DNA of 63,967 nt, filler included. It is 4 parts of 4 records of this genome, joined end to end, with 100 filler letters (N's around TTAATTAATTAA, not from the genome) between each part and the next. Parts side by side here need not be neighbours in the genome. Positions count along the whole stretch, not along the records: positions 34,678 to 53,721 come from SRR20825019_811; 3 more parts are not named here. The stretch is one strand, 5' to 3'. Below the pieces are notes generated by a model. It was not told the DNA's origin. It saw only the letters and a program-made list of their open reading frames with translations, and searched no databases. Of this stretch, positions 1-63,967 are shown piece by piece. A program made the translations under genes and the position numbers. How positions within the stretch are numbered: the first letter of the stretch is position 1; the number at the start of each line of letters is the position of its first letter.

Positions 1-1
1 A

Positions 2-1189
2 GAGGTCAAGCCAGAGGTCAAGCCAGAGGTGCAAGAGGTGAAGTCACAGAGCCCCTCTTCCCCAAAAAAGATTGCTGCATCCCCGAACACATACACTCCC
101 CCCATCGGTGTTAGTCAACCTAAGACAACGCAGGAGGGATCAACAGTGAAGGCCTCATCCGATACAGTGGCATCAAACTATGAACGCACCACAGATGATA
201 AGGACGCAGCCGAGCACCCCGCTGAGAAGATTCATTATAGCGTCGCTGCCGAGATCGTGCCAGAAGTTGGGAAGTCCAATGGTTCGCCGTCTGCCCCGGA
301 TGTGCCCCCCGCTACTGCAGACCTTAATAGCTCCAAGAAGCCAGATGCCGCGCCAGTTGCACAGGATAAGAATGGTGCTGCTGGGAAAACATTGGATGAT
401 CACACACAAGTTCAGGCAAGCATTGATGATGGGAAGCTCCCTGCTTTGACTGGTGGGAAATCGCTCTCTGATCCCTCGAAGGTTCAACCGACCATCACTC
501 GAGATGGTGTGGTTGTAAAACCCGCTGCAGATGGTGCTTCGGCTGATGAGAACGACGAAGTCAAGCCTACAGAAGTAGCTGGCAAGCCCATTAATGACAA
601 GGTATATGTGAAGGCAAGCGTGGTGGATGGCTCTGCTCCAAATGCTCCTGGTGCGACTGATTCGGGGAAGGATGGGAACACTCAGAAAGATAGTTCCGAG
701 GGCGCATCATCACCCAGTTCTAGTGCCGCCGCTGGAGGTGGTGCTGCAGCTGCTGCTGCTACTGCCCAGAATGCCAAGTCTCCAGCTGATGCTTTGAAGG
801 ACGAACCTCAAACTGACGATAGTGGTCCGATCCATCATCGCCAACCGGATATGCCGTTCAGAGCTCCGCCTTTCACTCTCCAGGATGAACACGAGCTGTC
901 TGTCATGCAAAATGTGGGTTTGGATGAACTCAATTTCCTTGAGAACGATGACTTGGCCGCGGTTCCTGAAAATATCGACCGAGACCACGCCGCCATTGCT
1001 GATGCTTTCAAGGCAGGAGAAGATATGAAGAAGGTTGCAAATCGGGTGGAGAAATACGAAAATTCGAAGTATGCCTTGCGGGAAGCGGGAGAGCAGAGGG
1101 AAGCGTTTGCTAAGGCTGTGCAGCGGGCGGCCGCAGAGGATGCTTCTGAATATCGTTTGCTGAACAATCTTCGCCATTCTCGCGAGTAA
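2..1189 (+). CDS. Low-complexity Pro/Ala/Ser/Asp-rich hypothetical protein, 5'-truncated by the window edge
   Basis: Frame is open from nt 2 (EVKPEVKPEVQEVK...) to TAA at 1189. Helical/coiled C-terminal end. Converges on WDR43 with a 34-nt gap. Confidence 0.7.
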   Translation, partial: EVKPEVKPEVQEVKSQSPSSPKKIAASPNTYTPPIGVSQPKTTQEGSTVKASSDTVASNYERTTDDKDAAEHPAEKIHYSVAAEIVPEVGKSNGSPSAPDVPPATADLNSSKKPDAAPVAQDKNGAAGKTLDDHTQVQASIDDGKLPALTGGKSLSDPSKVQPTITRDGVVVKPAADGASADENDEVKPTEVAGKPINDKVYVKASVVDGSAPNAPGATDSGKDGNTQKDSSEGASSPSSSAAAGGGAAAAAATAQNAKSPADALKDEPQTDDSGPIHHRQPDMPFRAPPFTLQDEHELSVMQNVGLDELNFLENDDLAAVPENIDRDHAAIADAFKAGEDMKKVANRVEKYENSKYALREAGEQREAFAKAVQRAAAEDASEYRLLNNLRHSRE

Positions 1190-1223
1190 TTCATAGATAA
1201 AAACACATTAGATTGCATTCCGT

Positions 1224-3164
1224 TTAATCGTCATCTTCCATATCGCTGTCATCGTCATCATCGTCATCATCTTCGCTATCATCATCACCCTCGCTATCTT
1301 CGTCGTCCTCTCCCATTTCCATGTCGTCTCCCAGATCATCCTCATCTTCTTCATCTGAATCGTCATCCTCATCGCCCATATCGGCCCCCTCTACATATAT
1401 TGCTCCCGTCCCCGCAGCAACACCAGATGCTGCGGCCTGCTGCCCAATCTGCGAAACAACAAGATCAAGTCTGCCATTCAACTTCAGCAGTTTCTTGAAG
1501 ACTTGCAGGCGGGAATCCATGGTTTGGTAAAGCCCAGACAGGTGCTTTACAAGGTCCGGAACCGTCATCAAATATGAAGAATGTGTTACAAGAACCGCTC
1601 TGATCCAAACAACCAAAGTAATGCCGCGGCTGGGCTTGGCCTGAAACTTGACAACAACTTTGTTCAAGAAAGGCACAACGTGTTGGGTAGGCAGGCGCTG
1701 AACAGAATTCTGAATGGTCACCGGGTCTGTTACTCCGAGACAATACTCAAGAAGGTCGTTGTCATCAGATTGCAACGCCTGGATAAGCAGGGCCAGCAAG
1801 GAATCGGCTTTCGGCGTATCTTTCTTGTCAATTCTGGGCAGACCATCCTTTGTCCTGTGTGCGGCTGGGAATCCGAGCGCGGCGACCTTTTCCGCCAAAC
1901 TATCCTGCTCCATATCACCCTGGTTCTTTGCCTTAGGGTCTGCCATTTTCATTCCTGCAGGACCGGCCACCTTGACCATTTCTTCAGAAACAGCGGCGCT
2001 CTTCTTGCCCTCAGCTCCCTTGGAGCCCAACAATACACCGCCATCCTTGCGGGTCAGCTTATGCTCGGAGACCATCGTTCCATCCTGCACACACACCACA
2101 CGCTCGAAGGCTGGCTTCACGCCAGTTCCATGTGCAACTAGAACCTCTTCGTCTCCAACAATCTTACACGAGAGCACCTCTCCACTGGCCGCCTTTAAAT
2201 GGGCGTCAGGGGACGAGGATCCATCGGTAGACGAAACAGTAAAACCGTCCCAAACATGGACGGACTGTGCATGGCAAGCAACCAATCCAACCTTTGACGC
2301 CCCCTTCTTCTTTTTTGATTTACCTGCGGCCGCAACAGAAGCAAGCTCGACATGCGATGGAGCCAATGGCAACGTGAAGGCCTTTGCGTCCGCCGTGCCG
2401 TCGGCAGCAGCATCCCACACACTTACAAATCTGTCGTCGCACGCAGACACGAAGTATTTGCCATCCGGAGAGAACGACAGAGATGTGACAGGAGTTGGAT
2501 GCCCAGCATACTTCTTGAGAACCTCCTTTGAGCTCAAATCCCACTGCTTGATTGCAGACGAGGCTGTCAACAGCGTGGAGTTATCAGGGGAGAGTGCCAG
2601 GCGTTGAAGGCCATGCTTGTCGGCCTTGAATTTGCTAAGCATAGAATCAGTATTGCACCACATGCATTCATGCCAGAAAATAAAGCTACCTTGCAACAGA
2701 TCCTGTCGATAAATCCCACTCGACAACGTGTTTATCCTTTGAGCAGGAATAAAGAACCGTCGCAGATTGATTGAACACAACGCAGTTCACCCTTGACGAG
2801 TGACCCTCCCCATTTTCACCGAGGCGGTGCAACACCTCATTCGTTGATATGTCCCAGACAACAATCACGCCCTTATCAGTCCCTACAGCCAAATACCCGG
2901 AGCTGCTCGGCTGTTTCGATTTCTTTCCTTTGCGAGGAGCACTCTGTGGAAACGTTAGTGATATTGAGACAGTTTCGTTTGCATATCACACACCGTGTTC
3001 CCCCACGCCAAGCAGGTGTATACAGCGGCCAAATGGTCCTTGTCCGTCAACTGGAACCGGAGAGCAGCAGTGCGGGTGTCCCATACCCTTACACGACCAT
3101 CACTGCCAACCCCATAAAAAGAGTCTCCGAGGAGGTCAAATGCTGACAACACACCAGACGACAT
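1224..3164 (-). CDS. WDR43: WD40 small-subunit processome protein WDR43/UTP5, 3 exons
   Basis: ATG at 3164. GT-AG introns at 2944-2993 (CACTAAC branch motif) and 2635-2689 restore the frame. WD repeats, Utp12-type C-terminal domain (LLIQALQSDDNDLLEYCL...KLNGRLDLV) and an acidic tail. Confidence 0.9.
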
Positions 3165-4008
3165 TGTTCGAGAGGACTAATGAACTCGCCGAGGTCAGGT
3201 ACAAATAAATGAGCGAGCGCGACCGACCGTCAAGAATCACCTGCACTGACATGGCCGAGCCTGCTCAGCCTGTATGATCACCGTCCTGTCACGCTCGGCC
3301 GTCGTCCGCAGTGCCAACCCGTCAGACAATAATTGGTGTGAAGTAAGTAATGATGCAAGACTCGCCAGTTTCAGGGGGGGCCTAAGTGCCTAAAAATGAA
3401 CGTCCCGGACTGATACCGCGGATAATATCGATCATAATCGTATCGGTCGTTGCTATGAAACCCGTATGCATGGGATATGTCCAATAAAAGTTAAGGCCAT
3501 GGTGTTCCACTCGCAGCTCTCCTCTAATCTTGCTTAACGAATAATCTGCTAATAATGTATTTTGACAATGTCTTGCCGCAGCCTCGCCAACCACACGACT
3601 GCTTGAACTCCAGGCCGCCGCGTGGCAAGCAATCAATCCACTCGACATCACTGCCCCACCCCGGGCAGGCGGCGGCTGGCACTGATCTGGATGATACATG
3701 GAACAGCGATGACATCCATGTCTAGGAGTGCTGTGTCATCACTGGCCTCACTGGTGCCGGCATTCAGGCCCGCGCCAGTTCGCTAGCACCGCCCCGCTGC
3801 TTGATCGCTGGAGAGGCGTGGCTCCGGCACTTGAAACGCGCTGACAGCGCGGAGTGGCACGGGACAACTAGCTAGTACTTGCCCTCAGTTCGGCTTCTGA
3901 AACCACAACGGAGCCAGTTCCGAAGAATCTTTTCAAGTCTTTCAAGAGTTGATACACGCGGAGTATATATGCACACAGGTCTCTGCGGGTGATGGATCGC
4001 AGCGCCTC

Positions 4009-4491
4009 ATGTCGAGCACCGAGGAGACACGCCCGTTTGTGTCACCAAGAAAGGATAATCCTGTCGTAGGAATTCGGGGGGTGTTGTTATCCTTGGGCAT
4101 CGTTATTCACGAAGCTTCAAAGAGAAAATCAATGGAGAAAGAGGAGTCTGAGCCCGGGTGCCTGTGCAGGCTTTGTGCGAGAATCGGCTGGTGGGGATGG
4201 CTGATCATATTTTTGTTTATCGTTTTGGAGGCTGTTGTCATCGCACTTGCTGTCGTGGTTATGCTTCAGCGCCAGCCATTGTATATCAACGTGATATTGG
4301 TATCCGCGGTTTTTATTGTTTTGTTCGTTGCACTGTGCACACTGGGGTGCATCTTGCGATCGCAGCTAGAACCTCCTCAGTTTGATAGTGAAGGTGAAGA
4401 TGACCTCATGGAGGATGGTTTGTATGGAGACGGCGGTTCTTCAACACATGGATCCGGGAGGTCATATACTGTTCTGGCTTCTGGTACTTGA
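4009..4491 (+). CDS. Small membrane protein with two hydrophobic helices, function unknown
   Basis: ATG at 4009 within ORF 3949-4491. Two long hydrophobic stretches (WWGWLIIFLFIVLEAVVIALAVVV; VILVSAVFIVLFVALCTLGCIL). A short in-frame intron near 4067 is possible. Confidence 0.6.
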   Translation: MSSTEETRPFVSPRKDNPVVGIRGVLLSLGIVIHEASKRKSMEKEESEPGCLCRLCARIGWWGWLIIFLFIVLEAVVIALAVVVMLQRQPLYINVILVSAVFIVLFVALCTLGCILRSQLEPPQFDSEGEDDLMEDGLYGDGGSSTHGSGRSYTVLASGT

Positions 4492-4588
4492 GAAAGTACT
4501 GGTGACGAGGAATGCTTTACTATAAGGACTAACGGACAGTGTTGCTTGGGACTCCTTCTCGTTCAATGCATTTGCATGTAGGAGCCTT

Positions 4589-5715
4589 CTACAGTTCTTC
4601 TTTCCTTGGTGAATTCTTGTAGGTTTTTGGGCCTTTCGGCTTATCAATCTTGGGGTCACGCCGGGGAAAGGCTGCCTGAATATGCTTTCCAAACAACTCC
4701 AAGTCGGACCCATCCTTGAAGAAAGAGTGATCTGCCGCCCAAGTTAGGCGTGAACGAGAGACTCATAAGCCAAATGCCTACTTTGACCTGGTGAATTGTG
4801 GGTTTCCACAAAGTACCCTGCCTTCGCCATAATGCTATATCCTTCGAAAGCCCAGTCGAACGGAATCAACGGATCGTTTTGGTGGTTAAACACTAAGAAC
4901 TTGACTCGACTGGATGCAGGATTCCGCCCTTACGTTTCTATCAGTTTTGTGCAATAACATAAAACCCATGATTGCATGCTCACCGGGTATCTTTTGTGGA
5001 AAGTTTTCTCTTTTCATAAGGTATCCACTGTGTGCCATTACGAACCCAAGAGGCCACGGGGTGGTAAGGCCTATCATAATTGCCACTGACGGCATGCAGT
5101 CAACTACAAGGACAACAGATGGAACTCCGCCTATGCTTACTTGCCGCCCCTTGACTGAAGCCTCCCACCACCACTCGATGATATCCCCCATACTTTTTCG
5201 CTTCATTGGATACAACTTCGTGAATCATTTTCATACTCTTAGAACCATATGGCAAAATGAGCAATAGAATTTCTATATATGAGTGAACCCCTTACGTCAT
5301 GGATGCCTTCATCATCGTCCCTCAAATCAAACTTGTCTGACCCGGTGCCAGGCCAGACATTGTACCATGCGCGACTCTTTTGGCCACGATTTACAGCAAT
5401 TTCTCTTTCTGGTGCGTTTGGGGTTACAAGGTCAACCCAAGGTGGAAGCATTCGCTTAAAATCATCGAAATCGCTTCCACTGGCGCCCAGGCCGTGAAGC
5501 ATCACTAGAGAGCGGAAATTAGGAGAAGTACTGCGACTCCGACTTGTACTGACCTAGTGACGCAGTTTTCGGCACTTCGGTCTCAGTTGCACTAACTAGT
5601 GACGCTGGAAGGACGCTAAGCTAAGTCGTGGTGGGACTCCATCAATCGGCTCACTGCCCCACTCACCAGTGAGCGTCGTGGCCAAAAGACACAGTGCTAA
5701 CGCCCCGCTTCTCAT
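4589..5715 (-). CDS. Phospholipase/carboxylesterase (acyl-protein thioesterase family), multi-exon, with signal peptide and C-terminal KEEL
   Basis: Spliced model: MRSGALALCLLATTLTASLVSA..., LHGLG, PNAP...RAWYN, nucleophile motif VGGFSQGAA (about 5140-5175), DPLIP, DHS, ending ...PRKEEL* at 4589. First intron 5605-5666. Confidence 0.8.
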
Positions 5716-7360
5716 AGTGCTTCAAACACTCCGCGCTGCCTCTCACTCGTTACCAGCCATTTCTGTGCCTCCATTATGTGAAGGTTACGCTGATCCTCAT
5801 GGTGATCGGGCTGCGACTACCACCTAACACTGAACCGCTTCCGTGCCCGGCCCGGTGCCATCCGCGCGGCCGCGCCAGTTTTGGCCGCGCCGGCCTGGCC
5901 GACCCTGCACCGGCCGGGCCCGACTCGAGCCCTCATGATCAGCGCCGGCCCGCAGGGACGCGGGGACGACGCCCGGCGGCCCGGGGCGCCGCGGGCCGGA
6001 CCGGCACGGGGCCGCCGCCTGCGGCGCCGCGGCGGGCGCCCGACTGCGAGCCGGCCGGCCCGGCGCCCGGCCGGGGCACTCACCGGCTGGGATGTCACTC
6101 AGTGTGATTGCCGCCGCGCGCCGGCGCCGCGCGGCTGAGTCATGTAAGTAAGTAAGCCGGTTACTTTTATGTAACCAACCTATACTCTTCAAGTTATGTT
6201 TTGGAGTTCCATGCCCCTATTTATTAAATGCTACCGTAGTGTTGGTGGGTGGGTGTTGCTCGCGGCTAACTGGAAGAAGCTGTTCAGTGTCGCGGTCAAC
6301 CGCGTGTGGGTGCACGAGCGCAACCGGGACCGGACGACACTGAGGCCACAGCGCCGGTCAGCACGGCGGCTGGGCCGGACCGGGCCCTTGGCACTGGCAC
6401 CCGGGTCACCGGCTCGCCGAGCGAGCCCCCCGGGGTCGGGCCGCAGCCGCCGGCGAGCCAGCCCTCAGGCACTGGCAGAGCTGACATGGCAAAGACTGTG
6501 TGACCGGGCCCCGGCACTCATGACTCATCACTGACCGGCAGGCCCGGGCCCGGCCCGAACACTGAGATCTGGGCTGTCAGTGTGGATGATGAAGGCATCA
6601 TATATGACTCACTCGCCGCTCGTGGTCTAGTAGAGCTGGGTCACTGACTGTCCGTTCCAGTCCCGACGGATTCCCGCCGCTTGGCGCTCAGTCTGACCCG
6701 GGCTACCTGTTCACTACGCACTCCGCCGTTGAGGATGGCCAAAGACTGCTGACTGACTAGTGATAACCTGGGCAGGGGCCCTCAGCTCAACCGAGCGCCA
6801 GATGAGCACCATGGGGACAACTCCTCGCGAAGCATTCGGTACTACCAAGATACAACTTACTCCCCATAGACCGGACGCGTGCCAAGTGATGACTCATGAC
6901 TGAAGTGATAAGTGGTCGATGGCCGGCACTAGCCGGGACAGTACACACTGGAGTCGTAACTTACGGGCAAGTCCGCAAGGCCATGCACGGAGGACTGAAT
7001 GGGATGCACTGCCGTTCCAGCTACGGTGTGATGCCCCCGAGACTTACCCACTGGCCAAGCCGTTCGAGACCACTAGCCGCTGTACCTGGCCACCCCAAGC
7101 CGTTGGCCGAGAGTGGCAACCTGTGACCATATTTGACACGCACTCTCACCATATTACAGTGGACTAATCGAGCCCCAGGCATGGTCGATCCGTGAACTAA
7201 TGTAACCCCAACCCTCACAGTACCCTCAAAGTCGAAGCGACGATACCAACAGATTTAGATATGAAATCATTGCAGCTCAGCCCAGCGAGGATGTTGAGCA
7301 ATGTGTACCGAGGACGACCCTACCGGAACCACTTGTGCTACTAGCTACTACATCAACCGA

Positions 7361-7648
7361 CTAGTCTGCTTTGATGTCTTTCTCGCCGCCGTCAGGTACA
7401 CTTTCCCCACTGGGCTTTCTGCTCTTCAGCAAATGGTACTGATTATAAAGATATCTGCCAGTAAAAAAGTCCAAGAAACTGAAACTTGAGTTCTGATATA
7501 GAAAAGCATCAAAAAAATATTGCTACAGGTGAACAAACACAGAGAGTACCTCGGCAACAACCCGTGCCCCCTGAATCCCTACTGCCAACGTGAGAAGCGC
7601 GACGACTGCAGAAAGCCCTGCAACAACAAATCGCATAGGACACACCAT
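7361..7648 (-). CDS. 76-aa two-exon membrane microprotein (MVCPMRFVVAGLSAVVALL...LDFFTGRYLY), absent from the ORF track
   Basis: Exon 1 7550-7648, GT-AG intron 7493-7549, exon 2 7361-7492, in frame. TATAAAA lies about 45 nt upstream. Confidence 0.7.
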
Positions 7649-7692
7649 CTTGCGTTGTTCTTCTGGAGAGAGTATGGATGTCCTGCCTGGGG

Positions 7693-7701
7693 TATTTTAT
7701 A
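7693..7701 (-). promoter_or_regulatory. TATA-box-like element upstream of the microprotein
   Basis: TATAAAATA on the minus strand, between a GC-rich island and the ATG at 7648. Confidence 0.4.
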
Positions 7702-8431
7702 GGGAGCTGAGTTCGGGGCGGGCGCCTCGTAGGGAAGCCATGGCGCACCCCTTCTCAGTCCGGGTGCGTTTTCCGGGCTTCACTTACTGTGCCTCTGACC
7801 AGTGCCAGGATAAGCTGCTGCGATGGCTCACTTGCCCGGGGCCGCACCATACCGACCCCATTGGCCGTGTGACCTAGCCAGGCACCAGGCAAGCCGGCAG
7901 TCAGTAGGCCGGGCGCTCCCCTGCGAGCTGGAGATCCTCGAAGGCCGCCAACTTAACTGAGGTACCGACCCGGAAACCGGGAAAAGCGAGCCGCCGCGTG
8001 CGCCATGGGGACCAGTGCCGCGTCGCGATCCGGCCCGGGCTGGCCCGACGTCAGCCGCTGGCTCAGTGCAGGGCGGTCGGCCTGACGCGGCTGACCGGCG
8101 CGTGCTCACACAATGGCCCGTGGTGCCGCCGGAGACCTGTGGCTGATGAACCGCCTCTCACGGTGCTTCGGAAATTTGCGTTATCACTGCACCGGAGGGA
8201 CGCCGGGAGGCGTCACAATCGTCACAGGAGCAGTGCGTGCCAGCAGCCAGCACCGGGCGTGGGTGCGCTGGCGATTGTCGTTTCGAGCCTCGGACAAACA
8301 TCGCCGCGCAGCAGGCCACCAAGAACTCATCAGAGACTGGCGGTGCCATCATCGGATCGCTGTGGCCCTACTCCTCACAGTCCCACTTCGAGACCTTTCG
8401 GCTTCAGAAGCAAGTGATTCTACCCTCGATT

Positions 8432-11400
8432 TTAATCAGAATCCTCCTGAGGCAAATCCGGAATCGCCTGATCTGAAATAGATCCAAATATAGGCATTTC
8501 GTTATCAAACGAATCTCGGTTCTTTCCCGCAGATTTGACAGGGAGCTTTTTGGCAAGTTTGGCCCCTGTTCCAGCAAGCTGTCTGCCTCCCAAAAACTTG
8601 CTCTTGGTAATTCTCCTAACAATGTGTTCGGTTTTGTTGACTCGCTTCGAGATATATGAAACCTTCTCCTCAGTAACAGACTGCAGCCTGTTCATCTCGG
8701 ATCGTAGCCGCATCAATTGTGCCTTCTGATCTTTAGCTTCTTCCTCAACCATGCTAAGGATTCCAGACATGGCGACAGCAATATTCCCGCTCGCGAATTC
8801 ATCCTGATCCTTCACCACCATAGACGGACACCAACTTCTTTTTTCTTCGTCGAAGTCGTCATAACGCAGCATTTTCGTGTAGTACATCACATAGTGGCGC
8901 TGGTAGAACAATGATCTAATAATCAAATCCTTGAAAGGAGTGGCGCTGGGGAGATATCGAATGCACAGTTTGTGATACCACTTATGACTAGCGGAATCTT
9001 CACGGCTGAAATTAAGGAAAGGAAACAGCCTTTTCGTAATACTACTGTGGACAATATACCTTCCAAGCGTGAAGCCACTGTCTCGCGGAATAACCTTGAC
9101 AATTGCATCACCCCTGTCCACCAAAAATTCATTATCAGCGTCCTGTCTAACGCTCTCGTAACTGGTTGTCATGGTTGCAATGAGAAGATTCAGAACAATA
9201 ATAGGGCCAATTAGTGTAAACATCACAAAAAACGAAGTCAGAATAGTATTATCTGCTTCCACGATGGTGTCGAAGTCCATATCTCCCATAAGGCCAGAAA
9301 ATAATCCCCATAGAGTGCCCAGGAAGCTTGAGTGGCCCGGAACATGTACGTCCATCATGAAAATTCCCAGACCAAACATCACCATGAACACAAACAACAA
9401 AAAAGAGAACTCCAATAAACTCCAGCACATGCGTACAAGCACGCGCACAGATGTAGACGTCACTCGAAACGCAGTCAAATACTCCAAGGCACGCAGCCAG
9501 ACCACCAAAATCAGAATAGCGAGCAAGTGGCGAGATCCACTCAAATCAGCTTCGAAATAGAATGGGATGCAAACAAATACAAGGAAATACTGAGAGTAGT
9601 CAAACCAATTCCACGGTGATAGAATGTAATTCACCAATTGACGGCCACGCAGCGCATTCAGAAATTCTCTGGATTCACTACGAATCTCCCACCCATTGCA
9701 AGCAAGGATAATGAATCCGAATGTTCTCCGCAATCGCATCACCTGCTCATTAGTGTGTATTGAACCTAATCCTCGTGAAAAGACAATCCACGTAAGGCAG
9801 AAAACAAGAACTCCGTGGACAATTGTATCTAGGATAAAGCGACGCCGAGCAAACCTCCGCCAAAGCGCATCCAACATCACAGACATAGATGGGTGTCCAA
9901 GAATCGTCTTGTTTCTCGACCCTAGAACTTGGAGCAAGGCCGTTTCTCCGTCGCGGCTCATCAGAAACTCAAAATTCTTTTGGGAAAGCGCGAAGTCCAT
10001 AAAAACACGATGTCCATCCGCGGTAGGCATTTTCTCGCCGTGCTGAAAACGATACAATACGTCAGATAGAGTCTTCTCGGATGCTCCCATATCGGCAAGA
10101 TGAAGTATCAACGGACGTTGCGCACTGTTCTCTGAAGGACCCCCTTGCTCTTCTTCAGCAACATTTTCTGCCAAATGGAAAGGATGAATACCCCCCTGAT
10201 ATGAAAAGAATGTATTGACAAGTCCTTGGGTGGCATCGCCACCCCTTGCCGCAATACTCATAGCAGAGAGGCCATCTGCGTTAACACGTAGAGGATCGGC
10301 GCCACGGGAAAAAATAAACTCAGCAATGTCGGTATTGTTTCGAGGATTGTGCTCACAGGCAAGAATCAAGGGAGTATTTTTCCTCGCATCAGGTTGCTCG
10401 ATATCAGCGTGCTGGTCCTCGACGAAAAATTTCACAACATCTAAATGACCACCAATGATTGCATATGACAGTGGGGTGCGCTTCTCCGTGTCCATGTAGT
10501 TGGGTTCAGCACCTTGTCGAATGAGCACCTTCACAATACTCTCGATGCCTCCCATGCACGCATGGTGGAGTGGCGTGCGGCCCCGCTTGTCGCACACTTG
10601 GATGCCAGCCTTGTTCTTAATAAGCATTTGGCACATGGTGAACAACATTTTCTCCATTACGGTCTTTGCATCATCCGTGCTCGTCTGATATGATCTCCAG
10701 CTTTCAAAAGAACCAATCATGTGAAGAGGGGTCTCCCCATTGTTGTTACGGCGATCCACTATCGCCATTGCTGACAAGAGCCGGATCACAATGTCTAATT
10801 TCCTTTCGTGATTGGTGGCAGAATGCTTGTCGTCTGTATGATGCGAAGGATGAGGATCCTTGCGTACTGTTATATGAAGGGGGGTATTCCCGTGCTTATC
10901 GCCGCAATTCACATCAAGTACCTGATGTTTGTGCTTCTTGGCAAGATGGAAAAAGTGCTCCAATAGAGATACATTATTAGTTTGAACAAGTAGATGAAGA
11001 GGGGTCTTCCCATTGATGTCGTACATGTTGACAAAGGAAAAATCACCGAATTCCCTACCAATGCCTCCCAACACAGGCATTTTCCTTCTCTTTTCTTCCT
11101 TAAACAAGTATTCCAAGACTCTCTTTTTCCTTGGCAAAATCGACTCATCGCAATCTACATCTACAGCATGATGCAATGGTGTGCGCTCATCTACATCGAA
11201 CTTCACACGCTCACACTTGGCATCTAGCAGCAGCCGGATGCATTCATCGTTTGCCTCTTTGGCCGCAAGATGCATCGGTGTGCGATTAAAAACGTCTCGT
11301 GCATCATTGGCCTGCTTTCCGGAATGTTCCAACAGAACTTGCAATACCGACCTCCCCATATTGTTGGGCAGGCTTGCCGCGATGTGAAATGGCGTTCGGC

Positions 11401-13298
11401 CATCTCTATTCGCGCCTGTCAGATCAACCCCGTACTTCAACATCTTCGACACCACGGATACCATGTTTTTCTCAACTGCAAGGTGGACTAAAAAAGAAAT
11501 GTCAGTCAGCAAAACAAGGTTCATCATCGGTTTCACATACGCGGAGTGTCCTGATTCGCATTTGCATAATTGAATATGTGAGTCCGAACGGATTCAACAT
11601 CATCACATTTGTCCAACATCGTAAAAAAGATCTGTGCTTTGGTTTCCAAATTAGCCGTCCCCAAATTGGCCGGTGGTTCGTCGAATACACTGTGGAAGCA
11701 CATGTTGTCTTCGTCGGACAAGACTTCTGGCGCAAACCCATGGGCTAAAAGTGTCTTAACGTACTCGAGTTGGCCCAGTCGAGCAGATACATGCAGCGGC
11801 GATTCGTTCCTGAGTGACTCTCTCGCATGGAGGAGCACAGGATACCGATCTAGCATGGTCTTCAGTTTGGATATGTTGTACATATTGTTCGGCCCTGAAG
11901 GGGGCATTTCTATAAGTTCAAAGAGCTCGTTGCGGAGGTTCACGTCGGTCACTTCGATCATCCCAGACGCTCTTCTACGGATAGGCGGTGCGGTGCCCGC
12001 GTCTCCGTTATCTTTCACACCCGATAGGGATATATCACCCTGAAGTTGTGCCTGCTCCAGATAATCCTCGTCCGGTGTATACTTCCACAACATTGACAAC
12101 TTGGATATTCCGTACTCTCCAGATACGCCAGCAAAACCGAGAACTGATGCTTGATCAGCTGGTCTCATCACAAACGGCTCACCGCTCGGCTCTCTTGTTT
12201 TAATGCGAAACTCCTCATACTTGCCCAGACTCGTGGTAATAGCAATCGCCTCGATCCGCCTGTCCTCGGCATTGTACACACCTGACACTAACAACACGCT
12301 CTCCCCAGGGCGAAGCTCGAAGTCATGGCGCGCCTCATCGGGCAGCATGTTGCGAGAAGCCCTGACCTCGCTCTTTTTCTGTTCGTCACCCTCTAACGCA
12401 GACTCGGGCAAAGAGTCGGAACCCCAAGATGGAGCGATACCGAGCAGACCTGTGCTAAGATTCATCCATACGTGAACTTTGGTCATTCTAAACGGTTTTC
12501 CTTCTCTCTCCATAGCTTCAACAGCAACCATGTCATCAAATTTTAACTGCGTTTTCCCCAAAGGTTTCTTGCCAACTACAAAGGACCTATGAATACTGCG
12601 GTCTCTCCTTACAACATGGTAGAACTCGTCACGAAGGTATCTCGGCACCCTCTGAAACGTCACTCCGATGGTATTCAAAAAATCACTGGATGAACCAAAA
12701 AGGGTAACAACGTGCTTGTCCGGCATCTTTGCAGAAAAAGGCTTGCCAACTCGCGTACCAAAGGACACTTGGTGGCCTCTATTCGTAGTGAACTGGAGGG
12801 AATAAATCCCTGCACGGTCTGCACCAAACTCCGAGTCCCCATCCTCGTCTAGAGCCGTCCCGTCAACTACAGTAAGATATTCTCCACTTCTAAGATTAAA
12901 AACCGATCGCTTAGCCCCGGGAAAAAGACCCAGCGGCTCAGGCATTTGAACCTTAGACTCGTCCTTGATGTTCCACACGACTTGAACACCGTAGATTCTA
13001 CATTCCGAAAAAATTAGTCAAAAGTGACAACTGAAAGTAATAGCGAGATTCACCTCGACCCATGCCACACTCTGATGCTCTTGATAGAGTACATTTTTCC
13101 GGCTCCAGCCCAAGATGAAAACATGGACGTGTCGTCAAAGTCGCGGCTGTTTGGGGCCCGCTTGCCAAACGCGCGCGTCTTGAAAAAGTTTGTATCACGA
13201 TCTTCAACCTGCATGACGTCCGTTAGAAACCCGGACCTGCGGCGCATTCTGCGCGCTTGAGTCCCAAGCTGGCCAAAAGCGTCGTTGAGCTTTTCCAT
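8432..13298 (-). CDS. TRP-family cation channel with two N-terminal jacalin-like domains and about 12-13 ankyrin repeats, about 1585 aa, 3 exons
   Basis: Exons 13054-13298, 11541-12997 and 8432-11487. Introns 12998-13053 and 11488-11540 are GT-AG with branch motifs. Splicing rebuilds a TPLHLA ankyrin motif across intron 2. Six-TM region with WNWFD, pore LMGDMDF, S6 VLNLLIATMTTSYESV, and a C-terminal coiled coil. Confidence 0.88.
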
Positions 13299-14440
13299 CG
13301 TATCAATAGACGAAGAAACGCCAAAAGAAACAATACGTCAGATTTTGCAACTATGTAAAATTAATTAAGCTAAGCCAAAGGACTTTTTCTTGGGCTTGGG
13401 GCACACGGCTCAGGAAGTGCCCGTGTCACGTCGACCGACGACAGAACCGGCCTGTGGCAAGTCGTGCAGTGTCGCGGTCGTCTTGTGGCCGCTGATCGCC
13501 TCAACGGGACCAGCTATGACCGAGCTAGCTATGATGGCGGGGAGAATAGTCGGGGCAGAGTGCCGATTTCGCTTGGCCGGCCGGAACGGGCCATCCAGCC
13601 CAGTGGCTGGACCGGGCCGGGCGGCGCGGGCGGGTCAGGTGCAGGCCGGCCAGTCCGGTCTCAGTGGTCCGCGGATGGGCCGCGCGGGGAGCCGGAACAA
13701 CTGAGGAAGCTGAGCGAACTCGGCAACCCCCCGGGCGGGACTGCTGACCTCGGGACTGACGTGCCGTGTCATGAGCCGGGCTGGTCAGCAGCGGCCCTCG
13801 GAGCCGCGTTCGACGGCGCAGCCGGTGACCCACGGCCACAGTGCATCCGCCGTACAACTAATGAACCCCTTCGGTCCCCGAACGGGGGGAGCCGGACCAC
13901 TGCCTGACAATGACCCGGGCCGCGGCCCGCCGGCCCGCTGCCGACCGGAGCCGGCGGCGCGGCGGCGGCGCCCGGCCCCCGGGCCGGCCGGGCCCGCGCC
14001 GCCGGCCTCTGGTGCGACGCGGGGCCGCCGGGCCGGGTGCGCCAAGGCTAGTTTGCCGGTGAGGCGACCCAGTGTGAGTGAGTGTCCCTGCGTCCCGGCT
14101 GACTGAAGTGACCGGCCCGGCCCGCCAACCGTGGGCCGCTGAACGGCGGGGGGCCGAGGCCCAATGAATGGCAACGCGGCCCACAGCGGGTGAGGACGGA
14201 ATGGCGCCCCCCGGCCCCGCCACCGGCCAGGTCCCGCGGCGCCGCGCCCGGCCCGGGCCCGTCCCGCCATGCCGCCTGCCACGCACGCCATTGTTCACTC
14301 CCCGCGATTCCCTGGCGCTCGTGCTGCGGCCCCGCGTCACAGCGCCTAACCTTTTCACACGTAGTTTCCAGCGCTCAGCCACAAATAGAAAAGAGTCAAT
14401 CCTGTCCTGCGTGTGCCTATCGTGGATTGATGGATTGACC

Positions 14441-15930
14441 ATGGCTAAGGACAGGCTCGCAAAACATGGAAGCCCCGTCTCCAACTATGGAAGCATATCT
14501 CCCCCTGGCCCTCGGCCTTCACGCTCACAAAGTATCCTGGCTTTAGACGTATCGAAGAGCGAGTCTAGTTACCACGACGACTACATTGAGTTTACACTTG
14601 GCGAGCCACACGCAGGCACAGATACTTCTGCCCCGCTGGAGCACTTCAATCCGTTTCGTGAGGATATCCGCGGCAATCTGAGGATGCGGCGGGAACAAAA
14701 ACAGCACCTCAAGCGGGCTGCTCTGTGCACTTATGAGGAAATTCCCGAGAGGATTCGCGACAATAAGTATCTGCGATATGGATACCGACGTATAGGCACT
14801 TCTTATTGCGGATGCGTGGGGAGTGCCTTTTACCAGAACAACCAAACCCTTAACATATGGACGTCTCTTTCCGCGATTTTTATGCATATTTATCTTGCCG
14901 TTGATGTTTTTGTTTTTAAAGGTGGGAACTTGATGCTTGTATTCGTTTGCCTGATCATGATGGTTGCTTAGGGTGGCTCACGGGGATAGATATGCAACGA
15001 GAAGGAGTTAAGGTGAGAAGTGTGGGTGCAAGTCCGTTGCCGCCTAACTCACCTTGGTCACAGCATGTGGATAAGGTGTTCTTCGCGTGGTGGTTTTTTT
15101 GCAATGTTCTCATGAACGTTGCTTCAACCATGGCGCACATGTTCTCTTGTCACCAAGAGTCGCACTTCTGGAAATGGTTCCAGTTCGATGTGTCTAGTTT
15201 CTGCTGTATTACATTTGTACACATTTATGGCACTGAGCTGTACAACTGGTATCTTCCGAATGAGTGGTTACTCCCCTATCTCATTCTTGCATATGGAGTA
15301 TCCATTTACTTCTTTCTGGCATTGATATATTGGAATTTCTTTAACCCGAAAGTCCCCAAGTGGCAAAAAGTAATTGTTGCTTGCCTGGTCGCAATCTTCT
15401 CAGGAGTTCCAGTCATACATCGCATGTTTTTTGTTCGTTGGGAATGGGCTTGGGCGATTACATTCTGCACCCTCCTCATGGGTGGCGTTGTTTTTGCAGG
15501 CTTCCTTCCGGAGCGCTGGGCTCCACCAGGAAGTTTGGACTTTGAGTTTTATAGCCACCCACTATGGCACCTTTTGTATGTAGCTGCCTTCTTGGTTATG
15601 ACAATTGCGTACTTCGAGGATTACCTGAATACAAGGCACATGGTGCCGAGAGGGGCTATTCGAGATCAGTATCCGATTTGGGTCATGCTTATGATTCCTG
15701 CCTTCGCGCTGTTGCCATTCTGGAGGTCAGTAATAGTAGCATGGTGGCGTAACTACGAGTATAAGGCTCATCAGAGGGAGCTACGCCGGAGAGCCGAGAC
15801 AGGATACACGGATGGATGGCATCGCATGAGTGAGATGGAGCCAGGAAATGACACTATTGTCAAGAAAGAGCTCGCACAGCCCCAGACAACATCCAAAGAC
15901 TTGCAAATTGACCCTGCCAACTCCCAATAG
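14441..15930 (+). CDS. PAQR / haemolysin-III family (adiponectin-receptor-like) 7-TM protein, 2 exons
   Basis: IPERIRDNKYLRYGYR, NQTLNIWT, STMAHMFSCH, PERWAPPGSLDF...SHPLWH. Intron 14922-14971 joins the two ORFs in frame. Confidence 0.88.
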
Positions 15931-16965
15931 ATTCTCGTACTCGTGGTAAGTGACATTTTATGATAATTGATGAGTGGCCTTCACATGCCCTGGGGCTGCC
16001 ATCCGAGGAGCAGGTCGCACCCCCATGGACACATTATCCCCGGCCTTGTTTTTCCAGTGGTGATGTGATGAACACGCCTATGTGGCATGGCCGTGACGTG
16101 CCTCGTGGATCAGTGCTGCTCAGAATATTAAGCAACATCCCAGAAGTAAACCCTTCAAAAACCATGCGTACAATGGGGACACCGAGTAGCCCCAGCATCC
16201 ATGCGTCCTGTGTTTCCTTGCCAGAGTTGCAGCTTTCACGGTGTCTACTGGTGCCGTGTTCTTTCCTCTATTCAAGCACGTTTATCATCGGCGTCCTGCT
16301 CATCTCACCGAGACACCGAACAAAACCACTGACCAACAGCACGGATACTTTGCTCACGCTCCGTCCACCGGAATTGCGTGGTGTCGGATACTATGATTAC
16401 CTCACGGCATGCTGTAACGGGCCAGCTATAGAGTTTTGTAGTACTGTCACAACCCGGACGACTCTGGCTCGTGAGTCCTGAGCAAACCGTAAGCGTGTCC
16501 GTCGTCAGGCTGGCTGGCCGCCGGGTCAGTGCCACTGCATCAGTTGACAACGCAGTGCGAGGGCCGAGCCGGCCGCCTCAGTGCGGGCCGGCCCCCTGAC
16601 TGTCCACGCCGCGGTCGCGGGCCGCGGCCGCCGGCCGGCGGGGCGCCGGGGGGGCCGAGCCAGGCCCGGGAGCTCCCGTGCGGCACCGCCCCCGGGCGGC
16701 CAAGGCCGCGGAACGGGCAAGGCGGGTCAACTGACGAGGCGCCCGCGCCAGTGAGCCACGTGCACGGGGCCCGGCAACTGAAGCCGGCCGAGCTGGAGGC
16801 CCGAGGCCGGGGTGCGTCCGGCGCTGCGCGGCGGGGAAGGATGAATGAGCAGGCCCCCGCCCGCCGGCGTCCCCGCCGGCGCGCCACGGCGACTCGGGAC
16901 TCCGCAAGGTTGGTCCCGACCGCCAACCGCTAGGCTGGGTCTGACGCGACGCTACCTGTTTCACG

Positions 16966-16973
16966 TATATAAA
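16966..16973 (+). promoter_or_regulatory. TATA-box-like element
   Basis: TATATAAA directly after the GC island and about 60 nt upstream of ATG 17032. Confidence 0.45.
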
Positions 16974-17031
16974 GCTCTCGTCACAGTTCAGGCATATTGA
17001 ACCGCCTTTCCCGGGCCTGAGGTGTGGCAAG

Positions 17032-18408
17032 ATGCCTCCCCGCCGGATCCGGAAGCTAGCTTCTATGGAGAAGATTCTCAGTGGTGATACTGAGCCATCT
17101 TTGTCGCTCAGAAGCAAGGTTGTAACGAACTACGATACCATCTTGGACTCAGAAGCAAGGGCATGGGTTTCAGACACTATATGCCGTGGACTAAGCGCAC
17201 GCGGCATACCACGTGCGGACCAAAGGTCCGTCTCACGAATCATCAAGACCATCGACGCGTCAAAGATTGGGCCGAAACTTCCTTCCGATGACCATGATCC
17301 TGAAGTTGCCAAACGAGTTGTCGAGGAACATGAAAGGCAGCTTCACAAAAGGAGTACCACATTGTATGCTAAGGCCCGGCTCAATGGTACAACCTCAGGG
17401 GCCGACGTTAAGGAAGAGGCGGAAACCAGTATTGATGGAATGATATCAGAACTACGAATGAAACAGAAATCACGACGAAATGTTGAGAAGGGTGTTCTCC
17501 CTCAACCAGGTCGCTTATATTACAAGAAACCCGTGGTTTATGCTCTTGAAAGGGGATGCAGAGACAAGGCACGTGAAGTGCGAGCTCGGGAATGGGGCCC
17601 TGAGGTACAATCTCCCTCACCACCACGACCTCAGACCGCGAAAAATACGGTTAAAAAAGTTCGTCAGCCGCAGTCGATGAGTCGCCCAAAGACTGCCAAG
17701 ACGCCTGCGCGCCCATCCAAGGCGAACGATGTGAGCCCTCAGGCCGTTGAATGGATACAATCAGGTGCTTTTGCGCCATTACAAGCACGGAAGGGCATGG
17801 TTACCCCCACAACTAAGAAGATACATATCGGTCTGCAAGATGAATCCAATGGCAGCCAACCTATTGCCCATGGGTTGCCGGTTCAGGGCTGGACTCCCGT
17901 TGTCTCATCGAATGAGTTGAGTCAAGTATATCCTTCCCAGATGCCTGCTCTCAAACATTCATTTGGACATCGATGGACTAGCACTGGAAATGTTTCGCCC
18001 CGTTTGACATCAACAGATGTTGTAGTTGCAGAGCCATCAGTCAACCCTTTCCAGGCGCATTCATCTCCAATGCGAAATGTGCACGATGTGAATCCGGCTG
18101 CCAGATGTGTTGCCACAGGAGGCCCAGCTGGGTACAAGCGTGAGGCGTATCAATATGAAAGGGCTAGGCTGGCCAGCCCTCCACAATCTATGGGGCAACC
18201 GCCTGTCTCTCCTGAACAACTCCATATGCTTGAGGAGGATGTGATGTCGAATTCCAGGCAATTTCCGAGTTCCCGCCCTGTAGAATCCTACACGGCAAAG
18301 GTATATGACAACGATAGCTTCATCAAAAACGAAAACAAGCCTACATCAAAGACAAGCAGTAAGAAGCTTCCATCTGCTTCTGGCGACATTGAAAAATGGG
18401 GATCTTAA
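17032..18408 (+). CDS. Hypothetical 458-aa basic, Pro/Ser-rich protein with RPxTA motifs
   Basis: Long uninterrupted ORF with coding-type composition, downstream of a GC island and TATA box. No recognisable domain. Confidence 0.7.
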   Translation: MPPRRIRKLASMEKILSGDTEPSLSLRSKVVTNYDTILDSEARAWVSDTICRGLSARGIPRADQRSVSRIIKTIDASKIGPKLPSDDHDPEVAKRVVEEHERQLHKRSTTLYAKARLNGTTSGADVKEEAETSIDGMISELRMKQKSRRNVEKGVLPQPGRLYYKKPVVYALERGCRDKAREVRAREWGPEVQSPSPPRPQTAKNTVKKVRQPQSMSRPKTAKTPARPSKANDVSPQAVEWIQSGAFAPLQARKGMVTPTTKKIHIGLQDESNGSQPIAHGLPVQGWTPVVSSNELSQVYPSQMPALKHSFGHRWTSTGNVSPRLTSTDVVVAEPSVNPFQAHSSPMRNVHDVNPAARCVATGGPAGYKREAYQYERARLASPPQSMGQPPVSPEQLHMLEEDVMSNSRQFPSSRPVESYTAKVYDNDSFIKNENKPTSKTSSKKLPSASGDIEKWGS

Positions 18409-18659
18409 GGGTGGAAGTATTTTATTTTTTGCGAAGTGTAGTCCCTCGCATCTTCAATATGTGAAAGGTTTGCCACGCCCAAGAACCTCTGACATTGCGC
18501 GGGTTGTTGATGAATCCAATTCGGGGAAGAATGCCTCGTTGCTCGATTGTTGGAGATTCAGAACCTTCTGTGAGGATCTTACAGAACTACCTAGACCTCA
18601 CGTCACTTCGGATAAAGAATTCAGTAAATTTCTGTCTGCCAAAACTATGTTAAAAGGAG

Positions 18660-20091
18660 TCAAGTCGGCGCATTTCGTCTTTGATTCAACCGATCTGCAA
18701 GATGAGATCGCCGCGCATCGACGTCAGATACCAGGGGTGAGAACGGCGACCATCCACCTCCTTGCAACGCATTGAGGTCGTTGACCGTTGCCTTCGCCAA
18801 TCGTAGCTTAGAAGTAATGTAGCCTGTATGTTTCTGTGGAGACTTCAGGCTTGAGGTGATGAACTTCGGAGAGTGAATGTCACGCGCCAGTGGAACTACA
18901 CGTTCAGTCTGCGATCCATCGAGTGCAAGATCCAGATCTGTGTTTGTCACAGCGTCATTTGTCCGCAGGGGTTTCAGGTAGCTCTGTCCTGACCGGGGAG
19001 AGCTACTACTCTGCTGTTCTGCCATCGCCTTCTTAAGATTCTCTGGCACCGCCGCTTTCGCCTTGTTGTTCTGGGCATAGTATTGACTCAAAATGGTCCG
19101 GATATCGGTCGGATAGTGATTTGCTTTTTGCAAAATGCTGCTTAAACTGCCAGGGCTAGATGACGTCGTCATTTTTTCGGACGTTGATACGACGCTGCCG
19201 CAAATTCAGGCATTATCTCATATGCACTCACTTAAACTCACCTTGCACTGACACTAGCTTCATTGAAGGGGATATTGGCTTCCATGCTGGCTGCAAACGG
19301 GTTGACCCGAGAGATTGACTGTTGTTTCTTAGGTGGTTGGGTAACCTTGTCCTTGGGTGTCACATTCGAATACAAGAGCTTCCGCCTAAGGCTCAATTGC
19401 ACTTCAGTTAACCTGGCAAATGTAACAAGAACACAATACCTATTCCTGGTTGGAGGTTCCTCTCTTGATGCTAAGACTTGCCTTAAAGGTTCCAAATTGA
19501 CTTCTCCGGGGTCGTATGCTGCCCTTGAATTCTCCTTAAGAGGGTCTGACTGCAAAATTGGCTCATTCGCATTCTCGCTGACTATTCTGTTCGCCTTTGG
19601 CGAGTCCTGTAACCACCTCGCAAAGCCTTGTGCTCTTCCTTGGGCAGTAGCGGGAGGGGCACGCCTGAAAGGCAGCTGCAAAGCGTCAGACATTACTTAT
19701 GCGCATACCATTTCACGAAACTCACAACTTGGCGATCTGGTTTGGCCGCAACGTTTTTGGTATCATGGAGTTGCAAAGTTCCAAGTATGTTTCCTTTGGA
19801 AGATGTAGAGTGGTACCTCTCCGAGAACGGTTTCACAACAGAAACTTCCCCATGACCCAGTCGCCTAGCAGTAGAATCGTCTTCCAAGGAAGAATGAACT
19901 TTGCATTTGTCTAGGTGGCCAGGAACAAACAGAGTTGTTTCTAGCGCCTTGGGAGGTACTGCGGCTGGCTTTCTTGCCCTCCCTCTTTTTTTCGGTTTAT
20001 CTTCAATATCTTGATATTCCACACCAGCCGGCTCATCCCAACCTTTCATTCCTCCCAGAATAGGGGTTTCATCAGAGAACTCCAAGTCCAA
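18660..20091 (-). CDS. Multi-exon hypothetical protein, both ends uncertain
   Basis: Three serial minus-strand ORFs joined in frame by GT-AG introns: 19195-19241, and an intron of about 50 nt (GTGAGT...TTGCAG) near 19675-19725. Confidence 0.6.
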
Positions 20092-20630
20092 CAGCGCATT
20101 ACACGCAGCATTCGCTTCAGCGGAGGTTGGGGCTGCGGACGATTCGAGTTAGACGTGCTTAACGTGAACAACACATATAAACCATACGTCTTTCAATGCC
20201 CCAAGCTTCAATATTTTGCTGGGTGCAACGCGGAGCATTGCGCTTCCTTGCACGAGCGGTTTTCATATTTCAGATATGCTACTGTAGCATACCATATAGT
20301 GATGAGACAACTTAATCCAAAGAGAAATTGAATCTTGTGTTACATTTGTACTGTTGAAGTCTTTAACCCCACTCAGTCAGTCACGGCAGTCACGATACCT
20401 GCCGTCACAGTGCCACCGGCCCGGCAGCCACCGTTAACGTTCAGCCCGATGGTTTCCGCGTGAGTCGTACTCGACAGGATACCGGCCGACCGCACGTTCG
20501 GGCCGCGCGGGGCCGGCCGTAGTCGCCGACACATTCGTTTATTGAGCGGTGCCGCGCCGCCGCGCGCCGCGCTGTCAGCGGACCGCGGGCCCGGCGCGCC
20601 CTACTGATCGGCCCAGCGCCCGCCAACAGC

Positions 20631-20658
20631 GGGAGGGAGGGGGGGGGGGGGGGGGGGG
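20631..20658. repeat. Poly-G tract at contig end
   Basis: gggagggagg followed by 18 more G immediately before the linker. Confidence 0.9.
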
Positions 20659-20758
20659 NNNNNNNNNNNNNNNNNNNNNNNNNNNNNNNNNNNNNNNNNN
20701 NNTTAATTAATTAANNNNNNNNNNNNNNNNNNNNNNNNNNNNNNNNNNNNNNNNNNNN
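20659..20758. other. Artificial contig linker
   Basis: 44 N + TTAATTAATTAA (stop codons in all six frames) + 44 N. Confidence 0.98.
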
Positions 20759-21201
20759 GCCAGCAGGGCGGGCCGGCCGCGCGGCGCCACCCGGCCCGCG
20801 GCCGTCGGCTCCGGCCCGGGCCCGCCGGCGGCCGGCGGCCGGGCACCCGTGCAGTCACGGTCGGCCGGGCCGGCGGGCCGGCCGGCATCGGCGGACTGCC
20901 GGATCCGCGCAGTCGGGCGGCCTGCCGGACGCCTGCCTGCCGTGCCATGCAGCTTGCTGCAGCCTCGGCAGCGTGGCGACAGCTATGCGGACTGGCCCGG
21001 CCCGTGCCGCGCCCGCCGGTCTGACGCCGCCTTGCCCGAAGAAGACGGCGCCGCGGGCTCGCCGCCTACGGACCGCACGGTTGCGGAAGCCAGGATGAGC
21101 GGCTACATCTGGGCTTTCCTAGAATAAAGGTGACTTGCACTGCACTTCCGGTTCTTATTGAAAGTCACAACTAGACACAGAACCTCCTCACTTGCACGAA
21201 C

Positions 21202-22946
21202 ATGGGAAAGAAGGGCAAAGGTGACAAGAAGGAGCACCATGCCGAAGAGTGAGTTTTGATGGCATGCTTATTTGTTGGCTAACTGAGGAGTCTAGGTTGA
21301 TTCCACCTGAAGTGCTGCTGGAGCAAAAGCTGAAAGATTTGGATGTCGTGGAAACAGAAGTGACCAACCAGTAAGACACTACCTGCCAGCACATAAACAT
21401 GGCCATGTGACAGTCTTGTATGCAGCTTCAATCACAAAGTCGATGCATTTCGGAAGATAGAAGAACTTTCCGACAAGCTGAGTAAGGAGAATGGGGATAA
21501 AGTTGACATGGTTGAATATCTAGAGTCGATGAAGGGGAAGAAAGACACGGCCAACGATCTGCTTAAGGAAGAGGTTGGTTTTTTGAAGCGAAACTAGTGT
21601 GTTGGTTTTCACATGTTTGGGCTTAGATTCGCCAAATTCGAGAGGAGTTTGACCAAAGTGACGAAGCTTGCCAGGAGCAAATGAAGGAGTTAAACGAAGA
21701 GCTGAAGAAACTGAAGTATGTATTGTGAAGATGGCGTACTTTTCACAGTCTCCAACTAGGTTACTTGTTAGGTCACAAATTGAAGAGGCCGAGAGCAGTC
21801 TCGATCAGAAAACCGCGACTCTAGAAAGGATTCGTCCAAATCTTGTATGTTATGCAGTTGGAGGAGTGAGTTGTGTTCTAAGTATATTTGCAGAACCTGA
21901 ACCAAGAACTCAAAGAAGCTAAAGAGAAGACGACCCAAGAATTAGAAAAGGAGCAATTACGAACTGCAGCAGTGAAAAGGGAGACCGAATTACTTGATAT
22001 GCCAGAAAAGCCAGAGGGAATCGTGGGGCTCGTTTTAGAGGTGTGATAAGGATGCCTAGAGTCAGTGTATCTTGGCAACTGATTCCTATCCAGACCCTCA
22101 AAGCCTATCCTCAGAACAGTAGAATTCATGCAGAGGGATTGCTTTCTCTTAAGGAGCTAGCATCACTTGAAGAAAAGTATAAGCTTTCTTTGTTCAAGAT
22201 GAAAGGTATAGATCAAGTATTGAGCAGCATGGAGTCGTTTCCCGAGGATATTTCAGTTCTTACAAACGCGATAACTTTGATATGGAAAATCACGCATCAT
22301 GGTTCGACAGAGTCATTTTCTTCTATTCCTGTGCTAACTCTTGGGTTCAGACGAAGAAAAGACCTACGAAGTTGGGGTAACGGGAATTATCGAACTCATA
22401 ACGAAAGTCTTGAAAACCAACTGCATTACGCCTGGTGATCACGGGCGCTTGCTCTTCAATGCGTTGTCGCTTTTGTTGAGCATGAGTTCTCATGAGATTC
22501 TTCGAGGACATATGCAAAAGAAGAAAGTTGCTGAAGTGGTGCAACAGGCACTGAACGCATACCCAGAACATACCCAATCAAATGATGTTGGACAATCATG
22601 TGAGTACACATAACAATTCCAGACATGGGACCTTATGAACTTCTTTACATTATAGTCCTGACAAAGGTGAAAGAAGAGATTGGTGGCCGGAGAGCCTCTC
22701 AAGCGGTATGAGTGCTGCATTGCAGGGCTTCATGTGAAGAGTCTTATAGTTTTGTAGGAAATTGCTTTGCAAGAGTTCTTGAACAAGCCAGCACGGCAGG
22801 ATTCACCGGACATCGCGGCAAAAGACGGCGATGCACAAGTTGCAAAGAAAACCAAACTACCAGCACGACGGACACCTACTTCTAAATCATCTCTTCCGGG
22901 TCGGAGGAGAAAATCGTCGGCGGCAAGTTCGCTTGGAAATGCATGA
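21202..22946 (+). CDS. Multi-exon coiled-coil + armadillo-like repeat protein
   Basis: ATG GGA AAG AAG at 21202 and many short exons encoding Glu/Lys-rich helix. ARM-like segments follow (LKAYPQNSRIHAEGLLSLKELA; VLSSMESFPEDISVLTNAITLIWKI). Probable TGA at 22946. Confidence 0.55.
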
Positions 22947-22967
22947 TGGAATCACCTTGACCTGCCA

Positions 22968-24630
22968 TCATTCGGATCTCCACGTCACCTTCCTACGGAC
23001 TCGGTCATATAGTGCCTTGTCCCCGATTTGAAGTGGTTTAGACTTTCCGGAGATCATGTCTGCAATGAGAGAAGCGGCACCGCAGCTGAGGATAAAACCA
23101 ATGTTTCCCAAAGCACCACTAACAAACATATTCTTGTACTTGCTTGACTGACCAATTTGGGGCATCCCGTCAGGTCGCATGGGTCTAAACCCTACACAGT
23201 AACATCAGATTCAACTGACCGGGAGCGAGACGTCATATCACCTACCCCTCCATGCAACACCACCCCTCCAGTTGGCAAGGTGAGGAAAGTACTCCTCTGC
23301 AGTGCTCTTGAGTGCCTGTGAATAAGGATATTCGATCAGGGAGATCCTTGAAAGACACTTATAGATTTCTCACGTTCACACGACTAGTCTTTGGAGGTGA
23401 GGTAGCCCAGCCAGAGCACTCTGCATATCCGGCTACTCGGACCCCATCGCCGATTGGACTAAACAGGGTCCTACGCCCATCATTCTCAAGGATGTACACA
23501 ACATTATCCAGCCGTTCTGATGACGCTTCAAAGTATGGTGCAGTCACCGAGTATCCTGCTACTGGATACAGACCAAGGTCTTCGCCACACTCATTCATTA
23601 CTCCACGGTCATCGGTGCCTAGGCAGGACAAAAACAGATCGGCCTCCAGGATCTCTTCACCTTGGCCTGTGGCAGAGTCTACCGTGCGAGCTGCGTTTAC
23701 CTTATCACCACTAGAAATCAAATGGCTTATCTCCTTTTCGTAGAGGAACTCAACACCTCTACTTTCACATTGCTGAAAAGTGTTACGTCAATTGCAGCTA
23801 CATCACCGATGCCATGGACCTTAACTTGCCTGGGCTAACTCGAGAACGAATCGCCTGCAGTTGGAACCAAACTCATCGGAGCAGATTGTTCCTCCCACAA
23901 AGCCTGTCTTTGCTAAAGCGGGGATTCTATAAGAAATATCATTACCATCTATGAGGTCGATCCGGTAGCCATATTCCTCAGAAAGCACACTGGCGTATTG
24001 AGAAGCAGCTTTGAAGTCGGCTTCGTCTGAGAATAAGTCAATAACACCCGTTGAGTGTTTCAGGTCACATGTCAGGCTTTCGATTAAACTCTCAGCCTAT
24101 CCGTATGATTTCTCATCATTTAGTCGAGATATAAGTAGAGAAGACAACACACCTACCAGACCACAACTGAAAGCAGATAAATGGAACAGGTCAGCAGTAT
24201 TCTTGCCAACTGTGTCCGGTGAAAGTGACAGTAATGATGCCTCAGCCATAAACCTCCAAAAGCGAGGATTACTCCAGTCTGTAAAGGCAAAGTTGCGGCT
24301 TGCGCTCGACTGGAAACGGACATTGTTCAGCATGAACCTGCGCTAGTTGGATTATTGCTTTCAAAGTAACTTGTCCCGCGTACCTCAAGGTTGACGAGTT
24401 GATCAAAGGGCCCGAGTGCAGTGGGGAGAGGATACCACTGTTTGCATAAGAATTCCCCAAAGCTGCCTCGCTGTTCCTGTCCTATGTTTGAGTTTAGCTT
24501 AGCTGACGAGAAATACCAAACACTATTTCTTGCTTACAATCACTACCACTGATGCGTGGGGCAGCGCACGCAACACGAAATGTGCAGCGGTGACCCCAGC
24601 TACGCCACTTCCTAAAATTGCAACTCGCAT
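22968..24630 (-). CDS. FAD-dependent D-amino-acid dehydrogenase (DadA/DAO family), multi-exon
   Basis: MRVAILGSGVAG (Rossmann motif), intron 24482-24537, SYANSGILSP, LYPVAGYSVT, VRVAGYAE, FRPMRPDGMPQIG, GALGNIGFILSCGAASLIADMISG. Confidence 0.85.
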
Positions 24631-25852
24631 TACTCTTGAGATCAGATATCCTACACAGAAGTCATGCACTGACAACTATACCGGGAGCTATTCGGGGTGA
24701 TTCCACTTGGCCGGCTGCAGCCTTTCGAGAAGGTAGCGGAGGCTCGGACGGTGATGGTTAGCTTTGATGGCCGGACGGGGTTGACTCCTGACTGCGAAAC
24801 ATTGCAGCGGCTCATCACGGGGCGACGGGTTCCAACCTTGTTTGACTCTCATTGATCAGCACGTCACGGCCCCGAGTCAAGTTGGTTTCGATGTCGATTA
24901 TCGGATATAGAATATCCACAATAGCCCTCGACAAGAGCCGCACCTGATCGAGCGTCTGCTGTCGAGGGCGAATGGAGCCTGCGCTGCCGCCGGGTCGGGG
25001 CCGCCGCGGCAGCGCCACGGTCGCACACGTGTCGGCGGCACACTGATAATTCAGTGACGGGAGGCCGCGGAATTGATGAGGTCCCACGGCGCTCGAGTTG
25101 GGTCGACGCCTGACCGCTTGCCTTGCTGTGCGCTGAGGAGCCGGCGCACCAGGATCAGTGCCAGTGCCGGCAGCCGGGCCGCCATGGCGGCTCGCTCGGT
25201 CAGACCGCGGGGGGCTGCCGGGCGTCCTGGCGCCAGCCGCGTCCGCCGGCACTGCCGGGTCGCACACATCGCGATGACGCTCATCCCGGACTGGTCTCAT
25301 CAGCAGTGTCATCGGGTGAGGGCCAGTCAGCCCGCGGCAGCTGGGCCGCGCCATGCCAGTCGCGGCGCCGGCCGGGGGCGGCGCCCGGCGGTGCCGGGGG
25401 GTCCGCAACACCGGTCCGTGGGGCGAGCAGCGGGCAGCGGCCGGGGCGCGGCCCGTGCCGGCGGGTGCCGAATCGACTTAAGGTACTACAATCCGAACCC
25501 GGAGTCTAGTGGCCAGGGCGCTAGGAGCTGAGGTGGGGCTGGCCCGCGGCCGCCGGTGACTGGCGCACAGTCACCGGCCGCCGCACTAGGCTGACTCATT
25601 ACTGGGTGCCAGTGGGCGTTCCGGGCCTGTGGCCTAAAGCCGAGCGATCCACGCACTTCGGCCGTCCTGTTCGGTCCTGTTTCTGCGAGCTCCAAGCAGC
25701 GAACGATGACGCAACTCTAATCGAACAAGACCGGTGGTGCTGTCGTGACTTGTTCGCCTTTGTTAGCAACGAACTCTCTTTTCGTTTGGAACTCTTCCTT
25801 TTTGATATTTATCTATCCTTGAACGGACTTACCATGTGTTGCAGAGGTTGTC

Positions 25853-27400
25853 ATGATCTCGTGTCTCTGTGGGAGCGATGAAACATCCAACAGTGGGTCT
25901 GAATCCGGCTCTAGGTCAAAAACTGCAACAGATGAACTTTTGAAAGAACTCCAAGAGGTCCCGGTTGGTATAAGTGAGTCTGAGTTCATTAAGAACTTGC
26001 TCCCGACACTTTCTACTGGGGACTTGGTTTTGTTTTCTTCACCAAACTTCGGAGAAACACACAAACTTTTCAAGTCTCGATGGAATCACCTTGGTGTTGT
26101 CTACAAGCGTGACGAGGAAAGCTTGAATCAACGTGATCGCATGGACGAGCGCAACCCTGCCAAGATTTTGTTGCTCGAAGCAACACAGGGCCCGAAGGCT
26201 GGGTTCGTTAGCGAGGGGGAGCGAATGTCGGGTGTTGATCTAATTGACTTGAAAGCTCGTGTTCAAAAGTTTCTTCAAGCTCCAACTCTTACAGGCGCCC
26301 CTCGAGTTGTAGGCATTCGTAAATTGGAAGGGGCCAAGCTCTCTCCTGATTCGCTGAAGGGTCTTGAGATGTGCTATATGCGATACAAAGATAGGGCCTA
26401 TGAAGATAAGACGGAGTCTGTTTTGAAGGCCGCTGTTGATACAGCAGGATTCGACGCTATAGAAGATGACTCTCAGCTCTTTGACTCAGAGCTTGTAGCT
26501 TACGCGTATCAACACATGGGTCTTTTCATGTCGGGCAAGGAAGACAACAAAGGTACCACTGATACCAATATGACCAAAGGGGATAGGCCAGCATCCGAGT
26601 ATTCCGTCAAGGATTTTTGTCAAAGCCACGAAAATCTGAAGTTGGTTAGGGGAGTGAAATTCGGGAGGGAGTTGTACATAGTCGGCGAAAAAGGGAACAA
26701 AGTAGATGAAAGTGAGGGGAAGAAAATCAAGACGAAGGATATCCATGAGGCTGATGTGAGAAGTGCTTTTGTCGGGATGGACAATAAGCCGCATCCATCT
26801 CTGTCCGAATGTTTTGAGTTTGCTAAGGCTACCACCATGGAAAGTCCTGTACTTATGTATGTGACTTCATGGATAGTGTTGTTGTTTACATGGATTTCCT
26901 TGGGTCTGCTTTCGATTCCTTTGATTGCAGGATGGTACAATATGTTGTTATTTAAGGACAAGGCAGAGACCTTGGAGGTTGGTGCCTTCAGGGTGTTTTT
27001 GGTAGGGGACGAAATTAAGAGGCTGGTGCTGCCCAGTTTTTTGTTGACCCTGGTAGTGGTTTTGGTGGGTTACGGTGGCTTCTTTCTTTTCGGCTTTCAG
27101 ATTGTGCTGGTGGTAATGTTGCTTCAGTACGTTCCTGCATATGTAGCTTTCCAGGACGAAAGTTTTGGACAAGCAGTTAAGAGTTCAATTGCTGCTTTGA
27201 AAGAAGGGAAGGTCTTCTTCAATTTTATGGTGACTTTCGTTGGATTAGTGCTGTTTGCATTTCCGCTAACTGCACCATTTGGGTTGGGCATGCTCTACAA
27301 ATCATTCCATGTTGTTGTGAAGGGGTTGAAGAGGGAGCAACTTCAAGCTTGGGACCCTCCCGAGTTGATTCATGAAGTCACGAATATGCAAACTGTATAA
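25853..27400 (+). CDS. Permuted papain-like NlpC/P60 (YiiX/YebB-type) domain fused to a multi-TM C-terminus; catalytic Cys replaced
   Basis: TGDLVLF...WNHLGVV, LLEAT, and LFDSELVAYAY where the family has FCSELVA. Several hydrophobic helices after about aa 330. Confidence 0.7.
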   Translation: MISCLCGSDETSNSGSESGSRSKTATDELLKELQEVPVGISESEFIKNLLPTLSTGDLVLFSSPNFGETHKLFKSRWNHLGVVYKRDEESLNQRDRMDERNPAKILLLEATQGPKAGFVSEGERMSGVDLIDLKARVQKFLQAPTLTGAPRVVGIRKLEGAKLSPDSLKGLEMCYMRYKDRAYEDKTESVLKAAVDTAGFDAIEDDSQLFDSELVAYAYQHMGLFMSGKEDNKGTTDTNMTKGDRPASEYSVKDFCQSHENLKLVRGVKFGRELYIVGEKGNKVDESEGKKIKTKDIHEADVRSAFVGMDNKPHPSLSECFEFAKATTMESPVLMYVTSWIVLLFTWISLGLLSIPLIAGWYNMLLFKDKAETLEVGAFRVFLVGDEIKRLVLPSFLLTLVVVLVGYGGFFLFGFQIVLVVMLLQYVPAYVAFQDESFGQAVKSSIAALKEGKVFFNFMVTFVGLVLFAFPLTAPFGLGMLYKSFHVVVKGLKREQLQAWDPPELIHEVTNMQTV

Positions 27401-27629
27401 GTTGCTATTAAAACGCATTTAATATAGTGCGACTATCCTCGGAATGTAATGGCACGGCCAACTTAATGACGGCGCAGGTCCTCGAGGAAATTGAATACAA
27501 ACTGCACAGATTAGCATCCACTACTAAACTGTGATGATTCAGAAAGCAAGCTCACATGGAGAGCTTAGCAAGGCGACCCCGGTCAGGCAGGGAATGGGAT
27601 AGCTCATCCGCCAAGCGCTTGCTTGATGC

Positions 27630-28556
27630 TTACAGAAAATTCATATCTTGCACATTGGTTGGAGAATTACGATCGTGTTCCTTCTCATCACCAAGGTGAG
27701 GCGTTGTCAGAGATCCAACGCTCAAGATCTCCATATCAGTTTCTTCGGTATCCATTCTATCAGCATCAGGCCCGAAGGTGGCCTCCAACGAAGAGGCCAT
27801 GTCAAATGCGCAACGACGAATATCCATAACGCCTTCTCCTAGTGAAGAGAATGGAGAACCAGACATCCTTTCCTCAACAACCGCTCTCGATTGAGAGCCG
27901 GCTAGGCGTTCAACAGCAGCGACTAAAGCAGCTCCAGCAATAGTTGTCCATTTGTATTGAAGATAGCTGCTTTCGCAAAGTGCCATATCAATGAAGAATT
28001 CGGTGGTACTTTGAAGTTCTTCCATATCAAGTCTAATGTTATTGAGCAAGACATTTTTGAAGTCAAGTCGAACAACGGTGTGGGGAACGAATGGGCAGAT
28101 GTCCCACCCGAGAGTGTGTAGAATAAGAAGCTCCGTATCTCGCAAGTCGCTTTCAGTAAAGGAATTCCCACAGAGTGTGGTCATGTCCCTCATAGTAGGA
28201 ATCGGACCATCAGAGATCTTGCATGATATAATTAGTGCAGCAGATGCAATGAGTTGTGACAACTTCTTGTGAACGTTGAGCTTGGATAGGAAACGGTCAA
28301 ACGTGTTGATAGCTCCAGCAACAACTTCGTTGCCAATGTTGTATTCGTCTACAAGCTCGAAGAGCCATTCAACAACTTGGTAGCGAACCTCCTCTGTTAT
28401 TCCAAGATTTTGAGAAGCGATGATGTAGTCCTTGGGCACGTGGTACTTGTCTTCATTGGCGAACACGTTGGTAACATATTCGTCGTCATACTCGTTGAAA
28501 TGATCTTGGAAATTGTACGTAGGGACCACAGCAGAGACGTCTGGAATAGTGTCCAT
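27630..28556 (-). CDS. Cyclin, intronless
   Basis: Cyclin box VRYQVVEWLFELVDEY...AINTFDRFLSK...QLIASAALIISCK...TELLILHTLGW. Confidence 0.92.
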   Translation of the reverse strand: MDTIPDVSAVVPTYNFQDHFNEYDDEYVTNVFANEDKYHVPKDYIIASQNLGITEEVRYQVVEWLFELVDEYNIGNEVVAGAINTFDRFLSKLNVHKKLSQLIASAALIISCKISDGPIPTMRDMTTLCGNSFTESDLRDTELLILHTLGWDICPFVPHTVVRLDFKNVLLNNIRLDMEELQSTTEFFIDMALCESSYLQYKWTTIAGAALVAAVERLAGSQSRAVVEERMSGSPFSSLGEGVMDIRRCAFDMASSLEATFGPDADRMDTEETDMEILSVGSLTTPHLGDEKEHDRNSPTNVQDMNFL

Positions 28557-30142
28557 GGTTTTGATGATTAATTTGAGCTTGAGCTAAATGTAGTAAATTT
28601 CCCTACTTCCAATTTTTATGTGTGGTGTCGGTGGGACGAGTCCGCTCTCTCGCGCAAGAAAGGGAGGCTGGTAATAGGCTCAACGGCTCAACATCGCCTC
28701 ATCCTGTCGACGAAGGTGCGTTTGGTGGATCCCTGTGGGATGCGCACACGAACACACCTCCTCAGAAACAGGATTGGCCACGAAGAAAGGAGGGATCCCA
28801 GCCGGGCGTCTCCGCAGATCACGGGACGGGACGGGATTGAGGTGAGGGTGAAGTGCCACCTCGAAGTGCCGTGGAAAGTACCGTTTGTGTTGGTCGTGGC
28901 AACGGACGAAAACCCTGCCCGTCCGGGCTATGATATCCTCGTGCGGTGTTCGGCGATCGCCGAGGACGGCCGACCGAGCCCCGGCGGGACGCGAGCCCGG
29001 ACGGCGGCCTCGATGGTCTCGAGTGGGTTCAAGTGCCCGAAGAAGTGCCGTTACCTCACCCAAGCCAGTCCAGGTCGGCAGACCGGGACGGCGAAACTTC
29101 GCACGCAGGAGCGAGCAGGGAGCACCAAAGCCCTGATCGTCTTGAGTATTTTTTTCCAATGCCTTCCATGCGCATTACAGTGATGGAAGGCTGACTTCCA
29201 TATGCAACTTTCCGCCGGATGTTGTGAAGGAAAACTGAGTTTTGCGCTAAAACTTGGGGGAAAACTGCCAGGAAGAATTGAACAGTCGGCCTCTGATCTC
29301 GATATAACACGTAATCTATATATAAATAAGTGGAACTTGACCCGAAAGTTTTCCTTTTCCATCGACCCCGAGACTATCGATCCGGCGGTCAAAACCACCC
29401 TCTATACTAGGGACGATTTGGCGCCAAGGAGGATGGGTTCAACTAAGGTGCCCCGCTCCCGGGCACGACACTCATCACCGTCCAGTCAGTTCGCTGCCGA
29501 GGCTCTCACTCCGCGGCGCCCGCCCGGTGACCGGCAGACGGCCCTCCCCCTGCCGGCCCGCCCCGGCTGATGCCGCCCCCCTGCTAGCGGCCGGCTCGTG
29601 AGCTAGGGGGGCGACCCCATTCCTGGATAGGCAGTGTCGTGATGCCCGCCGCCCCGCCCTGGATCCACATCGTCACTGTCACCCCACAGTGTGTATCGTC
29701 CTTCCATTCGTATGGCCTGCGGCATCTGACTCGGTCCTTCACAGTTCATCGACTCAGGACCAGAACTAGTTGCTGGCTCATTGCGGACTCGTCTTTGCAG
29801 GTGGCAACCGTAGCCACAGCCACCGCATACTTGCATAGTGAGCCGCTAGGAGCCCCGGCGTGGTGGTCGTACTCACAGGACCAACAAATGACGGTCAACC
29901 ACAGATCTGAGCGTACACAAACCCGTGGTTGGAGAGTGGAAACCTGTCAGTACGGTATCGGCCGGCCCTTCACTGATGCTGGGTTTCCCAGTTCAGCCTT
30001 TGAACTGCGTCCGGCGCTCAGACTAGGCAAGTCTTCCATTGAGTCGCTGACAAGTGGTCCTACAGACATAACAATAGAAGAAGTAGTACTGAGAAGTTTG
30101 TAGTCAGGTTGAGCAGCTACTTGTTCGGATACCCAATATATC

Positions 30143-31201
30143 ATGGTGAAAACCAAGAAGCCAAAGCAAAAGAAACCTAAGAAGGGAAAGAAGGGAGCTT
30201 CAGCCGCAGGGTTTACTGGCCAAGCCTTAGTCCTGCAGCCCGGGCAGAAGCTGACGGATGAGCAGATTTATCAGTACGCTTATGAAAGAAATGACACATA
30301 TACTGAGCTATACAATCTGTTGAGTTATCAGCAGGATGAGCTTCATGCAGAACAAGGTATTGGAAATTTCTAGTTCTGATCTGTAAAAGCATGAGGTGCT
30401 GACTTCCGTGTAGTTACCTCTCAAAATACCCACAGATTTGTGGTTGGAGTGAAGAATGTAGCTGCACGGGAGGCCACCTTTCATCCCAATCTTAGTAGAA
30501 CACTCACGAACGTGTGCGGTTTGTGGGACCAGGCAGAATCGATACGCCGTGAAGCTGTGAGTTTAAGAGGGTATGACGTTGGGATCGTCTGCTAATTACT
30601 TTCGCAGATCAATCGAATTCAAAGAAGTACACAGGCGCACTACACTGGCGCTATGGAGAACAAAAACCGGATTTCTGCTCTTAATGATCAGAGGTTGAAG
30701 AAATTCCGCGCCTTACAGGCACTGGTTCAGCAAGAAAAGGCAGCCACTACGGCAAACAGCCCAGATGCCGTTGCCGCGGGAGACAGAAGGAGGCTGGCGG
30801 AGGCAGACTATGAAGAGGACGACAAAGGGTTTAGGAATAAGTTTTGGAGTGACCAGATCTCGAAAAGGGAAAAAATCAAATATGCTTTGCAGCAGGAGGT
30901 ATACACGAGGATGTTCTATCACGCAAAGGCATTGGAATTGATGACTGAGGCATACAAGCTTCTGGACGACATCCCAACCAGTGTTGACAACCCGGATATC
31001 AAGGAGATGATGACAAATCTTAATCTCAGTCCTGACGGTAGCTCAAACCCGAAAGTGATGACATCAAAGATGGCGGCGCCACAAGAGGCGGCCCATGCAG
31101 CAGCAGCCCAGGCAACTGGGGCTATTGCGATGCCCCATCAGCAACAGCCGCAGGCGAGCCAGTACTCAACAGGAATCATGGGGGGACAGTGGGAACAATA
31201 A
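30143..31201 (+). CDS. FAM92/CIBAR-like BAR-domain protein, 3 exons
   Basis: Introns 30357-30413 and 30557-30607 keep the frame. RMFYHAKALELMTEAYKLL resembles the FAM92 motif EMLFHGKALEVYTAAYQ as recalled. Confidence 0.6.
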
Positions 31202-31248
31202 GTACTAGAATATAAACTGCAAAATTCGACTTGTCACAGATGTTTAGA

Positions 31249-32300
31249 TCATCGCTTGAGGAGGCTCTGCGACTGTTCAGCCTCATCCAGAAGCTGGGGG
31301 CTCACATACTTTTTCATGAGTTCCTAGCAAATCAAATGTGAGCACACCTGTAACACAGAAGAAAACGGACTACGTACTTCCTTTCGTTTTTCTACAACCA
31401 TCTTTTCCAACTCCTCCGTGCTTGGAAGAGGTACATGTGCCCGGAATGAATCCCCTTGCCCAGATACCAATGCTGTATCACTACCACCAGCCTGCCGACG
31501 TTTCTTCCCGGCCCTTTCTCTTTCTTTCTCTAGTTCTTCAAATCTCTTAATTCCTTCCTCCCGAGCTAAAAAGTGCTTTGAGTCACCACATAATGATTGA
31601 ATGTTAAACGGACCTGCTCTTTCCGCTTCTTCTTCTGCAGGCAACAAGCGTCCATCATCTTCATCCCGATAACCATAGTAGTCTGCATCGATCATCTTGA
31701 ACATATCGGCACGTAGCCGCTTTGGGGCCTGAGGGGCTGAGGCAAGAAATGAGAAAAGAAGAAACCACACGCACAAAAGGGCCAACCTTCTTTCTCAAAA
31801 AGATCTCTAACTCCTGGTAAATCCTTTGCAGCACCAAAATATCTAAAAGCACTCGTTAACTGCTGCACCACAAAAACTATACTTCATATCCTACTTATAT
31901 CCATGGCCGAGAACAGGGGTTCCATCGGCATCATATATTGGAGCTGTCGCTTTGTAGTTTGGCCCCCCTAACTCCAATATTCGTACTTCCCATGCATGCT
32001 TTATCCTCAATAACTTATTAATCTCATCGTTCATGTCCCTGATTTTGTGTTCGCCTATCGATGAACTTTGAATACCGGATATTTTTTTCTGAATATCCCT
32101 GACCAACTCCATGCGCCATTTTTCTGCTGCGGGCAAGAAATCGCACTCGCTTGCAAGTCCTGGTCTTCTCCCTGCCCCCTAAACAGAAGTTAGCAAAAAC
32201 TTGAACAATCCAGCACAGCAACAAATACCAGTGCTTCGTCGCGCTTTGAATCGCGAAAGCGATTAAGCATGGACTGCGCCTTTTCTTCGTTACGGGCCAT
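31249..32300 (-). CDS. ISY1: Pre-mRNA splicing factor ISY1, multi-exon
   Basis: MARNEEKAQSMLNRF, RRPGLASEC, IRDMNDEINKL, YKYFGAAKDLPGV, IDADYYGYRDEDDG, HVPLPS. Confidence 0.95.
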
Positions 32301-33722
32301 TTCGTCTACTTCCCGTTCAACTCTTAGTAAGGAATTTGGAATATGTGTACTTATTCTTTGACCGCGGCGGGCCCGTACCGTGGTACATGTCACAGCGGAC
32401 CTTGCGGTCTGGCGGTTAGCCCGGCCCAGTGTGGCCTACCAGTCGCACAGCGAAAATCGCCGTCGTCACGTCCCGGCTGACCACTCCGACAGATGAGCGA
32501 CCGAGCCCGCACGAATCCTCCCGTCCCGGGCCCGGGCCCGGCCCGCCCGGGGCCCGGCGCAGCGGGCCGGGGCGGCGCTGCCGGGCGGGTCGGGGCCCCG
32601 GCCGCAGCGGGCGCCCACCCGGCCGCGGCCCTGACCGCCGGACCGCACTGGGCAGGAGACGAGGCCCCCCCGATCCGAACCCACTTGGCGTGCCGGTGAC
32701 CGACGCGCCCTGGGGTTCCGATCGCCCGGCCCGGGACTGGCGTGGCCTCCGAGGCCGGGCACCAGCAGGCCGACGGACCCAACCGGTTGGGGCTGCGGGG
32801 GCGGCGCCGCGGGTGACGCCTCGGCGCGCCGGGCGTGGTCGGCGGGCGTGATCCCGGCGTCAGTCGTCACCGTCAGCGGCGGCCGCCGGCGTCGGCCCAT
32901 CCTCGCATCTGAGTGATCTTCCAATTTCAGAAACAATGGCGGAAATGCAATATCTGATCCAATATAAATGAGTCAACCGTAAAAACTACAGTGTGCAGTA
33001 GTGTGAGTTTCAAGCCCAAAACCATCTCTATTGCATCATCAGTGACAAAGACTGATGATGACTGTGATGAGTCGCACTGACCCGAGCCGGGCCGGGCAGG
33101 GGCCGGCGTCCGGTGCCTTGCCGGCCCGCCCCAACCGTGGGCCTCCCGGCCTGCCGGGCCGGGCGGCACTCACCAACGAGTCCACTCACAACACCGGCGT
33201 CCGTCCCGGGCGCCCACCACGCCGGCCGTGACGGACCCGCCGCTGGTCATACCAGCGCCGGCCCAACGGCGCGACGCGATACCGTGCAACTGCCTACTAG
33301 GGTGTGACTGATGCTGAGTCACAGGCCGGTAGTAGGCCCTGCCTACCGCCACCCCGGTCCGGTCCGGCCCGCCGTCCGGTCCGTTGAGGACCGTGCGGCG
33401 GACTCCGGTGCTGCCGCGTCCGGGTGAAAGTTGGCGGGCCGCACGCCGCCGTTTTGGTCTGGTTTGGTTTGAGCGGGAGTCGGACTGATGAGGGTGTTCG
33501 GGGGCGGCCGTCCTGCGCCACTGACGGCGGTGGCGCGGTGCCGACGTGACCCCGGGTTAGAGTGATGGTAGGCCGCCCGACCGGACGGCGGCGGCTGCGT
33601 CCTAGTGCGCCCACTAACCAATGGGAATGGTCATAGTATGAGGGCCGACACGTGGCGACCAACTATTTGTATACAAGGATTCGGAAAAATGCAATCGAGG
33701 ACTGGTTGGTTGTTTCTAAGGA

Positions 33723-34577
33723 ATGGGCACGCAGTTCCCTCCCGATAGAGTTGTAATCCCCGATGGAGAAGACGAAGATGATGACATTTATGGGGGAGCA
33801 ACAACAGTCCAGTACTCTGAAGTGAGGTCTGAGGTTGTGAAAGGTGGCGCCGACGATGATACTTCTCCCCGGAACTTCTTTACGCCACGTGATAAATTTA
33901 CACCAAGAATGGATGGATCTCCTCGCAGTTTTGAACAGTTTTGTACGCCCCGTGCGGAAGTTTCTTCCGACGAAGATGAAGAAGGCGGTGGTCGACTGAA
34001 GATGCTCCCTGATCATGCAGTAAGTGAGCTGTGTCCTTGTCGTCGTGGGTCTCGTCTAACTTATGTGGCAGTTGAGTCCGTTGGATCCCCAACCCATGCC
34101 TGAATACTACATGCATGTATACACTCGTGCCAGAAATGGACGGAATAAGGAGGTGGATGAAATGTTTATGGGAGGTTGCCCGGTTAACGGGTACGACACG
34201 TATGGTAATACTGTACTTCATGTATGCTGTCAAAACGACATGAAGAAAACAGCAAAGGTGTGCTTAAGAAATGGTGGAAATATCAATTGCCAAAACGTGA
34301 GTTTTCTTTAGTCTTTGGTGGAGTCACAGTGGACGCTGATTATTGTGTGTAGTTACGAGGACAAACTCCGTTGCACTTCTGCTTTACATTTGGCTTTAGT
34401 GAACTGGGAACATACCTCATATCGAAGGGCGCCGAGCCCTCTATTAAGAATGTGTATGGACTAACGTGCTATGAGGGCTTGAAGCCGAAAGATACGTTAA
34501 CAAGGATAGGTGGTGCTTATCGTCGTGGTGGTGATGATGACGACGACGATGATGACGATGACGATGACGATGACGAT
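33723..34577 (+). CDS. Ankyrin-repeat protein, 3 exons, 3'-truncated in a poly-Asp tract
   Basis: DTYGNTVLHVCCQN and GQTPLHFCFTFG...LISKGAEPSIKNVYG. Confidence 0.8.
34533..34577 (+). repeat. (GAY)n trinucleotide repeat encoding poly-Asp at the contig break
   Basis: 15 consecutive GAT/GAC codons. Confidence 0.9.
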
Positions 34578-34677
34578 NNNNNNNNNNNNNNNNNNNNNNN
34601 NNNNNNNNNNNNNNNNNNNNNTTAATTAATTAANNNNNNNNNNNNNNNNNNNNNNNNNNNNNNNNNNNNNNNNNNNN
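34578..34677. other. Artificial contig linker (eukaryote/bacterium boundary)
   Basis: 44 N + TTAATTAATTAA + 44 N. Confidence 0.98.
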
Positions 34678-34706
34678 AGGCGCTCTCCCAGCTGAGCTAT
34701 AGCCCC
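34678..34706 (-). tRNA. tRNA-Ala, 5' part only (anticodon not visible)
   Basis: Reverse complement reads GGGGCTATAGCTCAGCTGGGAGAGCGCCT, the acceptor 5' strand and D-arm of bacterial tRNA-Ala. Confidence 0.88.
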
Positions 34707-34943
34707 AATCTTCAGACCGCCGGAGCGGTGCGAAGCGACGTTTTCGCGTCGGGTGGCGGCTTGTTACTGTGGATTTTCTCCCGATGCAAGCCCCAAAAAA
34801 TTCAAAGCCCGGAAAAAAATCAGCCATGCCCGATCTGCCGTCGAACTTGCACGAAAACGGAGATCTTCCGTGCCGTCAAAATCAAAACACCGGCTCGCTT
34901 GGACCCGGCGTTGCGTCGTCGTCAATGATCGCGCGCTGCGAAA

Positions 34944-35333
34944 TCAGCTGTCGTCGTCGTCATCCGACACGCCGATAATGCCGGAGACATCGTCGTCTTC
35001 GTCATCGTCGGCCTCAAGGAAGGTATCGTCGTCATCGTCATCGAGATCGACATCATCATCGTCGTCGTCGCCCGTAACATTGTCGGAGGGGCTGTCGTCG
35101 TCGGATGCCTCGATGGAGGCCAGTTCGACATCGCCCTCTTCGGCATCGACTTCCTTGACGTCGTTTTCCTCTTCCTCGGTTTCGACAACTGCGATCGAGG
35201 CGGTATCCTCGAAATAGGACAACGGCCAGGAAGCGCCCGAATAGGGCGAAACCACCGGGTCCTTGTTCAGGTCATAGAATTTCTTGCCCGTATCCGGGCA
35301 TGTTCTTTTGGTTCCGAGTTCCGCTTTCGCCAC
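34944..35333 (-). CDS. TIGR02300 / FYDLN_acid family protein
   Basis: GTG start after GAGAGG. MAKAELGTKRTCPDTGKKFYDLNKDPVVSPY followed by an acidic tail. Confidence 0.93.
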   Translation of the reverse strand: MAKAELGTKRTCPDTGKKFYDLNKDPVVSPYSGASWPLSYFEDTASIAVVETEEEENDVKEVDAEEGDVELASIEASDDDSPSDNVTGDDDDDDVDLDDDDDDTFLEADDDEDDDVSGIIGVSDDDDDS

Positions 35334-35544
35334 GATCGACCTCTCATGTTGCGGTTGAAGGCTGGCATCACCAGCGCCTGTGCGCTTTTGCATCAGGCGG
35401 TCCCTTATCGTCATGCCGTCCGTCTGTCAAAGGCTAAGTTCACCGTTTTTCCAGCCGCCGCGGAAGCCGGGCGGGATCGTCAATTTCGACGTTAACCATT
35501 TTTAAGAACCTTTTCTTAAATCCTGCCGGCTAGATGCTGTTTCC

Positions 35545-36135
35545 ATGTCTATTCGTCGTATCGCAACCCTCTTTGCGGTGATCTGCCTTGCCGCACTCGC
35601 GTCTTGCTCGACCACGGTCAGCAATGTCGGCAACAGCTGTGCGATCTTCGCCCAGAAAAACGGCATGTTCGAAAACTGGCAACGTGACGCGGAGAAAGCC
35701 TCGCGCGATTACGGGGTGCCGGTTTCGGTGCTGATGGCGACGATCTACGTCGAATCCTCCTTCGATTCCCACGCGCGGCCGCCGCGCAAGAAAATCCTGG
35801 GTTTCATTCCCGGTCCCCGGGCCTCCAGCGCACTCGGCTATTCGCAGGCGCTTGACGGCACCTGGGCGGAATATCAGTCCCGCAGCGGCCAGCGTGGCGC
35901 CAGCCGCACGGATTTTGGCGACGCCATCTATTTTGTCGCCTGGTATCACTATCAGAGCCATATCCGGAACGGCATCGCGCTCAACGATCCCTACAATCTC
36001 TACCTCGCCTATCATTCCGGCCACAGCGGCTATTCCCGTGGCGTGTGGAAAAGCCGGCCGGTAGCCAAGAGCGCCGCGGCGCGCGCCCAGAAGATGACAC
36101 AGATCTACGAGGCCCAGCTTCGGCGCTGCTCCTGA
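35545..36135 (+). CDS. Lipoprotein with SLT (lytic transglycosylase-like) domain
   Basis: Lipobox LASC. ATIYVESSF (catalytic Glu), SALGYSQA, LYLAYHSG. Confidence 0.85.
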   Translation: MSIRRIATLFAVICLAALASCSTTVSNVGNSCAIFAQKNGMFENWQRDAEKASRDYGVPVSVLMATIYVESSFDSHARPPRKKILGFIPGPRASSALGYSQALDGTWAEYQSRSGQRGASRTDFGDAIYFVAWYHYQSHIRNGIALNDPYNLYLAYHSGHSGYSRGVWKSRPVAKSAAARAQKMTQIYEAQLRRCS

Positions 36136-36136
36136 T

Positions 36137-36179
36137 TAAGGTCCGGCCCGCGTTTCATGGAATCGCGGGCCGGACCTTA
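36137..36179. terminator. 16-bp perfect hairpin between the convergent SLT and algL-like genes
   Basis: TAAGGTCCGGCCCGCG-N11-CGCGGGCCGGACCTTA. Confidence 0.75.
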
Positions 36180-36237
36180 TCTTCCTGTTATGCCGCATTT
36201 TCGCGGACGTCAGGCGTATCCGCCTGACTGCGAAATG

Positions 36238-37368
36238 CTACTTCCCGCCAGCAAAACATCCCGGCTGCATCGCCGGGTTGTTGCGATAAAGCAGGGTCAT
36301 GTCTCCCCCGAGCTTGGAATTGGAAAGCGGGCGCAGCGGCGCAAGCGTTCGGTCCAGATCGCCATCGCTCACGAGGCTGAGATAGGCCTCCAGCCAGGCA
36401 ATCGTGAACGGCTCCTGATTGGCAAGCCCCTGCGGGACCGATTGATGGACCCCGGCAATGTCGGCGACCTTCGAAGGGTCTTCGATACCCGCCAGCACGA
36501 AGCCGACCGCCTTTCTGATCACCGCCTCCTCGTCTGCGGTATAGCTGTAGTCATTGTGGCAGATCAGCGCGGCAGAGGCCGCAAGCGGCGCGAGCGCATG
36601 GAGTTGGTAATGCAGCGCATATTTTCCGCGGCGCATTTCATAGGGCATGCTGCCATCCTCGCGGACCGTCGCCAGCACGGCGCGATGACTTGCAAACGCC
36701 CAGTTGATGAAATCCTGGCTTTTGAGGATCAGCGCGATTTCCGTCACCGCATAGGCAGCCCATAGCCGGAGATTGCCGAGTTTCGCCTTTGGCGGGGCGT
36801 CATTGTCCCAGTAGGCGACCAGAAAATCGCCGTTCTTCTTAAGCCAGGCCTCGATCGCCGCCTTCTCGTCTGTGAGACCGTCGGCCTGATCGCGCACCTG
36901 ACGGTAGGCGCTGGCAATGCCGCCGACGCGGGCGGCGTAGGTCATCTTCGCGTTTTCGGTTTCCAGCCTGCCGAAGGCATCGGCCGCGGCCCAGTCATGG
37001 ATGCCGTTGACCACGCAGGCCGCATTGAAGGCGGCGATGCCGGGATTGGCGCGGGCATCATTGGCAAGGCCGGTGATCTGACGGATGAAGGTATCGGCGT
37101 CCTTCAGCGACGCATCCACCTCGGCGTCGCTCTCCTCATCGAGTTTCGAACGGTCGGCGCTGCTTTCGTCATAGCGGCTGCCATAATCGAGCGTGACGCT
37201 CGGCGGCGGAAATGCCGGACACGCCTCATCGCCATCCGCCGCGAAAGCAGGAGAGCCGGCGAGCGCAAGAAAGGCAGCCCCGGCCGCCAGCCGGCCGAAC
37301 TGGAGGAGGGATGGTCGCGGCGGTGAATAATCGGCCAAATCGCAGCCCTTTCGTTTGGTCATGTTCAA
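36238..37368 (-). CDS. algL: AlgL-like PL5 alginate lyase with divergent active-site motif
   Basis: Signal peptide, SRY motif, CVVNGIHDWAAADA, GNLRLWAA at the NNHSYWAA position, DGSMPYEMRRGKYALHYQLHALAPL, SKLGGD. Last gene of the alg operon. Confidence 0.78.
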   Translation of the reverse strand: MNMTKRKGCDLADYSPPRPSLLQFGRLAAGAAFLALAGSPAFAADGDEACPAFPPPSVTLDYGSRYDESSADRSKLDEESDAEVDASLKDADTFIRQITGLANDARANPGIAAFNAACVVNGIHDWAAADAFGRLETENAKMTYAARVGGIASAYRQVRDQADGLTDEKAAIEAWLKKNGDFLVAYWDNDAPPKAKLGNLRLWAAYAVTEIALILKSQDFINWAFASHRAVLATVREDGSMPYEMRRGKYALHYQLHALAPLAASAALICHNDYSYTADEEAVIRKAVGFVLAGIEDPSKVADIAGVHQSVPQGLANQEPFTIAWLEAYLSLVSDGDLDRTLAPLRPLSNSKLGGDMTLLYRNNPAMQPGCFAGGK

Positions 37369-40127
37369 TGCAGTTTGAGGCCGGAGAACAGGGTCCCGGC
37401 GGTTTCATTGCCCGCCGCGGCGGCAGCCTTCAGCCATTCCATGGCCTTGTCGGCCGAATGCTCGACGCCGGCGCCGAAGGCATAGGCCTGGGCAAGCAGC
37501 AGCATCGCCTCGGCATCGCCGGCGTTGGCGGCATTCGCAAGCCATTCCGTCGCTTCGCCCGCCTCATTTTCCGAGGCAGGGTCGCCGCGCAACGTCTTGG
37601 CGAGTTCGCGCATGGCCACAGGATCGCCGGCCTCGGCGGCCTTGCGATAGGCGGCCTTCATGTCGAAGGCCTCGCTGACCCTGTTTCTGACGGATTCGGG
37701 CGCGTATTTCAGCCGGTTGGCAAGACCGTGAAGCTCGGAAGGGGCGGCCTTCTCAAGCTCCTCCAGCAGAAGTTTCGCGTGCTCTTCTTCCTGGTAGAAC
37801 CGGCTGTCGGGATCGGAGTACCAGTCGAGCAGCCGGCGCGAGGCGGGATCGTAACCCTGGCCGTGGGCGGCTTCATATAGCTTGAAGGCCTCCTCGCGAT
37901 CGGCGATCGAGCCGAGCGTGGTGTAGATGTCGGCGAGCTTGACCTGCTGCCAGCCCTGCTCCGGCGAAAGCGCCAGGGCGACATCGAGCGCATTGTCGGC
38001 CTCGTCGGCTCGCCCGGCGTTCAGCGCGTACCGGGCCTTGCGGGCAAGGGCGTTCAGATCGCAGGACATGGCCGCCTTGGCGCGCCCATAGAAAAGCGCC
38101 CGGTCCTCGTCGCTTTCGGCACGGGTCGCGGCAAAAAGCAGGGCCTCGAAATCGCCATGGGCTGCGATATCCGAAAGCATGTCCTGCGGCGGGTCGTAAC
38201 GGCCCTTGCCGGCGGCGCGATAGGCATCATCGAGATGCCAGAGCGTGGAGCCCTTGATCTGCCCCCCGGCCTCTTCGACGAGCGCCGTGGCCTTGTCGAG
38301 GGAAGCGACATCATCGGTCGACGCGGTCATATGGATTTCGGCGAGCACGGCGGTGGCCGCGACATCGCCGGTGCTCGCAAGCGCTTCCAGCGCGGACAGA
38401 ACGCTGCCGCGCTCCTCGTCGGTCCCGGCCGCATGATAGGCGCCTTCAAGCACCGAAGCCTCGCCGCCTTCCTGCCCGCGCATCGCGCTGCGCCAATGCG
38501 CGACGATATCGTCGAACCGGTCGGGGTGCAGCCGCGCCAGAAGCGAGGTCAGGTCTCCAGCCGCCCCCGTGCTTCCGGACAGCGCAGCGCTCTGCAGGCG
38601 GGCGGTCGCCTCCGCATTGTCGGCGAGTGTGTCGGCGGTGATATCTTCCGGCAGTTGCGGCCAGTTATCGCGATCGAGATTTTTCCATTTCTCCCACTCG
38701 GCCGTTTGAGGGCCGTCGGGATTGGCGCACAGCAATGCGTTCTTCAACGCGTCCACGGCCGTGGACTTGCCTTCGGTGGCGATCAGTTGCTTGAGCAATT
38801 CGACGGCCTTCCGGCGGTCGGCGTCGTCGCCGTCGCGCAGGTAAAGCCGGGCAAGTTCGAGCTTGCCTGCGCTGTCGCCCCGCTCGGCAGCCGCTTCGAA
38901 CAGCCTCCGGGCCTCCTCCTGCCCCTCCCATGGTCCGCTGTCATCGAGGCTCATCGCGCCGAGGCGTGAAAACGCCCAGCCCGGCGCATCGGGAAAGCGC
39001 GCCAGCGCCACCAGCCTGTCGTGATATTTCTGCCGGTCCTCCGGCGTATCGAGCCCGCGCGCGGCGAGCAGGCGCGTGGCGCCGGCAAAGCCCTCGCGCT
39101 CACCGTCTTCCGCAAGCTGATCGTAGATCGCCATCGCCCGCTCCGGATCGGTCGGCACCAGCACGCCGTCCTCGTAGAGCTTCGCCATCTGCACCTTCGC
39201 CGGGACGATATCGGCGTCGAAGGCCTGCTGAAGATAGCGCAGCAGCCTGGTGTTGTCCTTTTCGATGCCTTCGCCGGAAAGATGGTAGCGCGCGGTCTGC
39301 CATGCGGACTGGCCATCGCCCAGATCGGCGGCGAAGCGATACCACGCTTCGGCAAGCACATGGTTCTGCGCGATCACCTCGCCGCTTTCAAATGCCCGCG
39401 CGATCCGCCGCACGCGTCCGCAAATCGCGTTGTCGAGATTGCCGAGCAGGGATGAAAAGCCGAGCGTGAAGGCCAGTTCGGGGTCCATATCCCAGCCCGG
39501 GACCTCTTCCCCCTTGCTGGTTTTCTCGGCCAGATACAGCACCGCGTCGGGATCGCCATTATAGGCGGCCTGGAGTTTGCGCTGGATGCCGCGGTCGATG
39601 TCCTGCGGCACCGCCTTGCCCTCCAGATAAAGGTCGGCGAGAAAGTTCACCGTGCCCGGCGTCGCGGCCGGCCCTATGGTTTCCAGCTCGGTGACGAAGC
39701 CGGTTGCCTTCAACTCGTCGAAACGCTGCGCCTCGACATAAAGCGCCACCACGTCGAGCAGATAGGCGGCCCTGCTGTAATAGGGATCTTCCTGGCGGCG
39801 CAGATCGTAGGCGGACTTGACGGTGTCGAAATACTTGTCCGCATCGATATTGCGGAGCCGCATCAGCTCGCGGTCGAGGTCGCGGTATTCGACGCCACGC
39901 GGCAGCTGCTGGCCGTCCCAGTTCGACCATTGCAGTTCCAGCGCGTCGTTGGACTTGCGGTCGGCGCACACCTTCGCCGCCTCGATTTCGGGCGGACGGA
40001 AATCGATGACGGGCTGCTGCGCCATCGCCGTCGACGTTCCGGCGGCAGAAACCGCAAATGCCAACAGAAATGACCGGGCACGACCCCGCCCACAAACCCG
40101 CAATCCGGCAATGCTAAACCGCTTCAT
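37365..40127 (-). CDS. Large exported Sel1-like repeat protein, about 920 aa
   Basis: Signal peptide ending ...TAMA. Many Sel1 repeats (AEAWYRFAADLGD; AMLLLAQAYAFGAGVEHSADKAMEWLKAAAAAGN). ATGA overlaps with both neighbours. Confidence 0.85.
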   Translation of the reverse strand: MKRFSIAGLRVCGRGRARSFLLAFAVSAAGTSTAMAQQPVIDFRPPEIEAAKVCADRKSNDALELQWSNWDGQQLPRGVEYRDLDRELMRLRNIDADKYFDTVKSAYDLRRQEDPYYSRAAYLLDVVALYVEAQRFDELKATGFVTELETIGPAATPGTVNFLADLYLEGKAVPQDIDRGIQRKLQAAYNGDPDAVLYLAEKTSKGEEVPGWDMDPELAFTLGFSSLLGNLDNAICGRVRRIARAFESGEVIAQNHVLAEAWYRFAADLGDGQSAWQTARYHLSGEGIEKDNTRLLRYLQQAFDADIVPAKVQMAKLYEDGVLVPTDPERAMAIYDQLAEDGEREGFAGATRLLAARGLDTPEDRQKYHDRLVALARFPDAPGWAFSRLGAMSLDDSGPWEGQEEARRLFEAAAERGDSAGKLELARLYLRDGDDADRRKAVELLKQLIATEGKSTAVDALKNALLCANPDGPQTAEWEKWKNLDRDNWPQLPEDITADTLADNAEATARLQSAALSGSTGAAGDLTSLLARLHPDRFDDIVAHWRSAMRGQEGGEASVLEGAYHAAGTDEERGSVLSALEALASTGDVAATAVLAEIHMTASTDDVASLDKATALVEEAGGQIKGSTLWHLDDAYRAAGKGRYDPPQDMLSDIAAHGDFEALLFAATRAESDEDRALFYGRAKAAMSCDLNALARKARYALNAGRADEADNALDVALALSPEQGWQQVKLADIYTTLGSIADREEAFKLYEAAHGQGYDPASRRLLDWYSDPDSRFYQEEEHAKLLLEELEKAAPSELHGLANRLKYAPESVRNRVSEAFDMKAAYRKAAEAGDPVAMRELAKTLRGDPASENEAGEATEWLANAANAGDAEAMLLLAQAYAFGAGVEHSADKAMEWLKAAAAAGNETAGTLFSGLKLH

Positions 40128-41176
40128 TCGCTTCCTTTCGGCGCCTCGCCGCACCCTTCAGCACCGCAATCGCCGGCAGCGCTTGCCGCAAGCATCTCCC
40201 ATGGCTGCGGGCCGTAGCTTGCGAGATTGCTTGCCGGCGGCACCTCCCATATCAGGAACAGCGGCGGTCTGGACTGGAAATCGCCCGACCGGAGATAATC
40301 GGTCACGGCCTTGAACGGGCTGCCCGAAACGCTCGCCCGGTTATCGACATCCATGCCCGAGAGCTGTTTCAGAAACCCGTCGAAATGGCTCTGGCCATCG
40401 GCCGAGAACCGCGACCCGACAAGCACCACCGGCGCCGGCGCGTCGGCCCCCAGAATATTGAACGGCCGATCGGCGGCGAAGGCTTCCTCGCCCACGGTCT
40501 CGTAGCGGGTCTCCGTCACCGCCGGCAGGCTCTCGCTGCAATGGGCCTGGATCGCCTCGCGCAGGTCCGATCTGCGGGTGTAATCCTCGCCCCGCGTGGT
40601 GGTGAATGTCATCAGATTGGCCTTGTGCGACTGTGGCATCGCGTTGAGCTTTTCGGCGATCGCCGTGGCGGCAAGGCGCGCGCCATCGCTCGTCCACAAC
40701 GGATCGGCTTTCTGGAAGGCAGGACTGTCATCGGACGTCTTCGCCCGCATCGGCGTCAGCAGGTCGACCGCGACCACGCCTGCATCATCCAGCCGCTTGA
40801 CAGCTTCCTGATAGATTTCGGTATTGACGGTATCCTGATAACCGTAAAGCCAGGCCGATTGCGGCACCTTGTCGGCAAGCACCTGACTGCGCGTTGGAAC
40901 GGGCACAAAGACAAGAATGGTCCCGTGCGCCTTCAGGAGCCCAGAAAACGCCGAGATGCTTTCCACCAGCGCCGGATCGGCGACCGACTGCATCGCGATA
41001 TCGTCCATCACGGTAAAGAAAAACCCGTCCTTGCCTTCAAGCGCCTGTGGCTCGCCCTTGTCCGCCAGATTGACGCAACCGTAGAGCGATTGCGCCTCTT
41101 CGGCATGCGCGATGCCGCCACCAAGGCCGGCCGCGATACACAATGCCGCGATCCTTGTCACACCAACCATGCTCAT
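40124..41176 (-). CDS. AlgX/AlgJ-like SGNH-family periplasmic protein, catalytic residues degenerate
   Basis: EGKDGFFF, GTILVFVPVPTR, DPLWTSDGARLAA, VVLVGSRFS, FDGFLKQ, PPLFLIWE. Confidence 0.82.
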   Translation of the reverse strand: MSMVGVTRIAALCIAAGLGGGIAHAEEAQSLYGCVNLADKGEPQALEGKDGFFFTVMDDIAMQSVADPALVESISAFSGLLKAHGTILVFVPVPTRSQVLADKVPQSAWLYGYQDTVNTEIYQEAVKRLDDAGVVAVDLLTPMRAKTSDDSPAFQKADPLWTSDGARLAATAIAEKLNAMPQSHKANLMTFTTTRGEDYTRRSDLREAIQAHCSESLPAVTETRYETVGEEAFAADRPFNILGADAPAPVVLVGSRFSADGQSHFDGFLKQLSGMDVDNRASVSGSPFKAVTDYLRSGDFQSRPPLFLIWEVPPASNLASYGPQPWEMLAASAAGDCGAEGCGEAPKGSE

Positions 41177-41913
41177 CCTCCCCCATCTTGAACCTCGGGC
41201 TCCGGGAATGCCCGCAGCAGGTTTTCCGCCGCGGTGCGTGTTCCCAGATCCGAGCTTTGCTGCGCCATCCGCAGATAAGCCCGCACCGCCGCGGCATCCT
41301 CGCTGGCAAGCGGTGCGCCGGATGCAATCATCATGGCCATCTGCAGGGCCAGGTCTGCATCGATGGATTGCTGATTGGCCGCCGCCAGCAAAAGCGCCCT
41401 CGCCTTTTTGGGCTGTGCCCCGAACGGGTGGCCCTGCATATAAAGGCGCGCCAGCGCTATGGCCGACGCCGGATCGCCAGCCGCCGCCTGTCTGGCGAGC
41501 GCGTTTTCGATATGGGCAAGCCGCACCGGCGAAATCTCGCTGGACCGGTCCGACAGGATATCGAGCAGGGCCGGTATGGCGTAAGCGCGGCCATCATCCA
41601 CCGCGATCGCGAGATACTGCGCGGCCTTGCCGTTCAGGTCGGGCCTGTTCATCGCGAGAAGCCGCTGGGCCAGGCGATAAGCGGCCAGCCCGTCGCCAAC
41701 ATCTGCGAGAATCTGAAGCTCCGTGATGGTCACCGGCTCGTCGGCGACGATCCGCGCCCGGATATCCTTGAGCCGCGGCGCGCTGTCATAGACCGAGGCT
41801 ACACGCTGGATCGTCACGGGCCGCCCCTCAAACCGCAGCGGCATGCCGGCGCAAGCAATCGCGGGTAGCAACACAAACGCGGCGGCAACCGCATGGGCCT
41901 TCGCGAACGCCAT
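41173..41913 (-). CDS. Small exported Sel1/TPR-like helical protein (AlgK-like candidate), 246 aa
   Basis: True start is ATG 41913, 1 nt after the algG-like stop. Signal peptide. LADVGDGLAAYRLA and AAAGDPASAIALARLYMQG. Confidence 0.7.
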   Translation of the reverse strand: MAFAKAHAVAAAFVLLPAIACAGMPLRFEGRPVTIQRVASVYDSAPRLKDIRARIVADEPVTITELQILADVGDGLAAYRLAQRLLAMNRPDLNGKAAQYLAIAVDDGRAYAIPALLDILSDRSSEISPVRLAHIENALARQAAAGDPASAIALARLYMQGHPFGAQPKKARALLLAAANQQSIDADLALQMAMMIASGAPLASEDAAAVRAYLRMAQQSSDLGTRTAAENLLRAFPEPEVQDGGG

Positions 41914-41914
41914 C

Positions 41915-43516
41915 TCACTCGCCCTCCCCGCGATCGCAGCCGGTATAATCGGCCAGGCTGAACTGACCGCGATTGCCGCGAAACAGCGACGGCGCGGCGG
42001 AGCCGGCGGCGGATATCGCAAAACCGGTGTCGGCTCCATCCGCAAGGCCGCGCTTGAAGGTGAGATAGCGCGGCGTTTCATATTGCAGCGCGCCGGCAAA
42101 CAGCACCGGCAACTGGCTGGAGAGATCGTTTTGCCGCAACAGCAGGCGCGAGAAGCGTTCCGCCGAAATACCGGAAACATTGGCGAGGAAGATATTGTCC
42201 GTGATCTCGGTCTCGTCATCGGGAGAGATCGCATCATTGACGGCGATGCCCGCGCCCTGATTGCGGGCGAGCAGATTGCCGGAAATCCGCACGCCGAGGC
42301 TCTGGACGACCCGAATGCCGTCGGCGCGATTGCGAAGCGTGGCGTTGGCGAAAATATCGACACAGGCCCCGCCCGCGACCGAAATGCCTTCAACGCCGTT
42401 TGCCAGAAGAACATTGCCCGTGATCGTCGCATGGCCGACGCCGTCGCGCGCGAAAATGCCGCGACCGGCATTTTCCGCCATCACATTTCCGCTCACCAGC
42501 GTGCTCTTTCCGCCGATCATCAGCAGGCCGTGCTGGCCGCTCGCAACGATCAGATTGTCGGCAATGACGCCGTGATCAACCCGCTCGAGCCTGAGCCCGA
42601 TGCCGCGCGCGCTGTCGATCCGGTTCCCGGAGAAGCGAAAATCGGCAAGGCCGGTCGCTTCCACCGAGCGGATATTCTTCAGCACATTGCCGGAAACAAG
42701 GCCGCTGCTGCGGTTTCCGGCGTAACGGCTTGAGCCAAAGCCGACGCCGCTCAACAACGGCTGGCCGTCATAGCCGAGATCTGACAGACGGCTGTTTGCG
42801 ATCTCCGCCCGGCCGCCGCGCACTGTCAGGATAAAAGGATGGAAATCGACAATTCGCGCGGCTGCGGCAGAGCCGACGACCTCGGCGTTACGGATCGTCA
42901 GCAGGCCCTCATTGATGATGAAGGCGCCCCGCTCCGTCGCCATTTCCAGCCGGTCGCCCTCGCCCATCGACAGCGCGGCGTTTTTGGAAATGACGAGCGG
43001 TATCGTGAGACGATAGCTATGGTCCGCCGCCGCAAGCAGGCCGCCCTGGCCTCTATCCGCCAGCGCCCCGGAAAGTCCGGCAAGGGTGAAGTCGCCGCCT
43101 TTCAGCAGCAGCGCCTGCCCGCCGGAGGGCGATGCCGCCTCCATCAGTTCGCGGTGACCGAGATTGCCGATCTCCAGCGCGACCTGCTGCAGGATCGGCG
43201 CCAGCAGGGCCTTGTCGAATTCGGCAGGGGCAATCTCGCTCCCGCCGGCGGCAACAGAGCCGGCCACGGCCTCCGATTGTTGCGGCAGAGCCTCAGGCAC
43301 GACCTCGACGCCCGCCTCCTCCATCAACGTCCCGGCGGCGGAAAGCGGCGGCCCGATGCCCGCATCGTCGTTCTTCAACGTCTCAAGCAGACGATCGGCA
43401 TTGCGGTTGATCTGTTCCAGGCGTTCGTGATCGAGCGCTTCGGCGGAGGGCGCAAAGGCGGCCAGCAGCAGCAGCAACGCTGCGCAGCATCCGGAAAAGC
43501 GCCCGCTGCGGATCAT
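41915..43516 (-). CDS. AlgG-like right-handed parallel beta-helix (CASH/NosD) protein lacking the DPHD motif
   Basis: Signal peptide. AlgG-type segments YRLTIPLVIS, ERGAFIINEGLL, FHPFIL, SRLSDLGY, and repeated (I/V)xGNxxxxN turns. Confidence 0.78.
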   Translation of the reverse strand: MIRSGRFSGCCAALLLLLAAFAPSAEALDHERLEQINRNADRLLETLKNDDAGIGPPLSAAGTLMEEAGVEVVPEALPQQSEAVAGSVAAGGSEIAPAEFDKALLAPILQQVALEIGNLGHRELMEAASPSGGQALLLKGGDFTLAGLSGALADRGQGGLLAAADHSYRLTIPLVISKNAALSMGEGDRLEMATERGAFIINEGLLTIRNAEVVGSAAAARIVDFHPFILTVRGGRAEIANSRLSDLGYDGQPLLSGVGFGSSRYAGNRSSGLVSGNVLKNIRSVEATGLADFRFSGNRIDSARGIGLRLERVDHGVIADNLIVASGQHGLLMIGGKSTLVSGNVMAENAGRGIFARDGVGHATITGNVLLANGVEGISVAGGACVDIFANATLRNRADGIRVVQSLGVRISGNLLARNQGAGIAVNDAISPDDETEITDNIFLANVSGISAERFSRLLLRQNDLSSQLPVLFAGALQYETPRYLTFKRGLADGADTGFAISAAGSAAPSLFRGNRGQFSLADYTGCDRGEGE

Positions 43517-44919
43517 TTCACCTCGCCTCCGGAGGCAAGGATTGGGGCATCATCCAGTTCGGCGGCGTCATACTGCAGTTCGATCAGCGTCGCGGTGAAC
43601 TCTCCGTGATTGCGCAACACGCAGCCAAGGCCTGCGGGAATGGCGACGGTATCTCCGGCTTGCTTGCCGCGCCAATTGGCTCCCTGTTCCAATTGCAGGC
43701 TTCCGGCACAGATCGTCAGCACCCGGTTCCGGGCCTCCTCCACCGCTATCGTCAGCGTCGCGCCCGGTATGATCTCGTGTTCGGCGAGACGATAACCGGG
43801 GCCCGCCTTCAGCGGCGTTCCCGAATGCGCCCATTTCGGCTTTGTGATCGCGGACCTGCCCTTGCGTTCCTTGAGCGCGCTCAGCACCAGCGGCACGTCC
43901 TGGGTACGGTCGAGCGAGGCCACCAGCAGGGCGTCCTCGGTATCGATGATGGCGAGATTGTCGATACCGATGGTCGCGACCAGCTTGCCGTCCTGCGCGC
44001 GGATGTAGGAACCGGCGGTATCCACCGAGACGACATCGCCGCTCGCGACATTGCCGGCGCCATCCTTGGTCCCGATCTCATAAAGCGAGCGCCAGCTTCC
44101 GACATCGTTCCACGCGATATCGGCCGGCACCATCAGCACCCGGTCGCTGTGTTCGAAGACGGTGCTTTCGGTTGCCGCGCCATGCGCTTTGCGGAAGTGG
44201 CGGTCATCGAGAACGGTGCGGCCCGAAGCCCTTGCCGCCCCCTCCACCGCCGCGCGCACCGCCTGCTCCGTTTCGGGATCGAGACGCTGATACTCGGCGA
44301 TCAGCACATCGGCGCGGAACAGGCTGACGCCCGACGCCCAATAGGCATTGCCTTCGGCGATCAGCTTTTCAGCCATCTCACGGGGCGGTTTCTCGATGAA
44401 ATGGGAAACATCGCGCGCGCCGGAGAAGCGCGTACTCGGCCCGTCATCGACAATATAGCCATAGCCGGTTTCGGCGTAAGCCGGGTGGATTCCGAAAAGC
44501 ACGATGCGCCCGTTCTCGGCGGCCTCGCGCATCGAAAGCACCACCGCGCCGAAATCGCCCTCGATCAGATGGTCCGACGGCAACACCGCGATCAGCGCGC
44601 CGGGATCACGGGTTTCAATGGCAAGGGCTGCTGCAAGCACCGCAGGGCCGGTGTGGCGCGAACTTTCCTCGATCATCAGTTCGCCCGCGCGACCGACCGC
44701 GTGAAGTTGCGCGCGCACCAGCGCTTCATAGCGGCTGTTCACGCTAACATAGGGATCGTGAAAGCCGGGACCGGAATGGCGTTCGACGGTCGCCTGAAAA
44801 AAGCTCGGCGAACCGTGTCCGGCCACGCGGTGAAACTGCTTCGGCGCTTCCTCGCGCGACAACGGCCAGAGCCGCATGCCGACACCGCCGCACATGATGA
44901 GCGGGTAGATCGACCTCAT
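43513..44919 (-). CDS. algA: Mannose-1-phosphate guanylyltransferase (AlgA/ManC) with degenerate cupin
   Basis: CGGVGMRLWPLSREEAPKQF, LPSDH, ETGYGYI, FIEKP, WNDVGSW. ATG 44919 overlaps the alg44 stop. Confidence 0.88.
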   Translation of the reverse strand: MRSIYPLIMCGGVGMRLWPLSREEAPKQFHRVAGHGSPSFFQATVERHSGPGFHDPYVSVNSRYEALVRAQLHAVGRAGELMIEESSRHTGPAVLAAALAIETRDPGALIAVLPSDHLIEGDFGAVVLSMREAAENGRIVLFGIHPAYAETGYGYIVDDGPSTRFSGARDVSHFIEKPPREMAEKLIAEGNAYWASGVSLFRADVLIAEYQRLDPETEQAVRAAVEGAARASGRTVLDDRHFRKAHGAATESTVFEHSDRVLMVPADIAWNDVGSWRSLYEIGTKDGAGNVASGDVVSVDTAGSYIRAQDGKLVATIGIDNLAIIDTEDALLVASLDRTQDVPLVLSALKERKGRSAITKPKWAHSGTPLKAGPGYRLAEHEIIPGATLTIAVEEARNRVLTICAGSLQLEQGANWRGKQAGDTVAIPAGLGCVLRNHGEFTATLIELQYDAAELDDAPILASGGEVK

Positions 44920-46097
44920 CGGCTGGCCTCCGTCGCGGCCCGTGCGTTGCCGATCAGCGGCCATGCCTTGGCCCGCTCGCTCACGGCCTTCGTCGCGGTG
45001 AGGCGGGCAAACCGGGTCCGTATCCGCTCCAGGACGTTCGCATAGGGCTTGCTGGTTACCGTGAGCGCAACCGTCTTGCCAATGTCGGCTGCGGTGAGCA
45101 CATCATCCGCGGCGCTGAACGTCACCAGCGCCGTCGTGCCCGAAACGCCGTCCTCCGCCTTGACGTCCCTGACGGTCAGCGGCAGATCGCCGCCGTTGGG
45201 TAGCGATGCATGCGCCTCGGCGCCGAACAGCAGCAATTTCGCCAGAGCGTCCGGCATCACGACCTTGATCGTCGGCCCGGAATCGTCGGTTCGGACATAG
45301 GCGATCGGCGTTCCGGGCAGGACGGTCGCGCCGACCGCGCCGCTTTCGGTGAGCACGATCTTGCAATCGCAGGGATTGGAGAAGTTCAGCATGCCGCCGC
45401 GCGCCGATTGCAGCGAGAACACCACGTCGCCCTCGCCGGCATTCTGGTCGACATAGGCGATCTGTCCGGCCTCCGGCGCGGTCAGCGGCAGGCCTGCCGG
45501 CGTAACGGTCGCAAGGCCCGGCACCCGGTGAACGAAGATATGATAATGGATGGTGTAAAGCGTGAGCGCGATCAGCCCGAGCGTCAGGGCCGTGACCAGT
45601 CCCGCGCCCGCCAGTCGCCGCATCCGCTCGCGGAAGCTCTTGCGCGGCGGAGGCTCCGCCACCGATTTCTGCCGCGCTTCGGGCGGTACGCGCAGCAATT
45701 CGTTGATCTGCACCAGATCGCCCGCCAGATAGGCATTCATCATATAACGCAGATGCGGCAGATGGGGGCCGGTGGGATTGAGGAACACCAGCTTGTAAGC
45801 GCCGCCACTGCGGGATTCCAGTTCGGCGCTGACCTCGATCGGCAGCACCACGGAATAGCCCTCGAACTGGAAGCTGAACCGGGCAATCATGCGATGGCCG
45901 GAGATATCCTCCCCCGTCCAGCCGCCGGCATAGGCCGCGACGAGCGAAATCCCAACACCTTCCAGCTCGCGGCCGTCGATAAACACCGAAAACGGCATCC
46001 AGATCGAGGGATGATCGCTGTCATGACCGTTGTCCGGCAGTTCAGCCACAGGCTCCTCGTATCCGGTCTCGGGGGTGCGATGGTGTTCCATAAGCAT
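44916..46097 (-). CDS. alg44: Alg44-like co-polymerase (degenerate PilZ-like domain, TM helix, membrane-fusion domain)
   Basis: Directly after alg8. LRYMMNAYLAGDLVQINELL linker, single TM helix, conserved NPCDC. Confidence 0.8.
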   Translation of the reverse strand: MLMEHHRTPETGYEEPVAELPDNGHDSDHPSIWMPFSVFIDGRELEGVGISLVAAYAGGWTGEDISGHRMIARFSFQFEGYSVVLPIEVSAELESRSGGAYKLVFLNPTGPHLPHLRYMMNAYLAGDLVQINELLRVPPEARQKSVAEPPPRKSFRERMRRLAGAGLVTALTLGLIALTLYTIHYHIFVHRVPGLATVTPAGLPLTAPEAGQIAYVDQNAGEGDVVFSLQSARGGMLNFSNPCDCKIVLTESGAVGATVLPGTPIAYVRTDDSGPTIKVVMPDALAKLLLFGAEAHASLPNGGDLPLTVRDVKAEDGVSGTTALVTFSAADDVLTAADIGKTVALTVTSKPYANVLERIRTRFARLTATKAVSERAKAWPLIGNARAATEASR

Positions 46098-46106
46098 GCG
46101 AAGCTC

Positions 46107-47579
46107 CTAAGCGCCCGAAATATCGACGAACCAGATCATGCCCAGTATCAGCCATGCTACTGCGAGCGCGTGAAGATACAAAGAAAATCCGTCTGACCCG
46201 AGAAAGCCCTTGCTCTGCCGGACCGTACCGGTTGCGATGCTCTGGCGGGTCCATTTCTGTCGATCGAGGCGAAACAATACGTAGGTCTTGACCAGCGCCC
46301 CGCCGATCTGGCCGAAATACAGCAGAAACGGATAGGTAACCGGAAACCCGCCGGCCCGGAAGGTCGAGATCATCGTACACATCACGTAGCGCGACGCCAT
46401 GACCCAGGCGATATAGGCGAGAAAAACATAAGGGTTGAAGACATAGGCCGCCAGCAGCATGCCGCAGGGCCCGGCAAGCGTGGTCCACATCGACATGCGC
46501 TGATCCAGGATCGACCACCATGTGAAATAGCCGATCCGGCTCGCCGGGAGCGCCAGTGCCCGGTTGCTGGTCCTCAGCGTGTTGCCGAACCAGCGCCGCA
46601 TCAGCACGATCGCCGAATCGTAAAAGCTGTCGCGCGGCTGGGTTTCGACGGATACGGTTTTCACATCGGGCAGATAGCCCATCTTGTAACCGTGCCTCAA
46701 AAGCCAGAACCAGGTCGACTTGTCGTCTCCGGTCAGGAAGTTCACCCGGCCGAAGCGCCAGTGGTCGATGAAATCATGCTGCACGCCGCTGATGAAGCCG
46801 GGCTGGGTGGCAAGGTCGCCGCGAAATACCGACATGCGGCCGGTCAGCGTCAGAACGCGTTCGCTGAGCCCCATCGAGCTCATCATGAGCTGGCGCTGCG
46901 CAAAGCGCAGGTGGAACCAGTCCTGAAAAAGCCGGCCGCCGGTCGCATCGGAAACCTCGTCGGAGGTGAGCGCGCCCATCTGGTCGTCGGTAAAGAAAGG
47001 GGCCGACTTCGCCACAAGGGTTTGCGGCACCCGCGTGTCGCCATCGACCAGGAAGATCATGTCGCGGCGGGTCGGATTGTGACGGGCGATGGTGCGCAGC
47101 GATGTCGCCAGCGCATCACGTTTGCCGGTGCCGGCGATCCGGTCGAAGATCAGCGACACCGTGCCGCTGCGGCTTGCATCGGAGCCGGCGAACACGGATT
47201 TGATCAGGCGGATGTCGCTTGCATCGACGACGGAGGCGACAATCGTCGCCCCGCCCTCGGAGTTTCGCGCCGCCTCGAAGATCGAGCGATAGACCGGGGC
47301 GGTGATAGCGGGATCGATCTTGTAGGTGGTCACCAGAAAGAAGGCATGCGCCCGATAGGGCAGCGCCGCATAGAGCGCCTCCGCCTGCCTGCGACGACGG
47401 GGAAACGCGACGTGCAGATAGTATTTTGCGCGGATGAAATTCAAAATCCCCCACGAATAGCGCCAGATGCCGAGAGCCCCGATCGCCAGCGCCAGTTCGC
47501 CGGACTTGCCGACGACGTTGGGCGCGGCAAACAGCGCGATATTCACGGCCGTACAAATGTAGAGGATATGATAAAGCAT
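46107..47579 (-). CDS. alg8: Alg8 GT2 mannuronan polymerase
   Basis: IGALGIWRYSW, GTGKRDALA, VDGDT, RVLTLTGRMSVFR, FLTGDDKSTWF, LMRRWFGN, DRQKWTRQ. Confidence 0.93.
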   Translation of the reverse strand: MLYHILYICTAVNIALFAAPNVVGKSGELALAIGALGIWRYSWGILNFIRAKYYLHVAFPRRRRQAEALYAALPYRAHAFFLVTTYKIDPAITAPVYRSIFEAARNSEGGATIVASVVDASDIRLIKSVFAGSDASRSGTVSLIFDRIAGTGKRDALATSLRTIARHNPTRRDMIFLVDGDTRVPQTLVAKSAPFFTDDQMGALTSDEVSDATGGRLFQDWFHLRFAQRQLMMSSMGLSERVLTLTGRMSVFRGDLATQPGFISGVQHDFIDHWRFGRVNFLTGDDKSTWFWLLRHGYKMGYLPDVKTVSVETQPRDSFYDSAIVLMRRWFGNTLRTSNRALALPASRIGYFTWWSILDQRMSMWTTLAGPCGMLLAAYVFNPYVFLAYIAWVMASRYVMCTMISTFRAGGFPVTYPFLLYFGQIGGALVKTYVLFRLDRQKWTRQSIATGTVRQSKGFLGSDGFSLYLHALAVAWLILGMIWFVDISGA

Positions 47580-47586
47580 CCCGTTC

Positions 47587-48906
47587 CTACCAGCATATGC
47601 CCTCATAGGCATCGCGCGTGACCACGCCCGGCGCGATACGGGCGAGATCGACCATCGGCTTGTCGCCGATCAGCGCCGAGAGCGGCTCCACGGCCTCCCT
47701 GTAGCGATGGCCGACAACGATGATATCTGACAACGCTATCAAATCCGCCAGATCGGCGACGAGCCTTGCGGGCAGATCCGCGATCCTGTCATTGCCGCGC
47801 CCTGCCCCGCTCATGCCCTCGTCATAGGCCGCCTGGACGGACGGGTCGTAAATCTTCACCTCATGGCCGCTGTCGAGAAGCCGGCTCGCAAGGGCCGCAA
47901 GCGGGCTTTCGCGCAGATCGTCCGTGCCCGGCTTGAAGCTGATGCCGACCATGCCGACCGTGCGGCCTTCAAACTTGTTCACCAGCGCCTCGGCGCGGGC
48001 GATCTGGTTCTCGTTGGCGGCAAGTACGCCTTCGAGCAACGGGGCCGCCACATCATTGGAATTGGCGAGAAAACGCAGCGCCCGCAGATCCTTGGGCAGG
48101 CACGACCCGCCGAAGGAGAAACCCGGACGCAGAAAATAGGGCGACATCGCGACCTGGTCGTCCGAGCACAGTATCTTCATCACCGCCTGGCCGTCGACGC
48201 CGACGCTCTTTGCGATGTTGCCGATCTCGTTGGCGAAGGTGATTTTGGTCGCGCGCCAGCTATTGCTGGTGTATTTGATCATCTCCGCGGTCTTCATGTC
48301 GACGGCGTGATGTTCGCCCGGCAGCCCCGCGTTGAAGCCGCGCAGCACCGCCATGGTCGTGTCGTCGATCGCGCCGTAGACGATCAGGCACGGATCGAAG
48401 TAATCCGCGACCGCGGTGCCTTCCCGCAGAAATTCCGGGAAATAACCGACGCCGAAATCGGTCCCGGCCTTCAACCCCGAGGCGCGCTCGAGCTCAGGCA
48501 CGCAGACGGTTTCCATCGTGCCCGGCACCAGCGTGGATCGGACGATGACGCTGTGGAGCCCCTCCTTCCTGGAAAGCGCGACGCCAATGGAGCGGCACAG
48601 AGCCGTAACATAGGAAAGCCCGATCGCGCCGGAGGCCTCGCTCGGCGTGCCGACGCAGACGATCGAGACATCCGTGCCCAAAATGGCCTCGGCGATATCG
48701 GTGGTCGCCGACAGCCTGCCGGCATCGTGATTGGCTGAGACCAGTTCGTCGAGACGCTCCTCGACGATCGGCGTGCGCCCGGCATTGATGGCGGCAACCT
48801 TGTCGGGATCGATATCGACCGCAACCACCTGATGACCCTGCTCGGCGAGGCAGGCCGCCGAAACGGTGCCGGTATAGCCGATGCCAAACACGCTTACTCG
48901 TACCAA
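47587..48906 (-). CDS. algD: GDP-mannose 6-dehydrogenase
   Basis: TTG start after AAGGAGG. VFGIGYTG, CVGTPS, PEFLREG, GFSFGGSCLPKD, FKPGTDDLRESP, and the AlgD-type C-terminus EGICW. Confidence 0.92.
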   Translation of the reverse strand: MVRVSVFGIGYTGTVSAACLAEQGHQVVAVDIDPDKVAAINAGRTPIVEERLDELVSANHDAGRLSATTDIAEAILGTDVSIVCVGTPSEASGAIGLSYVTALCRSIGVALSRKEGLHSVIVRSTLVPGTMETVCVPELERASGLKAGTDFGVGYFPEFLREGTAVADYFDPCLIVYGAIDDTTMAVLRGFNAGLPGEHHAVDMKTAEMIKYTSNSWRATKITFANEIGNIAKSVGVDGQAVMKILCSDDQVAMSPYFLRPGFSFGGSCLPKDLRALRFLANSNDVAAPLLEGVLAANENQIARAEALVNKFEGRTVGMVGISFKPGTDDLRESPLAALASRLLDSGHEVKIYDPSVQAAYDEGMSGAGRGNDRIADLPARLVADLADLIALSDIIVVGHRYREAVEPLSALIGDKPMVDLARIAPGVVTRDAYEGICW

Positions 48907-48965
48907 ATGACCCTCCTTTGGGTCTGAACAACCGGAAAGCCAATCAGCGCCCGGAAACCACACTC

Positions 48966-48981
48966 TGCCAGTTTCATGCCA
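48966..48981 (-). promoter_or_regulatory. Candidate sigma-54 (-24/-12) promoter, proximal
   Basis: TGGCATGAAACTGGCA has GG-N10-GC spacing, 60 nt upstream of algD. Confidence 0.5.
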
Positions 48982-49016
48982 ACCGGATCGCCGGAACGGT
49001 TGCGCTTCTTCCGAAT

Positions 49017-49032
49017 TGCAAGCCATCGGCCA
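49017..49032 (-). promoter_or_regulatory. Candidate sigma-54 (-24/-12) promoter, distal
   Basis: TGGCCGATGGCTTGCA has GG-N10-GC spacing with TTGCA. Confidence 0.5.
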
Positions 49033-49162
49033 GGTTGGCAACCTGGTTGGAGCCTTTCAAAAGAAGCCCACAGCGAAGTTGTCAATAGCTTGTAGCCGCA
49101 ATTCCTAAAGATACCGTATTCATGGTTGTTTTTTAACCTCGCCCGGTTTTCTACGCGTAGTA

Positions 49163-50932
49163 TCAGTGATTGTGGCGCGGCGGTCGGCGGGCGATGTCGC
49201 GGAAGTCGTCAGCGCCGTCGATCGTGCCGCCATCGGAGAGCTGCGTCACGGTCTGGCGGTAAAGCCGCTGCCAGGGCGTCGCATCGGCGGGCACCTCCGG
49301 CAGTCCCTCCGTCTTTCGTCGCCCGATCTCGGCGTCATCGACCAGCATGTCGCAGCGCCCCTGATTGAAATCGATGCGGATCATGTCGCCATCGCGCAAA
49401 AAGGCGAGCCCGCCGCCTGCCGCACTTTCCGGCGAGGCATTGAGGATGGAGGGGCTGTCGGCCGTGCCGGACTGCCGCCCGTCGCCGATGGTCGGCAGGC
49501 TGGTGATGCCCTTTCTGATAAGATGGTCCGGCGGCTGCATGTTGACCACTTCGGCAGAGCCCGGCCAGCCGAGCGGCCCGGCCCCGCGGATCACCAGAAT
49601 GGTGCGCTCGTCTATGTCGAGCGCCGGATCGTTGATGCGCGCATGATAGTCCTCCGAGCCGTCGAAGATCACGGCCTTGCCCGTAAACACACCCTCATGG
49701 CCGGGTTCCATCAGATATCTCTGCCGAAACGCGTCAGAAATCACGCTCATCTTCATGATCGCGAAATCGAACAGATTGCCCTTCATCACCAGAAAGCCCG
49801 CGCGCTCCTGCATCGGATTGTCGTAGGCCAGGATCACCTCGCGATCGACCGCCTCGCGGCCCTTGAGATTGTCGGCCATGGTTACGCCGGTGACCGTCGG
49901 CGCATCGCCATCGAGCCTGCCGGCCCTGAGCAGTTCCCACATGATCGCGGGCACGCCGCCGGCGCGATGGAACCGTTCGCCCAGATACTTGCCGGCCGGC
50001 TGGACATTGGCGAGCAGCGGGATGTCATACCCAAAACCCTGCCAGTCCTCCGGCTTCAGGTCGATGCCGGCGTGGCGGGCGATTGCGGCCAGATGCGGCT
50101 GGGCGTTGGTCGAGCCGCCGATGGCTGCGTTGACGCGGATGGCGTTGAGGAAGGCCGAGCGGGTCAGGATATCGAGCGGACGGATATCCTCGTTTACAAG
50201 CTCCACCGCGCGGCGGCCGGTGCGATAGCCCATCTGGCCGCGCTCGCGATAGGCAGCGGGGATCGCCGCCGAGCCGGTCAGCGACATGCCGAGCGCCTCG
50301 GCCAGCGCATTCATCGTCGAGGCCGTGCCCATCGTGTTGCAATGGCCGACCGAGGGTGCGGAATCGAGCGCCGTTTCCAGGAATTCTTCCCGGGTGATCT
50401 CGCCGGCGGCGAGCTTGCGCCGCGACCGCCAGATCACCGTGCCGGAGCCTACAAGCTCGCCCTCGTGCCAGCCGTCGAGCATCGGACCGCCGGAATAGAC
50501 GATCGCCGGAATATTCACAGTTGCCGCCGCCATCAGCGCCGAAGGCGTGGTCTTGTCGCAGCCTGTCGTCAGCACCACGCCGTCGAGCGGATAGCCGTAC
50601 AGGATTTCGACCAGACCGAGATAGGCAAGATTGCGATCAAGGGCCGCCGTCGGGCGCTTGCAGTTTTCAAACAGCGGATGCGAGGGAAATTCGATCGGAA
50701 TACCGCCGGCATCGCGAATGCCGTCGCGCACCCGGCGCGCGAGATCGAGGTGGTGGCGGTTGCAGGGATTGATGTCGCTGCCGCTCTGGGCAATGCCGAT
50801 GATCGGCCTGCCGGAGCGCAGCTCTTCCGGCGTGGTGCCGTAGTTCATGAACCGCTCCAGATAGAGCGCGGTCATGTCCGCATGGTCCGGATTGTCGAAC
50901 CAGTCTTGTGAACGCAGGCGGCGATGCGGCAT
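49163..50932 (-). CDS. IlvD/Edd-family sugar-acid dehydratase (xylonate dehydratase XylD-like)
   Basis: RSQDWFDNPDHADMTALYLERFMNYG, PCN, GCDKTTP, CNTMGTASTMN, GDGRQSGT. Confidence 0.92.
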   Translation of the reverse strand: MPHRRLRSQDWFDNPDHADMTALYLERFMNYGTTPEELRSGRPIIGIAQSGSDINPCNRHHLDLARRVRDGIRDAGGIPIEFPSHPLFENCKRPTAALDRNLAYLGLVEILYGYPLDGVVLTTGCDKTTPSALMAAATVNIPAIVYSGGPMLDGWHEGELVGSGTVIWRSRRKLAAGEITREEFLETALDSAPSVGHCNTMGTASTMNALAEALGMSLTGSAAIPAAYRERGQMGYRTGRRAVELVNEDIRPLDILTRSAFLNAIRVNAAIGGSTNAQPHLAAIARHAGIDLKPEDWQGFGYDIPLLANVQPAGKYLGERFHRAGGVPAIMWELLRAGRLDGDAPTVTGVTMADNLKGREAVDREVILAYDNPMQERAGFLVMKGNLFDFAIMKMSVISDAFRQRYLMEPGHEGVFTGKAVIFDGSEDYHARINDPALDIDERTILVIRGAGPLGWPGSAEVVNMQPPDHLIRKGITSLPTIGDGRQSGTADSPSILNASPESAAGGGLAFLRDGDMIRIDFNQGRCDMLVDDAEIGRRKTEGLPEVPADATPWQRLYRQTVTQLSDGGTIDGADDFRDIARRPPRHNH

Positions 50933-51100
50933 TGTGTCTTCTCCCGTCAACAGGCTTCCTCATGCGCCAGAGTGGCGAAACTCTTCGCGCGGGTCCACGG
51001 ACCTTTTGAATATTTTCGGTCTTCGCGCTCCGAAACGGCGTTCTCCGGCAAGCGCCGCGCCCCCTATAGGCGGATATCCTCCAAAAAACCGGCAGGTTTC

Positions 51101-51125
51101 GGAACGTTCACTGCGCAGAGCCGTT
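51101..51125 (+). promoter_or_regulatory. EcfG/RpoE2/SigT-type general-stress promoter
   Basis: GGAAC-N16-CGTT, ending about 30 nt upstream of ATG 51158. Confidence 0.75.
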
Positions 51126-51157
51126 TATGGAGTATCAATTTCAACCGGAGCAGAAAA

Positions 51158-51232
51158 ATGAGTGGTATTATTTATCTCGTCGGCCTCATCGTTGTGGTCA
51201 TGTTCATCCTTTCCGTTCTGGGTCTGGCGTGA
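51158..51232 (+). CDS. 24-aa single-TM small protein MSGIIYLVGLIVVVMFILSVLGLA
   Basis: GGAG RBS, ATG, fully hydrophobic helix. Stop lies 2 nt before the next ATG. Confidence 0.7.
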   Translation: MSGIIYLVGLIVVVMFILSVLGLA

Positions 51233-51234
51233 TC

Positions 51235-51849
51235 ATGAGTGATATTGGTCACACAACCCCCGCGGCGGCGCCGGCCGCCAAGCCCGGCGTCTCCTACCTC
51301 GAATGGGGCGCGATCTTTGGCGGCGCGATGGTTGCCGGCGCGCTCACCGTCGTTCTGACGCAGTTCGGAACGGGCGTAGGGCTCGCGACCGCCGACCCCA
51401 CCCTTGAAGACGGCCTCACCTGGGGCATTTTCCTGGTGGGCCTGTGGCTGGTTCTCATCCCGTTCGCCAGCGCCAGCGCCGGCGGCTACGTTGCCGGACG
51501 CATGCGCTCGCATTTCGGTGACGGCACGAAGGATGAGAGCGAGTTCCGGGATGGCATTCACGGCATCGTCGTCTGGGCGCTCGCGACCGTGGTGATGGGT
51601 CTTGCCGCCGGGATCTCGGCAGCAATCTCGTCTGCCCTCGCCCCCGCCGCTGCGGACCCGGAAGTCAGCGCCGAGTTGATGCAGTTGATGCGTTCGGCGT
51701 CCACGATCACGGCGTTCGCCGCAGGTGCCGGCGCTGTTCTCGGTGCGGCGGGCGCCTGGTTTGCAGCTCTTGCAGGCGGCCAGCATCGCGACGAAGGGAT
51801 TGCCATATCGGCATTCCGCGGCCCCTTCTTCCGCCGCACGCAGCCGTAG
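51235..51849 (+). CDS. Four-TM membrane protein of unknown function
   Basis: SYLEWGAIFGGA...GGYVAGRMR...ESEFRDGIHGIVVWA...GGQHRD. ATG 51235. Confidence 0.8.
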   Translation: MSDIGHTTPAAAPAAKPGVSYLEWGAIFGGAMVAGALTVVLTQFGTGVGLATADPTLEDGLTWGIFLVGLWLVLIPFASASAGGYVAGRMRSHFGDGTKDESEFRDGIHGIVVWALATVVMGLAAGISAAISSALAPAAADPEVSAELMQLMRSASTITAFAAGAGAVLGAAGAWFAALAGGQHRDEGIAISAFRGPFFRRTQP

Positions 51850-51874
51850 GCATCGCTGAAACCAGGAAACGAGG

Positions 51875-51902
51875 AAAGGGCCTTGCAACGGGCCCTTTTT
51901 TC
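51875..51902 (+). terminator. Rho-independent terminator
   Basis: AAAGGGCC-loop-GGCCCTTTTTT. Confidence 0.75.
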
Positions 51903-52036
51903 ATGCCTTGCGCCACGGTCAGCCGCCATGAACGTCGGCCGCCGGATGGACAGCGGACAAAGGAGGAACGGAGTGCGCGCCGCCGTGCAATGCGTGATCG
52001 CTGCGGCCATCATCGTGTTTGTGCCGACGGTAGCGA

Positions 52037-52831
52037 TCAAGCATCCTCGATGTTGATTTCCCGCCAGATTGCCTCCGCGAAGGAATAGGCGGCGAACATG
52101 ATGACGCCGACGCCCATGGCGGCCAGCAGGAGCGCGCCGAAGGGCAGGCCCTGCACGAATTCCATCGCCTCCTTGATGCCGGGCGTACCGGAGGTATCGT
52201 CGGCGGTGAGGCCGCGGAACACCAGCATGACCGACAGGATCGCGAACACCGCGCCGCGCGCTGAAAGTCCGGCAATCGAAATCGGGTGGACATAGGTCAT
52301 CACATATTCGGACGCCTTCAGATGATCGGCATATTTACGTTTTGCCGCCTTGATCCAGTGGGCAATCGCAACGCCTGCGAATATGGCGGCAAGCCCGAGC
52401 GAGACGGGTCTGGAGCCGACAAAGCCGGCGATGAACCGCGCCGGCGATTGCCCTGCGCCATCGCCGGCGGAACCGGAAAACGCAATCAGCGACAGCGCGT
52501 AGAATGCCAGCAACGTGTAGGTGAAGGCGCTTGCCAGAAGCCCGGCGCGAACGGCGAGGCCCATCGGCTTGTTGCCATGTTCATCCGGATCCATGACGGA
52601 CTGGAACAGGCGCCAGACTGCATAGCTCACAAGGCCTATGATCAGAAGCGCGATCAGCACCGCGCCGAAAGGTTGCCCGAGCAACGTCTGCAACGCGCCC
52701 TTGGTATCCTTGTTCTCGCCGGAGCCGATGGCTGCCAGCACCGCGAATAAACCGATGATCGTGTAGACCATGCCCCGGGCGAAATATCCCGTTCGCGCCA
52801 GCGGTTTCAACCATTTCGCACCTTGCACCAT
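52037..52831 (-). CDS. DUF1206 membrane protein
   Basis: LARTGYFARGMVY, GALQTLLGQPFG, GLSARGAVF, LPFGALLL repeats. Confidence 0.88.
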   Translation of the reverse strand: MVQGAKWLKPLARTGYFARGMVYTIIGLFAVLAAIGSGENKDTKGALQTLLGQPFGAVLIALLIIGLVSYAVWRLFQSVMDPDEHGNKPMGLAVRAGLLASAFTYTLLAFYALSLIAFSGSAGDGAGQSPARFIAGFVGSRPVSLGLAAIFAGVAIAHWIKAAKRKYADHLKASEYVMTYVHPISIAGLSARGAVFAILSVMLVFRGLTADDTSGTPGIKEAMEFVQGLPFGALLLAAMGVGVIMFAAYSFAEAIWREINIEDA

Positions 52832-52917
52832 TCGCCAGTTCCTCGACTTGTTTCAGAGCGTCGGGCGGAAAAGCGGAATCCGGTTTTTCGCTAACCCGAC
52901 GCGTTAGATAGATGGCG

Positions 52918-52942
52918 AACGTGCGGCCTGTGACTTTGTTCC
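52918..52942 (-). promoter_or_regulatory. EcfG-type general-stress promoter for the DUF1206 gene
   Basis: Minus strand reads GGAAC-AAAGTCACAGGCCGCA-CGTT (N16). Confidence 0.75.
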
Positions 52943-53310
52943 TGGCCCCGTCCGGCGGACCCGTCAGGCGCTGGTCCGGGAAATGAGGATCAGACCGAAA
53001 TGGAACCCCGACTTCCGTCCCGGGCAGCACTTTGCCTTGACCACACACATCATTCGACGCTACATTTCTGCCTAAGAAGCAGTCAGGCGCATTTTTTGTG
53101 CAACAACAGCCATATTCAACGCATCAGGGAGGCACTTCACCTACGGTGAAGTCTGAAAGTTTCTTTCAAGACGAGATGACGACCCGGTGCTGCCGGTTCG
53201 GATATGATTGCCAACGACACCGGGACAGGGGCCGCCCCGGACGATCGCCTTTTAGCCCCGCAGGAGTTCGATCCCGGCACGCCGCCGGTTGAAAATGAGG
53301 GAGGACTTAC

Positions 53311-53721
53311 ATGTCGACTTTGAGCAAACTGACAGCCGCACTGGTGCTGACCGCCAGCACGGCAACCATGGCACAGGCGGATACGATCCGCTTCTGGACC
53401 ACGGAAGAACAGCCGGAACGCCTCGCCAAACAGCAGGAAATCGCCGACCAATTCAAGGAAGCGACCGGCCACGAGGTCCAGGTCATTCCGGTGACCGAGA
53501 CAGATCTCGGCACCCGCGCCACCGCCGCCTTTGCCGCCGGCGACCTTCCCGACGTGATCTACCACACCGTGCAATATGTGCTGCCCTGGGCCGAGGCCGG
53601 CATTCTCGACGTCGAAATCGACGATGAGATCGTCAATGATCTCGGCCTCGACACGTTTGCGCCGGGCGCGATCGAAATGGCGCAGTTCGAGGGCATGACC
53701 GCCTCCGTGCCGGTCGCTGGC
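53311..53721 (+). CDS. ABC transporter (sugar) substrate-binding protein, 3'-truncated
   Basis: GGAGG RBS, signal peptide ending AQA, IRFWTTEEQPER, AAGDLPDV. Confidence 0.85.
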
Positions 53722-53821
53722 NNNNNNNNNNNNNNNNNNNNNNNNNNNNNNNNNNNNNNNNNNNNTTAATTAATTAANNNNNNNNNNNNNNNNNNNNNNN
53801 NNNNNNNNNNNNNNNNNNNNN
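53722..53821. other. Artificial contig linker
   Basis: 44 N + TTAATTAATTAA + 44 N. Confidence 0.98.
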
Positions 53822-54652
53822 GATTTTTCCGGCCTTGCCGGTTTTTTCAAGGGCACGAATGACACCACGATTGCCCGCCCCCAGACTGTAGAGCGCGACA
53901 ATATCGGGATTTTGTTCCAGCATTTCGCGCAGCAAAAGTTCTACCCGGTCGGAATTATCCAGACCTTCGATGGCGGGCAGGATCGAGAAATGCGGATATT
54001 CGTTGCGGATGATCCGCTCAAAGCCGTTGCGCCGTTCCATATGGTCGCGCAGCAGCATCGACCCGGCGATGACGGCAATCTTTCCCGATGGCGCGTGACA
54101 GAAACGCCCCAAAAGACCGGCGGCGGTACGCCCGGCAACTTCGTTGTCGATCCCGATGAAATGTTCGCGTCCTGAAGTCGGGTGGTCACTGACCAGAGTG
54201 ACGACATGGATATTGCGCCGACGCAATCCTTCTATGGCCTGATATACGGCCTGCGATTCGGTGGCGACAACGGCGACACCGTCGAATGCCTGATGTTCGA
54301 TGGCGTCAAGCACCTCGGCCAGGGCAATGCCATCAAAGGCGGGGACCATGATGGTTTCGATTTCTATGCGATCAAGCGGTCCGTGTTCGGCAATCCTGCC
54401 GACTTCCTGTTCCAGGCCGCGCATGAAGGTGTTGGGCCCCTTGGGCAGGATAAAGCAGAACCGGTAGAAGCGTTTTTTGGACAGATTGGCGGCGGCGATA
54501 TCGCGTTCATATCGCAGTTTTGCCATGGCTTCTTCGACCTTGCGCGCGGTGGCCGGACGTACGCCGCTTCGTGCATTTAAAACCCTGTCGACGGTGGCAA
54601 GACTGACTCCGGCCTCGCGGGCAACGTCATGAACGGTCGGACGCGACGCCAT
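53822..54652 (-). CDS. LacI-family transcriptional regulator, 3'-truncated
   Basis: PTVHDVAREAGVSLATVDRVLN HTH plus sugar-binding domain. Confidence 0.93.
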
Positions 54653-54765
54653 ATTGGTCTCCAGATTGGGTTTTCGCCGATGAGGTTTTCAGAAGCCGAA
54701 CCCTAACTTATGAAACAGTTTGGATAAATCCAATATATTCAAAGATGTCGCGATACATCGGGATC

Positions 54766-56199
54766 CTAGGCATTTTTCTTCTTTTTATCGGGAGCCTTTT
54801 TGACCGTATCGGGTTTGCCTGTCCGATCCTCGGCCGGGAGCAGGACATGGAAGGTTGTGCCCTTGCCCATTTCGGTTTCAAACCAGATGCGTCCGCCATG
54901 CTTGACCTGGACGATGTCGTGGGTGATGGCAAGGCCCTGACCGGTGCCTTTGCCGACTTCCTTGGTGGTGAAGAACGGGTTGAAGATTTTGGATCGGTTT
55001 TCCTTGGCGATGCCCGTGCCGTTATCGGAAATACTGATCAGGACACTGTCATCGAGGAAGGTGGTTTTGATCCTGATCTCGCCTTCTTCGGGCGTGCGTC
55101 CGGCGGCGTCAATCGCCTGGGCGGCATTCACGAGCAGGTTGAGGAATACCTGGTTGATTTCGTTGATGTGACACGGGATATGCGGCAATTCCGGTTCGTA
55201 TTCTTCGATGAGTTGCGCATAATGTTTCCATTCGTTACGCGAAATCACGGTGACGTTTGACAGGACGCGATTGATATCGGTCGCGGTTTTTTCCGCCCCG
55301 CCCGGATGGGAAAATTCCTTCATCGACAGCACAATGCGGGCCACCTGATTGATGCCGTCAAGGGATTGCTGGGTGGCGTGCGGGATTTCATCAAGCAGGA
55401 ATTCCAGATCGGCATCGCGCATTTTGCGGGCAAAATTGTTGAAGGTGTTTTCAGGCAACCGGTCGCGATTCTGCCACAGCGTTTGCAAGGCCAGCCCCAG
55501 AATGCGCGACAGCGCCCCATAGCCGTCATTGAGGAATTTCAGGTTGTCGCGGATATACTGGCTGGGCGTATTGATTTCATGGGCAATACCCCCGGCAAGA
55601 TGACCGATGGCTTCGAGTTTCAAGGCTTCGCGCAATTCACCTTCGAGCTTTTGATGCGATTCTTCGGCCTGTTTGCGGCGCGTGATATCGCGGAAAATGT
55701 AAAGGTAGCTCATTTCGCCGGTGAAATTGGCGGGGCTTACGGTGATTTCCATCGGAAAGGTATCGCCATCAAGGCGCTGTCCCATGGTTTCGGTATAATC
55801 ATAGCGCAGTGTGCCGCTGCTGATATTGATGCAACGGTTGAGCAATTTGTGACGCACGGTCGATTTTCGATCGACAAACAAGGCATCAACCGACCGGCCC
55901 AGCATATCGGACATCGTGCCCCGCATCAGATTGAGTGCGGACTCGTTACAATCGCAAATCATCCCGGCGCCATCAATGACCAGAATGCCTTCGACAACGC
56001 TGTTGAGGATGGTTTTAAGCCTCTGATTTGACTCTGTTTCGCGTTTCTTCTGTTCGTTCAGAAGAGCATGAATCTGCTTCAGGGCTTCGGGGCTGACATC
56101 AAGTTGATCAATCGCGTCGAGCAAGTCGTCGGTACCCGCCGAATCGCTGGTCGGGTGGATGACCTTGAGGTTTTCGTCATTGTGGTGTGTGTCGTTCAT
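54766..56199 (-). CDS. Cytoplasmic PAS-domain sensor histidine kinase
   Basis: PAS (EGILVID...DGDTFPMEI...FRDIT), H-box LAGGIAHEINTP, N-box NLLVNAAQA, DNGTG, FFTTKEVGKGTGQGL. Confidence 0.92.
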   Translation of the reverse strand: MNDTHHNDENLKVIHPTSDSAGTDDLLDAIDQLDVSPEALKQIHALLNEQKKRETESNQRLKTILNSVVEGILVIDGAGMICDCNESALNLMRGTMSDMLGRSVDALFVDRKSTVRHKLLNRCINISSGTLRYDYTETMGQRLDGDTFPMEITVSPANFTGEMSYLYIFRDITRRKQAEESHQKLEGELREALKLEAIGHLAGGIAHEINTPSQYIRDNLKFLNDGYGALSRILGLALQTLWQNRDRLPENTFNNFARKMRDADLEFLLDEIPHATQQSLDGINQVARIVLSMKEFSHPGGAEKTATDINRVLSNVTVISRNEWKHYAQLIEEYEPELPHIPCHINEINQVFLNLLVNAAQAIDAAGRTPEEGEIRIKTTFLDDSVLISISDNGTGIAKENRSKIFNPFFTTKEVGKGTGQGLAITHDIVQVKHGGRIWFETEMGKGTTFHVLLPAEDRTGKPDTVKKAPDKKKKNA

Positions 56200-56215
56200 A
56201 CCGGCTTTCCGTGTT

Positions 56216-57409
56216 TCAACCGTTTTGCGAAGGTTTCATGCCGCCACGACGAATGCGGATCGGTTCATGGAATTTGTGGATCTGTTGAAACACGCGCAGG
56301 CGCTGCAACTGGACCTCGGAAACGTGGTTGCCGTGGGTCAGCAGCACATGACCATCGACGGTTTCGATATCGGTCATCAGGAAGTCGTGCACACGCAGCG
56401 ATTTCAGCAAGATATCCTGTTCGCGGCCCTTGGGATGGATATCGACATCGTAAGAGTCGTCAACTATTGCCAGCAGGTCGGAAATCTGACCGAAAAGTTC
56501 CGGATCGTAGCGATGCGAATGTTCTTTCAATTCATCGAAATTCTGGGCCAGTGGCATGTCGCTGGTGCTGATTTCGGCAAGGTCATTGAGGATACGCAGC
56601 ACGCGCGCGCCAAGAGGAATATCCGTACCCTTCGGACTGTTGTCGGTGGGGAAGCCCGTCCCGTCAAAATTGCGGAACTGAAGATAGACGATTTCGCCGA
56701 TATGGTTCAAACGCGGGATATTGGAAATCAGTCGTTTTCCGACCTCTGGCGTGCGTTTCAAAAGGTCGCGTTCAAGCGGTTGCAGAACCTTGCCCATGGC
56801 CAGACGCGCCAGCGTTTCAGGTGGTAGCGAGACCAGGCCAATCGGCGCAAGAAGGGCGGCCAGACCAAGTTCCCACGGCTGGGGATAGCCAATATCGCGC
56901 GCAATCATGTCGCACCATGATTTCACCCGCATGGACCGGCCGAATATCAGGGGATTAAGCTGGGCGAGAACATCGGTCAGAACCTTGACGCTGCCTGCCA
57001 GTGTCTGTTCCAGAAGATCGCGTTCCGCCGTGATCAGATGATATTGGCGGATGGCATCGTTGATCCCCTGTTCCAGCACCTCGTCATCGCAGGGTTTGCT
57101 GAAAAACCGGAAAATATGGCCGCGATTGATGGCCTCGACGGCGGTGTGCTGGTCGGCATTGCCGGTCAGCATCATGCGAACCGTATCGGGACTGACGCGC
57201 CCGATTTCGGTCAGAAGTTTCACACCGTCCATGCCGGGCATCCGCATATCGGCGATGCAGACGGCAAAGGGACCGTCTTCCATCAGGATGCGTAGGGCTT
57301 CCTGCCCGCCAATGGCGATTTCAAAATCGTATTTGTGGCGCATCTTGCGTTGCAGGGCATGCAGCAGGTTTTTGTCGTCATCAACGAAAAGGACTTTGCT
57401 TTTTTCCAT
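56216..57409 (-). CDS. Response regulator with degenerate HD-GYP-like domain
   Basis: REC (FVDDD, ADMRMP, KP). LAALLAPIG replaces LLHDIG and QFRNFDGTGFP replaces HHExxDGxGYP. Confidence 0.85.
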   Translation of the reverse strand: MEKSKVLFVDDDKNLLHALQRKMRHKYDFEIAIGGQEALRILMEDGPFAVCIADMRMPGMDGVKLLTEIGRVSPDTVRMMLTGNADQHTAVEAINRGHIFRFFSKPCDDEVLEQGINDAIRQYHLITAERDLLEQTLAGSVKVLTDVLAQLNPLIFGRSMRVKSWCDMIARDIGYPQPWELGLAALLAPIGLVSLPPETLARLAMGKVLQPLERDLLKRTPEVGKRLISNIPRLNHIGEIVYLQFRNFDGTGFPTDNSPKGTDIPLGARVLRILNDLAEISTSDMPLAQNFDELKEHSHRYDPELFGQISDLLAIVDDSYDVDIHPKGREQDILLKSLRVHDFLMTDIETVDGHVLLTHGNHVSEVQLQRLRVFQQIHKFHEPIRIRRGGMKPSQNG

Positions 57410-57421
57410 GGCCACGGATCT

Positions 57422-58642
57422 TTACTGGGTCAGGGTTTTGTATTTGTCGGCGACAACGCGCGCGATCATGCGCCATTCGTCAAGCTGGTCAGCTTTGCCG
57501 ATTGTTTTCAGATATTCCATGTCGATATGGCTTTCGACCTGTTTGCCGGTTTCTTCGGCGGCAACCTGCCGGGTGAGGTCCTGTGCGACATAAATTGCGG
57601 TAAGGACGTTCATTTCGCGATGCGGGGTATCCATCGGGCGGTGGTGATAGGCAACGGCCTGTACCACGGGTGCCGGGAAGCCCCATAAACCCAGAAGATA
57701 GGCGCCTATTTCCGGATGACCGGCGCCGAACTGTTCGATTTCGGCCTGTTCGATGGGGATATGTTCCTGTTCGACCCGATCAATCACCTTGGCCATTTCG
57801 GCATTGCGGTTGGCATAAAGGATCAGGCTGCCGACGTGGCTGAGCATGCCGGTCGAGGGAACAGCGTGGCAGATGGCGCGCGGCAGTTTTTCATATTCGG
57901 CAATCAGGGCGGCGGTGACGCCGATCTGCTGGCTGCGATGGCAGAGGCGCAGCAATTTGTCGGCTTCGCTTTTGGGGCCATCAAATCCGCGGAAAATGCC
58001 AACAAAAAGGGCCAGTGCTTTTAGCGTCTCGGTCCCGATCATGCGTACGGCATGGGAGACGGAACTGATTTTCTGGGCGATGGCGAAATAGGCGGAGTTG
58101 GTCAGTTTCAGGACTTCGGCGGTCAGGGCGATATCGGATGAAACGATCCGGGTGATCTGATCCTGGGATATTCTCGGGTCTTCGAGTGCCTTGACCAGCC
58201 GAAGGTAAGTATCGGGCGGGGAACTGAGTGTGTCGATGCTGGCAACGAGGGACCGCAATTCCGGCCGGGTCAGCAGACTGCGCAAATCAAGCGCGTTTTC
58301 GATGGTTTCGATCAGCACCAGGTCTTCGCACGGTTTGGCAAGATATTGATGGGCTGGCCCGACGGTTCGCAGAACGGCCTCTTCCTCGGCGAAGCCCGAA
58401 AGGATGATGCGGGTGGCGTGTGGATGGGATTTTTGCAGGGTGCTCAGCAACGTTGCGCCATCCATACCTGGCATCCGCATATCCGATACGACCACATCGA
58501 ATTCTTCGTGACTGGCAAGTTCAATGGCGGCAGCCGCACTGGTGGCAAAAACCATGTGCCAGTCCGGACGCATGCCGCGCAACCGCCGCCGCAGGCCGTT
58601 CAGGATGTTTTCGTCATCATCAACGAACAGGATATTATTCAT
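57422..58642 (-). CDS. Response regulator with HDOD domain
   Basis: REC (FVDDD, SDMRMP, AKP). DIALTAEVLKLTNSAYF, SHVGSL, HPEIGAYLLGLWGFP...AVAYHH. Confidence 0.9.
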   Translation of the reverse strand: MNNILFVDDDENILNGLRRRLRGMRPDWHMVFATSAAAAIELASHEEFDVVVSDMRMPGMDGATLLSTLQKSHPHATRIILSGFAEEEAVLRTVGPAHQYLAKPCEDLVLIETIENALDLRSLLTRPELRSLVASIDTLSSPPDTYLRLVKALEDPRISQDQITRIVSSDIALTAEVLKLTNSAYFAIAQKISSVSHAVRMIGTETLKALALFVGIFRGFDGPKSEADKLLRLCHRSQQIGVTAALIAEYEKLPRAICHAVPSTGMLSHVGSLILYANRNAEMAKVIDRVEQEHIPIEQAEIEQFGAGHPEIGAYLLGLWGFPAPVVQAVAYHHRPMDTPHREMNVLTAIYVAQDLTRQVAAEETGKQVESHIDMEYLKTIGKADQLDEWRMIARVVADKYKTLTQ

Positions 58643-59009
58643 AAAATAGGTCCATGCCACGAGAACTGACTATGAATTTGGTGATTTTGTCCGCCAGATC
58701 AAAGGTCTCGATCACATTTAAATAAAATTGCAGGAAAAGATATTCTGCACGTTCAGGATGTGATGGCGCATTTCGGCGGCAGGCCGCGAGTCGTGCACAG
58801 GCGATACAGGGTCGATCAATGCCGCATCGAACAGGCCTCGGGCGAGCATAATTGTTTTACAATTTATGTTGGCTGGTTGTTGGAAAGCGCCCGGCAAATT
58901 CCAAGATGTCATATAGTGTCAGAAAATAACGGGCCCGGCCCGGCTATACTAATTTTGTAACGTTGCATTTTGCGGTTGGGGCAGGTTGCTGGGGGATTGA
59001 TTCTATCAC

Positions 59010-60281
59010 ATGGTGTCACGACCGGAGCTGATCGAGGCGATCAAAAAGCATCAGCGATATGTTTTAAAGCAGCCCGGTGGCAAGCGCATGCAGCTTCGCA
59101 ACGGGAACCTTTCGCGTATCAAAATGAGCAAGATCAGCCTTGAAGACGCCATCCTGCCCGGAGCAAACTTCATCCAGGCCGTGATCAAGGATGTCAGTTT
59201 CAATTTCTGTGACCTGTTTGGAACCAACTTTGTCGAAGCCGATCTTGAAGGATCAAGCTTTGAGCGGGCCGATTTGCGCGGGGCGAATATGGCGCGGGCC
59301 AAGTTGCGAAACGCCAGTCTCAAGGCGGCCGACCTTCGGTCCGGAGTGATGATCGTGATGGATGCCGGGCGGGAACGCCGGGTCAAACGGGCCACCGATC
59401 TTGGCAATGCCGACATGGCAGGGTCGGTGATGGCGGGGGCCAATCTTTCGGAAGCCAATATGTCGGGTTCCAGTCTGGTGGATGCCGACCTGAGTGATGC
59501 GAACATGTTTGCCGTCAATCTTGCCGGGGCGGATTTAACGGGCTGCAATCTTTCGGGGGCGAAGATGAAGAACGCCAACCTCAAGGGGGCGAAGCTTCAT
59601 AATGCAGTTCTGGCCGGTACCGATTTAAGCGGAGCGAACCTTCGCAATGTCGATCTGAACGGTGTCGATCTTTCGCAGGCCAATACCGCCAACAGCCTTG
59701 GCAGCAAGGCAGTGGCCCCCTTGCCCGAAGATATTCGCGATCTGGTCAATGCACATAGCGAATGGCTTTCGACCGGTGGACGACAGGGCAAGCCGTTGGA
59801 TGCGACCGGGCGTGACCTTTCGGGGATGGATTTTTCGGGCCTGGATCTTTCGGCGGCATGTTTTGAGAATTGCGTTTTACGCGGTGCGTTGTTCGTCGAC
59901 ACCATTCTTGCCATGGCATCACTGCGGCGGGCAGACCTTAAACTGGCGAAATTCAATAGTGCGATATTAAACGGTGTGCGGTTGAACGGGGCCAACTGCC
60001 AGAAGGCGATATTCCAGGGCGCGCGGTTTGGTGCCGTTGAACAACGTGATGGCAATGGGCAAAAAACAGGTGTGATCTGGTATGCCGATCTGAGCGGTGC
60101 GGATTTTTCCAAGGCCGATATGCGCAATGCCAGTTTCAGCCAGCCAAAGATGGCGGAAGTCAAAATGGTGCGCGCCAATATTTCCGGCGTTGCATTTGGT
60201 GAAACGGACCTGAGCAGTGTGGATTTTGCCGGAGCCAATGTGGCCGCGGCCCTGAATGGGCGTTTGCCCGATCACGCGTGA
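59010..60281 (+). CDS. Pentapeptide-repeat protein
   Basis: Long A(D/N)LxX runs (ADLRGANMARAKLRNASLKAADL etc.). Confidence 0.92.
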   Translation: MVSRPELIEAIKKHQRYVLKQPGGKRMQLRNGNLSRIKMSKISLEDAILPGANFIQAVIKDVSFNFCDLFGTNFVEADLEGSSFERADLRGANMARAKLRNASLKAADLRSGVMIVMDAGRERRVKRATDLGNADMAGSVMAGANLSEANMSGSSLVDADLSDANMFAVNLAGADLTGCNLSGAKMKNANLKGAKLHNAVLAGTDLSGANLRNVDLNGVDLSQANTANSLGSKAVAPLPEDIRDLVNAHSEWLSTGGRQGKPLDATGRDLSGMDFSGLDLSAACFENCVLRGALFVDTILAMASLRRADLKLAKFNSAILNGVRLNGANCQKAIFQGARFGAVEQRDGNGQKTGVIWYADLSGADFSKADMRNASFSQPKMAEVKMVRANISGVAFGETDLSSVDFAGANVAAALNGRLPDHA

Positions 60282-60307
60282 TTTTGAAGGTCGGGGGTAT
60301 CTGTAAA

Positions 60308-60337
60308 AAATCCGCCTTTCGGGTGAAAGGCGGATTT
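60308..60337. terminator. Bidirectional terminator between the pentapeptide gene and argJ
   Basis: AAATCCGCCTTTC-GGGT-GAAAGGCGGATTT. Confidence 0.85.
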
Positions 60338-60362
60338 GATCTTTTGGGGTCTGGCAAGCTGA

Positions 60363-61592
60363 TCAGCTGCGGTAATCCGCATTGATCGAGATATAGCCAT
60401 GTGTCAGATCGCAGGTCCAGACGGTGGCCGTGCCATCGCCAAAGCCAAGATCGACATCGATATCGATATACTGGCCCTTGATATGGGCTGCGACCGGGGC
60501 TTCGTCATAATCGGCGACGCGTTCGCCGTTTTTCGCCAGAACAATGCCACCGATGGAAACGGTCAGTTTGTTCGGGTCGGCCTGCACACCGCATTTGCCA
60601 ACCGCCATGACGATGCGGCCCCAGTTGGCGTCTTCACCGGCAATCGCGGTTTTGACCAGCGGAGAGTTCGCAATCGCCTTGGCGGTGATTTTGGCTTCTG
60701 CTTCGCTGATGGCGCCGTTGACATTGACGGTGATGAATTTTGACGCCCCTTCGCCGTCGCGCACGACCTGATGGGCAAGATCACGCATGACGTCTTCAAG
60801 CGCGGTTTTGAAACCGGCCAGTGCCGGATCATCAATGCCGGTGACGGCGGCATTGCCCGCCTTGCCGGTTGCGGCCAGAAGGACGGTATCGGATGTCGAG
60901 GTATCGCTATCGACCGTGATCGCATTGAACGACCGGTCGGTGCAATCGGCAAGCAGGGATTGCAGCACGGCATGGGGCACGGCGGCATCGGTAAAGATGA
61001 AGCCAAGCATGGTTGCCATGTTCGGTTCGATCATGCCTGAACCCTTGGCAAAACCGGCAATGCTGACCTTGGCACCGTGGATGGTGGCGGTGGCCGATGC
61101 GCCCTTGGGGAAGGTGTCGGTGGTCATGATCGCCTTGGCGGCATCAAGCCAGCCAGCGTCATTTGCCAGAAGATCGGGCAGGGCATCGGTGATGCGGTTT
61201 GCGGTGGTTGGCTCGCCGATGACACCGGTGGAGGCGGTGAAAATCTCGGTCTTGTCGCAGCCCAGCGCGTTTGCGGCGGCTTCGACCTTGTCTGCGACGA
61301 ATTTTTCGCCCGCCTTGCCGGTGAAGGCAACCGAGTTACCGGCATTGACAAAGAATGCCCGACCGGTGCCGCCTTTAAGCGCCTCGCGTCCCCAGCGAAC
61401 AGCGGCCGATGCCGTGGTCGAGGTGGTGAAGACCCCCGCAACCTGTGTGCCCGGTTCGAGTTCGGCCAGAAGGACATCGGGGCGGCCCTTGTAGCGGATA
61501 CCAAGGGTCACGGTATGCAGTTTGACACCGGGAATTGCCGGAAGATCGGGGAAGCCGGCCGGGGCCAGCGGAGAAAGCGACGTCGCAACCAT
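60363..61592 (-). CDS. argJ: Bifunctional ornithine acetyltransferase / N-acetylglutamate synthase
   Basis: NAGN, STGVIG, IMTTDT, KGSGMIEPNMATML, VDSDTSTSD, RDGEGA, WTCDLTHGYISINADYRS. Confidence 0.96.
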   Translation of the reverse strand: MVATSLSPLAPAGFPDLPAIPGVKLHTVTLGIRYKGRPDVLLAELEPGTQVAGVFTTSTTASAAVRWGREALKGGTGRAFFVNAGNSVAFTGKAGEKFVADKVEAAANALGCDKTEIFTASTGVIGEPTTANRITDALPDLLANDAGWLDAAKAIMTTDTFPKGASATATIHGAKVSIAGFAKGSGMIEPNMATMLGFIFTDAAVPHAVLQSLLADCTDRSFNAITVDSDTSTSDTVLLAATGKAGNAAVTGIDDPALAGFKTALEDVMRDLAHQVVRDGEGASKFITVNVNGAISEAEAKITAKAIANSPLVKTAIAGEDANWGRIVMAVGKCGVQADPNKLTVSIGGIVLAKNGERVADYDEAPVAAHIKGQYIDIDVDLGFGDGTATVWTCDLTHGYISINADYRS

Positions 61593-61665
61593 CTGTTCAA
61601 TTTCCTTCGTTGAACGTAACCCTGCCATTAATCCAAAGGTAGCGCATTTGGCACGGGTGGATGAC

Positions 61666-61703
61666 AAAAAAACGGGGCGATGCCGGACGGCTCACCCCGT
61701 TTT
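61666..61703 (-). terminator. Rho-independent terminator after the PPIase gene
   Basis: Minus strand reads AAAACGGGGTGA...TCGCCCCGTTTTTTT. Confidence 0.75.
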
Positions 61704-61738
61704 GGATCTCAGCTTTGAAACCGGTTAAGCCGTGGGGC

Positions 61739-62593
61739 TTAGTTTTTCGGGGTTTCTGCGCTGTCGTCTGTGGCCGGGGTTTCGGTGTTGTTCACCACCT
61801 CGGCATTAGATCGAAGTTCTTCAATCAGGTCCTGAACGGCCTGCTGGGTGACTTCTGCTTCCATCTGCTGACGGATTTCTTCCAGGGTCGGCTGGACGCC
61901 GTCTTTTTTCTCTTCAACCAGGATCACGTGCCAGCCGAACTGGGTCTGAACCGGTTCCTTGCTGTATGTGCCCGGCTCCATCGCGAAGGCAGCTTCGGCG
62001 AACGGTGCGACCATGTCGCCCTTGTTGAAGAAGCCAAGATCACCACCATTGGGACCGGACGGGCCGGTTGATTTTTCTTTGGCGAGTTCGACGAAATCGG
62101 CACCGTCGTCAAGCTCGGCAATCACGGCTTTGGCGTCGTCTTCGTTTTCCAGAAGGATGTGACGCGCGTGAACCTGCGGCTCTGGCTCGTTGGTTTTGAT
62201 GAATTCGTCGTAATGGGCTTTGATCGCGTCGTCGGTGACTTTCTCGGCGATTGCGCGCTCAAGATAGGTTTCGGCAACGAGGCGGCGCTCAAGGGCGGCG
62301 AGCTGATTCTTGACCTCTTCATCGTCGGCAAGACCCGCATCCTGACCGGCAAGCATCAGCAGGCGCTGATTGATTTCGCGGTCGACAAGCATCGGCTTGA
62401 GCATTTCAAACGGGAGCTGGCGATACTGTTGGGGCAGGCCCTCTTGTGTCGCGCGCACTTCGGATTCCAGGATTTCCTCGCCATTGACGGTTGCAAGAAC
62501 CTGGTCTTCGGCCGGTGCAGCGTCCTGTGCCATAACCGGGCTTGCAAACATGACGGTCGCAAGTGACGCAGCGAGTAGGGTTTTGCGCAGCAT
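61739..62593 (-). CDS. PpiC/parvulin-type peptidyl-prolyl isomerase, exported
   Basis: GGAG RBS, signal peptide, HARHIL, FVELAKEKSTGPS, GGDLG, PVQTQFGWHVI. Confidence 0.93.
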   Translation of the reverse strand: MLRKTLLAASLATVMFASPVMAQDAAPAEDQVLATVNGEEILESEVRATQEGLPQQYRQLPFEMLKPMLVDREINQRLLMLAGQDAGLADDEEVKNQLAALERRLVAETYLERAIAEKVTDDAIKAHYDEFIKTNEPEPQVHARHILLENEDDAKAVIAELDDGADFVELAKEKSTGPSGPNGGDLGFFNKGDMVAPFAEAAFAMEPGTYSKEPVQTQFGWHVILVEEKKDGVQPTLEEIRQQMEAEVTQQAVQDLIEELRSNAEVVNNTETPATDDSAETPKN

Positions 62594-62820
62594 ATTTTCT
62601 CCAGACTTTTCATTTAAGGGGGATTTTTCCCCATGCCTCACCCCACGGATAAATCACATCCGCTCGTGACACACAAGGGTTCCCCTCGGATGTCACGGTT
62701 TTTTCAAAGCAATCTGGCTAAAATGTGAAATGCTGATGTAGTGCGGAAAATATAATGGCGTGGGCAAGGGCGATTTCGCGCCCTTGCCCACCGGTTTCTG
62801 CCAGAATCCAGAAATAGCCG

Positions 62821-63936
62821 TCAGGCGCGAACGTCAAAAAAGACTTCGCCGACGGTGCCGGTGGTGCCGTCATCACGCTCAAATTGTGATTTGGCAACCA
62901 GATCACCACCGATCAGGCGCTGATCAAGCGGGGTGATCATTGTCAGCGAAATCGATTTGATGCCTTCGCTTTCAAGCGAGCTTTGGCTGCCATCAGCACG
63001 CAGCAGGACCAAAGAGGAAAAGACCTTGTCCTTGCTGTCGATCACGCCATCATTGTTGTCGTCATATTTGGCGAGTTCGGCAAAGCCGTCCTTGGCACCG
63101 TTTTGATCGCCAAACAATTCGGTACCATCATTTATGATGCCATCATCGTTGCGATCAAGCGCCAGCAAGGCATCATTGCCGCCAACCCATGCGGTCTGAT
63201 CAATAGTTCCATCGCCATCAATATCGAACTGTTTGTTATCATTGACGTGTGAGGTGGTGATGCCGTCCCCGTCAAGATCAAGGATCAGCGGATCTTTCTG
63301 ATAGACTTGGGTGATTTCAATGCGGACCATTTCGATCTGGGCGCGGAATTCCGAGATCGAGATGTTCGCGCTGCCTTTGATCTTTGAGAAACGGCTTTCG
63401 AGCTGGGTCAGGTCAAGCTTGAAGCTTTGAGAAACGATCGACATCCCGCCAGCAGATATTACAGATGTTTCGGTGGTGGCATTTAAAGACAGTTCTTGCA
63501 CTGAGACCGAGGCGGCGGTGCCATCCAGATTTGAAACGGCGAGCCCTTCGGGGGTATTTCCCGTCATGGAATTGGCAATTTCGCGTGCCTTTTCCGGGGG
63601 GATTCCCATCATCGCAAGAACGATGAAAGCCTCGTTATTCATGCGCTTTTGCGCATCGCTAAGCGCAGGTTTCATCAGGTTCAGAACGTCAAGTGCGCTG
63701 CTTTGAAATTCAAAAACCGGCTTGTCGAATTCTTCGACGGTCGATTTCAATCGTTCATTGGCTTCTTGGCTGATCTCGATATTGTCGATGATGCTTCGCG
63801 TCCGGGCGATGTCTTCTTCCAGCTGCGCGGTGCTTTTGGCTTCGTCAACGACGTTCGTGGCGACATTAGGTGTCGCCGCGACATAGCGTTCTGTCGCGTC
63901 GGCAGGAGAATTGGAGATATTGATTTGTCCAAACAT
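62821..63936 (-). CDS. Hypothetical protein with C-terminal DPLILDLDGDG acidic Ca-binding-like domain
   Basis: GGAGG RBS. DPLILDLDGDG, FDIDGDG, LALDRNDDGIINDGTELFG, YDDNNDGVIDSKD. Confidence 0.78.
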   Translation of the reverse strand: MFGQINISNSPADATERYVAATPNVATNVVDEAKSTAQLEEDIARTRSIIDNIEISQEANERLKSTVEEFDKPVFEFQSSALDVLNLMKPALSDAQKRMNNEAFIVLAMMGIPPEKAREIANSMTGNTPEGLAVSNLDGTAASVSVQELSLNATTETSVISAGGMSIVSQSFKLDLTQLESRFSKIKGSANISISEFRAQIEMVRIEITQVYQKDPLILDLDGDGITTSHVNDNKQFDIDGDGTIDQTAWVGGNDALLALDRNDDGIINDGTELFGDQNGAKDGFAELAKYDDNNDGVIDSKDKVFSSLVLLRADGSQSSLESEGIKSISLTMITPLDQRLIGGDLVAKSQFERDDGTTGTVGEVFFDVRA

Positions 63937-63967
63937 TCAGCGCCTCCTTCCTGAAGGGCTGCGGGAT

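Follow-up and report, generated by a model that had tools for sequence, protein, structure and literature searches.

The locus discussed here lies on the minus strand of a window of 63,967 nucleotides, the whole stretch of DNA that was analysed. The question that it raises is whether two jacalin-like, lectin-type domains and an ankyrin-repeat TRP channel are encoded by one gene and, if they are, what such domains would do on a channel. TRP channels serve eukaryotic cells as their principal polymodal sensors. Much of their diversity stems from the attachments of the cytosolic N-terminus, such as ankyrin arrays, the WD40 propellers of the choanoflagellate 'TRPW' clade and the SLOG domain of the TRPMs, as described in bioRxiv 10.64898/2026.06.15.732245. 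Enzyme fusions also occur in the TRPMs.

When joined by their coordinates, three minus-strand ORFs and two GT..AG introns (56 nt and 53 nt) give one protein of 1585 aa, in agreement with the original prediction of a three-ORF, two-intron protein of about this length. The joined coding sequence of 4758 nt consists of 1585 codons and one terminal stop (Table 1). The start codon is the first ATG past an in-frame TGA at 13340..13338, and inspection by eye finds no AG between this TGA and the ATG. Exon 1 contains the start codon, an N-terminal lead of about 50 residues and the first strands of the first jacalin-like domain, D1 (with the FDD motif at aa 54-56). Intron 1 is predicted from its GT..AG ends, its size, the preserved frame and the gain in a jacalin profile; when it is left in, the frame meets a TGA straight after the donor. 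A home-made jacalin profile aligns with aa 69-194, spanning the intron 1 junction, and the exon 1 residues raise its score by 5.5 bits, a gain that is matched by none of 20 shuffles of these residues. RNA folding of both introns gives nothing beyond the shuffles (z -0.28 and 0.15).

Table 1. Features of the gene, numbered along the window.
Feature	Position	Strand	Residues	Description or basis
Exon 1	13054..13298	-	aa 1-81	plus two bases of codon 82
Intron 1	12998..13053	-		56 nt, GTGAAT...TTGACTAAT...TGTAG, phase 2; predicted only
Exon 2	11541..12997	-	aa 82-568	remaining D1, D2, linker, first ankyrin repeat; single uninterrupted ORF
Intron 2	11488..11540	-		53 nt, GTATGT...CTGACTGAC...TTTTTTAG, phase 1; ends TTTTAG
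Exon 3	8432..11487	-	aa 568-1585	plus stop; ankyrin repeats, linker, 6-TM pore domain, C-terminal tail
D1, jacalin-like	12661..13139 (intron 1 inside span)	-	aa ~54-194	Pfam Jacalin, PDB sequence matches
D2, jacalin-like	12076..12600	-	aa ~215-389	Pfam Jacalin, AlphaFold model compared with ZG16
Ankyrin-repeat region, ~12 repeats	10220..11811 (intron 2 inside span)	-	aa ~478-990	Pfam Ank families
S1-S6 transmembrane pore domain	9158..9841	-	aa 1117-1344	hydropathy, Ion_trans, PDB alignments
Proposed coiled coil, C-terminal helical stretch	8600..8758	-	aa ~1478-1530	crude heptad count

The gene is transcribed at least partly, and intron 2 is established by transcript evidence. In the public run X1, the sole run returned (share 0.16), a 172-nt contig at a depth of 2.3 joins 11487 to 11541, omitting exactly 53 nt. 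Read along the plus strand, the skipped segment has the ends CT..AC, equivalent to GT..AG in the direction of the gene; on one side the contig reaches only 40 nt. At the splice junction the protein reads ...NQDTP/LHLAVEKN (the slash marks the junction), so that the ankyrin motif TPLHLA is restored exactly as had been proposed. This junction links the exon of the jacalin-like domains and the first ankyrin repeat to the exon of the remaining ankyrin repeats and the channel; separate transcripts had been named as the observation that would speak against a fusion, and the X1 contig instead splices the two exons together. Further X1 contigs cover 8685-9404 and 9589-9739, both in exon 3. A template-switch cDNA oligo at the end of one X1 contig marks this material as cDNA-type; such an oligo is named in bioRxiv 10.1101/2021.03.24.436752. 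No X1 contig covers exon 1, intron 1, D1, D2 or the greater part of the ankyrin region, and this blank is counted neither for nor against the gene model.

The assignment of the two N-terminal repeats to the jacalin family, made in the original prediction, holds for each copy separately. The Pfam Jacalin profile (PF01419, cut-off 22) matches exon 2 in two stretches with 76.7 bits (2.9e-21). The exon-2 part of D1 alone scores 51.7 bits (1.6e-13, profile positions 35-135 of 136) and D2 alone scores 31.5 bits (2.7e-7), both above the cut-off. D1 also matches sequences of the PDB, namely Parkia lectin (5.2e-8) and ipomoelin (5.8e-7), and D2 is strongly diverged, its best jacalin-family PDB sequence match having an E value of 0.39. 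D2 is modelled as a beta-prism I fold: its AlphaFold model (model residues 131-307), with a pLDDT of 85-93 across most of the domain, superimposes on ZG16 (7o88_A) with a Z-score of 16.4 and an rmsd of 2.2 A for 134 of 142 residues. In this fold comparison 154 of 981 chains have Z>=8, and jacalin-related lectins occupy the top rows; Foldseek ranks two tandem jacalins highest, 2jz4 (5.6e-10) and 1zgs. The input alignment of the model consisted of jacalin proteins, which biases the model towards the jacalin fold. The expected beta-prism geometry is obtained for D2; D1 was modelled incompletely, lacking the exon-1 strands, and is covered by tandem-lectin rows only (1zgr_A, Z 13.6, rmsd 9.8).

The ankyrin region begins in exon 2, where the first repeat is detected at exon-2 residues 398-422 (Pfam Ank, 0.0072), and continues in exon 3, with an Ank_2 match of 168.5 bits (5e-50); the Pfam Ank match is 1.2e-39. 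Ten motifs of the TP[LFM]H type are found at aa 481-905 and two more are recognized by eye, giving about 12 repeats, close to the 12-13 counted initially.

The channel part is assigned to the TRP superfamily by sequence similarity, and the six-helix TRP-type pore that had been recognized from the letters is borne out by hydropathy peaks at aa 1117-1344 and by profile and PDB matches. Pfam Ion_trans matches aa 1177-1351 with 49.1 bits (5.6e-13, cut-off 25) and PKD_channel scores 34.1 bits (2.4e-8, cut-off 22.4). The pore loop contains LMGDMDFD (aa 1300-1307) and S6 contains LNLLIA (aa 1333-1338). In the PDB the best match is the fly TRPV channel Inactive (5.5e-10, over aa 1102-1363), followed by YVC1 (3.8e-8), PKD2L1 of the polycystin-2 family (4.6e-8) and TRPA1 (2.2e-5); the bit scores across subfamilies are close (TRPV 41.6, TRPY 35.6, TRPP 35.3). 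The alignment to Inactive extends about 25 residues beyond S6, where ...adneFlvdrgd is opposite ...sekeWmkqwak; the Trp of the Inactive segment, which we take to be the conserved Trp of the TRP box, is a Phe in this channel. The motifs LNLLIA, SPWNW and GD.DF are invariant between this channel, P0095 and P0096. The nearest Atlas clusters are TRP-type families of Ion_trans, YVC1_C and PKD_channel (score 0.95, 202 of 256 features common). An AlphaFold model of the membrane part, calculated from a three-sequence alignment, has a pLDDT of 39.8 and is unusable. For the putative coiled coil in the C-terminal tail, the best register of a crude heptad count has hydrophobic residues at 12 of 23 a/d positions.

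No hydrophobic segment is found ahead of residue 1117, there being no 19-residue window in aa 1-1116 that reaches a hydropathy of 1.4. To our knowledge, the N-terminus is cytosolic in all solved TRP channels. The jacalin-like domains come ahead of every membrane segment, with no signal-like hydrophobic stretch, and should be cytosolic, as first proposed, provided that the topology common to the solved TRP channels also applies to this one.

This jacalin-ankyrin-TRP gene is a real, lineage-restricted gene of a microbial eukaryote, with an architecture for which the searches found no counterpart. We favour, at a probability of about 0.55, the explanation that it is a three-exon gene of a TRP-superfamily channel, partly transcribed, in which the beta-prisms serve as a module for anchoring or for the binding of a partner or of a non-canonical ligand. 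The gene product would be one subunit of a presumably tetrameric, non-selective cation channel. Its N-terminal 1116 residues would be located in the cytosol, in the order short lead, two beta-prisms, linker and ankyrin array of about 12 repeats. The pore domain S1-S6, with GD in its pore loop, and a helical C-terminal tail would come next. The beta-prisms, at the distal end of the ankyrin arm, may bind or anchor a partner protein or some non-canonical ligand, and their occupancy, or a pull on them, could be relayed via the ankyrin domain to the gate. In other TRP channels the ankyrin domains are thought to pass signals to the gate.

A different function would be that of a lectin-gated channel, opened or modulated when a glycan that appears in the cytosol is bound by one or both beta-prisms. 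Candidate ligands are O-GlcNAc-type modifications, storage glucans and those luminal glycans that become accessible when a membrane is damaged. D1 and D2 are both bona fide jacalin-family domains, and plants have cytosolic and nuclear jacalin-related lectins, among them a wheat jacalin-like lectin linked to O-GlcNAc, as reported in PMC4131498 and PMC2654674. In mannose-type jacalin-related lectins the sugar site is described as being formed by a GG loop and a GxxxD binding loop (PMC4059138). In a reference set of 34 jacalin domains, G is present at the GG-loop columns in 30/34, 28/34 and 30/34 domains. D1 and D2 are unaligned at these columns; by eye they read R,A/N,S and L,G/T,Q, respectively, such that D1 has no Gly and D2 has one. 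At the GxxxD columns, G and D are each found in 20/34 reference domains; D1 has S-D-F-L-N, with S for G and N for D, and D2 keeps the G and has a Ser at the Asp of the motif in the HMMER alignment to ZG16. The Asn of D1 occurs at the Asp column in 9/34 reference domains, which favours a lectin function; this state is a recurrent variant, and D1 may still bind sugar. Nevertheless, by alignment and by eye, the GG loop of mannose-type jacalins is missing from both copies and their GxxxD is changed, with S...N in D1 and no Asp in D2, and no orthologue was found in which conservation of the site could be gauged. We consider gating by a glycan unlikely. The glycan sensing put forward in the original prediction is therefore unsupported, and its extension to prey, pathogens or damaged vacuoles is rated as speculation; because D1 and D2 are without the GG loop and GxxxD, a module for a partner or non-canonical ligand is the likelier function.

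The searches for relatives bear on a further explanation, namely that the N-terminal part results from young, lineage-specific domain shuffling, with the jacalin-like domains being neutral passengers, or decaying, on an ordinary ankyrin-TRP channel that does the work. Two relative searches gave 96 proteins, and not one of these unites jacalin and a channel. No relative with the same N-terminus is found among 1.84 billion representatives (best E 7.8e-13; none at 1e-30), as a young origin would predict. In a homologue search with exon 2 among longer proteins, not one of 5540 candidates obtained a score, which is weak evidence, and an Atlas search with exon 2 returns small ankyrin clusters only and is uninformative. 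Metagenome scans give 12 pattern matches for the channel part and 49 for exon 2, and a scan of genome contigs gives 15; tblastn identifies no relative among them. No jacalin-TRP fusion was found in the literature, where the supplementary domain tables of TRP surveys might list one, or in protein databases, which accords with the initial remark that none was known. Because the N-terminal part has no counterpart in any relative, the importance of the beta-prisms cannot be read from conservation. The strong divergence of D2 (Pfam 2.7e-7; PDB E 0.39) and the loss of the sugar motifs would also suit passengers. However, about 400 codons remain open and still score as folded beta-prisms, the D2 model keeps its high pLDDT over most of the domain, and the frame is maintained across intron 1, though losing it costs nothing. 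Passenger domains are, in our view, quite unlikely.

There is no paralogue of the gene within the window, and no repeats are present among the eukaryotic contigs. As a separate observation, among the 120 matches listed for a Utp12/WD40 ORF only one is orthologue-like, the oomycete protein P0123 (32% identity, 84% cover); other WD40 proteins are abundant.

The explanation by two genes, with a jacalin lectin and an ankyrin-TRP channel lying head to tail or mis-assembled and the fusion being an artefact of ORF reading, can appeal to the missing read support for intron 1, to a mixed assembly that includes bacterial contigs and to the D2-to-ankyrin stretch left uncovered by X1, but it is hardly tenable in view of the single 494-codon ORF that holds both D2 and the first ankyrin repeat, with the linker between them, of the cDNA-type contig in which the ankyrin-bearing exon 2 is spliced to the exon of the channel just where this was predicted, of the ankyrin TPLHLA rebuilt by this splice, and of the spacing of only about 20 nt that, without splicing, separates the stop of one frame from the first ATG of the next.

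An ankyrin arm tipped with a lectin-fold module is a new kind of TRP attachment. Should the prisms bind something, they would offer a simple system, testable by deletion, for how distal N-terminal events reach the gate. The jacalin fold, with a remodelled form of its classical sugar site, would also have been recruited to a membrane channel and face the cytosol there, which bears on functional change in lectin folds. The importance of these points is tempered by the fact that this is a single gene with no relatives sharing its architecture. It is unlikely that the domains are working cytosolic sensors, in which a glycan or another small ligand at a re-shaped site of D1 or D2 opens the pore via the 12-repeat ankyrin arm; if this were true, gating by a lectin-fold domain would be seen for the first time in an ion channel, and the protein would be a natural test case for the coupling of N-terminal ankyrin domains to TRP gates.

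The closest known systems are the ankyrin-bearing TRP channels (TRPV including Inactive, TRPA1 and NOMPC), in which ankyrin repeats of the cytosolic N-terminus likewise lead into S1-S6. The similarity to Inactive runs from S1 to past S6, with its LNMLIA aligned to LNLLIA of this channel, and the GD motif of the pore loop resembles the TRPV/TRPA filters. The differences are the two jacalin-like beta-prisms ahead of the ankyrin repeats and, at the presumed TRP-box position of the alignment, the F in place of the W of Inactive; orthology to a single TRP subfamily is not evident, as YVC1 and polycystin-2 score nearly like Inactive.

The choanoflagellate 'TRPW' clade of WD40-TRP channels likewise combines, in a unicellular eukaryote, a TRP pore with a cytosolic, beta-rich interaction domain other than ankyrin. 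WD40 propellers are reported for 14/18 S. rosetta members of this clade (bioRxiv 10.64898/2026.06.15.732245), and the main text of that preprint does not contain the word 'lectin'. P0096, one of two database relatives of this channel, also has WD40 and Ion_trans domains. In contrast to the WD40 propeller of 'TRPW', the domain added here would be a beta-prism I lectin fold that precedes an ankyrin array.

In polycystin-1 type receptors, too, a single polypeptide carries a domain of a lectin family together with a pore module related to that of TRP channels. The polycystin-1 lectin domain is of the C-type and extracellular, on an 11-TM protein, whereas here the domain is of the jacalin type, predicted on the cytosolic side, and belongs to a 6-TM subunit. 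The association of polycystin-1 with a C-type lectin domain is noted in PMC9672506, among other papers.

Finally, the fusion of a jacalin recognition module to an effector is shared with the chimeric jacalin proteins, such as natterin-like jacalin-aerolysin pore formers, the jacalin-kinases and dirigent-jacalins of plants, and ZG16, the last being the nearest solved fold to D2. Lamprey LPFP is described as jacalin plus aerolysin (PMC5605768) and rice OsJacLK1 as a chimeric jacalin protein (PMC13165441). The characterised chimeric jacalins, as far as PMC4059138 describes the site, retain the GG and GxxxD sugar site that is missing in this channel. In these proteins jacalin is joined to a kinase or to a pore former that is secreted and forms a beta-barrel, whereas the effector encoded here would be an ion channel.

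A single gene, transcribed and spliced at least in part, codes for two jacalin-like (beta-prism) domains, here called D1 and D2, followed by about 12 ankyrin repeats and a TRP pore, and the beta-prisms precede any membrane segment. The gene lies entirely within contig 1 (1..20658), where the ORFs 13050..13337, 11533..13017 and 8432..11593 of the minus strand combine into one reading frame. After joining of the coordinates listed in the table, the coding sequence is 4758 nt long, with 1585 codons and a single terminal stop, in agreement with the original prediction of one protein of about 1585 residues, interrupted by two introns of 53-56 nt and with a TPLHLA motif restored at the second splice; the junction reads NQDTP/LHLAVEKN, which is an ankyrin motif. 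The start is the ATG at 13298, the first that follows an in-frame TGA, and by eye there is no AG between this TGA and the ATG, so that an upstream coding exon cannot enter the frame there. D2 and the first ankyrin repeat are within a single 494-codon ORF of exon 2, and therefore the link between them needs no splice.

Features of the gene and its neighbour, and gene content of the bacterial contigs
Feature	Position	Strand	Remarks
Exon 1	13298..13054	-	junctions read from sequence
Intron 1	13053..12998	-	56 nt, GTGAAT...TGTAG; junctions read from sequence
Exon 2	12997..11541	-	junctions read from sequence
Intron 2	11540..11488	-	53 nt, GTATGT...TTTTTTAG; junctions read from sequence
Exon 3	11487..8432	-	junctions read from sequence
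PAQR/HlyIII-family gene	14168..15930	+	divergent from the TRP gene
Intron of this gene	14922..14971	+	50 nt, GT..AG
Possible intron of this gene	15013..15063	+	51 nt
Contig 3 cluster			alginate-lyase family, AlgG-like beta-helix epimerase, GT2 glycosyltransferase, Sel1-repeat protein
Contig 3 cluster, further			mannose-1-phosphate guanylyltransferase/isomerase, nucleotide-sugar dehydrogenase
Contig 4			PAS histidine kinase, two response regulators (HD_5/HD-GYP-type; HDOD)
Contig 4, further			pentapeptide-repeat protein, ArgJ, SurA-like PPIase

The transcript evidence comes from X1, the sole public sequencing run returned (kind unknown; 16% of sampled words), three contigs of which are placed on 8000..13700. 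One of these (172 nt, depth 2.3) connects 11487 to 11541, and the 53 bases that it omits, ending CT..AC on the plus strand and thus GT..AG on the gene strand, are exactly the predicted intron 2. Another ends with 25 foreign letters that match the template-switching oligo used in cDNA protocols of the Smart-seq type (listed among the oligos in bioRxiv 10.1101/2021.03.24.436752; the string is present in 386 papers), which shows that X1 is cDNA-derived and that the 11487/11541 joint results from splicing. It is the most important junction, because it joins the exon of the jacalin domains and first ankyrin repeat to the ankyrin-channel exon. In the X1 contig 8685-9404, the oligo at 8685 precedes plus-strand sequence, antisense to the TRP gene. 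Either antisense transcription or an artefact of oligo priming could account for this; contigs do not settle strand or ends.

Intron 1, which no X1 contig crosses, is predicted from its canonical ends, typical size, the preserved frame and domain continuity. A profile of 34 jacalin domains from the database hits aligns with aa 69-194 uninterrupted across this junction, scoring 58.8 bits with exon 1 versus 53.3 bits without it, and not one of 20 sequences with shuffled exon-1 residues reached this score (best shuffle 56.1), which gives modest support to the predicted intron. Introns in these contigs are generally short: a loosely defined pattern (45-80-nt GT...CTRAY...YAG) has 30 matches in 34.6 kb of eukaryote-like sequence versus 8 in 29.3 kb of bacterial sequence, and the frame of the PAQR-like neighbour is kept only with its 50-nt intron.

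The sequences come from an assembly or bin in which eukaryotic and bacterial contigs are mixed. The joints between the four separate contigs of the window (20659-20758, 34578-34677 and 53722-53821) are artificial spacers (44 N, TTAATTAATTAA, 44 N), and no inference across them is warranted. A eukaryote-like character is seen in contigs 1 and 2 (Utp12/WD40, PAQR, cyclin, Isy1, short introns), and contig 1 closes with a poly-G run (~20640-20658), a typical artefact of two-colour Illumina sequencing. Contigs 3 (34678-53721, GC ~0.64, in one assembly with the eukaryotic contigs) and 4 (53822-63967, GC ~0.55) are bacterial; contig 3 has ilvD and an alginate-like polysaccharide cluster, whose lyase, AlgG-like epimerase and guanylyltransferase have equivalog scores under the NCBIfam cut-offs. 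The GC content alternates strongly over 1-34577, with 0.477 (GC3 0.514) for the TRP exons and 0.687 (13299-14167) and 0.616 (7500-8431) for the intergenic flanks. GC-rich islands of about 1 kb recur between genes on both eukaryotic contigs, and a blastn self-search found no repeat common to them. It is unusual for genes to be poorer in GC than the spacers that surround them, and this may help to identify the lineage. The 870-bp spacer (GC 0.69) between the TRP and PAQR/HlyIII-family genes is possibly a shared bidirectional promoter region.

The jacalin assignment is confirmed by Pfam (Jacalin, exon 2: 2.9e-21, 76.7 bits, cut-off 22, in two stretches), also when the exon-2 portion of D1 (1.6e-13) and D2 (2.7e-7, 31.5 bits) are considered separately. 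In the PDB, the sequence of D1 matches those of Parkia lectin (5.2e-8) and of ipomoelin (5.8e-7), and the matches of D2 are weak (WGA16, 0.39; ZG16, 0.78). In an AlphaFold model that covers exon-2 residues 1-330, and in which D1 lacks its exon-1 strands, the mean pLDDT is 72.7, with blocks of 85-93 across most of D2. Foldseek gave 115 matches at E<=0.001, headed by two tandem jacalins, 2jz4 (5.6e-10) and Parkia lectin, and followed by ZG16, WGA16 and banana lectin. In a second comparison (VIA), where 154 of 981 chains have Z>=8, model residues 131-307 (aa 213-389) match ZG16 with Z 16.4 and an rmsd of 2.2 Å for 134 of 142 residues. The anticipated beta-prism fold is thus recovered for D2, as corroboration rather than as an independent test, because the input alignment consisted of 15 jacalin hits.

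The sugar site of mannose-type jacalin-related lectins is described in PMC4059138 as consisting of three loops, namely the GG loop, the recognition loop and the binding loop with its GxxxD motif. Among the 34 reference domains, the GG-loop columns have Gly in 30, 28 and 30, and the GxxxD columns have G in 20 and D in 20, the Asp column also having N (9) and H (4). D1 has, by eye, no Gly at the GG columns, and its GxxxD position reads S-D-F-L-N, compared with G-D-Y-L-D in Parkia lectin and G-W-Y-V-D in ipomoelin; D2 has a single Gly in the GG columns and retains the motif Gly, with a Ser opposite the ZG16 Asp in the HMMER alignment. Since both motifs are altered in both domains, the classical sugar site is remodelled, and the protein would not be classed as a sugar-binding jacalin-related lectin. 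The proposed glycan sensing is therefore not borne out, and a true glycan-gated channel is unlikely; non-canonical binding could still occur, as the Asn of D1 is a recurrent variant at the Asp column.

The predicted ankyrin and channel parts are found as expected. Ten TP[LFM]H-type motifs (aa 481-905) and two further repeats seen by eye make about 12 ankyrin repeats, and exon 3 matches Ank_2 (5e-50), Ion_trans (5.6e-13) and PKD_channel (2.4e-8). Among solved TRP channels, the channel part matches fly Inactive (TRPV; 5.5e-10 across aa 1102-1363), yeast YVC1 (3.8e-8), PKD2L1 (4.6e-8), polycystin-2 (~3e-7) and TRPA1 (2.2e-5), with TRPV1 and TRPM2 near 5e-3 to 1e-2. These matches place the protein in the TRP superfamily without pointing to any one subfamily, and it carries domains of the Jacalin and Ank families. 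Within aa 1-1116 no 19-residue window reaches a hydropathy of 1.4 (maximum in the first 100 residues, 0.29), and the peaks are at aa 1117-1145, 1214-1243, 1248-1285 and 1309-1344. The ankyrin-bearing N-termini of solved TRP channels are cytosolic, and by this topology both beta-prisms would be cytosolic, as also proposed originally.

An exhaustive phmmer search with exon 2 against 1.84 billion representatives gave 94 proteins at E<=1e-3, of which 5 reached 1e-10 and none 1e-30; the lowest E value was 7.8e-13 (38% identity). The jacalin part is matched by 16 of these, all jacalin-only by Pfam, with neither Ank nor Ion_trans, and an ankyrin repeat by the other 78. The channel-part search gave two distant relatives, both with E near 1e-7: P0095 (ankyrin and Ion_trans, from a marine transcriptome) and P0096 (WD40 and Ion_trans). 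When all 96 were scanned with the jacalin profile and the pore region, 16 had the jacalin part, two the channel and none both. Neither did scans of metagenome and genome contigs with the channel part and exon 2 find relatives, nor was a jacalin-TRP fusion found in the open-access main text of papers (some judged by title and abstract start). The architecture thus still has no described precedent, in the sense of none found rather than none existing. The S6 motif LNLLIA, SPWNW and the pore-loop GD.DF are invariant across the channel, P0095 and P0096. These two protist proteins have different N-terminal modules (ankyrins only; WD40 propellers) on a similar pore, and this pore family seems, from such comparisons, to swap its cytosolic N-terminal domains freely. 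It is rather improbable that the fusion is a neutral or decaying product of domain shuffling. A mis-joined pair of genes is very improbable indeed, given the spliced X1 contig and the single ORF that runs through D2 and the first ankyrin repeat.

The preferred reading, with a probability of roughly 0.55, is that of a tetrameric cation channel in which a beta-prism module for a partner or ligand is coupled via the ankyrins to the gate. Four subunits would place eight beta-prisms in the cytosol, each of the four ankyrin arms carrying two at its distal end. There, the beta-prisms may bind a non-canonical ligand or a protein partner, and the ankyrin array would transmit occupancy or tension to the gate.

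The protein would work like other ankyrin-bearing TRP channels. Polycystin-1 also combines a lectin, an extracellular C-type lectin domain, with a pore, but its lectin fold is not attached cytosolically to a 6-TM channel. The same applies to natterin-like proteins, in which, according to PMC5605768, jacalin is joined to an aerolysin pore former. The closest precedent for the idea of a TRP pore with another cytosolic N-terminal module is the choanoflagellate 'TRPW' clade, with cytosolic WD40 propellers in 14 of 18 S. rosetta channels (bioRxiv 10.64898/2026.06.15.732245). What sets the protein apart from polycystin-1 and natterin-like proteins is a jacalin lectin fold on the predicted cytosolic side of a 6-TM channel.

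Follow-up and report, generated by a model that had tools for sequence, protein, structure and literature searches.

Nine co-oriented genes lie between positions 36238 and 48906 of the window, on the minus strand. Their order is algD, alg8, alg44-like, manC, AlgG-like, small Sel1, AlgX-like, 920-aa Sel1 and AlgL-like. The window is the whole stretch of DNA that was analysed, 63,967 nucleotides long. It consists of four contigs, joined by artificial spacers (N44-TTAATTAATTAA-N44) at 20659-20758, 34578-34677 and 53722-53821. The genes are as follows:

47587..48906, minus strand: algD, GDP-mannose 6-dehydrogenase; three UDPG_MGDP_dh domains (PF03721/PF00984/PF03720); dN/dS 0.12
46107..47579, minus strand: alg8, GT2 polymannuronate synthase; PF13641; open reading frame opens at 47612, start likely the ATG at 47579; dN/dS 0.08
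44916..46097, minus strand: alg44-like co-polymerase with PilZ-fold domain, TM helix and membrane-fusion-like periplasmic domain (AF2 model, pLDDT 81)
43513..44919, minus strand: manC, mannose-1-phosphate guanylyltransferase with degenerate C-terminal cupin; PF00483 (E 4e-41) and PF22640
41915..43516, minus strand: AlgG-like periplasmic right-handed beta-helix, no DPHD; PF13229 and NosD; dN/dS 0.24
41173..41913, minus strand: small Sel1-repeat protein, 246 aa, signal-like N-terminus; ATG at 41913, 1 nt past the AlgG-like stop
40124..41176, minus strand: AlgX-like SGNH-type protein, dead triad by alignment (His to Leu, Ser to Arg), no C-terminal CBM; PF16822 (E 1.4e-45); dN/dS 0.16
37365..40127, minus strand: 920-aa Sel1/TPR solenoid (AlgK-like scaffold), no beta-barrel; AF2 pLDDT 86.9; Sel1 repeats in Pfam
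36238..37362, minus strand: AlgL-like PL5 protein, His202 to Leu, equivalents of the Asn, Arg249 and Tyr256 kept; PF05426; dN/dS 0.15

An initial annotation of this DNA had given the nine genes in this order and had called them full length. Both points were borne out: nine minus-strand ORFs are present, and none is broken, either in the window or in five further Martelella loci whose amino-acid identity goes down to 45-77%. The annotation had also described the genes as mostly ATGA-coupled, which is half right. The ATGA overlap is found at four of the eight junctions (alg44/manC, manC/AlgG-like, small Sel1/AlgX-like and AlgX-like/920-aa Sel1), and the remaining four are gaps of 1-9 nt. The statement that both flanks are visible did not survive. 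The cluster sits on a 19-kb contig (34678-53721) of Martelella, a marine alphaproteobacterium, and because this contig lies between artificial spacers, the flanks are short contig ends, 1.5 kb long on the downstream side and 4.8 kb on the upstream side.

The first half of the window is eukaryote-like. Its physical linkage with the bacterial cluster, as by gene transfer, is ruled out, since the two are on separate contigs joined by spacers.

Alg8 is 94% identical to that of Martelella mediterranea, and the ilvD-algD...AlgL-like synteny recurs in five Martelella loci. A search of the entire cluster contig against Rfam (E<=1) gave two matches at chance level only, with no riboswitch upstream of algD. 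The promoter and terminator scan gave no signal exceeding that of shuffled sequences.

Altered and intact motifs

AlgD matches the GDP-mannose 6-dehydrogenase of P. aeruginosa (1mfz/1mv8) over its full length at 425 bits (the best UDP-glucose dehydrogenase reaches 221), and retains the Cys motif GGSCLPKD. Alg8 is 45% identical to Pseudomonas Alg8 across 424 residues, and DGD, TGDDKS and LMRRW all align with it. The catalytic motifs of these two proteins are thus intact, as had been claimed. The motif changes named in the other genes (Alg44, AlgA cupin, AlgG DPHD, AlgX and AlgL NNH) are, every one of them, real in the alignments.

The N-terminal domain of the Alg44-like protein, as modelled by AF2, resembles the PilZ domain of Alg44 (4rt1_B) with a TM score of 0.80 and an rmsd of 2.6 A. 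Structural matches of the modelled C-terminal domain are BesA, ZneB, CusB and MexA. The Pfam PilZ profile (PF07238) gives no match on this protein. Of the c-di-GMP motifs, RxxxR reads SDHPS, and DxSxxG is absent at the aligned place. The PilZ fold is kept, and the canonical c-di-GMP-binding residues are missing. With neither the binding arginines nor DxSxxG, the gate would not be worked by c-di-GMP at the canonical site, which agrees with the independence from c-di-GMP proposed earlier.

ManC carries the NTP_transferase and ManC beta-helix domains in Pfam, and scores 326 bits on TIGR01479, under the cut-off of 373. For a bifunctional AlgA, the GMP domain is there (PF00483) and the PMI cupin ligands are absent: QMHHHRAEHW has become AVEEARNRVL, without the cupin His/Glu that are the PMI metal ligands. 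This loss is covered, because an intact MannoseP_isomer paralogue is found outside the cluster in four of four Martelella genomes.

The AlgG-like protein matches AlgG (4nk6) at E 1e-11, with DPHD aligned to GLRL; on NF038177 it reaches 53.9 bits, versus a cut-off of 700. The AlgL-like protein matches AlgL (4ozw) at E 5.5e-26, and NNHSYW reads GNLRLW. In the AlgX-like protein, aligned to AlgJ (4o8v) and AlgX (4knc/7ula), D-x-H-W is DPLW and the Ser of G-T-S is Arg (GSR); the Asp is kept. In AlgX, which is an SGNH domain plus a CBM, D174, H176 and S269 are required for acetylation (PMC4148444).

As a single sequence, the small Sel1 protein has no match in Pfam. A profile of 30 of its orthologues finds Sel1 proteins at E 1e-16; with AlgK (7ula_B) it does no better than E 0.19. 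The AF2 model of the 920-aa Sel1 protein is all helices, with zero strands, and its best fold matches are Sel1 proteins. Its profile matches AlgK (7ula_B) weakly, at E 7e-9, with generic Sel1 proteins far higher, and on the AlgK model NF038194 it scores E 2.7e-7 and 29.6 bits, where the cut-off is 700.

Neither the cluster nor its contig holds an AlgE porin (Alginate_exp), and algI, algJ and algF are absent from the cluster. Both absences had been noted in the initial annotation.

A twelve-gene operon family and its reduced form

A synteny and motif survey of alg neighbourhoods in Alphaproteobacteria, which that annotation had suggested, covered 142 related loci. Genes were labelled by BLASTP (E<=1e-5) against two reference sets, with ORFs taken from the first start codon, and motif states were read from MAFFT columns. 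The Pseudomonas-type reference copy is a Pseudomonas avellanae locus (L080). Relatives were found by scanning with an AlgX-like alignment; when the AlgL-like protein was used on its own, only 3 close loci came up. The alignment scan gave 176 relatives, and from these the family set retained 80 loci, with the AlgX-like gene at the centre of each.

These 80 loci share a single gene order across Rhodobacterales, Rhizobiaceae, Devosia, Roseibium and Cohaesibacter. The order has twelve genes, algD-alg8-alg44-manC-AlgG-like-algI-algJ-Sel1s-AlgX-like-algF-Sel1L-AlgL-like, where Sel1s and Sel1L are the small and the 920-aa Sel1 proteins, and most carriers have algI, algJ and algF. The order in the window is the same, minus these three genes only.

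The family also has four motif states in common, all present in the window. RxxxR is absent from Alg44-like in 71 of 71 members, the family state being x[ED]HPx. The cupin His cluster is absent from ManC in 74 of 74. DPHD occurs in none of 75 AlgG-like proteins. N-L-R replaces N-H-S in all 77 AlgL-like proteins, every one of which keeps the Tyr and the Arg.

This changes how the altered genes are to be seen. They had been described as degenerate modules, but the states of Alg44, AlgG-like, AlgL-like and ManC, four of the five, are fixed family-wide, in members that mostly have algI/J/F. By gene order and motif state, the cluster is what a conserved 12-gene operon of Alphaproteobacteria looks like in reduced form, and the four altered motifs are traits of the family, not decay. 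The earlier idea of a distinct system holds in part: as the four states are conserved across the family, the distinct system is the 12-gene family, and the locus in the window, by its gene order and Alg8 clade, is a reduced derivative of it.

The Alg8 tree (81 rows; LG+G4 in 'quick' mode, SH-aLRT being the sole support measure) places the window inside a clade of 72 rows (support 100), as sister to the Roseibium and Cohaesibacter operons. The reduced clusters fall into two separate clades on this tree, each with support 100 and each nested within a different order, which forces two independent changes. Among the surveyed loci, the reduced form is confined to Martelella (the window and five loci), Oceaniglobus (two loci) and one MAG (L014). 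Since a genus is often represented by more than one strain or species, the loci are not independent, and the real count of events is two.

The AlgX triad goes along with the acetylation genes. Both His and Ser are gone in nine of nine reduced clusters, while DFHW and GTS are found in 68 of the 68 loci with both algI and algJ. Three more rows complete the table of 80. L131 and L163 have an intact triad in cut loci that are unscorable for algI/J. L128 has an intact triad without algI/J on a 9.6-kb MAG contig (manC-Sel1s-AlgX-like-algF-Sel1L); the same MAG holds a full cluster (L136).

The substitutions themselves differ by clade. Martelella has Leu and Arg, with DPLW and GSRFS in all six copies of AlgX-like, and the Oceaniglobus-type clade has Arg and Glu or Ala. 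The CBM was lost in Martelella only, not in the Oceaniglobus-type clade: after the WExP motif, the AlgX-like protein of the window has 42 residues, versus 133-139 in other family members. On the evidence of these alignments and the tree, the losses of algI/J/F and of the AlgX His and Ser arose twice (Martelella and the Oceaniglobus-type clade), always together. In Martelella, AlgX-like is, judging from its residues, a catalytically dead but still-conserved part.

Five catalytic or regulatory motifs altered within one operon could be the first signs of pseudogenisation, in a locus that is silent and decaying neutrally. This is extremely improbable, and already largely refuted. Purifying selection acts on all nine genes: measured against the closest relative, dN/dS is 0.08-0.26 at a dS of 0.39-0.59, and the genes are therefore not decaying. 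Computing this ratio for the altered genes was another suggestion of the initial annotation, and the outcome contradicts neutral decay. In addition, the reading frames are intact over the distances given above, translational coupling is retained, and identical motif states are fixed in at least 70 operons.

Predicted product, processing and exit

The locus is probably the Martelella form of an alphaproteobacterial synthase-dependent polyuronate operon from which the acetylation genes were deleted, making a non-acetylated, homopolymeric mannuronan. ManC, as a guanylyltransferase only, and AlgD would supply GDP-mannuronate, with the PMI step coming from the intact paralogue elsewhere in the genome. 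Alg8 and its Alg44-like partner would then polymerise the chain and move it across the inner membrane. Its periplasmic handling would fall to mostly structural proteins: the beta-helix, which lacks epimerase residues, both Sel1 solenoids, and a relic of AlgX that has lost its His, Ser and CBM. The PL5 protein probably clears stray polymer, at a low rate. With no epimerase motif and no acetylation genes, the product is likely non-epimerised and non-acetylated, in line with the unmodified polymannuronate proposed earlier.

The pathway could also be completed in trans, with canonical algE, algG, algX or algI/J/F elsewhere yielding ordinary acetylated, epimerised alginate. The short flanks leave room for this, and the genome searches covered relatives: four Martelella genomes, some of them draft, with Alg8 76-94% identical to that of the window strain. 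In these four, neither AlgE (PF13372) nor MBOAT (PF03062) was found, and the Pseudomonas control was positive for each. No second AlgX or AlgG was found in them either, as PF16822 and NF038177 have one match per genome, which is the cluster's own gene. AlgE is missing as well from five of five Rhodobacteraceae genomes with the full 12-gene operon. A search for algE, algI and active paralogues had been proposed at the outset, and in these relatives it came up empty. Completion in trans is very unlikely.

A different reading is that the altered proteins are still enzymes, using other residues. AlgL-like would be a working lyase, AlgG-like and AlgX-like would be non-canonical modifiers, and the product would not be plain polymannuronate. 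For AlgL-like there is something to be said for this. It retains N199, W203, R247 (R249 in AlgL) and Y254 (Y256), together with a family-invariant H257 beside the catalytic Tyr. In P. aeruginosa AlgL, Y256 and R249 are essential, and the H202A variant, though inactive in vitro, resembles the wild type in vivo (PMC8829089). The AlgL-like protein may still be able to cleave polymer, because the essential Tyr and Arg are kept. More generally, loss of canonical residues need not mean lost activity, the AlgL-like groove being highly conserved, family-specific His257 included. All genes of altered enzymes are also under purifying selection.

For the other two proteins the evidence points the other way. 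Conserved ionisable residues in the AlgG-like family are limited to two invariant Cys and one Asp (at 63 of 75). The AlgX-like His and Ser were lost exactly where algI/J/F are gone, twice, and the MBOAT that would donate acetyl groups is absent from all four Martelella genomes. Taken over the whole set of altered proteins, continued enzymatic function is unlikely. The earlier notion of pseudoenzyme scaffolds is strongly supported for AlgX by the nine to 68 split; AlgL-like may still cleave.

How the polymer leaves the cell bears on a further alternative. It may stay with the envelope, as a polyuronate that lies in the periplasm or is bound to the cell, for osmoprotection or attachment for example, and not be secreted as EPS; a porin would be unnecessary because the polymer stays inside. 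The missing AlgE in the four Martelella and five Rhodobacteraceae genomes is consistent with this, as are the 920-aa Sel1 protein without a barrel in its model and the flanking genes, none of which is conserved across genera as a candidate pore (the largest group is 14 loci of one lineage). Against it, export systems typically include long TPR/Sel1 scaffolds and a lyase-like protein in the periplasm, build-up of alginate in that compartment is harmful in P. aeruginosa (PMC8829089), and an unrelated outer-membrane channel could serve. Retention is quite unlikely.

There is also a broader picture, although we would not bet on it. Alphaproteobacteria could have a widespread polymannuronate machine that is other in kind than the Pseudomonas model, without c-di-GMP gating, epimerase or AlgE. 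A new trans-periplasmic conduit to a non-AlgE outer-membrane exit would then be built from the 920-aa Sel1 solenoid, together with the beta-helix and the small Sel1 protein.

Comparison with known alginate systems

Bacterial alginate biology is built almost wholly on Pseudomonas and Azotobacter, and in Pseudomonas AlgG and AlgX have structural roles. Here a conserved family, in many marine and soil Alphaproteobacteria, does without AlgE, without an epimerase motif and without the c-di-GMP switch, all three of which are treated as core features in that model. Two lineages have dropped acetylation as well and retain AlgX with a dead active site. Since AlgX is kept there under purifying selection, this is comparative evidence that its structural role can be separated from its enzymatic one. 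If the machine is indeed unlike that of Pseudomonas, Martelella and Oceaniglobus would be natural experiments, showing that AlgX is needed structurally without acetylation, and in Martelella even without the CBM. The family would also be a likely source of pure, non-acetylated polymannuronate.

A survey of 1733 genomes by Bundalovic-Torma et al. (2020) describes atypical, divergent alginate operons in environmental bacteria, some having lost algKE and others modification loci, and extra divergence of alg44 and algX (PMC7112194). The parts of that paper considered here do not hold the 12-gene alphaproteobacterial family, its motif states, or AlgX inactivation tied to loss of algIJF; its S5 figure may show related operons. 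In Dinoroseobacter shibae, also of the Rhodobacteraceae, some ten genes (Dshi_1895-Dshi_1904) annotated as an 'alginate gene cluster' are transcribed and differentially regulated (PMC9426580). This shows that clusters so annotated are noticed and expressed in the group. The likeness is one of annotation; the relevant part of that paper notes the cluster and its expression and does not analyse its genes. PMC4149021, in the part considered, mentions alginate only as a growth test. A literature search for the 12-gene alphaproteobacterial family found no description in the library searched, these first two papers being nearest.

The operon of Pseudomonas and Azotobacter runs algD-alg8-alg44-algK-algE-algG-algX-algL-algI-algJ-algF-algA, which differs from the order in Martelella. 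The two have in common AlgD, Alg8 and the Alg44 architecture, with similarities as given above, and the presence in one operon of SGNH AlgX/J-, PL5 AlgL-, beta-helix AlgG-type, Sel1/TPR and ManC-type proteins. Unlike Pseudomonas, the Martelella cluster has no AlgE and no AlgI/J/F. Its Alg44 lacks RxxxR and DxSxxG, its AlgG-like DPHD, its AlgX-like the His, Ser and CBM, and its ManC the PMI ligands; AlgL-like has Leu for His202. Two Sel1 proteins, of 246 and 920 aa, stand at the place of AlgK.

The survey also found clusters of a Microvirga/Rhizobium type, algD-alg8-alg44-algA-1250-aa AlgG fusion-algL. These share the alphaproteobacterial algD-alg8-alg44-manC core with the window, and AlgE is absent in three of the four genomes searched. 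In contrast to the window, they keep D[PAS]HD and the AlgL NNH and have no AlgX. In Microvirga the cupin histidines are retained as well, and so are RQHPR and DxSxGG in Alg44. Clusters of this type fall outside the 72-row Alg8 clade that holds the window.

The last comparison is with the 12-gene operons of Yoonia, Loktanella, Cypionkella, Rhizobium, Devosia, Roseibium, Cohaesibacter and others. Their nine orthologues, gene order and four motif states are those of Martelella. Unlike Martelella, they have algI, algJ and algF, and with these an AlgX-like protein that keeps its DFHW/GTS triad intact, and its CBM.

Setting of the cluster

At 20659-20758, 34578-34677 and 53722-53821, artificial spacers (44 N, TTAATTAATTAA, 44 N) link the four contigs. 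This means that readings crossing a junction, such as a linkage between eukaryote and bacterium, are void. Pieces 1 and 2 (1-34577) carry eukaryote-type genes and have an alternating GC content. Pieces 3 and 4 are bacterial, and the alginate-like cluster is on piece 3 (34678-53721, 19 kb, about 62-66% GC).

Features on pieces 1 to 3 outside the cluster
1224-2780, Utp12/WD40, eukaryote-type (piece 1)
8432-11536, ankyrin and ion-transport (TRP-like channel) ORF of 1034 aa (piece 1)
11533-12978, jacalin (piece 1)
14947-15930, HlyIII (piece 1)
27630-28556, cyclin (piece 2)
35545-36135, plus strand, SLT_4 lytic transglycosylase, downstream of the cluster and tail-to-tail with the AlgL-like gene (piece 3)

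The Martelella contigs probably belong to a bacterium that either lives with the eukaryote-like organism of pieces 1 and 2 or is a contaminant of it. The initial annotation described both flanks of the cluster as visible. On the 19-kb contig, the flank amounts to 1.5 kb on the downstream side and 4.8 kb on the upstream side. Beyond the SLT_4 gene there is a FYDLN_acid protein and then the contig end; upstream are an IlvD-family dehydratase, an ORF without assignment, and DUF1206.

Judged by eye, this contig begins (34678-34710) with the apparent end of a minus-strand tRNA gene; ARAGORN makes no tRNA call there. tRNA genes are a usual site of assembly breaks. On piece 4, a PAS histidine kinase, a REC-HD_5 (HD-GYP-like) protein and a REC-HDOD protein are consecutive (54766-58660). 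These may form a cyclic-nucleotide signalling module. It is on another contig than the alginate-like genes, and no link is claimed.

The nine genes and their motifs

The cluster consists of nine genes, all on the minus strand, spanning 36238-48906. The gene set is confirmed, and alignments to solved structures bear out every motif change that had been read from the DNA by itself. The genes had also been called mostly ATGA-coupled: ATGA overlaps are found at 4 of the 8 junctions, and the remaining four are gaps of 1-9 nt.

AlgD matches P. aeruginosa GDP-mannose 6-dehydrogenase over its full length at 425 bits, versus 221 bits for the best UDP-glucose dehydrogenase. Alg8 is a GT2 enzyme with 45% identity to Pseudomonas Alg8, and DGD, TGDDKS and LMRRW align. 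ManC has nucleotidyl-transferase and beta-helix domains; its cupin is without the His/Glu cluster. The five periplasmic proteins all have signal-like N-termini, as judged by eye.

The AlgG-like protein is a right-handed beta-helix (AlgG match E 1e-11) that has GLRL at the place of DPHD in the structure alignment. The AlgX-like protein (350 aa) has an ALGX SGNH-type domain (E 1.4e-45). Aligned to 4knc, it has DPLW in place of D-x-H-W and GSR at the catalytic Ser of GTS, where the Ser269 position was assigned by residue counting along the alignment. The AlgL-like protein is a PL5 protein (AlgL match E 5.5e-26) with GNLRLW for NNHSYW, retaining the equivalents of Arg249 and Tyr256.

There are two Sel1 proteins. 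The 920-aa one has Sel1 repeats, and its profile matches AlgK at E 7e-9, with generic Sel1 proteins matching far better. From residue 60 onwards to the C-terminus, its predicted model (pLDDT 86.9) consists of helices with zero strands, so there is no porin domain in it. The 246-aa protein, searched alone, has no Pfam match, and its profile match to AlgK is weak (E 0.19).

The Alg44-like protein is without DxSxxG and matches the Alg44 PilZ domain at just E 0.49. In its predicted model (pLDDT 81), a beta-barrel at the N-terminus fits the PilZ domain of Alg44 (4rt1_B) with a TM-score of 0.80 at 2.6 A. This is followed by a long transmembrane helix and then a beta-rich periplasmic part resembling the membrane-fusion proteins BesA, ZneB, CusB and MexA. 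A long helical hairpin is absent from the modelled periplasmic domain; BesA, its best membrane-fusion match, is not known to have one. Because of this combination of PilZ fold, helix and membrane-fusion-like part, the architecture as modelled is that of Alg44, with just the ligand-binding residues missing.

Distribution and evolution of the operon

Alg8 shares 94% identity with the Martelella mediterranea IOP_24 protein and 76-91% with its counterparts in four other Martelella; in all five, the order from ilvD and algD to the AlgL-like gene is the same. A scan based on Alg8 returned 62 loci with several architectures: the Martelella type, a Rhodobacteraceae type with added algI, algJ and algF, a Microvirga/Rhizobium type, and a few others. 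A second scan, by AlgX-like alignment, returned 176 relatives, and the analysis retained the best 80. Their ORF labels came from comparison with the window's proteins and with the reference operon of Pseudomonas avellanae.

Among these best 80, the dominant order is D-8-44-A-g-I-J-s-x-F-S-l (A for manC, g, x and l for the AlgG-, AlgX- and AlgL-like genes, s and S for the small and large Sel1 genes, other symbols for the alg genes of that name). It is carried by Rhodobacterales, Rhizobiaceae, Devosiaceae, Roseibium and Cohaesibacter. At 7 loci first read as without algF, a divergent AlgF-like ORF is in its place. Among the loci of the Alg8 scan and these best 80, the reduced order D-8-44-A-g-s-x-S-l is limited to Martelella (the window and 5 loci), two Oceaniglobus species and the Rhodobacteraceae MAG locus L014. 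In one Cypionkella MAG (L149), algI appears as three consecutive ORFs in an operon that is otherwise full, with an intact AlgX triad; this is either an assembly error or algI breaking.

Five motifs had been described as degenerate. Four of these are traits of the whole family, and only the AlgX change is specific to the reduced clusters. N-L-R replaces N-H-S in 77/77 AlgL-like proteins, with Arg and Tyr retained, and there is a rich conserved groove set (N199, R247, Y254, W203, H257). DPHD is found in none of 75 AlgG-like proteins, where conservation falls on Gly, Asn, Pro, Phe, two Cys and one Asp (63/75); as a sequence pattern, this fits a structural beta-helix, not an active site. RxxxR is found in 0/71 Alg44-like proteins, which have a conserved x-[E/D]-H-P-x instead (one row is all gaps), and cupin histidines in 0/74 ManC proteins. 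Microvirga-type clusters, unlike the family, keep D[PAS]HD, NNH, RQHPR, DxSxGG and the cupin residues.

For AlgX, DFHW and GTS are present in 68/68 rows from loci with both algI and algJ, and His and Ser are lost in 9/9 reduced-cluster rows. The remaining 3 of the 80 rows were outside the scoring: the cut loci L131 and L163, and L128, a 9.6-kb contig with order A-s-x-F-S and an intact triad, without AlgG-like gene, algI or algJ. The Rhodobacterales MAG of L128 also carries a full operon (L136) on a separate contig, making L128 a second, partial copy. The Martelella state is DPLW/GSR, and the other reduced clusters have DHRW or DYRW with GTE, GTA or GSE. The C-terminal carbohydrate-binding module, roughly 95 residues, is lost in Martelella alone.

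A quick LG+G4 tree of 81 Alg8 rows, with support from SH-aLRT only, places the family in a single clade of 72 rows. Within it, the reduced clusters fall into two clades, each with its own support: one of Martelella adjoining Roseibium and Cohaesibacter, the other of Oceaniglobus type within Rhodobacterales. The supported branches force two changes to the reduced form. Full operons surround both clades, which makes loss the simpler direction.

dN/dS was computed against the closest relative (dS 0.39-0.59).

dN/dS of the nine genes and a comparison gene
alg8, 0.08
algD, 0.12
920-aa Sel1, 0.14
AlgL-like, 0.15
AlgX-like, 0.16
alg44, 0.16
manC, 0.18
AlgG-like, 0.24
246-aa Sel1, 0.26
ilvD neighbour (comparison), 0.07

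Values of 0.08-0.26 over all nine genes rule against a decaying locus. The genes for which the initial annotation had proposed this measure (AlgX-like, AlgG-like, AlgL-like, alg44 and manC) are all constrained.

It had also proposed a genome-wide search for missing parts. Four Martelella genomes, relatives of the window's strain, have no Alginate_exp porin and no MBOAT protein, both of which were detected in the Pseudomonas control. In each, the ALGX-domain gene and the AlgG-like gene of the cluster are the sole copies. For these four genomes, this rules against a pathway completed elsewhere. Each does have an intact MannoseP_isomer paralogue outside the cluster, so the PMI step can be supplied. 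The one PilZ match per genome lies in an ORF of about 735 aa and not in the Alg44-like protein.

AlgE was found in 0/5 Rhodobacteraceae genomes carrying the full operon and in 2/5 other alphaproteobacterial genomes searched. A strong match to an AlgE-type porin (E 8e-76; L083, G012:C3:977540-978697) lies on a contig numbered C3 in Microvirga sp. VF16.

Proposed mechanism and comparison with known systems

ManC and AlgD would make GDP-mannuronate, which Alg8 and the Alg44-like protein would polymerise with no c-di-GMP switch at the canonical PilZ site. Upstream of algD, a riboswitch is likewise absent. These two steps rest on strong homology; periplasmic handling is a step that we infer. Together, the beta-helix, the dead AlgX-like protein and the pair of Sel1 proteins would guide and protect the chain, which would be neither epimerised nor acetylated, and the AlgL-like protein probably removes stray polymer. 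In Pseudomonas, polymer formation needs the AlgX and AlgG proteins themselves, not merely their activities. AlgX, an SGNH domain plus CBM, is reported to require D174, H176 and S269 for acetylation (PMC4148444). For P. aeruginosa AlgL, Y256 and R249 are described as essential, while H202A is inactive in vitro and wild-type-like in vivo (PMC8829089).

The main thrust of the original interpretation holds, but it needs re-centring on the family: the locus belongs, in reduced form, to an alphaproteobacterial variant of the alginate system that is widespread, conserved and apparently uncharacterised so far. The literature searched yielded no account of the 12-gene family, of the motif states fixed in it, or of algIJF being lost together with the AlgX triad. 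The most informative feature of the locus is the pseudo-AlgX, evolved twice and maintained by selection.

Related systems have been noted. PMC7112194 reports atypical alginate operons without algKE or modification loci in environmental bacteria, and PMC9426580 a transcribed cluster of Dinoroseobacter shibae that is annotated as "alginate". The Microvirga/Rhizobium type has algD-alg8-alg44-algA, a 1250-aa AlgG fusion and algL, without AlgX or AlgI/J/F. In these and related clusters (L015-L048 and others, for example L015:14081-17815), the fusion of 1000-1370 aa, with roughly 700 extra residues, keeps D[PAS]HD and adjoins an AlgL with NNH. The core of the window's system works like the Pseudomonas alginate machine. 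Unlike that machine, it has neither AlgE nor AlgI/J/F; its Alg44-like and AlgG-like proteins are without the c-di-GMP and DPHD motifs, its AlgX-like protein is without an intact triad and CBM, and its ManC is without the PMI cupin ligands.
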